This document shows positions 1-32,816 of a DNA stretch of 32,816 bases, piece by piece. Under the pieces are notes generated by a model that ran no database searches, had not been told where the DNA came from, and worked only from the letters and a program-made list of their open reading frames with translations. This DNA is from a virus (taxonomy: Duplodnaviria; Heunggongvirae; Uroviricota; Caudoviricetes). Location of the stretch: IMG/VR virus record IMGVR_UViG_3300037484_000317; one strand, given 5' to 3'. The translations under genes were made by a program, and so were the position numbers. The number at the start of each line of letters is the position of its first letter. Within the stretch, counting starts at the first letter, position 1.

Positions 1-1
1 G

Positions 2-550
2 ATGGTTAAGAACTCTGGTGGCAAGCTCGTCGTCCGACCGGACTCTGGCGACCCTTCGCCAGTCCAACTCAAGAGTCACGCTATCTTCGATCGCAAGATC
101 GGAATGAAGAAGAACATGAAGGGATACAAGGTTCTTCCTCCGTACTTTGGACTCATCCAAGGTGATGGCATCACAGATGAATCGATCCCTGAGATTCTTC
201 ACGCCATTCTCAGCCACGGTTATTCGGCCTCGAACCTTGGATTTGGAATGGGCGGAGGGCTACTCCAAATGGTCAATCGAGACACACAGAAGTGCGCCTT
301 CAAATGCGCAGCGTCCCTCATTAACGGGGACTGGATCGACGTCTCGAAGGATCCTATCACAGACAGTGGCAAGCGCAGCAAGAAGGGCCACCAAGCGCTC
401 ATCCGTGGAGTGGGGATGGACCAGGGCTATAAGACGGTGCGTGGCCCCGTAGCCAATGACATTCTCGTGCCGGTGTACGAAAACGGTGTGGTGCTCAAGC
501 ACTACACGCTCGACGAAGTACGCGCCAACTCGATGAAGGGCCTCGTATGA
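2..550 (+). CDS. nadV: Nicotinamide phosphoribosyltransferase (NAMPT/NadV), C-terminal part, truncated at the window start
   Basis: VVRPDSGDP, LIQGDGI, FGMGGGLLQMVNRDTQKCAFKC and KDPITDSGKRSKKG motifs are characteristic of NAMPT. Confidence 0.93.
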   Translation: MVKNSGGKLVVRPDSGDPSPVQLKSHAIFDRKIGMKKNMKGYKVLPPYFGLIQGDGITDESIPEILHAILSHGYSASNLGFGMGGGLLQMVNRDTQKCAFKCAASLINGDWIDVSKDPITDSGKRSKKGHQALIRGVGMDQGYKTVRGPVANDILVPVYENGVVLKHYTLDEVRANSMKGLV

Positions 551-610
551 TTCCTGGAACGAGAAGCTCCTCAAGAAAATCCAGTGGATGCTTCGCTGTA
601 GGGGAACCCA

Positions 611-2416
611 ATGTCTAAAACACGCGATCTGACCGGGCACAAATTCGGTAGGTTGGTTGTGGTTGGTGGGGGCACTTCAAATCTCACTCAGGTGAAATGC
701 GACTGTGGCCGAGAATTTGAAACTGGGAGATCCAACCTCACCTCTGGGAGCAGCACAAGTTGTGGTAAGGGTACTTGCCACCCCGGCTTCAAGGATCTTA
801 CAGGCCAGAGGTTTGGACATCTGGTTGCTAAAAAGGTCACTTCGGCCAAGCCGGGTTCCAAGAGGACTATCTGGGAATGCTTGTGTGATTGTGGACGTAC
901 ACATGAGGTAGTGACTCAGCTCCTAACTCGCGGGGCTGCCAAGAGCTGCGGGTGCCAGAGTAGGTTGCTGTTCTCTCAAAGGAAGACGCTCCCAGATAAC
1001 CGCAGTAGCGTGAATCGTATCCTCAGCAGATACCGAGAGCATGCTAAGAAACTTGGGGTTGTTTTCTCGCTGTCTCAGGAGGACTTCTGCACATTACTAG
1101 CTGATACTTGCCACTACTGTGGCTCCGAGCCATCCAATACGCGAATGGAAGAGAACCTGACACCTTCCAAAAGAGCGTTCAAATACAGTGGCATAGACCG
1201 TATCGACAGCAATCTAGGATACAGCAGGGACAACTGTGTACCCTGCTGTAAACGCTGTAACCTGGCCAAGCGGAAGATGTCCTACGGGGACTTCCTCGAC
1301 CTGGCTAAGAGCATAGCCTCTAGATTTACCATCGACTCTGGGGCCGCCAAACTTCTGGATCAGGAAAACAGGATCTACATCGTAGCCACAGGGTCTGGGG
1401 CCGGTCTTACCGAGATTCTTTGGCGTGTGCCTGGGATTAGCAGGGTGTTGGTAGGCACGTCGTTTCCCTATGCCACTGAGGCTACAGATCGGATTCTCGG
1501 CTACAAGCCGGAAAACTATTGTTCGGCTGAAACAGCCATTGCTCTGGCCATGGAAGCTTACTATCGAGCTTTTCAGCCGGGATCCTCTCCTGCGATAGGG
1601 TTAGGGCTCACGGGTTCTGTAGCTTCAACAACAGCCCATCGTGGGGACCATCGGGTTTTCGTTGCCACGGTGACAAATAAGGCTTGTCTAGTCTACTCGG
1701 CCACTTTGGTTAAGGGCTTTGGTCCCGAGGCTCGAAAGAGGGATGGTGAGATCTCGGACGCCCTTGGATTGGCTGCCCTCTTTGAAGCCACAGGCCATGC
1801 AGATACTACCAATATCAGTCACAGTCTCCTGGGTTTCGAAAAGAGGGACTGCACCGAAGAGGCTTTGCAGGTGCTTCTCGAACATCCTCTTTTCACAGCA
1901 GCAGGCGCACGTCAGAAGTCGCCTACCAATGGCAACGGTCTTGTTCTATTCCCAGGAGCCTTTAACCCTCCGCACGAGGGTCATAGGTGGATGGCAAAAG
2001 AGCACGATGCCACCTTCCACATCACGATCAATCCACCGCACAAGCCTGCTCTGACCGTGTCTGAGGTTCTACAGCGGGCCAAGATGCTGGAGGGGTTCCC
2101 CCGGCTATTCACGACGGATGACCCCCTCTACTTGGACAAGGCCCGAAGGTTCCCTGGGGCCAAGATCTTGATCGGAGTGGACGCCTTGGAGCGGATGCTT
2201 GACCCGAAGTGGGGGATTGAGATTCCCCCACTGCTAGCGGAGCTTCGCCAACTCGGGATCCGGTTCCTCGTGGCAGACCGAGAAATTGACGGTCAGATCC
2301 AGACCCTTGAGCAAATCACGGGGGCTCCGATGGACATCTGTGAACGGATCTTGCGACCGGCGCAGCATCTTCCCATGTCGTCCACCAAGATTCGGGAAGC
2401 ACGGGCTCAAGGGTAA
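611..2416 (+). CDS. Fusion protein: N-terminal HNH homing-endonuclease-like region, CinA-like domain, and HxGH nucleotidyltransferase (probable NMN/NaMN adenylyltransferase)
   Basis: Two DLTGxxFGxL...CxCDCG repeats, CHYCG and GIDRIDSNLGYSRDNCVPCCKRCN (aa 1-235). Then IVATGSG...GLGLTGSVAS...HRGDHR, LFPGAFNPPHEGH, IGVDALERMLDPKW and MSSTKIR. Confidence 0.8.
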   Translation: MSKTRDLTGHKFGRLVVVGGGTSNLTQVKCDCGREFETGRSNLTSGSSTSCGKGTCHPGFKDLTGQRFGHLVAKKVTSAKPGSKRTIWECLCDCGRTHEVVTQLLTRGAAKSCGCQSRLLFSQRKTLPDNRSSVNRILSRYREHAKKLGVVFSLSQEDFCTLLADTCHYCGSEPSNTRMEENLTPSKRAFKYSGIDRIDSNLGYSRDNCVPCCKRCNLAKRKMSYGDFLDLAKSIASRFTIDSGAAKLLDQENRIYIVATGSGAGLTEILWRVPGISRVLVGTSFPYATEATDRILGYKPENYCSAETAIALAMEAYYRAFQPGSSPAIGLGLTGSVASTTAHRGDHRVFVATVTNKACLVYSATLVKGFGPEARKRDGEISDALGLAALFEATGHADTTNISHSLLGFEKRDCTEEALQVLLEHPLFTAAGARQKSPTNGNGLVLFPGAFNPPHEGHRWMAKEHDATFHITINPPHKPALTVSEVLQRAKMLEGFPRLFTTDDPLYLDKARRFPGAKILIGVDALERMLDPKWGIEIPPLLAELRQLGIRFLVADREIDGQIQTLEQITGAPMDICERILRPAQHLPMSSTKIREARAQG

Positions 2417-2577
2417 TGACTCACTGGTACATCTACGTCCGCAACGAAGATGGGACGGTCTATTACGAGCGTACGTGCGGAACACTGGACAGCGCCGAGA
2501 GGCGAGTGAGGGAGTTGAAAGAGCGCGGTAAGGACGCATGGCATCAGACCTCTACCTACCCCGGAGCATTCTACTGA
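2416..2577 (+). CDS. Hypothetical protein, 53 aa (MTHWYIYVRNEDG...), not in the ORF track
   Basis: TAATG overlap with the upstream stop; fills the gap exactly. Confidence 0.7.
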   Translation: MTHWYIYVRNEDGTVYYERTCGTLDSAERRVRELKERGKDAWHQTSTYPGAFY

Positions 2578-2596
2578 ACTCGGGAGTAAGAGACCC

Positions 2597-2842
2597 ATGC
2601 GCAACGATTACGTGATTTCATCCGCTAGGGGTGCTGTCAAGGGACAAGATGTTGTAAGTCTCAGCGCATCCAGGGCTGAGATGGCAGAGCTACGTGCTGC
2701 GCTCAAGATCTTAGCAAAGTACGAGAAGAGAGCCTTCAAGGTAGCTGGGTACGATCCAGGGAATGCTGACTGGACGATGGTGAACCAGAACTTTCGCAGA
2801 GGTTGCGTGGTCATGACCATCGACCATGGGGCTTGTGGATGA
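2597..2842 (+). CDS. Hypothetical protein
   Basis: GGGAG RBS-like sequence upstream; collinear gene packing. Confidence 0.7.
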   Translation: MRNDYVISSARGAVKGQDVVSLSASRAEMAELRAALKILAKYEKRAFKVAGYDPGNADWTMVNQNFRRGCVVMTIDHGACG

Positions 2843-3066
2843 AAGCCACAATCCTCACTGCCGCACTGCTGCTCTGCGCTGGGTGTGAATTCGACGGGTG
2901 TGGCCACTATCGCAACACCAATCTGAATCCTATGACGTACACCGAGACCATTGGTATGTGCAAGTACGTATGCGGTGAGGATCTTGGCATGCGCCTTGAC
3001 CAAGTGGAGATTTCTCCAAGTGACGTCGGATGGTACGTGAGTTCTTGCACCTGTAAGGCCCAGTGA
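2839..3066 (+). CDS. Small Cys-rich putative lipoprotein
   Basis: ATGA overlap; MKATILTAALLLCAGC signal peptide with lipobox-like end. Confidence 0.65.
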   Translation: MKATILTAALLLCAGCEFDGCGHYRNTNLNPMTYTETIGMCKYVCGEDLGMRLDQVEISPSDVGWYVSSCTCKAQ

Positions 3067-3067
3067 T

Positions 3068-3547
3068 ATGACGTGCGCAAAATGTGGGGCGGTCGGGGAG
3101 GAAATGATCATCGAGTCGCAGGTGAATCCGGTGACCGTGTGCATGGACAAAAGAGCGTGTGAACAGAGGCGCTATCCAGTGACTTGCGCAAAGTGCACGG
3201 CGGACGGGAGCGTTCGTGACGGTGTGCGGAAGGTGTTGGGGGAGTGGCAGTGTGGGGATAGCACTGCCTGCGCCCTTCGCGTTGAGCTACGCGAGTGGAA
3301 GGCGCTCGCGATCAAGCGCAGGGAGCTTAACGAGCGTGACGAGACGGCCTGGGAGAAGTTGGTTGAGGAACGCGACGCCGAGCTGCGAGACCTGCGGGCG
3401 TCGGTGCTCGCGGTGGCAGAACAGATGACCGGGAATCGGTTGCGCGGCGCACGCGGAGCCGTTGGTGGTGACCAGGTGTATATGTGGGCCGACGATCTAT
3501 GCGAGGCTATGACCCGATGGCCATCGCATAAGGCACCAATCGTGTAA
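3068..3547 (+). CDS. Hypothetical protein with duplicated TCAKC Zn-ribbon-like motifs and a coiled coil
   Basis: TCAKC twice with downstream CxxxxxC motifs; gene packing. Confidence 0.65.
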   Translation: MTCAKCGAVGEEMIIESQVNPVTVCMDKRACEQRRYPVTCAKCTADGSVRDGVRKVLGEWQCGDSTACALRVELREWKALAIKRRELNERDETAWEKLVEERDAELRDLRASVLAVAEQMTGNRLRGARGAVGGDQVYMWADDLCEAMTRWPSHKAPIV

Positions 3548-3569
3548 TGGTCCGCTCCCCGCCCGTTAC
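3543..3569 (+). promoter_or_regulatory. ECF-sigma-type promoter GTAA-N16-CGTTAC
   Basis: GTAA 3544-3547, CGTTAC 3564-3569, followed by GAGGA RBS and ATG at 3589. Confidence 0.7.
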
Positions 3570-3588
3570 ACTGCTGAGGACAGAACCC

Positions 3589-3795
3589 ATGAACCTGGTA
3601 TACGCAGCAAAAAGCGACGCAGATGGAAGAGCGCAGCTCAAGATGATGGGTGAATCGGCGGTCGCTGGGATGCTGGCAATGCACACCTTCAATGACATCA
3701 TGACTGGTGCCAATCCACTCACGGCTGAAGAAATCCGACGGCTCCACGAAAAACGGTCACAGTGGTCGTTCCTCTCCACCTGGTACAAGAGCTAA
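3589..3795 (+). CDS. Hypothetical protein
   Basis: ATG 3589 after GAGGA RBS and promoter motif; in frame with track ORF 3547..3795. Confidence 0.65.
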   Translation: MNLVYAAKSDADGRAQLKMMGESAVAGMLAMHTFNDIMTGANPLTAEEIRRLHEKRSQWSFLSTWYKS

Positions 3796-3798
3796 ACA

Positions 3799-4779
3799 AT
3801 GAGCACACATGCAGTCAACGTAATTCGGGTCCCTGTGGTCGAGAAGCATCCGATGGCGGATACGCTCGGCATGGTCAAGATCGGTGGGTACACTTGCGTC
3901 ACGAAGCTTGGAGGCTTCGTGGAGGGTGACCTTGCGGTCTACATCGAGCCGGACTACGTGGTGCCTGAGGGGCGTGCGGAGTTCGCGTTCCTTGGTGAGC
4001 ACCGTCGGATCAAGGCCCGCAAGTTCCGTGGGGTCTACAGCCACGGGCTTATGATTCCTGCTGAGCCCGACATGCACGAGGGACAGGACGTGATGGAGCG
4101 CCTGGGCATCACCCGCTACGAGCCCGTGCTTGAGGGAGATGCTGATGAGGTTCCGCATCCTTCGCTCAGTGGGCTCTCTGCGTACGACGTGGAGAACTGG
4201 CGGAGTAGGTCGCAGAGCGCGGAGCCGCGCCAGTGGCGAGACCTCTTTGTTCCGGGTGAGGAAGTTATCGTCACGGAGAAGATTCACGGGGAGTCCGCGC
4301 GCTTCTGCTGGCGTGAGGGGCGGATGTGGATCAGCTCCAAGAATCGCTGGAAGCTGCTCGACAGCGCAACGTCGTGGGCGAGGGCACTGCGGGACAATCC
4401 GTGGCTTACCCCCTGGTGTGAGGCCCACGAGGAGTCGGTCCTCTTTGGCGAGGTGCACGGCCACGTCAAGGGATTTGACTACGGTGTTCCCAAGGGGAAG
4501 ATTGGCTTCCGGTCCTTCGACCGGAAGATCGCATCCATCTGGACAGACGCCAAGGACTTCCTCATGCGGAGCGATCTGGATACCAGTCAGACGGTCCCCC
4601 TCATCTACCACGGGCCGTACAACCACGCCCTCATGGAAGAGCTTGCGGAGGGTGATAGCCTCATCGGCAAGCACATGCGGGAGGGCATCGTCATCAAGCC
4701 CGCAGTGGAGCGCCTGGATTCCGAACTGGGACGTGTCTCCCTCAAGCTCGTGAGCAACCGGTATCTGGAGAAGAGCTGA
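3799..4779 (+). CDS. ATP-dependent RNA ligase (Rnl2/DRB0094-like) with N-terminal OB/tRNA-binding-like domain
   Basis: HPMADTL and RGVYSHGL N-terminal motifs; motif I TEKIHGES, LFGEVHG, REGIVIKP, LKLVSNRYL. Confidence 0.9.
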   Translation: MSTHAVNVIRVPVVEKHPMADTLGMVKIGGYTCVTKLGGFVEGDLAVYIEPDYVVPEGRAEFAFLGEHRRIKARKFRGVYSHGLMIPAEPDMHEGQDVMERLGITRYEPVLEGDADEVPHPSLSGLSAYDVENWRSRSQSAEPRQWRDLFVPGEEVIVTEKIHGESARFCWREGRMWISSKNRWKLLDSATSWARALRDNPWLTPWCEAHEESVLFGEVHGHVKGFDYGVPKGKIGFRSFDRKIASIWTDAKDFLMRSDLDTSQTVPLIYHGPYNHALMEELAEGDSLIGKHMREGIVIKPAVERLDSELGRVSLKLVSNRYLEKS

Positions 4780-4783
4780 CTCC

Positions 4784-5134
4784 ATGAAGAGTCAAGACTA
4801 CAACAAAGGCTACATCGCCGGACTGCGATGTGCCAAGCGGTACTTGTCTGACAACAAGACGGCTCATCAGGCGATCAATGACAAGATCGCTAAGCTGAAG
4901 CGAAAGAGCGCTCCTCGCCACAAGATCGGCAATGTGTGGCGGAACAAGAAAGAGCACGGAGGTGAGGCCATTTACCAGCCGATGGAGGTGGTCGGTGTGG
5001 GCATCTCTTTCAGAGGCTACACAACGGAGGATGGGGTTGTGATTCCGCCAAATCACGTCACTCTGCGCATGTCCGATGGAGAGGATTGGGCGTTGGACGA
5101 GCTGAAAGACGCTGGGTGGCGCAAAGCCCAGTAG
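4784..5134 (+). CDS. Hypothetical protein
   Basis: Gene packing; TAG stop. Confidence 0.65.
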   Translation: MKSQDYNKGYIAGLRCAKRYLSDNKTAHQAINDKIAKLKRKSAPRHKIGNVWRNKKEHGGEAIYQPMEVVGVGISFRGYTTEDGVVIPPNHVTLRMSDGEDWALDELKDAGWRKAQ

Positions 5135-5139
5135 GCTCG

Positions 5140-5167
5140 TGAAACGGGGGCCCGCCCGGTTCGTTAC
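5140..5167 (+). promoter_or_regulatory. Variant ECF-type promoter GAAA-N17-CGTTAC
   Basis: GAAA 5141-5144, CGTTAC 5162-5167, then GCGAGG and ATG 5188. Confidence 0.5.
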
Positions 5168-5187
5168 CTTAGCGAGGAACACACTAC

Positions 5188-5610
5188 ATGGACCACCGAG
5201 ATTCAATGCGAGAGCACGGAAACCTTCTTCGATCTCTGCCGGACGTGGAATTCGACATGGCCAAGATGGTCGCCACGTTCTGTCCTGACGAAGACGACGG
5301 AAAGGTGCACACACTAGCCCTCAAGTGGGAAGTCTGCGGTACGTGCGGTGGGGTCGGCAAGCATGTCAATCCAAGCGTGGATTCCCATGGAATTTCTTCC
5401 GAGGAGTTTGCAGAGGATCCGGACTTCAAGGAGAACTACTTCGGCGGGGTCTACGACGTGACGTGCTACGGGTGTGAGGGACGCACCACAGCCCTCGCCA
5501 TCGACGAGGGTGTGACCGACAAGGACGCACTCAAGGCCGCGGAAGCCCACTTCAAGGAAGAGGGGCAGTACCGCAGCCAGTGCAACTACGAACGCATGAT
5601 GGGGTACTGA
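5188..5610 (+). CDS. Hypothetical phage protein with CxxCxGxG-type zinc-finger motifs
   Basis: CGTCGGVG and CYGCEG; GAGGA RBS. Confidence 0.75.
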   Translation: MDHRDSMREHGNLLRSLPDVEFDMAKMVATFCPDEDDGKVHTLALKWEVCGTCGGVGKHVNPSVDSHGISSEEFAEDPDFKENYFGGVYDVTCYGCEGRTTALAIDEGVTDKDALKAAEAHFKEEGQYRSQCNYERMMGY

Positions 5611-5612
5611 CT

Positions 5613-5720
5613 GTGGCTAAAGCGAAGTCCGTTCTTCGGTACACAGGTGGGAATGCCCGGCAGCGCAGGCGTCTTCGGCGCTACAAAGGTCCGATCATTT
5701 TCGGGGGCCAACGCCCCTGA
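5613..5720 (+). CDS. Small basic hypothetical protein, 35 aa (MAKAKSVLRYTGGNARQRRRLRR...)
   Basis: GTG start 2 nt after the previous stop; fills the gap up to the next promoter. Confidence 0.45.
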   Translation: MAKAKSVLRYTGGNARQRRRLRRYKGPIIFGGQRP

Positions 5721-5724
5721 ATCG

Positions 5725-5751
5725 TGTAATCGATGGCCTTTCACCCGTTAC
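5725..5751 (+). promoter_or_regulatory. ECF-sigma-type promoter GTAA-N16-CGTTAC
   Basis: GTAA 5726-5729, CGTTAC 5746-5751, ATG 5770. Confidence 0.7.
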
Positions 5752-5769
5752 ATAGGTGAGAGGTTCCCC

Positions 5770-6531
5770 ATGAAGATTCCCAGCTACACCAAGTTCGCCC
5801 TGTTCCTTCTCGTGCTCTGCGCCCCCATGTCGGCTCAGGCCCAGGACGTGGCAGCGGCACGGACGTACTTCGCGAGCGCAAGTCTTGCGTTCGATGAGGC
5901 ACGCTGGATCGATTGCGCTCACGACTTCGAGCGAAGCTTTCAGAACTCGTTCGCGCCCGTGCTCCTGTACAACGTCGGCCTCTGCTACCAGCGGGCAGCG
6001 GGTCAGGCACCGGACGCAGAGGCACGACCCCTTCTGGAGCGGGCACTGTCTGCCTTCCAGCGGTACCTTCGGGAGATTCCGGATGCGGACAACGCAGACC
6101 GGGTGAATATCGCACTACTAGACATCCGGGCACGCCTCGCACGGACCGTAGAGGCCCCATTGGAGGTCACTGAGACCCCCACGGAAGCGGCTGCTCCTGT
6201 CGCAACCCCCGTGCTCACGACCCCCACGGTAGAGACCCAGCGGCGTGGTCGGTACCCACTCACGATTGTGGGTGGGGCTCTGACGGTCGTTCTCACGGCG
6301 GTTGCAATCGGATTGGGAGCGCACGTACTGTCGATACAGGGGGACTGTCCTGACAATGTGTGTGCGGACACGAAGCTGAAGGATGAGGGGAACGCCTACA
6401 GGCTCGCTACGAACGTCATGCTGGCGCTGTCCGGGCTGGTCCTGGCGGGCACCGCAGTGGGGTTCTACTTCGAGTTCACGGCTACAGAGCCCGTGTCTCG
6501 TGCGGGCCTCACCCTGAGCGGGAGCTTCTGA
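5770..6531 (+). CDS. Secreted/membrane TPR protein (signal peptide, TPR, Pro/Thr linker, two C-terminal hydrophobic helices)
   Basis: FALFLLVLCAPMSAQA signal; LLYNVGLCY and FQRYLREIPDA TPR-like segments; two TM-like stretches. Confidence 0.75.
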   Translation: MKIPSYTKFALFLLVLCAPMSAQAQDVAAARTYFASASLAFDEARWIDCAHDFERSFQNSFAPVLLYNVGLCYQRAAGQAPDAEARPLLERALSAFQRYLREIPDADNADRVNIALLDIRARLARTVEAPLEVTETPTEAAAPVATPVLTTPTVETQRRGRYPLTIVGGALTVVLTAVAIGLGAHVLSIQGDCPDNVCADTKLKDEGNAYRLATNVMLALSGLVLAGTAVGFYFEFTATEPVSRAGLTLSGSF

Positions 6532-6533
6532 CC

Positions 6534-6791
6534 ATGGGGAGGGTCCAAACAGACACCTCAACGGGTCGATGTGCCCCACACATGGTCGGGGATGAGGAGT
6601 TCACGATCACGTTCGAGGGTGGGAGCTACCGAAAGGCCCCTAGGGTCATACGGACTCCGGTGCCACGCCCTCGTGCGTTGGCGACTGATGAACTCGTCAT
6701 CATAAAGATGATGCAGTTGGGGATACGCCTTCTCGTATCCTTCCTGGTCGGATACCTACTGATGCTTCTGATCGTTTTCCTCAGGGGGTAG
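6534..6791 (+). CDS. Small membrane protein
   Basis: C-terminal hydrophobic helix; gene packing. Confidence 0.55.
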   Translation: MGRVQTDTSTGRCAPHMVGDEEFTITFEGGSYRKAPRVIRTPVPRPRALATDELVIIKMMQLGIRLLVSFLVGYLLMLLIVFLRG

Positions 6792-6848
6792 AATGGATTA
6801 CGCTCCAACACAGGATCGGAAGGGTCGGGATTTATCCCCAGGGGATAT

Positions 6849-6985
6849 CGTTCGATTCAATCTCTGAACTCCGACACTCACGAGGCAATCCTCAGGTCGG
6901 TTCTCGCTTCAACGAGATCCGCTTCAGTTGCCTGAAGTCTTACAATCCCTCTGCGAGCAGTCACCGGAGTTCCTCCGGTCAGAAT
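6849..6985 (-). ncRNA. Putative TnpB omegaRNA (reRNA) scaffold overlapping the tnpB 3' end
   Basis: Hairpins ACCGGAG-GAA-CTCCGGT (6979-6963) and CTTCAG-GCAA-CTGAAG (6937-6922, GNRA loop); ends near GAACG at 6849; position typical for TnpB loci; boundaries approximate. Confidence 0.6.
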
Positions 6986-8125
6986 TCGTTCCCCATACGC
7001 TTGGAGATTGAGCGATGCGTTTTCATCCCTGTCGATGCTAAGACCGCAAGAGTCGCAGCAATAGGTCCGTGTCCCAAGGTCCAAGACCAGTTTCACGTTC
7101 CAGCACCTCGAACAGATCTTCGAGGATGGAAAGAATCGATCGGCTACGATCAATCTGACTCCGTACCACTCAGTCTTGTAGGTGAGCTGTCTGCGGACTT
7201 CCCCGAAGGAAGCTCCTGAGACTGCTCTTGCTAGCTTGTGATTCTTGACCATCCCACTGACGTTCAAGTCCTCAATGACGATCACCGAAGGTCGTTTGGT
7301 TTTCACGATCTCCGAAGTCATCTTGTGGATTACGTCGTTCCTCTGAAATGAGACTCGGGCATGGACGCGGGCAAGTCGGGCCTTCGTCTTTGCCCTACGA
7401 TTAGTTCCTTTCTTCTTCTGGCGATTCAGCCGCTTACTGAGTTTCTTGATTAACCGCTGGGAGGCATCAAGGTGCTTGGGATTTTCGTATAGAGTCCCGT
7501 CGGACAGGACTGCAAGGGTCTTGATCCCAAGATCAATTCCAAGTACGGGCCAAGTTGTCTCAACCTTCTTTGGTTCAGCGTCCTCAATGAGAACACTCAC
7601 ATACCAACGGCCAGCTTTCTCACTGATCGTAACCGTTTTCACGGGTCGGTCCGTAGGGACATACCCATGCTCTTTCAATCGGACACGACCAATCTTCGGG
7701 AGCTTGATTGAGGCGGTTGAAACAGAAACCTTCTGGGGGAACTGAAATGAAGCTCTACAGACACCCTTCTTCTTGAACTGGGGGTACCCAGGTTTCTTCC
7801 CAGCTTTCACGTTCTTGAAGAAGGATTGGAAGGCAGAGTGAAGTCGTTGAATTGACATCTGTAGAGTGGAGGCAGTGACCTCGGATAGCCAGGGATGAGT
7901 TGTAATCTTAATGATTGGCAATTGCTTTTGCAAATCAAAAGGCATCAAGGCCCCCTTGACTTTTTCACCCTCAGGTGTAGCCGACTTCTTCTCTTCGTAG
8001 TCCTTATTGCACTCACCCAACGCCCAGTTCCAAACATTCCTGGCCCCATCCGCATGGCGCTTGAACGCCGTGCGCTGGCAGTTGTTCGGATCGAGTTCTA
8101 CCTTGTAGGTTCGAAGAAAGGTCAC
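6878..8125 (-). CDS. tnpB: RNA-guided endonuclease TnpB (IS200/IS605/IS607 OrfB family)
   Basis: N-terminal HTH-like region; RuvC motifs LGIDLG, VIEDL, DRDENASLNL intact; CSRC...CDSC zinc finger; FFPSSKIC. Confidence 0.95.
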   Translation of the reverse strand: MTFLRTYKVELDPNNCQRTAFKRHADGARNVWNWALGECNKDYEEKKSATPEGEKVKGALMPFDLQKQLPIIKITTHPWLSEVTASTLQMSIQRLHSAFQSFFKNVKAGKKPGYPQFKKKGVCRASFQFPQKVSVSTASIKLPKIGRVRLKEHGYVPTDRPVKTVTISEKAGRWYVSVLIEDAEPKKVETTWPVLGIDLGIKTLAVLSDGTLYENPKHLDASQRLIKKLSKRLNRQKKKGTNRRAKTKARLARVHARVSFQRNDVIHKMTSEIVKTKRPSVIVIEDLNVSGMVKNHKLARAVSGASFGEVRRQLTYKTEWYGVRLIVADRFFPSSKICSRCWNVKLVLDLGTRTYCCDSCGLSIDRDENASLNLQAYGERILTGGTPVTARRGIVRLQATEADLVEARTDLRIAS

Positions 8126-8277
8126 TTGGGTTCGGAGTTCTTTCGGCGTTCAATCTCCAGGGCCAGAAGTGTTCTGACTACTTGGGCCGATGAGCAACGA
8201 AGCCTCTTGGCCTCTTCCCGCACCCAATCCACGATGTCCTTTGGAAGACCGATGCTTGTCTGTGGAACCTTCTTCAT
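8122..8277 (-). CDS. Ribbon-helix-helix (CopG/Arc-like) protein, 51 aa, not in the ORF track
   Basis: MKKVPQTSIGLPKDIVDWVREEAKRLRCSSAQVVRTLL has the beta-helix-helix pattern; GTGA overlap with the tnpB start. Confidence 0.75.
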   Translation of the reverse strand: MKKVPQTSIGLPKDIVDWVREEAKRLRCSSAQVVRTLLALEIERRKNSEPK

Positions 8278-8283
8278 ACAGTC

Positions 8284-8314
8284 ACTATACCCAAAGAGTA
8301 AGGTATAATGTCAA
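8284..8314 (-). promoter_or_regulatory. Sigma70-like promoter for a leaderless RHH-tnpB transcript, overlapped by a TATACC-N10-GGTATA inverted repeat
   Basis: Minus strand TTGACA-N19-TATAGT then 6 nt to ATG 8277; inverted repeat arms 8286-8291 and 8302-8307; the 19-nt spacer is atypical. Confidence 0.5.
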
Positions 8315-8355
8315 AAACGGAAGCTGGGTGTCTGCCACTTCGGTATAGTGCCCTT

Positions 8356-8502
8356 GTGCCGGGTTCACCTTGGGGTGTAAGCCTCAAGAGGCCGTCAGGG
8401 GCTACCCATTCCTGACCTACCTTCCTCTACGGAAGCGACCGCCCGGCACGTGTCGCAGTCCAAGGAACCATTTGTGCTTTTCGAGCGCGAAGGAAGGTAG
8501 TC
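8356..8502 (+). ncRNA. Structured RNA (omegaRNA/HEARO-like or cis-regulatory leader) upstream of the PLMP/RRXRR-like gene
   Basis: Stems 8356-8363/8442-8449, 8369-8376/8381-8388 (GTAA tetraloop), 8394-8400/8410-8416; long-range pairings 8417-8426/8491-8500 and 8435-8439/8452-8456; TATAGT at 8344-8349. Confidence 0.6.
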
Positions 8503-8504
8503 AC

Positions 8505-9674
8505 ATGTCCAAGACGATCAAAGTTCTCTCCGTCATTAACGGAGCGGAGGTAGAAGTTGCTACGTGCCATCCAGGTCAAGCCCGCATCCTACAGAAGCGG
8601 GGCCTGGCTAGCTGGAAGAGCGGGAAGCTCTATCTCATGGATTTGGCCGAGGCTGAGACTCCGGATGGGGAGAGTCCGAAAGATTCCGTAGTCCCGATGG
8701 GACCACTGGAGATCCAGGTAGCATCTGTCGTGGTGGGATCCACTCTTCAGGAGATTCTCGAAGACGCTGGTGTGGTGGACTACCTCGAATGGGCCGATCT
8801 GGTATCTACAGGAGGAGGGACTCCTAGAATGTCGAACGTAGAGGTAGATTCTACCGGGGCGCTCTTCCGAGAATTTGCACAGAGGATATCTCTGGGGCAC
8901 AAGACTCACTACTACGAGGACATACACGCACTCACGTTAGGATTCCTGGATTTAGATGCAGACGAGTATGTCTGCATGGCAATCTCTTGCTTGAGAAAGT
9001 CTTGGTCAAGTCAATCTGTGATCAACAAATTGGGGCTGGGATTGACCGCAGAACAAATCCAGGAGGCTCTTGGTACGAGAGAGGGTAGAGAGAAGCTCTT
9101 TGGACGGCAAGACAGCTTTTGGGGTAATGAGGAAGCCGAAACAGAAGAGGGACGGCCGATTCCGTATGGCCTTTGGGGAGAGGCCCCACAGACCCTGCTC
9201 GATACAAATCCTACTGTAGGCAGTTCGGTTAGGACTCTAAACCTCAGCCCTTCGAGCAACATTGATGAATTCCTAACAAAGCTCGACGCTGCCCACGATG
9301 GATTTCATTTCCCAACTTACCCTGGTTGGACTTCGTTCAAATGGCCAGGTTGTGAAGAGGTGCTCCCTGTCTTCGACGCCCCTGGGAGGGCCCATCCTCC
9401 GATTGGGCATGTGCGATTCAATGCCAAGGGTCACCCAGATAGAGGGTTTCGCTATGGTTTGTACCGCCGAGTAGGGTCCAAGCTCTATAGGGTGTGGAAC
9501 GAGGAACGCGAAGTTCATTGGGACGAGTCCATTTTGTCCGATGATGGGACCTATCGGCTCTCTCAGGAGTTTCACCACGACACCATGGTAAATGGTATGC
9601 CCCTCACATTTCGGAACGCAGTAGGGTGTGCGGAAGCTGCAATACGGGCCCAAGTAGACTCTCAAGGTGCGTAA
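8505..9674 (+). CDS. Protein with N-terminal PLMP/RRXRR-like domain and an unknown remainder
   Basis: IKVLSVINGAEVEVATCHPGQARILQKRGLASW resembles the IscB/IsrB N-terminus (VxVLxxxGxPLMPCHPARARxLLKxGKA); AGGAAGG RBS before ATG 8505; no RuvC or HNH motif seen. Confidence 0.65.
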   Translation: MSKTIKVLSVINGAEVEVATCHPGQARILQKRGLASWKSGKLYLMDLAEAETPDGESPKDSVVPMGPLEIQVASVVVGSTLQEILEDAGVVDYLEWADLVSTGGGTPRMSNVEVDSTGALFREFAQRISLGHKTHYYEDIHALTLGFLDLDADEYVCMAISCLRKSWSSQSVINKLGLGLTAEQIQEALGTREGREKLFGRQDSFWGNEEAETEEGRPIPYGLWGEAPQTLLDTNPTVGSSVRTLNLSPSSNIDEFLTKLDAAHDGFHFPTYPGWTSFKWPGCEEVLPVFDAPGRAHPPIGHVRFNAKGHPDRGFRYGLYRRVGSKLYRVWNEEREVHWDESILSDDGTYRLSQEFHHDTMVNGMPLTFRNAVGCAEAAIRAQVDSQGA

Positions 9675-9682
9675 CATGCTAG

Positions 9683-10378
9683 ATGACTCGAATTACCTTC
9701 ATCAGCGACACCCACGGCCAGCATGGCAAGCTCCGCCTACCTGCTGGTGACATCCTCGTACACAGCGGGGATTTCCTGAGCGGGCGGCTTCCGGACCAGG
9801 GCCTGAGGCTTCTCGAATTCAACGAGTGGCTGGATCTCCAGCCGTTCACCCACAAGATTGTCGTTGCGGGAAATCACGACCACCTTCTTGGCTTGTCAGA
9901 TCACGCAAGTGAATGGCGTCCTAGACTCACGAACTGCATCTACCTGGAAGATGAGGGCGTGGAGGTCGAGGGAATCAAGTTCTATGGTAGCCCGTGGACG
10001 CCCGATTTCTTTCCAGAGCACTGGGTCTTCAATCAGACCCGTGGTTCGGAGAAGACGATAGCGCGATGGGCGAAGATCCCCGATGACACTGAGGTGCTCA
10101 TCACGCACGGCCCACCGTACAAGGTTCTCGATCAGTGCGCAGATATCTACGCTCCGCACATTCCAGCGCATGTCGGGTGTTCCGATTTGAGGCGCAGAGT
10201 CCGTCACCTGAAGAACCTCAAGGTACATGCCTTTGGGCACATCCATGAGGGCGCAGGAACCATCGAAGAGGATGGCATCACGTTCATCAATGCCTCTTCA
10301 TTGGACGGCCGCTACAGTCTTCGGAAATCGCACTGCACTCAGTACGTTTTCAATTCGGATCCAACTCCAAAAGAGTAA
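9683..10378 (+). CDS. Calcineurin-like metallophosphoesterase
   Basis: SDTH, HSGD, AGNHD, ITHGPP and FGHIHE motifs. Confidence 0.92.
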   Translation: MTRITFISDTHGQHGKLRLPAGDILVHSGDFLSGRLPDQGLRLLEFNEWLDLQPFTHKIVVAGNHDHLLGLSDHASEWRPRLTNCIYLEDEGVEVEGIKFYGSPWTPDFFPEHWVFNQTRGSEKTIARWAKIPDDTEVLITHGPPYKVLDQCADIYAPHIPAHVGCSDLRRRVRHLKNLKVHAFGHIHEGAGTIEEDGITFINASSLDGRYSLRKSHCTQYVFNSDPTPKE

Positions 10379-10432
10379 TAGGGGACTGGGGCAACTACGT
10401 TCCCATTCCTACACGCGTCAAGCCGAGGCCTA

Positions 10433-12916
10433 ATGTCCAATCTAGCAACCAAGTTCGCTCTACGCAACTTCGCAGGCAAGCCCACCAAGTTCTTCCGAGT
10501 CGAGATGGAAGATCTTGAAGGTCAGGCTCAGGTCGCCAAGAAGTCGGCGTCCCATCACGCACTAATCATCGATCGTTCCGGGTCAATGTATAACGATCTT
10601 GGGGACCTCAAGACGATGGTCGAGAAGCTCCTGACTCTCGGGGAGTTTAACGATCCGTCTCTGAAGGTGTCTCTCATTAGCTACTCGTCCCAGGGGGACG
10701 TGAAGCTCCACTTCTCGCATGTCACGGTCGCTGACGTGATGAAGGCATCGAGTCCCTACCTTCAGGAGATTCGTTCTATTCGTGCAACGGCAATGACCTG
10801 CATCTCGCAAGGATTGGCGATGGCGGAGTCCATCATCGACGACAAGGAAGTGACGTGCGTCACTCTTCACAGCGATGGATTTGCCAATGACTCGTCACCC
10901 TCTGCGGAATCCAGGTCCATCCAGGCGGTGATCGAGAAGTTCAAGAAGCACCCGAACGTTTTCGTCAACACGATCGCCTATCGCGATTGGTGTGACTTCG
11001 GGCTGCTCTCGGGGATCTCAAATGCACTCAGTGGCGTGTGCATCCAGGCCAAGAGCATCAAGCAGGTCTATGAGGCCCTGCACAGCGCGACTGCCCTACT
11101 TGCTGGGTCGATGGCTCCGGCAGTAGAGGTTGGCATTGGGCAAGCTCAGTACCTTACGTTCGTTTCCCGCAAGGCAGGCAAGGTGCTGGGTTCCTCGGAC
11201 AACCTCACGGTCCGTGGTCTCGCGGCGACGGATGACCGTATCGCCTATCGGTACTACGAGGTTGATGAGGCTGCGTACAACAAGCTCTCAGCTCCAGATA
11301 CCATCAACTCTGCGTTCTTCGCAATCCCTGCCTACTGCCGGGCACAGATCAGCGAAGGACGTCTCAATCAGGCGAAGTATGCACTCGTCGCGATGAAGAA
11401 TGATGCACTTCTGAACACGCACTATCGTGCGCTCGTTTCTTCTGACGTGGCTGCTTTTGCGGCGGCTGTCGAGGGTGTCATCGCGAATGGGCTCAGCCTG
11501 GACACCAACTACGGCCTCTCCGTGAAGGGACCATCGGTTCTGCAAGTCCTTTCGGTGCTCGACAAGCACGCGGGTTCGCTCTCGGTCAACCTCAAGGTTC
11601 TCATCGCTGGTTACAAGCGTCGCGGACTCAAGAAGGTGGCTGGAACTCGCCTGGATGATGGAACGCTTCAGGCACCGACAATTGAGTCCCGCAATCGTGA
11701 GAAGGATGCGGAGTGGGTATCGGTCAACAAGTTCGAGATCAACCGCAACACGGCGACGATCAACATGCTCGTCTCCCAGCCCATCGATCTCTTCCCACAG
11801 GGCGGGGGCACTCGAATCGCAAGCGTCAAGGGAGTTAACCTGGACTCGCTTCGCTCGTTCAACAACTACACCCTCGTGGGTGACGGTCAGCTCAATGTGT
11901 CTGCTCTCATGTTCAGGACCACTGACAAGCGGTGCTTTAGTGGTCTGAAGGACATTGGGGCGGTCACCGGAGCCTATGAGCCGAATGCCGCTTTTGCCGT
12001 GGACTTCTCGTCTCTGCCTCTCGTGGACTTCGAGCAGAAGTTCGATTCTGTGGCGCCCACCGAGATCAAGGATCTGGCGCGTCTCACGGTTCTCTCGAAG
12101 ATCCTCACTGGCATGTCGAAGGGGGGCTCGGTGTCTCTCACGTCGGAGCAGATTGTGGAACTCAAGACCCACTATCTGTCGCCAGCACTCAACTTCTCGC
12201 CGCCCACGACGAACGAGTACACGGTGCTGGAGGATGCCATCTCCCAGGGGAAGGTCGATACCCGTCTGTCCTACAAGATTGACGTGGGTATCCCGGCGCT
12301 CACCTCTGTTACGAAGCTCAAGTCTGGTAACGAATATCTCCAGAGGCGTTTCACTCTGACCTTCCTGGACAAGGCCGTGGACAAACCTACTTTGGATCAG
12401 ATCACTCTGCCCAAGGCTAAGTGGGAGATCAAGAAGCTCACGGCTCGAACACAGCTGGATGAGGTCGACAATCTCTCCTATCCGATCTACGAAGGTTTCC
12501 TCGGTCTGGGTTCCACGATTGATATCCCCGTTGCAACCACTTCCACGGATGAGGTCTACCGCATCCTGAAGCTCGCCGGGTGCATCGACCCAGCAGTGTT
12601 CTTCAAGACGATGCGCTCCGGAGACCAGGAAAAGGCTCTTGTGGCCGTATCCGATGCCCTGGAGTACATCGACCGAACAATCGAGTCGTTCTATGACCGT
12701 GTTCGACCACTCGCCTTCTACGTGGGTGCAACCGGACTGGTGCCGGATTCGCTCGATGCAAAGGCCCTCAACGCGGAGCAGCTGTCTACGCAGTTCCCGG
12801 ACGCCAAGCTCTCCAAGGCTGAGAAAGACGATGGGACCTTCTTTGTCCTACCAAATGGGCTGGTGCTGACAATCTACGTGAAGGGTGAATACTTCACTAC
12901 TGGGCAAGCTGCGTGA
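10433..12916 (+). CDS. Large von Willebrand factor A domain protein
   Basis: MIDAS motif IIDRSGSM, then T (AMTCISQGL) and HSDG; about 600 aa unknown C-terminal region. Confidence 0.85.
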   Translation: MSNLATKFALRNFAGKPTKFFRVEMEDLEGQAQVAKKSASHHALIIDRSGSMYNDLGDLKTMVEKLLTLGEFNDPSLKVSLISYSSQGDVKLHFSHVTVADVMKASSPYLQEIRSIRATAMTCISQGLAMAESIIDDKEVTCVTLHSDGFANDSSPSAESRSIQAVIEKFKKHPNVFVNTIAYRDWCDFGLLSGISNALSGVCIQAKSIKQVYEALHSATALLAGSMAPAVEVGIGQAQYLTFVSRKAGKVLGSSDNLTVRGLAATDDRIAYRYYEVDEAAYNKLSAPDTINSAFFAIPAYCRAQISEGRLNQAKYALVAMKNDALLNTHYRALVSSDVAAFAAAVEGVIANGLSLDTNYGLSVKGPSVLQVLSVLDKHAGSLSVNLKVLIAGYKRRGLKKVAGTRLDDGTLQAPTIESRNREKDAEWVSVNKFEINRNTATINMLVSQPIDLFPQGGGTRIASVKGVNLDSLRSFNNYTLVGDGQLNVSALMFRTTDKRCFSGLKDIGAVTGAYEPNAAFAVDFSSLPLVDFEQKFDSVAPTEIKDLARLTVLSKILTGMSKGGSVSLTSEQIVELKTHYLSPALNFSPPTTNEYTVLEDAISQGKVDTRLSYKIDVGIPALTSVTKLKSGNEYLQRRFTLTFLDKAVDKPTLDQITLPKAKWEIKKLTARTQLDEVDNLSYPIYEGFLGLGSTIDIPVATTSTDEVYRILKLAGCIDPAVFFKTMRSGDQEKALVAVSDALEYIDRTIESFYDRVRPLAFYVGATGLVPDSLDAKALNAEQLSTQFPDAKLSKAEKDDGTFFVLPNGLVLTIYVKGEYFTTGQAA

Positions 12917-13365
12917 AAGTCAAAATCGATCACGATCGAGATGGTTGGCACTACTCTGCTAGCAACGATCTCAAGAGCAGTCCTTTTGCGACATACCCGG
13001 AGGCCGTGCGTGCTGCCCTCGCGGGGGGTCACGAGATCGACAACGCTGGGTGGCGTCATCGCATGCTGAGTTGGAACTGGCACAGTCATGCGATCGAAGG
13101 GTATCCAGGCTGGGAGATCGAGATCGAAGAGAGTCCGGCTTTCGTGAAACTCACCCACAAGCGTGGTGTGGACGCAATCGAATCACACGAGATCTCCACA
13201 GCGTGGGACGACACAGCCGCAGTCGACTTCTACCAACGTGACTGGACCAACGATGGTATCCCATTCGTGAGAGAGGGAGAGATCTACTGGTCTGGCTGGT
13301 GGTTCGCGACGATCGCCGAGCGGGATCGTTTTCTGGAGTGGCATCACGCGATGGACGCCAGATAA
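12913..13365 (+). CDS. Hypothetical protein (Trp-rich)
   Basis: GTGA overlap with the vWA gene stop. Confidence 0.7.
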   Translation: MKVKIDHDRDGWHYSASNDLKSSPFATYPEAVRAALAGGHEIDNAGWRHRMLSWNWHSHAIEGYPGWEIEIEESPAFVKLTHKRGVDAIESHEISTAWDDTAAVDFYQRDWTNDGIPFVREGEIYWSGWWFATIAERDRFLEWHHAMDAR

Positions 13366-13367
13366 AC

Positions 13368-14393
13368 ATGCCCACTTCTATGGTCGTCTACGCACGAGTT
13401 GCGTCCCGATATGGCGTAGACCCGAATGACGACCATGCTGTGGACAAGTTCTTCGAGAGGGATCTGCCCCAACTCAGTGCCAAGATGCAGCAAGCCGTCT
13501 TCGAAGAGCTGCTGGCAGCGGATGTGCAATTCTTAGCCAGCGAAAGAGACCTCTCTATGTCCGTGATCGAACCCTGGCTGACAAACTTCATGGTAGGTGA
13601 TGCTTACGGTGCCGGATTCGAGTTTGCCCCACGAGAGCAAATCGAGCGGTTCAACGATGGGATCACCTATCGCAAGCATGGCCTTGATCCCCACCACAAG
13701 CCAGGCGGGACCACAGACGACACCCAGATGACCTTTGCGGTCAAGCACATCGTGGACATCGGATTGGGAACCCGTGCAGTGTCCTTCGCAAACGAGTTCT
13801 GCGAGGTCTACAAGAACCATCCAGCACCCGCCTACGGAAGTCGAATGCAGGAACTTCTTCCGGAAGCTGCCAAGCGACCAGAGCCTGGAAAGTTCCTCAT
13901 GGAGTCCTGCCGAAGTCTCGGTAAGGATAAGTGCGGAGCAGCCATGCGGGCGATCCCTTGTGGCAGTAACCAAGGGGACTTCTACGGGGTCGTTCTCTCC
14001 GCAATCACCCAAGCCCGAGTCACCCACCATCATCCGGACTCTATCGACGCAGCGGTCCTCATTGCTCTTGCTGCCTTCCAACCAGACCCAGACGGGTGGA
14101 GGGCAGCCGCACACTATGTAGGCTGGCCGAGCCCAGAAATTTGGAATCGGGAGACCTGGGACCGGTCCACGACCCGGGGGAAGGACATCGCCCAAGCCGT
14201 CCTGGGGCTCTTGTGGCGGCTCGACACCCTCCACGAGCTTCTGGTAGGGGCTGTGGCTCTTGGAGGGGATGTAGACACCGTGGCGGCGCTCTGCCTGGGG
14301 TTGGGGACGCTCGCTGGCCGCAAGGATGACCTTTCGCCTCGATTGCGTGAAGGGCTCATCGTGCCACAAGAGATTTTGAACCGGACATTTTGA
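13368..14393 (+). CDS. ADP-ribosylglycohydrolase (DraG/ARH family) with a ~60-aa N-terminal extension
   Basis: GDAYG, TTDDTQMT, GAAMRAIP, VTHHHP, GGDVDTVAA motifs; an alternative start at 13557 is possible. Confidence 0.88.
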   Translation: MPTSMVVYARVASRYGVDPNDDHAVDKFFERDLPQLSAKMQQAVFEELLAADVQFLASERDLSMSVIEPWLTNFMVGDAYGAGFEFAPREQIERFNDGITYRKHGLDPHHKPGGTTDDTQMTFAVKHIVDIGLGTRAVSFANEFCEVYKNHPAPAYGSRMQELLPEAAKRPEPGKFLMESCRSLGKDKCGAAMRAIPCGSNQGDFYGVVLSAITQARVTHHHPDSIDAAVLIALAAFQPDPDGWRAAAHYVGWPSPEIWNRETWDRSTTRGKDIAQAVLGLLWRLDTLHELLVGAVALGGDVDTVAALCLGLGTLAGRKDDLSPRLREGLIVPQEILNRTF

Positions 14394-14402
14394 GCTGAAT
14401 GG

Positions 14403-14429
14403 TGTAAGTCTCCCGCCCTCACCCGTTCC
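14403..14429 (+). promoter_or_regulatory. ECF-sigma-type promoter GTAA-N16-CGTTCC
   Basis: GTAA 14404-14407, CGTT 14424-14427, GTGAGG, ATG 14448. Confidence 0.7.
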
Positions 14430-14447
14430 ATTGGTGAGGGACGACCC

Positions 14448-14675
14448 ATGAAAATCGGAGACAAGTTCAAGATTCGCCAGCTCTCCCCTCATAAGTGGGG
14501 GGATGCGTCCAAGACCCTCTCCGGTCGACTGGGCACCGCCCTCTGCTTTCTCGATACTTATGGGAAACCGGCAGAGGTGTATGTCACATTCGACCAGAAT
14601 TCTGGTGTCTCCGCTGGTCCCACGGGCCTCTGGTTCAGCACGGACGAAGTGGACCTCTGCGGGAACTCCCGGTAA
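14448..14675 (+). CDS. Hypothetical protein (small, SH3/KOW-like start MKIGDKFKI)
   Basis: RBS and promoter motif upstream. Confidence 0.7.
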   Translation: MKIGDKFKIRQLSPHKWGDASKTLSGRLGTALCFLDTYGKPAEVYVTFDQNSGVSAGPTGLWFSTDEVDLCGNSR

Positions 14676-14678
14676 CCC

Positions 14679-15170
14679 GTGTCGAACTGGGTCAAGGCAA
14701 TGGAGGAAGCCCAGAAGCTTCCCTTAGGTCACGTCGGTCGTCGTGAGGCGAAAGACATGGCGGATGGGGAGTACGCCCGTTGCTTCCAACAGGAGGCTCT
14801 TTTCCTCAAAAAGTGGAAGGGTCCCAACAAGCGGCTCTCGCTACAGGAAGCGGCGAACCTAGCGGGCTGGTTGTGCGGCGGGGTTGGTTCTCGCCCAATC
14901 AAAGAGGTGCGAGTCCCCTCGGAAATGTCTCGCTTCATGGGGGCGTACTACCTGAATCGAACGATTTTCGTTCGCCCCTACGGTCTTTCCATGATCTTGA
15001 TCGTGCACGAGACCACTCACCACATCTGCGCCATGGAGGGGATCCACAAGGGTGGGTCTCATGGTGAGGGATTTCTGATGGTCGAACAGATGTTGTTCGA
15101 CTGGCTCAACGAGAATCGTCTGGCCGTGGGGTCACTTCATGTAAATCCCCTCTCCCCCTCCGTTACCTAA
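14679..15170 (+). CDS. Putative zincin-like metallopeptidase (HExxH)
   Basis: IVHETTHH followed by HGEGF. Confidence 0.65.
   Translation: MSNWVKAMEEAQKLPLGHVGRREAKDMADGEYARCFQQEALFLKKWKGPNKRLSLQEAANLAGWLCGGVGSRPIKEVRVPSEMSRFMGAYYLNRTIFVRPYGLSMILIVHETTHHICAMEGIHKGGSHGEGFLMVEQMLFDWLNENRLAVGSLHVNPLSPSVT
15140..15166 (+). promoter_or_regulatory. ECF-sigma-type promoter GTAA-N16-CGTTAC
   Basis: GTAA 15141-15144, CGTTAC 15161-15166, GTGAGG, ATG 15183. Confidence 0.7.
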
Positions 15171-15182
15171 GTGAGGATGGCT

Positions 15183-15392
15183 ATGACGAACAACGGCCAG
15201 GGCAACGTGCGAAACTACAACATCAAGAGCAGGGTGAGCGGCGCCGACTTCGGAAACTTCACGGGGGCAGATCGCTCCGACGTGATCGCGGAGTTCTACG
15301 AGTGCACCGAAGGCATGTTCGATATCATCGACGTACCTGATGCATCGGACCTCATCGTCACAGATCTAGACACATGCGAGGCAACGCTGTGA
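15183..15392 (+). CDS. Hypothetical protein
   Basis: GAGGA RBS, promoter motif upstream. Confidence 0.65.
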   Translation: MTNNGQGNVRNYNIKSRVSGADFGNFTGADRSDVIAEFYECTEGMFDIIDVPDASDLIVTDLDTCEATL

Positions 15393-15811
15393 CCAACAGA
15401 ATGGAACGAACCAATCCGCATCAGTTCGAGGTCACCATCCTTGGTGTCCGACGCCCCTCCCTTGGGGAGGTGTTCGAGATTGAGATTCCCCCTCGCCGGC
15501 AGCGTATCGAAGTCGAATGCGTCGATCGCCTGGAGGGCGTAGGGGAGCGGATGGTTCTCGTGGAGCGCACGGATGATGGCCCTGTTCCGCAGGGGGAGGT
15601 TCAGAGCCGCGTCATCTCCGACGTGAACTCTCCGCCGGATCTCACGAGCGGGCATGCCCACCATGATCACCTGGTGGCCAAGGGTCTGGAACAGGATCTT
15701 CAGGACACCATGGATGGTCTGGGGGACGACTGGCATGACATCCTGAACAACCTGGACAATCCTGACGAAGGACCCTTCGAGGGCGAGGAGTCTTTCGATG
15801 ACGACTGGTAA
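15389..15811 (+). CDS. Hypothetical protein with acidic C-terminus
   Basis: GTGA overlap. Confidence 0.65.
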   Translation: MTNRMERTNPHQFEVTILGVRRPSLGEVFEIEIPPRRQRIEVECVDRLEGVGERMVLVERTDDGPVPQGEVQSRVISDVNSPPDLTSGHAHHDHLVAKGLEQDLQDTMDGLGDDWHDILNNLDNPDEGPFEGEESFDDDW

Positions 15812-16103
15812 CCCAGAGGTGTTCAACTTCGATGGGTACAAGCTTCCGGATGGTAGCTTCCTGAAGTACTCCAGCTACGGCTGCTACACCCTCTTCTATG
15901 TGACCAAGGACGGTGGGGTCCTGTGCGCCAAGTGCGCAACGTCAGACGGTCAGACGACCGATCCCTGTGACCCTCAGTGGTTCCTGGTAGGGGCGGACGT
16001 GCATTGGGAGGGAGACCCCCGCACCTGTGCCCACTGCGAAGGGGAGATCGAGCCCTCGTACCCTAACGACGAACCAAAGGCGGTGGATAGTGGCGAAGCG
16101 TAA
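15798..16103 (+). CDS. Hypothetical protein with two CxxC motifs
   Basis: CAKC and CAHC; GAGGAG RBS. Confidence 0.7.
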   Translation: MTTGNPEVFNFDGYKLPDGSFLKYSSYGCYTLFYVTKDGGVLCAKCATSDGQTTDPCDPQWFLVGADVHWEGDPRTCAHCEGEIEPSYPNDEPKAVDSGEA

Positions 16104-16563
16104 GCGTAAGGCAGATCGGTGTCCAGAGTGTGATGACCTGGGACGCATCCCGATGTGCCCCGAATGCCGTCTGAGTCCGCGTGAAGCACTCTGGGTCGAG
16201 CAGGGTGGAATCCCAGCGGACATCGCGGCACAGTTCCGAACGGCAGCACTCGAATTTGAAGCAGCAAATCCCCCACGTCGTGGAGGATTGAGCCCCTTGA
16301 AGTCAAGTATCATTAAGGCTATTCGCGAGATAGGCGAGACGGAGCCCTGTGTGCGAGTCCTCAGTCTCGATGCGAACCTCAATCTGATCGTTGGGTGGAT
16401 TGAGACGCGCTGGTCAGCTAACGAAGTGGAGTACGAGTTTCTTGCGGCTCAAAGTAGGAAGAATGCCCGCAAGAACGTGGACTTCGATACAGAAGCACGG
16501 TCGACCCGATGGCTTGGCTTGCGCTCCTTCTGCGAGAAAGTGGTAAAGGCAGCTGCACTATGA
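16090..16563 (+). CDS. Hypothetical protein with N-terminal CPEC...CPEC zinc ribbon
   Basis: GTG start after GGTGG; stop overlaps the next ATG. Confidence 0.65.
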   Translation: MAKRKRKADRCPECDDLGRIPMCPECRLSPREALWVEQGGIPADIAAQFRTAALEFEAANPPRRGGLSPLKSSIIKAIREIGETEPCVRVLSLDANLNLIVGWIETRWSANEVEYEFLAAQSRKNARKNVDFDTEARSTRWLGLRSFCEKVVKAAAL

Positions 16564-17921
16564 CCCTTCGAAAAATGTCCAATGCCTTCAAGGGCTTCAA
16601 CTTCTACCAGTCGACGTTCGACCCGGTTACGGGCGTTCTCGTCCGCAATGTGGAAGTGCCTGAGCCAGACAAGTCATACTCATCGAGCCCCCGGCCGGGA
16701 ACTCTCGTTCAGTCAGTGGCAAAGAGCCTTGGCGTAGAGTGGGGTGGACTCTACGTGGGGGGAAAGTACCACGAAGCCACTGATGTTTTCGAGAAGCTCC
16801 GACTATCCTGGGCTCGCAAGTATGGTCGGGTCCATCGCACTACTACAATGGTGGGCGGCAAGAAGGTTCGACAGTCATGGGCACACGTACATGACTGGCG
16901 TTCGGAACGTGCCTTCTCTCCCGTGCCTGAAACGATTGACGTCAAGATCACCGACTGGTGCAACTTCGGGTGCGGGTACTGCTACATGGACTCCACGGCG
17001 CAGGGAAAGCACGCTCCGCGTGAGCTGCTTACGAACATCTTCGACGGGCTCAAGGCTGCACCCTACCAGATCGCTTTCGGCGGTGGGGAGCCTACGGCTC
17101 ACCCGGACTTCCCGTGGTTCCTGGAGTACACCAAGTCCAAGGGAACGGTCCCAAACTACACGACCGCGGGGCACATCCTGCGGGATGAAGTCTTCGAGGC
17201 AACCAACAAGTATTGCGGGGGTGTAGCCCTCACGTACCATGCCTTCAAGGGCCCTGAGTACTTCAAGAAGACGTACGACACTTGGCGTTCTCGGTTGGAC
17301 CCACGGGTTCAGCTCAACGTTCATGTGCTCTTCGACAAGGACGTAGCGGACAACCTTCTGGACCTTCAGGAGATTGGACTCCGAGACCTCAACGTGGTCC
17401 TGCTAGCCTACTACCCGGCAATCGGCAGGTCCAACTGGGAACAGATCGCCCCGCGTGGTGTGTACGATGGAACGCTTCCACTCGCACTCAAGGCAGTTCA
17501 GGAGAGCCGATTCAAGATCGCCTTCTCTGAGGGTCTTCTTCCGTACTTCCTGAGCCATCAGCTGCCCGAGGTGGACACTCGTTTTGCTGGACAGCAGGAG
17601 GGTGTCTACTCGTGCTACGTGGATGACAAGGGCCGTGTGAGTCACAGCTCGTTCGATCCACCGAAGGACACTGACCACAATGGTGATCCGGCCGACAACC
17701 GTGGGATTTCGATCTACGACACCAAGTTCCAGAAGATCTGGGAGAAGGGTATGGACGTCCCGCTACCTAGGCACTTCGAGCCCTGCGCCACGTGCGAGTA
17801 CGAATCGCAGTGCCACGTCCCGGAAAAGGCCCACTACCTCACCTGCAAGTTCGCAGAACACAACAAGGCTCCAGTCCTGAATCTCCCCGAGCGTCGGCGA
17901 CGTTTGACTGTGGTAGCTTGA
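16560..17921 (+). CDS. Radical SAM enzyme with a C-terminal Cys-rich (SPASM/Twitch-like) region
   Basis: CNFGCGYC (CxxxCxxC), FGGGEPT, NYTT; C-terminal CATC-x5-C...C. Confidence 0.9.
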   Translation: MTLRKMSNAFKGFNFYQSTFDPVTGVLVRNVEVPEPDKSYSSSPRPGTLVQSVAKSLGVEWGGLYVGGKYHEATDVFEKLRLSWARKYGRVHRTTTMVGGKKVRQSWAHVHDWRSERAFSPVPETIDVKITDWCNFGCGYCYMDSTAQGKHAPRELLTNIFDGLKAAPYQIAFGGGEPTAHPDFPWFLEYTKSKGTVPNYTTAGHILRDEVFEATNKYCGGVALTYHAFKGPEYFKKTYDTWRSRLDPRVQLNVHVLFDKDVADNLLDLQEIGLRDLNVVLLAYYPAIGRSNWEQIAPRGVYDGTLPLALKAVQESRFKIAFSEGLLPYFLSHQLPEVDTRFAGQQEGVYSCYVDDKGRVSHSSFDPPKDTDHNGDPADNRGISIYDTKFQKIWEKGMDVPLPRHFEPCATCEYESQCHVPEKAHYLTCKFAEHNKAPVLNLPERRRRLTVVA

Positions 17922-17938
17922 AATCGTAGGAGAACAGC

Positions 17939-18388
17939 ATGTCACGTCGAATCACCGTAAACGTCGGGTTCATCACCAACTCTTCCTCATGCGTCTACTA
18001 CTTCCCTCGGGAGGTTCTGGATGACCCTGAGGTCAAGGCATTCATCGAAGCATACGGGCTTGGTGGCGGGTACGTGGGATCGGATCTCTGGCACCGTGCA
18101 GAGTGCTCATCCTTTCTCGTAACGAAGGATCAGAAGGTTGAAGCCAAGAAGATCCTTCACTCCTACGGTGATACCGTAGAGGAAATGGACCCGAGCGTTG
18201 GGAGCGAAGCATCTCGCGCAATCAATCCCGACAGTGATGGGGCGTACGTTCTCTACGGGGATGAGTACTCGGACACGACTCACATCCTCTGTGGGATCCT
18301 TTCTGGAGCCATGCACCGTCTCCATGGTGAGAAGAATGTTCCGGAATGGAAGAGCCGCCTGGATGGTTACGTGACGGACTACAACTGA
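17939..18388 (+). CDS. Hypothetical protein with N-terminal FITNSSS motif
   Basis: MSRRITVNVGFITNSSSC; AGGAG RBS; directly after the radical SAM gene. Confidence 0.75.
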   Translation: MSRRITVNVGFITNSSSCVYYFPREVLDDPEVKAFIEAYGLGGGYVGSDLWHRAECSSFLVTKDQKVEAKKILHSYGDTVEEMDPSVGSEASRAINPDSDGAYVLYGDEYSDTTHILCGILSGAMHRLHGEKNVPEWKSRLDGYVTDYN

Positions 18389-18389
18389 A

Positions 18390-18959
18390 GTGGGCTACGG
18401 GACTCTATCCAAGGCTCAGTGCAAAGCGGTGCGGCCCTATGTTGAGGGTCGCACCGTTCATGACATAGGGGCTGGGGATCTTGAGATTGCGAAGAGGATC
18501 ATCGACTTGGGTGCAGAGCACATCGTTGCCGTTGACAAGGAGAGATCACCTTGTCTTCCGTCGAATAGGATCACCCGTATATGGTCCACATTTGAAGAGT
18601 TCGCGGACCCCACGCCCACCTCCATCATCTCGTGGCCGGTGACTTGCGGGGTGCCTGGTCTTTTGCGTATCATTGCTGGGTCCGAGACAGTTATCTACCT
18701 CGGAAAGAACACCGATGGACTCGTGTGTGGTTTCCAAGAGCTGTGGGAGCACCTGTCTGAGCGTGAAGTGCTCGCGCACGTTCCGGAAAAGGAAAACACG
18801 TTGATCGTCTATGGCCAAGTCCAGGGTGTCTTGCACGACCCTCTTCCAGAAGAGTGGGCAGCTCTGCACCTAGAAAAGATTTGGAGCTACAAGAGTTTGC
18901 AGGACATGGAAGGTTGGTTGATAGCACCCCGTATGGGGCGTGCTGCGCGTGTAGGGTAA
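18390..18959 (+). CDS. Putative class I SAM-dependent methyltransferase
   Basis: VHDIGAGD motif I and IVAVD motif. Confidence 0.7.
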   Translation: MGYGTLSKAQCKAVRPYVEGRTVHDIGAGDLEIAKRIIDLGAEHIVAVDKERSPCLPSNRITRIWSTFEEFADPTPTSIISWPVTCGVPGLLRIIAGSETVIYLGKNTDGLVCGFQELWEHLSEREVLAHVPEKENTLIVYGQVQGVLHDPLPEEWAALHLEKIWSYKSLQDMEGWLIAPRMGRAARVG

Positions 18960-18997
18960 GTGTTCGGTTCGATCACCCCGTGTAAGGAGCCTCGTCT

Positions 18998-19201
18998 GTG
19001 AATCTGAAGACCGTAGAGATTGGTATGCTTGTTCTCTCCCCAGAAAAGGGCGCAACTGAGTGGACTGGCGAAGACCAGAAGATCGCTCACCGGCTCGTAA
19101 AGCGGGGGGTTCTTGCAGTAGATCCGGCGGATCCCAGCCTCTTTCGATGCACAGGTGAAGGCACCGCAGCCATCATGGACTTGATGAAGCACCATGGCTG
19201 A
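18998..19201 (+). CDS. Hypothetical protein
   Basis: AAGGAG RBS before GTG. Confidence 0.6.
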   Translation: MNLKTVEIGMLVLSPEKGATEWTGEDQKIAHRLVKRGVLAVDPADPSLFRCTGEGTAAIMDLMKHHG

Positions 19202-19373
19202 CAAGCCAAATCCCGGTTCTGACGAAGCCGCATCCTTGGGGTGCACCTGCCCCCGTATGGACAACAACCGGGGTGGGGGTTACTTGGGCCAGAAGGATGT
19301 TTTCGTACGAAATGCTGAGTGCCACCTACACAAGGGGCCGGTGCTGCGTTTGGTGAAGGGCATGGGACGCTAA
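19194..19373 (+). CDS. Small Cys/His-containing phage protein, 59 aa (MADKPNPGSDEAASLGCTCP...), not in the ORF track
   Basis: Fills the gap; PNPGS...GCTCP...DN...CxxH pattern. Confidence 0.7.
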   Translation: MADKPNPGSDEAASLGCTCPRMDNNRGGGYLGQKDVFVRNAECHLHKGPVLRLVKGMGR

Positions 19374-19374
19374 G

Positions 19375-19569
19375 GTGATTCGCCGCGCACTATGCTGGTT
19401 CTTAGGGCATCGTACCGACAAAGTTGAATTTGTCGGGGAGATAAGCACCAAGAACCTGTCATTTGTGCTTGTGTGCCTGCGTTGTGGGCGGAGTCAGAGT
19501 GGGTACCTGGTGAACAGCAAACGCGGTTGGGACCGTGTGCTGGATCGTTGGAAGGAACCCAACCCATGA
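19375..19569 (+). CDS. Hypothetical protein (LCWFLGH...CLRCG, DUF1660-like pattern)
   Basis: C-x4-H...CxRC pattern; gene packing. Confidence 0.6.
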   Translation: MIRRALCWFLGHRTDKVEFVGEISTKNLSFVLVCLRCGRSQSGYLVNSKRGWDRVLDRWKEPNP

Positions 19570-20108
19570 CAACTTGGGTGATCCTTGAACCAATCCCAGG
19601 TGAGGGTGCCACGCACTTTCCTCCCAGGTGTGTGTGCGAGAAGCACCATGCGGAGAGTCTTGTGGCGGCTTGGGCTGAGAGGTTGGCTGTGGAAGAGCCG
19701 GATGGAATCCTCTCGACTGTGCGTCACAAGGAAACGTCAGAAGCCTGGCTTGATCTGGGTGGCATCATCCAGATCAACAGGAAAATCTACACCCTAAAGC
19801 CCATTGACGGACGGACTTTGACCGTTCCAGCAGGCCACGTAGAGGGCTACCTCAGCATGCTCAAAACTAGGGGGGAACGGGCTCCTGAGGAACTCGGTGG
19901 GATGCCATTCTATACGTTGCCTTCTATGCACCTGAGGATTCTACTCTCATTGTCTCAGTGCGACACCCTCGCACGCATACTCTCAGAAATCTCGATTGAA
20001 GCGGACGCGATTGCCACCATAGAAAACGATTTCTTCAACAAGTCGATCGCAGATTCGGACCATATGGTTGCACCCAAAAGACCCACCGGACGCATATCAA
20101 ATGAATGA
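19566..20108 (+). CDS. Hypothetical protein
   Basis: ATGA overlap; AAGGA RBS. Confidence 0.65.
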   Translation: MTTWVILEPIPGEGATHFPPRCVCEKHHAESLVAAWAERLAVEEPDGILSTVRHKETSEAWLDLGGIIQINRKIYTLKPIDGRTLTVPAGHVEGYLSMLKTRGERAPEELGGMPFYTLPSMHLRILLSLSQCDTLARILSEISIEADAIATIENDFFNKSIADSDHMVAPKRPTGRISNE

Positions 20109-20355
20109 CGATACCCCAGACCGACTCCGGGAACTGCTGGACGAGGCTAGACGAAAACTACCTCTTCCGAAGGTTTCAGACGAGGGGTGTTCTCACGCCG
20201 CAGTGACACCGGTCTTTGATCCTGTGGCTGCACGGGACCTCAGCGACAGTGAGGTGCGTAGGCGGTGGCCCCGATTTGACGGGAAGTGCCCCACCTGTCA
20301 GTGCCTACTGATTTCGTATGCTTCGTACGAGCATTACATCATGGGAGATTGGTGA
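20101..20355 (+). CDS. Hypothetical protein
   Basis: Overlaps the previous stop; CPTC motif. Confidence 0.65.
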   Translation: MNDDTPDRLRELLDEARRKLPLPKVSDEGCSHAAVTPVFDPVAARDLSDSEVRRRWPRFDGKCPTCQCLLISYASYEHYIMGDW

Positions 20356-20361
20356 TTACAG

Positions 20362-20658
20362 ATGAAAAACCCATGCCCTGCATTCTCGGAAGCAACGTTC
20401 GATGCGAGGGCGGAGTTGGACGGGGAGCCACCGAGCTGTAGCAGTGCTTGGCAGAGCGGGTCCGGTGGGCACCGAAGGCACACTGGTGACTGCCGAAAAG
20501 AGGCTACGTGGTGGCACCCGGATGACTGCTTTGCGTACTGCGAAGATCATGTCCCTGAAAGAGACAGGGAGTCCTACGCAAAGCTGTGGGCCACTCGTCC
20601 GTACACCAGAAAGTCAGAAATCCCAGTTGCCGTTCCAGTCGGGGTCCAGGACCGATGA
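20362..20658 (+). CDS. Hypothetical Cys-rich protein
   Basis: Gene packing; converges on the minus-strand gene. Confidence 0.55.
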   Translation: MKNPCPAFSEATFDARAELDGEPPSCSSAWQSGSGGHRRHTGDCRKEATWWHPDDCFAYCEDHVPERDRESYAKLWATRPYTRKSEIPVAVPVGVQDR

Positions 20659-21009
20659 CCACGCTCGTTGCAAGTACCCTGTAGTGTAAAGCACCCCTGA
20701 GAACGGTGTGATGGTCTTGCTGCCATCGGCTCCTTGAAGTGTGGCGGTGCCGCGCACGGGGATCTTCTTTGGTGCTTCTGGGCTGTGGAGGATCACGTCT
20801 TTGACTTGCGTGATTGAACCCCACGTACCTGGTGCAAAGTCACCTGGTAGACGGTCCACTAGGATCGTCCCAGCGTTCGAGACCGTGACGCTGATTGCTC
20901 GGTGTGCAAGTGTCATCCCGTACACTTGCATATGACCCAAGGCTTCGCCCTGTGCGTCTACAGTGAACTTCCCATCGACCTCTTCGGCCTTGGACAGAGT
21001 CAGCTTCAT
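20614..21009 (-). CDS. Hypothetical protein (beta-rich)
   Basis: GGAG RBS; ATGA overlap with the ParB-like gene. Confidence 0.7.
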   Translation of the reverse strand: MKLTLSKAEEVDGKFTVDAQGEALGHMQVYGMTLAHRAISVTVSNAGTILVDRLPGDFAPGTWGSITQVKDVILHSPEAPKKIPVRGTATLQGADGSKTITPFSGVLYTTGYLQRAWSSVLDPDWNGNWDF

Positions 21010-22067
21010 CGGATTGCTCCACGAAGGATCGGTAAGAGGTGCGGTCGAAGTCTGGGATTGGAGTGCGCGAGGCGCACGACGCTCTTGTAGAGCGAAGACT
21101 TCTTGTCTCCCTTGAAGCGGGACTTGTTCTCCGACTTGTACTTTTCCTGGTCGGCTTTGGGGAGTGGCTTCCCAGCAAAGTCCGCCTTGTAGACACCTGG
21201 GAGACTGGCGGCTTCTTCCAAAAGCTCGTCCATGGTCATATCAATCTCTTGGACGTTCATCTCACGGCTGGGGTCGATTGTCAGAAGGGCTGCCCAACGG
21301 TGATGTCCATCGAGGATGTGCCCATCCTTTGAAACGATGACGGAGTCCCCGATGTTGTCGAACTTGCCTTTGAGGTGAGCGTCAGCCATCGAGAAGACCT
21401 TCTCAGCCTTGATCTCTGACTGGGTGGCCTTCATCTTTCCCACGGCCATCTTCTTGCGCGTGGTGGAGATCCCATTCTCTTTGAGGTGGTCGACCATTTG
21501 CTGCATGATGGTCTTGTCGCTCTTCGGATCTGCTCCGGCCTGAACCATGGCCTCGCCCTTCGCAACATCGTCTGGCTTCGAGGAAGCAAGCATGTCCTTG
21601 ACGGACTTCTCACCCTCGATTTGTGGCATCTTGTCGCGAGTGAGTCCCTTGTTATCCCGGCAGACAGGAGGATTCATCTTGCAAATGTCTGCCGCCCGAT
21701 CGATGCCCTTTTTGAGCTTGCGTGAGATCCCCAGGGCCGATTCTGCATCCTTGCCTACGACGGAGATCTTGTAGTCAGCGATCTCTTCCCGAACATCTTC
21801 CGGCAAGTCCTTGACTCCAGCATTGTCCGGCAGGTCCAGCTTCTCAATGTCAACCTTTTTGCTCTCGGGCTTGTCCTGGGATCCCTCTTCAGTAGATGGC
21901 TTCTTCTCTGCCTTCTCGACAGAGTGATTGGACTTGTCCGCGCCCGGGTGCTCCTTGAGGTACTCTCGAAGTGCCTTGTCTGTATTGAAGACCTTGGCCA
22001 CACGAGTTGCAGACGCCCGGTGTAAGATGGAAGAGAGCGCCAGGCGCTTTTCTGACTCGGTAGGCAT
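21006..22067 (-). CDS. ParB/Sulfiredoxin-like domain protein with charged extensions
   Basis: KMKATQSEI...VIVSKDGHILDGHHRWAA. Confidence 0.8.
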   Translation of the reverse strand: MPTESEKRLALSSILHRASATRVAKVFNTDKALREYLKEHPGADKSNHSVEKAEKKPSTEEGSQDKPESKKVDIEKLDLPDNAGVKDLPEDVREEIADYKISVVGKDAESALGISRKLKKGIDRAADICKMNPPVCRDNKGLTRDKMPQIEGEKSVKDMLASSKPDDVAKGEAMVQAGADPKSDKTIMQQMVDHLKENGISTTRKKMAVGKMKATQSEIKAEKVFSMADAHLKGKFDNIGDSVIVSKDGHILDGHHRWAALLTIDPSREMNVQEIDMTMDELLEEAASLPGVYKADFAGKPLPKADQEKYKSENKSRFKGDKKSSLYKSVVRLAHSNPRLRPHLLPILRGAIR

Positions 22068-22099
22068 TGCCCATAGTGTTTGATAAAGGGACCAACGAG

Positions 22100-22273
22100 A
22101 TGAACGGTAAGTGGGAGTGGCAAATCTGGATTCGATATACAGGATCCGCTGTCATCGTGGGAACCTCCCTCATGGTCACTTCGAACACCACGGCCCAAAT
22201 CGTGGGCTGCGCGGTCTTCCTGGCAGCGCTCGTCACGTACGTTGCGCGATGGTGTCTATATGCTCGCGATTAG
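22100..22273 (+). CDS. Small two-TM membrane protein
   Basis: Two hydrophobic segments; AAGGGA upstream. Confidence 0.55.
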   Translation: MNGKWEWQIWIRYTGSAVIVGTSLMVTSNTTAQIVGCAVFLAALVTYVARWCLYARD

Positions 22274-22281
22274 CACGGGCC

Positions 22282-22704
22282 ATGAAAAAGAAGCCAGTCT
22301 ATTCCGCGGTGTTCCTTGACGCAGGTGCAATGCACACCCTGCGTTCGTGGTTTGAGCAAGAGACAGGGCTAAGTGCTCTCCCAGTAGAGCCCTCAAATCC
22401 TCACTTGACAGTGGCAATCAAACCCTCACCCGAAGAGGTCACAGCCATGCCTCTTGGGTACGAAGTGCACCTCACGGTCACGGGTTGGGCCGCCGACGAG
22501 AGTGGTCAGGCACTTACCGTGCGTGGGTTCCCCTCCGACAAGCAGCATCCACACGTCACCCTGGCATTGGCGCCTGGTGTGACTCCCAACTACTCAGATA
22601 GGCTGCTCGCTCAGGGCATTACCCCAGCCCACGGACCAACTGTAGTGGGCACCATCGGCTACTACGACGGGCACGTTCATCTCAGTCTACCGATCGAGAG
22701 CTAG
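22282..22704 (+). CDS. 2H phosphoesterase (cyclic phosphodiesterase-like)
   Basis: Two HxT motifs, PHLTV and PHVTL; YSAVFLD N-terminus. Confidence 0.8.
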   Translation: MKKKPVYSAVFLDAGAMHTLRSWFEQETGLSALPVEPSNPHLTVAIKPSPEEVTAMPLGYEVHLTVTGWAADESGQALTVRGFPSDKQHPHVTLALAPGVTPNYSDRLLAQGITPAHGPTVVGTIGYYDGHVHLSLPIES

Positions 22705-22909
22705 TCTTCTTTCGGACATCCCACCGATCCAAAAGAAGAAACGCCACACCGATTGCGATGAGGTGGTCCAGGTTTTCGTAATCCGACCAAGCAAGGAACA
22801 CAAGGGCTACACTCAGGAACCATCGTGTCAATTGCGAAAACGCCGTGAACGCAGCTATGACAACTCCTAGAGCAAGTTCAGCGTGTGAGCGGGTGTCTTT
22901 AGACATCAT
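22682..22909 (-). CDS. Small membrane protein
   Basis: Two to three hydrophobic segments; ATGA overlap. Confidence 0.6.
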   Translation of the reverse strand: MMSKDTRSHAELALGVVIAAFTAFSQLTRWFLSVALVFLAWSDYENLDHLIAIGVAFLLLDRWDVRKKTSSRSVD

Positions 22910-23160
22910 CGTCTTCTTGCAATCCGCTCCCATAGCGTGGGTGGCGTAATCCAACCCACGATGCAGTCTTCCCGCACACCATTGATGTCTTCAGCAGTCA
23001 ATTGCTGAAGAGCGGTACGGGCTTCTGGTGACTGCCTGGCGACCACCTCCCCAGGCTTCTTGTTCTTCTGGCTCATCATGCCCGAGCATGCTGCAAGGAC
23101 ACAGCGCTCAAAGGCTGCAAGGGGAGTAAGGGGCCTGTCGTAGTCGCTTTTCTTTTCCAT
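22906..23160 (-). CDS. Hypothetical protein
   Basis: Gene packing. Confidence 0.6.
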   Translation of the reverse strand: MEKKSDYDRPLTPLAAFERCVLAACSGMMSQKNKKPGEVVARQSPEARTALQQLTAEDINGVREDCIVGWITPPTLWERIARRR

Positions 23161-23164
23161 TCAG

Positions 23165-23380
23165 TCACCTTGGCTTCGCTTGGATCACAAGCTCCCAATC
23201 CCGTAGGAGCACCGTGTCCTCGATGGTCTGATAGCCTCGGCACGGACCGGGACCACTGAGTCCTATTACGCCGTCACCCTCCACCGAGATGGAGACAACG
23301 CACCACGTTGCGAAGGTTGAGGGCTCTCCATCTTCCCCCACCTCTCTCCAATGTTGTCCGGTGACGATGGCTTGGGTCAT
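23165..23380 (-). CDS. Hypothetical protein
   Basis: Gene packing. Confidence 0.6.
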   Translation of the reverse strand: MTQAIVTGQHWREVGEDGEPSTFATWCVVSISVEGDGVIGLSGPGPCRGYQTIEDTVLLRDWELVIQAKPR

Positions 23381-23381
23381 G

Positions 23382-24281
23382 TTACAGATCCGTGGGCATC
23401 AAGTGTCTAGTCATGGTGACAGGCCAAAGATCCTCCCGGGCCCAGACAGCCCGCCGAGTTCGATCGTAGCGATTTCCAATGCTGTGTGGCTGGTCTTGCC
23501 AGTTGCCATACTTGCTGGTTCCCAGAGATTTGATAATGGCCAGTGCGAACTGATCCGCTGTCTGTCCAACGTACTTTACGCCATCCAAGCACTTGGCTGC
23601 AATAGCCGGGGCATTCACAGAGAACGCATGGTATACGCACATCGCCAAGTCTACCTCTGGGGGCAATGCCGCAGAGGGCAACGAGATGACTGAGTCAAGC
23701 TTCGGGCCCCGTCCAAAGTAGTCGTAGACCATATGCTCATCAATCTTGTTGCCACCTGCAATCCACTCCGCTGCGTAGTTGGACTGCGCGCTCCACGTCG
23801 CAGGACTCACGAATAGCTTGTGGAATCTCTCCGCCCACTTTTGAGCCTTGGAGATGGGCCCTGTTGCAGGAACCTGACCCTCCGGACCCGAGAACTCGTT
23901 GCGAATGTCTCGGCCGGGAACCTTCAAACCATCAGCATTTCGCAGTACACCATCCGGAGAGACATGCCACCCAACAATCTTGAGATTTGCGATGACCTCC
24001 GAGGACACTGCGGGGGCCGCAGAGAACACTCGTGCCAGTAGCGTGAAGAACGACCCTTGAGATAGGTCTTTGGGCGAAACCGCGATGTTGTGGAGGATGC
24101 CCCCCGACATGCCCGCACCGTCGTAACCCTGCACGGTTCCCCAGTTTGCAGCTTCGAGCTGGCCAGCGATGTACACCGCCCGATCGATGTGAAGTGCGGG
24201 GTTGACTGGGTGGTCAAACTTTGGCCCACCACGGACAATGTACCCACTGAACGTTTTGTACTGGACCCATTTTGCCGTCAT
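23382..24281 (-). CDS. Putative lysozyme-superfamily glycoside hydrolase (possible endolysin)
   Basis: LEAANWGTVQGYDGAGMSGGILH resembles the E...YD...S-x-G-x-x-Q/H lysozyme-fold signature; start reassigned to ATG 24281 to avoid antisense overlap. Confidence 0.5.
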   Translation of the reverse strand: MTAKWVQYKTFSGYIVRGGPKFDHPVNPALHIDRAVYIAGQLEAANWGTVQGYDGAGMSGGILHNIAVSPKDLSQGSFFTLLARVFSAAPAVSSEVIANLKIVGWHVSPDGVLRNADGLKVPGRDIRNEFSGPEGQVPATGPISKAQKWAERFHKLFVSPATWSAQSNYAAEWIAGGNKIDEHMVYDYFGRGPKLDSVISLPSAALPPEVDLAMCVYHAFSVNAPAIAAKCLDGVKYVGQTADQFALAIIKSLGTSKYGNWQDQPHSIGNRYDRTRRAVWAREDLWPVTMTRHLMPTDL

Positions 24282-24286
24282 GGAAA

Positions 24287-24307
24287 ACCATACCGCTCGC
24301 GTATGGT
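24287..24307. promoter_or_regulatory. Symmetric inverted repeat / back-to-back -10-like boxes between divergent genes
   Basis: ACCATAC-N7-GTATGGT; each TATGGT lies 5 nt before a start codon. Confidence 0.45.
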
Positions 24308-24312
24308 GGGTG

Positions 24313-24804
24313 GTGACCCATGATGAGCTAGTTTTGAAGGCAGTCCGTTGGCTGAAGTACGTCCAGAAGTGCAAGCCAATCTTCGCCGAGATGGTGACGT
24401 GCGCCCAGACGACTCCGGATGCCATCGGATGGAACTGGGGGGAATCTCGATTAATCGAGGTGAAGGTCTCGCGTTCAGATTTCTTCCGGGACCGGAAGAA
24501 GATCGCACATCGGGCTCCGGACATGGCAATGGGGCGACGTCGCTGGTACATGACACCCACGGGGCTCGTGCGCCCGGAGGAGGTACCAGAGGGTTGGGGG
24601 CTGGTCACCGTGGATGGCGCTAACGCCACGGTCATCGTAGAGGCCCCGGAGAGGGTTCTTGGCTCCCTGGCCCAAACCCAAGAGATGCGGATGCTGTCCA
24701 GCGCCATCCGCCGTCTCACTTTGGGATCCAACTTCAAGGAAGCGACGGGCCGGTGGGAGACCCTAGTGGCCCGATTGGAGCGTCAAGAGAAGCCGATCGT
24801 GTAA
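24313..24804 (+). CDS. PD-(D/E)XK nuclease-like phage protein (MmcB-like)
   Basis: THDEL, PDAIGW, LIEVKVSRSDF, PEGWGL motifs. Confidence 0.8.
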   Translation: MTHDELVLKAVRWLKYVQKCKPIFAEMVTCAQTTPDAIGWNWGESRLIEVKVSRSDFFRDRKKIAHRAPDMAMGRRRWYMTPTGLVRPEEVPEGWGLVTVDGANATVIVEAPERVLGSLAQTQEMRMLSSAIRRLTLGSNFKEATGRWETLVARLERQEKPIV

Positions 24805-24826
24805 TTGTCAGGGGCCCATCCGTTAC
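24800..24826 (+). promoter_or_regulatory. ECF-sigma-type promoter GTAA-N16-CGTTAC
   Basis: GTAA 24801-24804, CGTTAC 24821-24826, GTGAGG, ATG 24842. Confidence 0.7.
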
Positions 24827-24841
24827 CTGGGTGAGGACACC

Positions 24842-25030
24842 ATGACCACGCACAATGTATGCTCGACGCCGTTCGTTCCCGCTCCGATGCCCGAGTGGCA
24901 ACTCCTGGACATTCTTCGTGACGCTCTGCGTAAGCCGACCATGCGCGAATCGGTCGCAATGGTCCGTGGGATGCTCGGGGTCGACGAAGAACAGGCCGTG
25001 TTGTGGCTGGACGCCATGCGCGAGGAGTAA
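24842..25030 (+). CDS. Hypothetical protein
   Basis: GAGGA RBS and promoter motif. Confidence 0.65.
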   Translation: MTTHNVCSTPFVPAPMPEWQLLDILRDALRKPTMRESVAMVRGMLGVDEEQAVLWLDAMREE

Positions 25031-25038
25031 CAAGAGCC

Positions 25039-25335
25039 ATGACCACGCTCCGGGAACAGACCGAAGAGGCGTACCGAGCTGCGCTGGGTCACCGCCAGAA
25101 CGCCCTTCGAACGGCACGATCTGTTTTCCACATGGAGATTTCTCTGGCAAATGCTAACTTCTGGCGTGTGCTTTCAGTCACCACCGAGCAGGCTGCACTC
25201 GATGAGGCCAACAGGGTCCAACATGAGGCTATTCAGGCCGCAAACACCGCCCTGGACGTAGCCGAAAATAACGCCCTTCGAGAAGAGCGGGCAGCAATCC
25301 AAGAGATTCTTCGAAAGATGGATACCGATGGCTGA
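25039..25335 (+). CDS. Hypothetical helical protein
   Basis: GAGGAG upstream; gene packing. Confidence 0.6.
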   Translation: MTTLREQTEEAYRAALGHRQNALRTARSVFHMEISLANANFWRVLSVTTEQAALDEANRVQHEAIQAANTALDVAENNALREERAAIQEILRKMDTDG

Positions 25336-25531
25336 GATTTCCAAGTACCCAAGTCCAAGTTCCTGTCCGATCCGTGAGCGAACCGCCGACAAGGTGTCCG
25401 TGGGTCGGTGCTATTTCCACAGTCCGGGAGATGTTTGCCCGCGACATGGGGACGTGAGCGGACCTCTGGCCGTCTACCGCACGACTGGCTCCCTCACGGA
25501 CGAGCTGGATTTCAAGCGAGTTCCAAAGTGA
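25328..25531 (+). CDS. Hypothetical Cys-containing protein
   Basis: Overlap packing; CPRHG motif. Confidence 0.6.
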   Translation: MAEISKYPSPSSCPIRERTADKVSVGRCYFHSPGDVCPRHGDVSGPLAVYRTTGSLTDELDFKRVPK

Positions 25532-25737
25532 CAGACTACACGCACAGGCGCTCTTTCCTTGTCCGGCACGGCGTGGAAATCGCTGTCGTCATTGGCCTTC
25601 TGGCGCTTGTGGTACTCCTGATCATTTCATCGAAGCGCGCCGAGTCCAACTGCGTAGGCAACGGGGGCCAGTGGATCACTGGGTTCACCTCCAACGGTGG
25701 TGGATTCTCCATCTGCATCCCGAGGAGAAACCAGTGA
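25528..25737 (+). CDS. Small single-TM protein
   Basis: GTGA overlap; hydrophobic helix followed by C-x-x-x-GG...C. Confidence 0.6.
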   Translation: MTDYTHRRSFLVRHGVEIAVVIGLLALVVLLIISSKRAESNCVGNGGQWITGFTSNGGGFSICIPRRNQ

Positions 25738-25934
25738 CGTTTATCTCGGCGCTCATGCTCACTGCTGTTAAGCGTGTGCCCCTTTTCGCCCACCCACTGA
25801 CGGCAGACAGTTGGGTCACCTACAACGCTGTCGATACGTATCTGAAATGGTACGCAAACCCGAAAGCCTATCGTGGTTGGCACTGCAAGCTCAGATACTG
25901 GACACTTGAGCCAATCGGAGGACAGAGTCAGTGA
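25734..25934 (+). CDS. Hypothetical protein
   Basis: GAGGAG RBS; GTGA overlap. Confidence 0.6.
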   Translation: MTFISALMLTAVKRVPLFAHPLTADSWVTYNAVDTYLKWYANPKAYRGWHCKLRYWTLEPIGGQSQ

Positions 25935-26341
25935 ACAATCCTGAGAACCTCAAGGCCCTAGTGCTACACCAAGGGTGTGATCCTACCAGCACAAGGTACG
26001 ATAAGATCGCAGAGGCGATTGATGACCTGGCATCTCGCCTTGCGGACGCGGAGTCCGCTCGTGATGTTGCACAAATCCGTGCGAACTTTGCAGAGGAAAA
26101 GACGTGGAGAGCTGCGGGATGTCCACCAGGACTTGTCGGCGCAGAATCCATCCGCATGACGGAGAGGTTAGTGCTCGCTGAAAGAGCGCTGGTGACGGCA
26201 GATGCATTTCGACACGGACCCCTCGGCTGTGACTGTGCCGACGATGAGGGTGATGGACACCACGAGGATTGCGAAGGATGTCGCACTGTCGACGCCTACG
26301 ACGATGCTCGGGCTGCACACTTGGCAACGGTGTCGAAGTGA
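25931..26341 (+). CDS. Hypothetical protein
   Basis: GGAGG RBS; GTGA overlap. Confidence 0.65.
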   Translation: MNNPENLKALVLHQGCDPTSTRYDKIAEAIDDLASRLADAESARDVAQIRANFAEEKTWRAAGCPPGLVGAESIRMTERLVLAERALVTADAFRHGPLGCDCADDEGDGHHEDCEGCRTVDAYDDARAAHLATVSK

Positions 26342-26739
26342 TAACCCCAAACGACCACGTGGGTCTCCGGACCTTTGGCAATCTGCACCTTGGGGTTGTC
26401 CCCCTGGATGATGTACTCCCTTTCCTGACCGTGGATAGGTCGAGAAGGGAGTACATCGTTGCAGGCAAGTCCTACCCAGTGAAAATGGATAGCACTAGGT
26501 ACAAGGTATTCCGGGCCAACCGCTTTTGCGTGGGATGTGGACTTGAGGGGACCGCACTGATGCTGGACCTTGCTCATGGTGCGTCCGCCCCCCATTTCAA
26601 TCTGTATGGAGTGGAGGATGGGGAGCTAATCCTGATGACCAAGGACCACATCATACCAGTGAGTAAGGGCGGAACCAATGCCCCCGATAATCTACAGACC
26701 ATGTGCTACACCTGCAACCACGACAAAGCAGACAAATGA
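26338..26739 (+). CDS. HNH endonuclease
   Basis: CVGCG...TKDHIIPVSKGGTNAPDNLQTMCYTCNHDK. Confidence 0.88.
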   Translation: MITPNDHVGLRTFGNLHLGVVPLDDVLPFLTVDRSRREYIVAGKSYPVKMDSTRYKVFRANRFCVGCGLEGTALMLDLAHGASAPHFNLYGVEDGELILMTKDHIIPVSKGGTNAPDNLQTMCYTCNHDKADK

Positions 26740-27422
26740 GCCCACGTAAACTCAATCCAGCCCTGTGCGCAAAGCGTGGCCACCTGTGGAAGGTCGCGAG
26801 CCGCAGCCGGGACACTGTGCAGGATTTTTGTGCCCGGTGTCCAGAGCGCAGGACGCGCCCACCGACTCCCGAGGAGAAGAGGGCGTTCAATACCTGGATG
26901 AAGAAGTTCGAGAAGCCCGCCCCCATCCACAAGCTCGCGCACGAAGTCGTCAAGGCTCTTGGGAAAGAGAAGGGCTACGAAGCTATGGGGGTTATGGACC
27001 GCCTCGCAGCGAAGAACCCAAAGCGCGTCCTCACGGTGGGAGTGGATGACTCCCACTACTCCAGCAGCTCGCTCACGTTCGTCACGCACGAAGCGGCTAG
27101 TGACGGAGGTGACCCATTCAACCCACGCCAAAAGAGCGAGCCCGTCTGGCATGGTGTCTCGGTCTACTACATCCCGCAGTGCACGGGAGAAGACCCAATC
27201 CAGTTCTTCCTCTACCCTCGTGATTTGGATGGGGTGCTAAAGGCACTCCAAACACTCAAGAAGCGAATGCTCACGTTCCCCAAAGTCCGTCGAGAGCAGA
27301 GGCAATCCGCTCAGCATCGTCGGGAAAAGAAGCGCAAGGCACCGACACATCCTAGTGAACTACGTGGGAAAGCCCGGCGTGAGGCATACGAAGCTTCCGG
27401 AGGCCCCGATGACGACCGGTGA
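26736..27422 (+). CDS. Hypothetical basic protein
   Basis: ATGA overlap; N-terminal C-x4-H...CxxC. Confidence 0.65.
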   Translation: MSPRKLNPALCAKRGHLWKVASRSRDTVQDFCARCPERRTRPPTPEEKRAFNTWMKKFEKPAPIHKLAHEVVKALGKEKGYEAMGVMDRLAAKNPKRVLTVGVDDSHYSSSSLTFVTHEAASDGGDPFNPRQKSEPVWHGVSVYYIPQCTGEDPIQFFLYPRDLDGVLKALQTLKKRMLTFPKVRREQRQSAQHRREKKRKAPTHPSELRGKARREAYEASGGPDDDR

Positions 27423-27741
27423 AAGCAAGAGCATGAACCTGCTTCCTCGTACGGCAACTGCGTATCTGTGCGTGATGCACCGATTGGAAAACAAGATCCC
27501 GAAGTTCATCGGGTTCGAGATTTCCTCAAGTCTCCCTTGGACTATGTCTGCTGGGGCAGGTTGGTTCGGCACGATCTACTATCAGATCAGTGCACCCACC
27601 TACGATGAGGCCCACAAGCAACTCGTGGAGCTGTGCCGAACTTACGAGCCCATGGCGTGGATCTGGCCTTGGATTGACCCCTCTCGTGAAGCGCATAATC
27701 GTCGCTTTGATCTACAAAAAGAAGCGGGAATCAGAAAATGA
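27409..27741 (+). CDS. Hypothetical protein
   Basis: GGAGG RBS before ATG 27409. Confidence 0.65.
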   Translation: MTTGESKSMNLLPRTATAYLCVMHRLENKIPKFIGFEISSSLPWTMSAGAGWFGTIYYQISAPTYDEAHKQLVELCRTYEPMAWIWPWIDPSREAHNRRFDLQKEAGIRK

Positions 27742-28436
27742 GTAAGTCAAGTGACATGGCAAAGAGTCTGGCGAATTTCGACTTGGGTGCAGTAGAAGGT
27801 CAGCCCTCGTACGCACTCAAGGTCGCGGTGGCACAATACGCACTCGACATGCAGAATGGGATCCTGGGCAGCGGTGGCCTGGGTCTACACATCGATGACG
27901 TCTTCACGAAGAAGACTGATCTCGATGAGAAGTTCGCCGCCCACCGAGGCCCTCTGCTCAATCTTCTCGCGCTCATCCACAGGGATGGGGGTGAGCACAC
28001 AGACTCCGTTGGTATCCACCAGAGCTACGAGGATGCGGTCCGAGTGTGGGCGAAGCTGCGAGTCAAGGAAGACACCCTTGCGGCAGCCGACCTGGCACTA
28101 CACGCAGTGAACAAGATGGAGCTGGAGATCGAGAACCTCGTGGAGTACGGCACCAGTGAGAGCTGCGAGGAAGAGGAGCTTGCACGGTACAAGGCGGACC
28201 ACCGTGCTGCGTGGGCGGTCTACGATGCGGCCTACGCGGTCTATGCTTCGGGAATGGAGCCCATCCTCTCACAGAAAGAGGCAGCCGAGAATGCGCTGGT
28301 GGAAGCCGCCACAGAACTGCGGGACACCTACGTTGCCAACCTGCCCGCTTGCGAGGAGTGCACGCACGTGGACTGCACTGCGATCCGCAAGTACGACACT
28401 GCCCTGAGAGTCTACCAGGGATTTGCCGAGAAGTGA
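27738..28436 (+). CDS. Hypothetical helical protein
   Basis: ATGA overlap; NLLALIHRDGG motif. Confidence 0.7.
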   Translation: MSKSSDMAKSLANFDLGAVEGQPSYALKVAVAQYALDMQNGILGSGGLGLHIDDVFTKKTDLDEKFAAHRGPLLNLLALIHRDGGEHTDSVGIHQSYEDAVRVWAKLRVKEDTLAAADLALHAVNKMELEIENLVEYGTSESCEEEELARYKADHRAAWAVYDAAYAVYASGMEPILSQKEAAENALVEAATELRDTYVANLPACEECTHVDCTAIRKYDTALRVYQGFAEK

Positions 28437-30892
28437 TGCGACACCACACCAAATCCCTCCTTGACGCAGCGCGTAATGAAAAAGACGTGGAGAACGCCTA
28501 CCGGGGTGAGATCGGCCATCACCGTCCAGAGGTGGGGATCACGTCACCGTTTGGATCTGACGGCTACGCTCAGTGGAAAGATGTGCGAGCGTTGTTGGAG
28601 TTCAAATACGATTTGGCCTTGAAGCAGCACCGAGATCAGTGTGGGGTGCTTGGGCAAATGATCCTGTACCTCAAGAAGTTCGAGCAGGCGGGGCAGATCA
28701 TGCCCAACGTGCTGTTCGTTGGGGACAAGAATGAGTGCTTCGCTCTAGAGGTCGGGGCCGTGAAGCACTTCCTGGCCCTTCCGATCGACTGGTCGGCGCC
28801 GCCCTCCGCTGGGTCTCCGGACCTGACACGGGCGCTGTTAGATGGGCTGGCAATCAGCCCGTTCGTGTTCGACGTGGGATGTGACTTCCGAGACGTGCTC
28901 GACAAGATTGAAGTCTTGGCGAAGGGCGAGGTACACCGCGTCAAGGCGACTGCGGCAAACATCGGGGCCATGTTCACCTTCTGGGAGGACAACGTGTTCC
29001 TACCCACGTCGGGCTTGACTTCAACGGAGCAGGTGGACGTGTTCCTCCGGTGCCTCTTCAAGCCGGACGATGTAGTAGCGCACGGAGCGAACAAGAACAT
29101 CCTCGTAGTCGAGGGTCGGAAGATCCCCATCAACGGCCACCAGTGGCAGTCGTTCATCAATCACTTCGTTCGCGGGTACAAGCCGTCCGAGATTGAAGGC
29201 TTCTACGCGAGCAAAGACCGACTCGTAGAAGACGACTCACGTCGGCGTCAGGGGGCGTTCTTCACACCAACGTTGTGGGTGGCGGAAGCTCACAAGATGA
29301 TTGAAACCGAGCTGGGTGCGGACTGGAGGGAAAAGTGCATCGTCTGGGATCCTGCGTGTGGTACCGGTAACCTCACGCGAGATTACGACTTCGGGAGCTT
29401 GATCCTCTCAACCCTTGAGCAATCCGACGTTGACGTGATCCGAGAGCAAGGATACAACCCAGGAGCCAATCTCTTCCGGTACGACTTCCTGAACGACGAT
29501 AGCAGTCCGTTCTTCGACGGGAAGAACACAATGCCGGATTCGGTAGACGAGATGCTACGAGAGGCAGCGAAGGCTGGGAAGCGCCTTGTGTTCCTGATGA
29601 ATCCGCCTTACGGCACTGCGAACAATGCAGGTACGGAAGAAGGCGACCACAAGGCTGGGATTGCCCTCACTGCGGTAAACACGCAAATGAAGGCGGCGAA
29701 GATCGGTGCAAGCAGCCAGCAGCTCTACGCGCAGTTCATGTACCGAAGTGCCAAGCTCGCAGAGGTGTATGGCTTCAAGCAGGTGACTGTCGCCACCTAC
29801 AGCGTTCCGACCTTCATGTGCAGCGGAAGCTACAAGGGCTTCCGTGACTTTTGGTACTCTCGGCTCTCTTACCGAAGCGGGATGCTGTTCCAGGCTAGCC
29901 ATTTCGCGGACGTCAGTGGCCGATGGGGCGTGTCCTTCACCTTGTGGTCAGAAGGCGTAACCGACTCGCGAGTGGACCTACCCATTGAGCTGAAAGACGT
30001 GAAGAACTTCGGGGTCATCCGGACTGGGATCAAACCCTTCTACAACAGTGATGGACGCGAGGCCAGTAAATGGGTGCGTGAACCACTCAAAGGATTGAAA
30101 GGGGTGGATGCCCCACAAATGAGCAGTGGGCTGAGAGTGAAGGAGGGTTCGGGTTGCCGTGGAACTCTAGTTCCCGGTGCTCTCGGATACATGACTAGTG
30201 TTGGCAACAACATCACGAAGTCGGATACGGATGTATTTCTGACGTCCTCGTGCTCTTCCATGGCCCACGGATTCTCAGTTCTACCTGGAGAGTCCTTCCG
30301 ACGAACAACAGCACTAATGGCAGCCAGGCTTTTGGTGCCGGAGTCTTGGGAACGGTGGACGGATGAATATCTTGCACCGGACACCACACTCCCTGGCTAC
30401 GAGCAGTGGAACGAAGATTGTATCATTTGGGCTCTGTTGTACTCCCGTCGGAACAACTGCACGGCGATGCGCGACGTCTCGTACAAGGGACGCGCCTGGC
30501 GGATCAAGAACAACTTCTGGTGGAAGACACGAGCCGAGTCCCGTGTGCTCTACGATCATGCAGCCTGCGGGCAGATCACGGCGGATTTGCGGGCAGAAAC
30601 CACCGACAGCTACCTAGCTAGCATCTTACCCACACTCAATCTCAGCCCGGAAGCCCAGGCGTGTCTCACGCAGTTGGATGCGCTGCTAGTGAGCACACTT
30701 CCGCACCGGGAGTCGTTTGCTACGGCACGCCCAGAGCTTCACCTGATGGCTCACGACAGCGGGATTTATCAGCTTAAGCACCTGTTCAAGGAGTACGAGC
30801 CAGAGGCGTGGAAGGCCCTACAGGTGAGCTTCAAGGCCCTAGCAGATCGCCTGCGACCGGGGGTCTACGATTTCGAGTTTCTTCGGGCGTAG
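28436..30892 (+). CDS. Type IIG-like fused restriction endonuclease / amino-DNA methyltransferase
   Basis: N-terminal NEKDV...SDG...LLEFK...Q (PD-(D/E)XK-like); GAFFTP, VWDPACGTGNL (motif I), MNPPY (motif IV); TGATG overlap. Confidence 0.82.
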   Translation: MRHHTKSLLDAARNEKDVENAYRGEIGHHRPEVGITSPFGSDGYAQWKDVRALLEFKYDLALKQHRDQCGVLGQMILYLKKFEQAGQIMPNVLFVGDKNECFALEVGAVKHFLALPIDWSAPPSAGSPDLTRALLDGLAISPFVFDVGCDFRDVLDKIEVLAKGEVHRVKATAANIGAMFTFWEDNVFLPTSGLTSTEQVDVFLRCLFKPDDVVAHGANKNILVVEGRKIPINGHQWQSFINHFVRGYKPSEIEGFYASKDRLVEDDSRRRQGAFFTPTLWVAEAHKMIETELGADWREKCIVWDPACGTGNLTRDYDFGSLILSTLEQSDVDVIREQGYNPGANLFRYDFLNDDSSPFFDGKNTMPDSVDEMLREAAKAGKRLVFLMNPPYGTANNAGTEEGDHKAGIALTAVNTQMKAAKIGASSQQLYAQFMYRSAKLAEVYGFKQVTVATYSVPTFMCSGSYKGFRDFWYSRLSYRSGMLFQASHFADVSGRWGVSFTLWSEGVTDSRVDLPIELKDVKNFGVIRTGIKPFYNSDGREASKWVREPLKGLKGVDAPQMSSGLRVKEGSGCRGTLVPGALGYMTSVGNNITKSDTDVFLTSSCSSMAHGFSVLPGESFRRTTALMAARLLVPESWERWTDEYLAPDTTLPGYEQWNEDCIIWALLYSRRNNCTAMRDVSYKGRAWRIKNNFWWKTRAESRVLYDHAACGQITADLRAETTDSYLASILPTLNLSPEAQACLTQLDALLVSTLPHRESFATARPELHLMAHDSGIYQLKHLFKEYEPEAWKALQVSFKALADRLRPGVYDFEFLRA

Positions 30893-30955
30893 GATGAAGA
30901 TTCTTCTGGCGCGAATGTAGAAGTGTGCCCACGATCAGACTCAAGGAGTCGAAAG

Positions 30956-31267
30956 ATGGCACAATATGAGATCACAAGATTGGATTCAACTCACGTTAGG
31001 GTCACTGGAACAGACCTAAGCAAACCTTGGATCATCCCAAATCGGGGCAGATTTAAGATTCAGTTGGGTTCAGAGGATGGGTTTGTGCATATCTCCGAGA
31101 CTGTAACGAAAGGTGTAGGGACCTTTGAGTCCTCTCCCGGCCCAAAGGGGAGTGCGGACATTACTGTTCATGGGTCTGGAACCACTCGTATTGTCGTTTC
31201 AGGGGGTGTTCTAAAGTGGCGTGGGCCACCCCGGTGGATGCCTCATCACCACATGGATATTACCTGA
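30956..31267 (+). CDS. Hypothetical protein
   Basis: AAGGAG RBS before ATG 30956. Confidence 0.55.
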   Translation: MAQYEITRLDSTHVRVTGTDLSKPWIIPNRGRFKIQLGSEDGFVHISETVTKGVGTFESSPGPKGSADITVHGSGTTRIVVSGGVLKWRGPPRWMPHHHMDIT

Positions 31268-31944
31268 GCAACCCGTCCCAGTTCCCTCGGATGTAGTCCT
31301 TGTAGCGGATCTGTTGGTTGGAGCGATGGTCGGTCACCCGATCATCTTGCTCACGAATCGTACGGATTTTGTCCCCACGCATACCCGAGCCAATCTGGCT
31401 TCGACGGGAGCTTGCACGCTCTTCAGTTGCAGCCGCTTGACGCGTCTCGAAGATACGCGCCCTTAGGACACGCATGGCTGTCTCACGATTCTGGTGCTGG
31501 GATCGTTCGTTCTCGATGCGAACACGCAGTCCAGTAGGGATATGGGTCATCTGAACTGCTGATTCCGTCCGATTCCGGTGCTGCCCGCCAGCACCGGAAC
31601 CCCGACAAGTCTGCCACTCGATGTCCTTGTCCTCGATGCGGAGATCATTCTCCCGAGGCTCTTCAAGGACCGCAATCGTAACAGTCGATGTTTGCACCCG
31701 ACCCCGCTTCTCATTAGGAGGCACTCTTTGCCAGCGGTGGCCTCCTGACTCCATGGCGAACACCTTCTTGGCGTTCTTGCCACTGGCTTGAAACGAGAGA
31801 TACCCGGAAGCCTCCTCTATGATGAGGCAGTCAAAGCCCCCTCCGCTCCATCAGCCGTGCATACACAGCGAACTGCTCACGAACAAGCGCCTTGGCATCC
31901 GCCCCACCTTCTCCGGCTCTGATTTCGACTATCACGCTTTCCAT
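31260..31944 (-). CDS. Class I peptide chain release factor-like protein (RF1-like, lacking domain 1), expressed through a +1 frameshift; about 227 aa
   Basis: ORF1 31944-31831 MESVIVEIRAGEGG...RRGL-stop; ORF2 31832-31260 with ESGGHRWQRVPPNEKRGRVQTS, GSGAGGQHRN, RSQHQNR, KIRT; GGAGG RBS. Confidence 0.88.
31830..31844 (-). promoter_or_regulatory. prfB-type programmed +1 ribosomal frameshift site
   Basis: GGAGG-GGG-CTT-TGA-C: internal Shine-Dalgarno, 3-nt spacer, slippery CTT, in-frame TGA. Confidence 0.88.
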
Positions 31945-31973
31945 TTTCACTGCCTCCAATGTTGACTACGGAG

Positions 31974-32044
31974 CGGTCCCGGCATGAATCGAACATGCCT
32001 AGCTGAGTTTAGAATTCAGAGCCTAACCACTAGGCTACGGGACC
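31974..32044 (-). tRNA. Amber suppressor tRNA, anticodon CUA (amino-acid identity uncertain, Trp- or Gln-like)
   Basis: Cloverleaf GGTCCCG-TA-GCCT-AGTGGTT-AGGC-T-CTGAA-TTCTAAA-CTCAG-CTAG-GCATG-TTCGATT-CATGC-CGGGACC-G; CCA not encoded. Confidence 0.9.
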
Positions 32045-32107
32045 TTGATCTCGACTTGCTGGGTGTCATTTCAATTCGCGCCCCATCAAGGGGCGAGTAT
32101 AGCGTTG

Positions 32108-32419
32108 TCAGGCGAAAGCGAGAGGAAGACTTCTGACTAGCTTACGCCCTGATGGGCCAATAGCAATAGCAGCGAGGGCGCCGCCCAAATCGGGCTCTTC
32201 GAATCGGGAGACGGGCACCCCCTGCCGTGCCGCCTGATCAGCAAGCACGGTGAGGGAGTCCAGGCTATCGGTTTCCAGAAGCACGAGCGTGTTGGAGTTC
32301 TTGTACCATTTCCGGTTCAATTCCTCATGACCCTCCGTGAATTCTCGGAGGGCATGGCAGAGCATGGCTGCCCGAAGTCCAGCGTTCAGGTCTCGACGGG
32401 TCACGAGAAAGAGCTTCAT
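32108..32419 (-). CDS. Peptidyl-tRNA hydrolase, Pth2-like
   Basis: KLFLVTRRDL..G...A...HA, LVLL, FEEPDLGG...AIAIGP...LPL. Confidence 0.82.
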   Translation of the reverse strand: MKLFLVTRRDLNAGLRAAMLCHALREFTEGHEELNRKWYKNSNTLVLLETDSLDSLTVLADQAARQGVPVSRFEEPDLGGALAAIAIGPSGRKLVRSLPLAFA

Positions 32420-32814
32420 GCTGTCTCCCGAAGTTTCGCTTGAAGGGCTTCCTTTTGGCGATCGAGGTCTGCCAATCTGCGCAGATTGGCCTCTCTCTGT
32501 TCTACGACCTGTTTCTCCTTGGCGAGTCTTGCGTCTTCCTCTGCCTTCACCTTTGCAGCAGCCAGACGGACCTTGACTTCCTCTTGGACCTCAGCCTTGA
32601 TAGCAGCCATCTCCGCGAGGAGCGACCGCTTCTCTTTCTCCTCTTCTGAGAAGTCATTTGCCTTTTCGTCGGCGGGGAACTCAGCCACCCACTCGTCGTC
32701 GGGAAGGCCATTGAGGTAGAGAAGATGTGTTCGCCCCTCGTACTCCTCTTCCGAGCCCGTCTCATGGAGAGAAGCCTGGACGTGGGATCGGACAAGGACG
32801 TCGATGACCTCCGA
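32416..32814 (-). CDS. Hypothetical coiled-coil protein, 5' end outside the window
   Basis: Frame is open from the window edge (SEVIDVLVRS...); stop overlaps the Pth2 ATG. Confidence 0.65.
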   Translation of the reverse strand, partial: SEVIDVLVRSHVQASLHETGSEEEYEGRTHLLYLNGLPDDEWVAEFPADEKANDFSEEEKEKRSLLAEMAAIKAEVQEEVKVRLAAAKVKAEEDARLAKEKQVVEQREANLRRLADLDRQKEALQAKLRETA

Positions 32815-32816
32815 GC

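Follow-up and report, generated by a model that had tools for sequence, protein, structure and literature searches.

The locus and its neighbourhood

The window analysed here, a stretch of 32,816 nucleotides that belongs to a 160,816-base contig, appears to come from a large phage, judging from its gene content and from the homologs of the gene described below on IMG/VR contigs and on contigs of 270-288 kb. Its Pfam matches include NAPRTase, RNA ligase, metallophosphoesterase, VWA, ADP-ribosylglycohydrolase, radical SAM and a release-factor-like gene. Our analysis concerns an open reading frame at 8505-9674 (+), which encodes a protein of 389 aa (P0001), together with the structured 5′ leader RNA that directly precedes it (8356-8507, +). 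Oriented divergently from this gene are a TnpB gene of 415 aa (8125-6878, −), assigned by Pfam and carrying its D, E and D motifs at aa ~197, 284 and 365, and, overlapping it, an RHH-like gene of 51 aa (8277-8122, −), the Pfam match of which (E 0.0097) falls below the cut-off. The predicted promoter of this pair (8284-8314, −; TTGACA at 8314-8309 and TATAGT at 8289-8284, 19 nt apart) lies outside the module formed by the leader and the P0001 gene. The 9-mer GGTATA(G/A)TG occurs three times, once on the minus and twice on the plus strand, at 8283-8310 and 8342-8350, thus forming an inverted repeat, for which a phage promoter motif and an RHH operator are candidate readings.

We regard the RHH–TnpB pair as an incidental neighbour of the module; TnpB adjoins the family gene in one of 18 loci, the window itself, and no relative of it was present at the 17 others compared. 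The idea that the leader represents the left end of a TnpB element was rejected because homologous leaders occur without TnpB. No transposase was seen next to the window's TnpB, the 3′ end of which (about 6820-7060), the expected place of an omegaRNA, folds strongly (z to −3.6).

The genes flanking the family gene differ between loci. Upstream of it, in four of the 18 loci, lies what we take, from its motifs, to be a ribonucleotide-reductase-like gene, and directly 3′ of it, also in four of 18 (L028, L033, L036 and L062), a conserved gene of 117-133 aa with a WPSGGLV motif. Clusters of tRNA genes are found just downstream on the opposite strand in three of 13 loci (four genes in L040, six each in L045 and L058). 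Elsewhere in the window, positions 2-2416 encode NAPRTase and, after it, a protein of 601 aa that combines CinA-like and cytidylyltransferase domains, together a phage NAD salvage pair. A tRNA with the anticodon CUA (amber suppressor; labelled Pyl by ARAGORN) at 31973-32044 (−) sits 210 nt upstream of the release-factor-like gene (31260-31763, −; 167 aa, RF-1 domain E 6e-33, GGQ present); no clear sign of TAG recoding was seen, one of 15 chosen window ORFs ending in TAG. Strong folding (z to −3.7) also marks 10060-10380 (−), a stretch antisense to where the metallophosphoesterase gene ends.

P0001 begins with a PLMP domain

A preliminary description of this DNA likened the N-terminal ~45 aa of P0001 to the PLMP/RRXRR domain and named the Pfam RRXRR profile as a means of checking the likeness. 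With the threshold relaxed to E 10, that profile (PF14239) still matched neither P0001 nor fragments of its first 50 and 80 aa; it was profile–profile and fold comparison that bore the likeness out. When 117 family N-termini were compared by hhalign with 13 N-termini of IscB/IsrB, picked by motif from 38 RRXRR loci, the match reached a probability of 95.6% (E 1.1e-8) over 34 columns, while 30 column shuffles yielded at most 4.9%. AlphaFold models this part of P0001 (D1; aa 1-46, 8505-8642, +) as a four-stranded sheet with one helix at a pLDDT of about 90, and passages of PMC9581776 describe the PLMP domain of IsrB in the same terms. Among 48,161 chains searched with the D1 fold, the best five were IsrB and four IscBs, with middling Z values (5.5-4.3) and a clean ranking, and superposition on IsrB (8dmb) gave Z 5.5-5.9 and an rmsd of 1.5-1.8 Å over 42 residues. 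The first 46 aa of P0001 are thus a PLMP domain. Like the PLMP domains of IsrB and IscB (PDB 8dmb, 9k30, 9k2z), it is an N-terminal four-stranded sheet plus helix with a CHPxxARxL core; unlike in them, the PLMP motif itself is swapped for vGxC. CHPGQARILQKRGLA lies at aa 21-35. A second CHPxQAR-like string, at 19764 (−), was dropped, as it lies between stops and antisense to another ORF.

In the ESM Atlas, aa 1-55 matched at 0.91 a cluster in which 25% of members carry RRXRR. The same resource provided leads to PLMP-like heads on stand-alone proteins of 51-91 aa and on clusters with FtsK-gamma, DUF6076, HNH or NUDIX families. D1 is the only basic part of P0001, D2, D3 and the linkers being neutral or acidic, and by analogy with IsrB it presumably binds RNA. 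The suggestion that an RNA-binding module had been grafted onto an unknown effector stands as regards the PLMP head and its joining to unfamiliar domains, with RNA binding itself presumed from the analogy.

The remainder of P0001 and its family

A profile built from three N-termini retrieved 121 clusters at 50% identity, from which four long repeat proteins were dropped as noise, leaving a family of about 117 clusters; word-based searches missed most of its members. The head module is N-terminal in nearly all of these proteins, which are 200-700 aa long. That the part beyond the head lacks RuvC and HNH motifs, as first noted for P0001, holds across the family: no Pfam family exceeded the cut-off in any of 116 scanned homologs, no HNH Pfam match was found in P0001 or these 116, and RuvC-I-like and HNH-like patterns were each absent from all 119 family proteins scanned, with RRxRR present in one of them.

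Residues 50-389 are nevertheless not featureless, since they contain two domains, D2 and D3, that are conserved across homologs. D2 (aa ~108-203; 8826-9113, +) has a beta-alpha-beta-beta-beta core with additional helices and conserved H, DDP, R, GFxD, K and GR; in P0001's own group, H132 is kept in 49, G146 in 51 and D149 in 47 of 51 sequences. D3 (aa ~270-389; 9312-9671, +) is a beta-meander with a C-terminal helix and conserved Arg and aromatic residues, and it is absent, single or doubled in homologs. By their C-terminal parts, the proteins sort into two linked groups, with 56 and 52 members, plus five singletons. As to domain make-up, 23 of 119 proteins carry D2 and D3, 23 D2 only, one D3 only and five doubled domains, and 67 have neither. 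Some homologs, among them L001 (1441-2598, aa ~310-345) and P0018, have at their end, instead of D3, a Walker-A-like stretch (GRQTGKT/RRTGRTT) that recalls, as we presume, a terminase ATPase fragment.

For aa 50-389, for which structure prediction and Foldseek had been proposed, fold comparison of the model gave weak likenesses for both domains, and RuvC and HNH folds were absent among the matches listed. D2 weakly resembles glyoxalase-type modules (Z 5.1, rmsd 2.7, 57 aligned residues) and D3 resembles MmoD (Z 6.3) and 2ra8 (Z 4.8), likenesses that concern common fold arrangements. The whole P0001 model returned nothing in Foldseek at E ≤ 0.001. The best hit of profile A3 against PDB sequences in hmmsearch was an unrelated protein at E 0.048, and PHROGs gave nothing for P0001. 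Among GenBank phages and plasmids, there was no real match.

A conserved, covarying leader RNA

Searching metagenomes with a DNA pattern that represents just the protein motif retrieved 34 loci, 19 with true family genes and 15 by chance. The leader is present at all 18 true loci with upstream DNA; of these, 15 match the model necessarily, having gone into it, and the other three are close copies of members of that set. We aligned 16 leaders (alignments A4/A6), that of the window and those of 15 loci, which represent one subfamily and come from a single motif search, leaving out L036 (no upstream DNA), L049 (incomplete), and L056 and L057 (duplicates). The motif spans about 125-160 nt in homologs, with a pairwise identity of 50-98% (mean 63%). 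The reality of the leader rests on comparative support, since its folding alone is modestly beyond chance (z −2.7, with 2 of 200 shuffles as good) and several nearby coding windows reach a similar z.

RNAalifold chose for this alignment the hairpins P2, P3 and P4, a helix GCGAC/GUCGC and a long-range helix NNACCU/AGGUNN. In this consensus structure, 95.1% of 368 cells are paired, compared with 32-50% in slid controls, and 10 of the 23 pairs change on both sides. None of 500 shuffles reached the observed values in four of five covariation measures, and nine reached the fifth, the structure being derived from the same 16 sequences, which favours it. The closing stem P1 (8356-8363/8442-8449, +), which closes a four-way junction, crosses the RNAalifold helices and is misregistered in the alignment; its test therefore consisted of exchanging 5′ and 3′ parts among the leaders. 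Among 13 leaders (three near-duplicates dropped), cognate halves scored 23.6 and non-cognate halves 14.2, a difference matched by none of 20,000 shuffles, and the cognate partner scored best in 11 of the 13.

Within the junction, P2 (8369-8376/8381-8388, +) is variable, and this extends to its loop: the GNRA tetraloop pointed out earlier is indeed there as GUAA at 8377-8380, and varies among homologs. P2 is followed by an invariant GAGGC (8388-8392, +). P3 (8394-8399/8411-8416, +) changes on both sides in four of its six pairs, and its GCU loop (8401-8403) is invariant in 16 of 16 leaders. P4 (8421-8425/8431-8435, +) and the GCGAC/GUCGC helix (8435-8439/8452-8456, +), which crosses P1 and is 96.3% paired, rest on one two-sided change each (in L038 and L054, respectively), the remaining pairs being invariant in the former and nearly so in the latter. 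The GCU loop could additionally pair with the equally invariant AGC at 8434-8436 in all 16 leaders. The invariant junction and loop bases comprise GAGGC, GCU, ACCU and GGAAGCGA.

All three pairings named in the preliminary description, one closing and two crossing, are perfect Watson–Crick complements, and the covariation among homologous upstream regions that it had called for was found, P1, P3 and the long-range helix showing compensatory changes. On these comparative grounds, the leader is an uncatalogued, covariation-supported RNA motif. No terminator-like site was seen between it and the ORF.

Three scans sought further leaders. DNA patterns for the RNA core picked out at least 120 viral loci (in 24 of 64 parts) and at least 120 genome loci (in 8 of 64 parts), and on none of the 119 plus 120 of these that were scored did the leader model R1 exceed 17.5 bits, compared with 79-120 bits for true leaders; leaders lacking the gene may accordingly occur beyond the parts covered. 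Another viral pattern scan gave 26 loci, of which the L001 phage alone was real; the pattern matches are mostly chance. A second subfamily of 56 proteins combines the PLMP head with a VSxxExxRRxAWFR helix. At the one locus found for it (L185 2868-2993), the same −10 box as described below precedes another kind of leader, about 110 nt long, which lies just after a tRNA-like sequence and is predicted to bury the Shine–Dalgarno (SD) sequence (z −2.2).

The ribosome-binding site is part of the leader fold

The SD sequence of the P0001 gene (8491-8498, +) ends 6 nt before the ATG at 8505. Its AGGU is one strand of the long-range helix, and in all 16 leaders this AGGT lies 4-8 nt from the start codon. 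The long-range pairing at 8417-8426/8491-8500, first described as a crossing helix, is a perfect complement as claimed; what it forms is an anti-SD helix that overlaps the hairpin 8421-8425/8431-8435. Its core (8417-8422/8495-8500, +), extendable to these 10 bp, is 97.9% paired, with two covarying pairs and half of the pairs invariant, in part explained by the SD consensus. In a swap test of the two variable pairs, from which relatedness was partly removed, 25 of 26 cells were paired, compared with 17.2 expected (p 5e-5).

Because of the overlap, the full-length anti-SD helix and P4 are mutually exclusive, whereas a short P4 and the six-pair core may form together, given that the change in L038 keeps P4 and breaks the extension. 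In stepwise folding, P1-P4 form as long as the SD sequence has yet to be made, and the state with the buried SD follows. The latter is the more stable by 5-21 kcal/mol in each of the 16 leaders, an overstated gap, as ViennaRNA models nested pairs and the crossing helices fall outside it. The leader may thus accommodate all helices in one compact fold or adopt two states.

The conserved promoter-like box leaves no room for a 5′ guide

Both boxes noticed earlier, TATAAT at 8304-8309 and TATAGT at 8344-8349, are present in the window, and they differ in conservation. The latter belongs to an extended −10 promoter-like box, GGTATAGT (8342-8349, +), the predicted promoter of leader and gene; in each of the 16 leaders, 3-6 nt separate the end of a box of this type from P1 (15 fit the pattern and L054 has a one-letter variant). 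The former belongs to a GGTATAAT box (8302-8309) that would add about 40 nt to the transcript. None of the 15 homologous leaders carries anything close to this box, L038 having a poor version, and it overlaps the predicted RHH–TnpB promoter. The earlier proposal of a 5′ guide transcribed from TATAAT therefore finds no footing in the homologs: with the conserved predicted box 3-6 nt before P1, there is no room for such a guide. The 43-nt segment that would serve as one has no other match in the window or the fetched loci.

Relation to OMEGA systems

The upstream RNA had been expected to resemble omegaRNA or HEARO, which the searches did not support. Rfam at E 10 gave nothing for the window's leader except a chance 17-nt match, and Rfam, HEARO included, did not match any of 13 homologous loci at E 1, while HEARO was detected in 15 of 20 IscB control loci. 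In the reverse direction, which is the sole test that covers omegaRNA types outside Rfam, R1 run without filters on 25 IscB/IsrB loci reached at best E 0.69. The leader shares with HEARO RNA (RF02033) a multi-stem, pseudoknotted architecture 5′ of a PLMP-domain gene, but neither matches the other, the helix order differs, and the models have 211 (HEARO) and 140 positions. Similarly, IsrB and IscB genes have a structured RNA directly upstream, with the SD sequence in its 3′ end; the omegaRNA holds it, however, in a local terminal hairpin, whereas here it pairs long-range into the RNA core.

Of the traits that define OMEGA loci, the module thus has the N-terminal PLMP domain. At the level of sequence, P0001 lacks the split RuvC with its RRxRR bridge helix and the HNH nuclease domain of IscB and IshB; no HEARO/omegaRNA scaffold precedes it, and the predicted start site leaves no space for a variable 5′ guide. 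Unlike the cargo of IS200/IS605-type elements, with their mobile, often multi-copy context, it is a single-copy phage gene with varying neighbours; a 288-kb phage record, 79% complete, contains one gene and one leader. The module is therefore not a member of OMEGA, although it would work like the PLMP–SD contact of OMEGA systems or like an autoregulatory leader. Ribosomal-protein leaders are autoregulatory leaders of RNA-binding proteins. With leaders of this type it shares a conserved leader able to bury the SD sequence of a gene for an RNA-binding protein, and it differs from them in protein fold, in the RNA, in the lack of any Rfam leader match and in its occurrence on phage-like contigs.

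Our literature search, outside the scope of which lay the supplements of the founding OMEGA papers, turned up no description of PLMP proteins that lack a nuclease and follow such a leader, and the terms PLMP, RRXRR, IscB and HEARO are absent from the main text of bioRxiv 10.64898/2026.10.21.760802.

Translational self-control as the proposed explanation

A nuclease-free PLMP head together with a leader able to pair with its own ribosome-binding site leads us to propose that the P0001 gene is subject to cis-acting translational self-repression by its own PLMP protein, to which we assign a probability of roughly 0.55. Instead of cutting DNA under the direction of a guide, P0001 probably regulates its own translation. 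Repression at the level of translation is suggested by contacts of the IsrB and IscB PLMP domains with SD-bearing or terminal hairpins. Passages of PMC9581776 describe how the PLMP domain of IsrB binds the 3′ hairpins and contacts the SD-bearing terminal hairpin, with control of expression proposed. According to corresponding passages of PMC9640706, that of IscB binds the terminal omegaRNA hairpins, mostly without sequence specificity and within a larger protein, and a 46-aa head may consequently not suffice.

In the proposed mechanism, transcription would start at P1, as predicted from the promoter-like box, and the nascent RNA would first fold as the four-way junction P1-P4. Once the SD sequence is made, the leader would rearrange or add the two crossing helices. 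The PLMP head would then bind the folded leader, as in IsrB, and the bound leader would hold the ribosome-binding site in the anti-SD helix, shutting off translation of the protein's own gene. That the effect would be repression rather than activation derives from the IsrB analogy. D2 and D3 would carry an effector function that needs dose control. The same box and the predicted SD-burying leader at L185 would count for translational self-repression as well.

The invariant bases of the leader exceed the needs of simple repression, and fit a ligand pocket or an RNP scaffold equally well. The leader could accordingly be a ligand or ion riboswitch, with P1-P4 and a pseudoknot as the aptamer, the anti-SD helix as the expression platform, and the PLMP protein binding some other RNA or the ribosome. 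The many invariant unpaired and junction bases and the competition between P4 and the extended anti-SD helix speak for such a switch, as do the compact size and the position, which are typical of translational riboswitches. Yet elements of this kind usually precede several kinds of gene, whereas among the loci scored, from pattern scans that covered 24 and 8 of 64 parts, the strong R1 scores all fell beside this PLMP family, and the controlled gene itself encodes an RNA-binding fold for which contacts with SD hairpins are known, so that we consider a riboswitch rather improbable. Much the same likelihood attaches to a guide-less RNP, in which the RNA, freed from the mRNA or working within it, would be a scaffold held by the PLMP head and acting with D2/D3 on host ribosome, RNA or DNA, SD burial being a by-product, as in omegaRNA. 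The OMEGA-like layout with the RNA directly 5′ of the PLMP gene, the complex conserved fold with its crossing helices, and the conserved Arg and aromatic residues of D3 suit such a scaffold; it is harder to reconcile with D2 and D3 coming and going while the leader is unchanged, with D1 being the sole basic part of the protein, and with no processing site or terminator having been seen.

Very unlikely, by comparison, is an OMEGA-derived RNA-guided RNP whose 5′ guide would come from the upstream TATAAT promoter. Its PLMP head was confirmed and the second box does exist in the window, but that box is without close counterpart in the homologs and the conserved one leaves 3-6 nt; moreover, the leader has no likeness to HEARO or omegaRNA, P0001's subfamily has no RuvC, HNH or bridge-helix motif, the gene is single-copy without a conserved transposase neighbour, and the 43-nt segment matches nothing else. 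We give the least credence to the leader being a ribozyme that cleaves itself, or a stability element that resists RNases, with no relation to the PLMP domain: either would suit a compact fold of several helices, some of them crossing, and invariant bases in the junction, placed at the very 5′ end of the transcript, but no Rfam ribozyme model matches, and the covarying SD pairing points to translation control.

The PLMP domain itself is familiar; what is new is a covariation-supported RNA motif and an unannotated family of large-phage proteins, which probably do not amount to a new programmable guided system. A bolder idea, which we put forward tentatively and consider doubtful, is that the PLMP domain with an SD-burying RNA is a free-standing module on many phage effectors, maybe borrowed by OMEGA nucleases, and that the leader is a double-pseudoknotted four-way-junction ligand sensor or the scaffold of a guide-less phage RNP that includes D2 and D3. 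Free of nuclease, the family offers a test bed for the proposal that PLMP domains control expression by holding the omegaRNA end with the SD sequence. Together, the 46-aa domain and its 140-nt leader could serve as a compact part for translational control. The family also bears on the origin of the PLMP domain in the ancestors of Cas9.

What the first reader, a model, noticed from the sequence alone, without database searches (positions are those of the whole stretch)
31260..32419. Translation-termination rewiring cassette: Pth2, amber suppressor tRNA and frameshift-controlled release factor
Seen: three co-oriented adjacent genes that all act at stop codons or on peptidyl-tRNA. Established: some phages recode or read through TAG using suppressor tRNAs together with their own release factor. 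Yet this window reads cleanly in code 11 and uses TAG as an apparent stop about five times. Inference: a regulated, partial amber-readthrough system (timing switch, intermediate stage of code change, or ribosome rescue against translation-targeting defences) rather than full recoding.
Basis: partly seen in the sequence, partly recalled or inferred. Interest (0 to 1): 0.85.

Follow-up and report, generated by a model that had tools for sequence, protein, structure and literature searches.

The report
Stop-codon sensing modules in giant phage
A large standard-code phage carries a UAG-reading tRNA beside a divergent peptidyl-tRNA-hydrolase-fold gene and a shortened release factor gene split by a +1 frameshift site; related phages show that the tRNA is matched to a stop codon in a tiny upstream leader gene, so these are likely two separate switches that sense how well translation stops, not a step toward a changed genetic code.

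Summary
All three genes are real, but they are two separable modules, and there is no recoding. (1) The release factor is RF1-derived, lacks domain 1 and needs a prfB-type +1 shift at GGAGG-N3-CTT-TGA-C. The site is kept in 73 of 81 phage and 77 of 80 bacterial (mostly Myxococcota) relatives, with TGA, TAG or TAA. No stop-anticodon tRNA lies within 3 kb of it in 0 of 74 other loci, so the triad is local. (2) The Pth2-like gene and a stop-anticodon tRNA are a conserved pair (24 of 42 loci; canonical Pth2 0 of 17). Relatives show the arrangement leader-stop-RGPP, unknown gene X, Pth2-like, tRNA. The leader stop matches the anticodon in 33 of 34 loci. Where RGPP lies in the +1 frame the signal is UGAA/UAGA and the tRNA loop has 8 nt (11 of 11), which points to natural four-base decoding. 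This window ends before its own leader, so that link is inferred from its two nearest relatives. Earlier scan notes had found the release factor family and amber-gated RGPP leaders on other DNA; I found no note of the four-base covariation. Nothing is tested at the bench.

The parts
32416..32816 (-). 5'-truncated gene with a charged helical C-terminus; its TGA overlaps the Pth2-like ATG (ATGA). In relative L011 its homologue sits between gene X and the Pth2-like gene. Gene X and the leader are expected just beyond the window end.
   Evidence: (31% identity to L011 9636-9989); no family hit
32108..32419 (-). Divergent PTH2-fold protein ('FxEPD' subfamily), 103 aa; invariant H22, F73, E75, P76; lacks the canonical GKxAAQ lysine and the DAGxT motif
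   Evidence: AlphaFold pLDDT 97.8; 1wn2 Z 15.5, rmsd 1.7, 101 aligned
31973..32044 (-). tRNA with CUA anticodon, 7-nt loop, A31-C39 mismatch, G1-C72, G73, CCA not encoded
31953..31957 (-). Shine-Dalgarno GGAGG, 8 nt before the RF start codon
   Evidence: sequence
31831..31944 (-). RF frame 0: 37 codons (beta strand and helix alpha5 of domain 2) ending CTT TGA
   Evidence: a natural unshifted relative P0015 starts at the same place
31830..31844 (-). +1 frameshift signal GGAGG-GGG-CTT-TGA-C (prfB type)
31260..31832 (-). RF +1 frame, 190 aa: recognition loop QRVPPNE (31721-31713 = PPN; family majority PPT), GGQ (31589-31581), ends TAA. Fused protein 227 aa, no domain 1

Best explanation
The stretch joins two independent, likely stop-codon-sensing modules of a standard-code large phage: a Pth2-like gene plus UAG-anticodon tRNA that end a conserved operon whose leader (seen in relatives, inferred to lie just beyond this window) would switch the operon on only when that tRNA reads through the leader's stop, and a shortened RF1-type release factor that would be made only by +1 slippage when termination at its internal UGA is slow. 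Shown: gene anatomy, conservation, covariation of leader stop with anticodon and of reading frame with loop size, absence of recoding. Inferred, step by step: (a) the tRNA is matured and charged by host or phage enzymes (G73 and U35 suggest Gln or Lys; recalled rule, untested); (b) it competes with the host release factor at the leader stop; (c) read-through (or four-base decoding by 8-nt-loop versions) carries the ribosome to Arg-Gly-Pro-Pro, where it stalls on the CCUCC strand that otherwise hides the ribosome-binding site of gene X; (d) gene X and the coupled Pth2-like gene are then translated, and the Pth2-like protein likely frees tRNA from peptides left by failed termination; (e) in parallel the frameshift gate supplies extra release factor. 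Both gates open when host termination is weak, for instance under heavy late translation or translation-targeting defence. The adjacency of the RF gene here is convenient clustering, not a fixed cassette.
For: Pair conservation: stop-anticodon tRNA within 1.5 kb of 24 of 42 Pth2-like loci, 0 of 17 canonical Pth2 loci, 0 of 74 RF loci; also adjacent in cultured mycobacteriophages Cane17 and ScoobyDoobyDoo. tRNA bodies are unlike each other (median 58% identity, 38 sequences) yet keep CUA, UUA or UCA. Leader stop equals the anticodon's codon in 33 of 34 labelled loci: 15 TAG, 12 TGA, 6 TAA; 0 of 100,000 permutations. All 44 leaders examined have RGPP (41) or FKPP (3) after the stop, against 56 of 2,631 ordinary genes. 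Frame 0 in 25, +1 in 19, +2 in none; all 19 +1 cases have A after the stop; +1 goes with 8-nt loops 11 of 11, frame 0 with 7-nt loops 20 of 22. The window's two nearest Pth2-like relatives (81% and 76%) have TAG leaders with in-frame RGPP and CUA tRNAs. RGPP gives robust, EF-P-refractory arrest (PMC12992588). RF site kept in 73 of 81 phage and 77 of 80 bacterial loci; moved to codon 8 in L057 with the same signal; the sensor stop changes at least 28 times on a 172-row tree. No recoding.
Against: The window's own leader and gene X are not in the window (no CGNGGNCCYCC match; no closer relative of the upstream gene found). The two cultured mycobacteriophage loci keep the Pth-tRNA pair but showed no leader or gene X. 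16 of 42 Pth2-like loci have no canonical stop tRNA within 3 kb, and G003 has leader, gene X and CUA tRNA without a Pth hit. The leader rule was written after viewing the sequences, and two rows were corrected by hand. Most +1/8-nt cases come from one clade (61-93% identity), so the effective sample is smaller than the counts. Pairing of the motif with the ribosome-binding site beat shuffles in only 23 of 43 loci (median -11.9 kcal/mol). The Pth2-like protein lacks the canonical catalytic motifs, so hydrolase activity is unproven. What lowers termination in vivo is not shown.
Confidence: 0.6

Rival explanations
1. Same wiring, different purpose: the tRNA is a phage-made timer or master switch for several stop-gated leaders, and gene X plus the Pth2-like protein are its feedback brake (binding or deacylating the charged suppressor) once read-through gets high.
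For: The leader stop matches the tRNA of the same operon, as autoregulation predicts. Several leaders hold two in-frame cognate stops and so need strong suppression (L116, L160, L177, L178, L215). The Pth2-like active site is altered. Earlier scan notes describe amber-gated RAPP leaders before other genes (not tested here).
Against: The RF gene's unrelated gate swaps among the same three stops, which fits sensing of host termination. No second gated leader was looked for genome-wide, and none is in the window.
Confidence: 0.25
2. Release-factor-independent termination: the stop tRNA accepts the nascent chain, drops off the ribosome, and the Pth2-like enzyme cuts the peptide from it.
For: All three stop anticodons occur beside a Pth-fold gene; 31:39 mismatches are enriched, 10 of 32 stop tRNAs against 65 of 1,037 sense tRNAs.
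Against: The leaders only make sense if the ribosome continues past the stop to RGPP. One tRNA covers only one or two stop codons, usually not the phage's commonest (TGA).
Confidence: 0.07
3. One reading: one co-evolved cassette giving partial amber read-through of phage genes (late-gene timing or an intermediate of code change).
For: The three genes are adjacent and co-oriented here; a Jade-phage module of suppressor tRNA, synthetase and RF1 is published; the RF family and PTH2 genes often share a genome (PF01981 in 26 of 48 RF contigs; RF in 8 of 25 Pth2-like contigs). G007 gains 2.7 points of coding density under code 15.
Against: Triad absent elsewhere; total coding score highest under code 11 in all 13 relatives, including G007; 6 flagged stops in about 221,000 aligned codons, none convincing; an RF1-type factor would oppose amber suppression. 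Only part of several genomes was sampled.
Confidence: 0.05
4. The tRNA is a non-decoding decoy or decaying relic, and the neighbours are chance.
For: Some Pth2-like loci carry odd-loop tRNAs with non-stop anticodons; CCA is not encoded here.
Against: Three-way covariation of anticodon with leader stop and of loop size with frame.
Confidence: 0.03

Closest known systems
prfB (RF2) autoregulatory +1 frameshift (PMC12421855)
   Same: Internal SD, 3-nt spacer, CTT-stop-C, short first ORF, product is a class I release factor
   Different: Product is RF1-like without domain 1; the stop is TGA, TAG or TAA (TAG in 0 of 8,164 prfB motifs; no programmed shift found in prfA in that paper); an extra paralogue beside RF1 and RF2; with a PxT-type product a TGA gate is cross-regulation, not autoregulation
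PrfH/RFH with RtcB (PMC6514570; PMC1586002 listing only)
   Same: Class I RF lacking the N-terminal domain, patchy and mobile, probably for rescue
   Different: Sequence is far closer to RF1 (199 vs 86 bits); frameshift-gated; RtcB linkage not seen in the window or in the one bacterial locus whose ORFs I listed (read by eye)
RAPP/RGPP regulatory arrest peptides: ApdA, ApdP, ApcA, SecM, Streptomyces uORFs (PMC12992588)
   Same: Upstream ORF with RGPP; a stall is expected to expose the next gene's ribosome-binding site
   Different: The motif lies behind a stop codon and is reachable only by read-through or four-base decoding by an operon-encoded tRNA; leaders are 1-23 codons with no secretion signal; that paper has no occurrence of phage, suppressor or readthrough
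Code-change modules of recoded phages (Jade, Lak, Agate; Borges et al., bioRxiv 10.1101/2021.08.26.457843)
   Same: Phage suppressor tRNA next to a release factor gene
   Different: Genome is not recoded; no synthetase; the RF type is the wrong one for amber suppression; the target is a leader
Pth2 of archaea, eukaryotes and jumbo phages (1wn2; PMC7824862)
   Same: Fold (Z 15.5), AxQ/H helix, proposed ribosome rescue role in phages
   Different: Distinct FxEPD subfamily without the GK lysine and DAGxT; co-exists with canonical Pth2 in the same genomes; only this subfamily is tied to stop tRNAs

Membership tests
Bacterial RF1 (prfA) | N-terminal domain 1, about 355 aa | tested here: not met
   227 aa; aligns from residue 87-111 of solved RF1 chains; PCRF model positions 101-194 only
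Bacterial RF1 (prfA) | PxT recognition motif and GGQ | tested here: inconclusive
   GGQ present; PPN here, PPT in most relatives, loop shortened in L043, L052, L063
Bacterial RF1 (prfA) | Releases at UAG and UAA, not UGA | not testable with these tools
   needs a release assay
RF2 (prfB) | SPF motif and RF2 clade | tested here: not met
   no SPF; family forms its own clade (support 98) beside RF1
prfB-type +1 programmed frameshift | SD-N3-CTT-stop, conserved position and +1 register | tested here: met
   73 of 81; 77 of 80
PrfH | TIGR03072 score over cut-off | tested here: not met
   86.2 bits against 166.65; PDB PrfH E 4e-15 against RF1 3e-55
PrfH | Operon with RtcB | tested here: inconclusive
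   not adjacent in the window; neighbourhoods of relatives not scanned for RtcB
Pth2 (PF01981) | Fold and profile match | tested here: met
Pth2 (PF01981) | Canonical catalytic Lys and Asp/Thr of DAGxT (residue roles recalled; yeast D174N inactive) | tested here: not met
   Lys column not conserved; DAGxT replaced by EPDL; invariant His and Glu remain
Pth2 (PF01981) | Hydrolyses peptidyl-tRNA | not testable with these tools
   needs an enzyme assay
Amber suppressor tRNA | Cloverleaf with U33-CUA-A37 | tested here: met
Amber suppressor tRNA | Charged and reads UAG in vivo | not testable with these tools
   indirect support from covariation
tRNA-Pyl system | PylRS/pyl genes and tRNA-Pyl structure | tested here: inconclusive
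   ARAGORN's label follows the anticodon; Rfam match is generic tRNA; no pyl gene among 30 window proteins scanned; rest of genome not held
TAG-recoded (code 15) phage | Higher coding density with TAG as sense; in-frame TAG in conserved genes; TAG depleted as stop | tested here: not met
   only 33 kb of this phage itself is available
RAPP/RGPP arrest-peptide attenuator | Upstream ORF with RGPP before a gene with an occluded ribosome-binding site | tested here: met
   in relatives, 44 of 44 with motif; pairing significant in 23 of 43; not visible in the window
RAPP/RGPP arrest-peptide attenuator | Ribosome stalls at the motif | not testable with these tools
   needs toeprinting; arrest on such short nascent chains is untested

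The most novel reading that the evidence does not exclude
Large phages carry a dedicated tRNA-gated switch in which a private stop-anticodon tRNA and its leader codon co-evolve across UAG, UAA and UGA, and in one branch into a natural four-base code word (8-nt-loop UUCA tRNA reading UGAA to shift the ribosome +1 into an RGPP arrest). With the frameshift-gated third release factor shared with Myxococcota, it forms a phage response to loss of host termination, implying an undescribed bacterial defence or stress that targets release factors.
Probability: 0.4. Interest if true: 0.93.

Novelty: new variant of a known kind. Interest (0 to 1): 0.8.

Why it matters
Stop-anticodon tRNAs in standard-code phages (for example the 'tRNA-Pyl' of cluster C mycobacteriophages) have had no target and are often read as signs of incipient recoding. 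The covariation gives them a testable one. The 8-nt-loop tRNAs with matching UGAA leaders would be natural four-base decoders, of direct use to genetic-code expansion. The release factor family shows programmed frameshifting in an RF1-type gene, with UAG gates that a 12,753-genome survey did not find in prfB or prfA, in cultured Myxococcota where it can be tested; annotation pipelines truncate it.

Tried and rejected
No whole genome is held for the window. A DNA pattern from the tRNA found only L010's copy. No RNA holder listed, so nothing on expression. Promoter/terminator scans of the window end and L011 gave nothing above chance. No relative of the upstream gene by single-protein scan. Gene X has no convincing hit in Pfam, PHROGs, PDB sequences or the ESM Atlas; its fold and the RF fold were not predicted because the machine was full. 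The RF recognition motif does not track the sensor stop. Rejected: pyrrolysine system, PrfH, code 15, code 4, assembly error. L038 (TGA leader, apparent UUA tRNA) is the one mismatch; its loop UUUAAG looks like tRNA-Leu(UAA) and one search did not retain it, but it is counted as a miss. Paper searches that found no description of the Pth2-like/stop-tRNA pair or of the frameshifted short RF1; two searches found no primary paper on PTH2-like catalysis. No paper search was aimed at natural four-base tRNAs (cap reached), so that novelty claim rests on scan notes and recall. The library lacks most subscription papers; no supplements were read.

Full report
Observation. The minus strand carries, in order, a 5'-truncated gene overlapping the start of a 103-aa PTH2-fold gene (32419..32108), a CUA-anticodon tRNA 63 nt later (32044..31973), and 28 nt later a release factor gene split at GGAGG-GGG-CTT-TGA-C. 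Reading +1 at that site gives 227 aa with the C-terminal half of PCRF and the RF-1 domain. Contigs from three public runs cross the site without gaps. The window holds NAMPT, RNA ligase, TnpB-like, vWA, ADP-ribosylglycohydrolase and radical SAM genes, and its nearest relatives are virus contigs of up to 390 kb, so this is a large phage.

The release factor. It scores 199 bits on prfA, 135 on prfB and 86 on prfH, all under cut-off, and aligns to solved RF1 only from the start of domain 2. A natural unshifted relative, P0015 (227 aa), begins at the same residue. A profile scan of viral contigs gave 182 relatives, of which 80 were kept. Of 81 viral loci (L009, interrupted by an insertion, left out; near-duplicates included), 73 have CTT-stop at the same codon: 60 TGA, 10 TAG, 3 TAA by my count. 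Five of the other 8 are in frame at that position, two have an in-frame stop there (L046, L055), and L057 has the same signal moved to codon 8. The family is also chromosomal: 149 hits in species genomes, 80 kept, mostly Myxococcota; 77 of the 80 have the site (52 TGA, 23 TAG, 2 TAA), 1 is in frame, 2 are cut by contig ends. All 5 carriers checked also hold an RF1-type and an RF2-type gene, one RF1 being interrupted. On a FastTree of 172 rows the family is one clade (support 98) beside RF1; phage and bacterial rows intermix (21 changes) and the sensor stop changes 28 times among 150 labelled rows. The recognition motif is mostly PPT, here PPN, sometimes shortened, and does not track the sensor stop. 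Prince et al. (PMC12421855, passages) found TAG in none of 8,164 prfB motifs and no programmed shift in prfA. Earlier scan notes already describe this family. A Myxococcota-like host is an inference from these relatives.

The triad is local. No stop-anticodon tRNA lies within 3 kb of 74 RF loci (seven near-duplicates and L009 dropped). In G001, the closest RF relative, the Pth2-like gene is 114 kb away. The genes often share a genome; the nearest other approaches are 3.7 kb (a distant RF, L168) and 7 kb (L045).

No recoding. With a self-trained hexamer caller, code 11 gave the highest total score in the window and in 13 relatives sampled over 76-392 kb each; TAG made up 8-26% of called stops in the relatives. 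G007 gained density under code 15 (0.795 to 0.822) but lost score. The caller is crude (window density 0.62). An independent homology test flagged 6 stops in about 221,000 aligned codons: 4 mixed stops in one alignment that looks like a shadow frame, 1 in a doubtful 5' extension, 1 opposite a gap; none in the window's 4,150.

The conserved pair. These phages hold two PTH2 classes, often both. The window's class has PTH2 fold (pLDDT 97.8; 1wn2 Z 15.5, rmsd 1.7) but invariant His22 and FxEP in place of the canonical lysine and DAGxT. A CUA, UUA or UCA tRNA lies within 1.5 kb of 24 of 42 such loci (26 within 3 kb), against 0 of 17 canonical Pth2 loci and 0 of 74 RF loci (identical duplicates and one false hit, L179, dropped). 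Cultured mycobacteriophages Cane17 and ScoobyDoobyDoo have the pair as consecutive genes. The tRNA bodies are diverse (median 58% identity), and 31:39 mismatches are enriched (10 of 32 against 65 of 1,037).

The tRNA's target. An earlier scan note (e1-5680253) pointed to a UAG leader ahead of a Pth2-like operon, and I tested it. A basic 100-150-aa gene X (HxxAYxxLRGxxY) precedes the Pth2-like gene in many loci. Upstream lies a short ORF, a stop, and the motif CGYGGWCCYCC, typically 62-81 nt before gene X. Of 45 loci put in, 43 gave a leader by a rule blind to the tRNA (L165 and L223 gave none) and 34 had a tRNA label; the stop matched the anticodon in 33. L218 and L219 share a homologous leader peptide, with TAG/CUA in one and TGA/UCA in the other. 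The motif encodes Arg-Gly-Pro-Pro. In 44 leaders (L165 and L223 dropped, L402 added, two one-codon calls corrected by hand) 41 have RGPP and 3 FKPP; the control rate is 56 of 2,631 genes. The motif is in frame in 25 and in the +1 frame in 19, never +2. All 19 have A after the stop (18 UGAA, 1 UAGA). Among 33 loci with an unambiguous tRNA register, +1 goes with an 8-nt loop 11 of 11 and frame 0 with a 7-nt loop 20 of 22; 2 were mixed and 9 had no tRNA in reach. L045 is a useful control: TGA, frame 0, 7-nt loops. Most +1 cases come from one clade, so the test overstates independence. RGPP supports robust arrest in several contexts (Fujiwara et al., PMC12992588, abstract and passages). The motif's CCUCC can pair with gene X's ribosome-binding site (median -11.9 kcal/mol; better than shuffles in 23 of 43). 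After reaching this reading I found that earlier scan notes describe the amber RGPP/RAPP leader on other DNA; none mentions UGAA or four-base decoding.

Link to this window. The window ends inside the gene upstream of the Pth2-like gene and has no motif match. Its two nearest Pth2-like relatives, L010 (81%, tRNA 81% identical) and L011 (76%, same intervening gene), both have gene X and a TAG leader with in-frame RGPP, as the window's 7-nt CUA loop predicts. The two mycobacteriophage loci keep the pair without a detected leader, so the leader can be lost; I put the chance that this phage has it at about 0.85.

Mechanism. Read-through and +1 slippage both rise when release factor arrives late at a stop (established for prfB; competition of suppressors with RF is textbook knowledge). 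Two unrelated gates that each swap among the three stops, and whose outputs are a GGQ release factor and a Pth-fold protein, are most simply a response to weak termination. The main rival keeps the wiring but makes the tRNA a timer and the proteins its brake. Charging, stalling, hydrolase activity, codon specificity of the RF and the role of gene X are all untested.

Literature seen: passages of Borges, Prince (24), Iyer PMC7824862 (PTH2 in jumbo phages as ribosome rescue), Al-Shayeb PMC7162821 (RF1/RF2 in huge phages, no occurrence of 'frameshift'), Burroughs and Aravind PMC6514570 (no occurrence of phage, frameshift or PTH2), Antonov PMC3711429, PMC13037316, PMC11202043, bioRxiv 10.1101/2024.11.20.624519 (111), Fujiwara (131, 132); listings only for PMC1586002 and PMC10951233. 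tRNA identity rules and Pth2 residue roles are recalled. No supplements were read; they may list these genes.

Verdict. Observation confirmed, interpretation partly right. Parts are of known kinds (prfB-type shift, arrest-peptide attenuation, suppressor tRNA), the wiring is not described in the papers I could search, and the scan has met the RF family and amber leaders before. New here: the split into two modules with controls, the three-way stop/anticodon covariation, the frame/loop-size covariation, and chromosomal copies in Myxococcota. Interest 0.8.

Noticed in passing
L219, L221, L394-L415 (tRNAs 0.3-2.3 kb after the Pth2-like start): 8-nt-loop tRNAs (A-[CU]U-UCA-A-N) whose leaders need a +1 shift at UGAA: candidate natural four-base decoders; ARAGORN labels them 'tRNA-???'.
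   Followed up: yes
L088:1847-1922 and 2645-3027 (G001): Pth2-like gene followed by an odd tRNA (loop CGCCUAA, called Arg-CCU) and a tmRNA; its leader is UAGA with RGPP in the +1 frame.
   Followed up: partly
L057:9860-9900: The RF frameshift signal has moved to codon 8, before the first conserved strand.
   Followed up: partly
L046 and L055 near 9990; L085 and L186: RF variants gated by an in-frame stop instead of a shift (TGA, TAG at the usual site; TGA about 15 codons later).
   Followed up: no
L043, L052, L063: RF members that have lost most of the stop-codon recognition loop but keep GGQ and the frameshift; possible codon-independent release factors.
   Followed up: no
L009:4682-7275: RF gene interrupted by about 2.1 kb just after the recognition loop region; intron or insertion element.
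   Followed up: no
L208, L210, L212, L213, L222, L167, L176: A further PTH2-like subgroup (REPDxPxxG) sits beside tRNAs with malformed or non-stop loops (AAU, UAAG, CUCG, UUCG).
   Followed up: no
L116 (G003): Complete 392-kb phage with leader (two in-frame TAG before RGPP), gene X and CUA tRNA but no Pth hit; RF gene about 160 kb away.
   Followed up: partly
G002 and G007: Printed contig names share a dataset number; one holds the RF gene and the other the Pth-tRNA operon about 4 kb from their contig starts, so they may be two pieces of one phage.
   Followed up: no
window 2-2416 +: NAMPT followed by a 601-aa protein with N-terminal Cys-rich/HNH-like repeats, a CinA-like middle (by eye) and a cytidylyltransferase-like end: probable NAD salvage pair with a homing-type fusion.
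   Followed up: no
window 6878-8125 -: IS605-type TnpB (Cas12f1-like) gene inserted against the direction of its neighbours.
   Followed up: no
window 28433-30892 +: About 820-aa protein with DPACGTG and NPPY motifs (adenine methyltransferase, type IIG-like by eye); no Pfam, NCBIfam or PHROG hit at E 0.001; ends in TAG.
   Followed up: no
window 10433-12916 +, 13299-14393 +, 16509-18388 +: vWA protein, ADP-ribosylglycohydrolase, and radical SAM with a small 'FITNSSS' partner gene: conflict-related genes typical of large phages.
   Followed up: no
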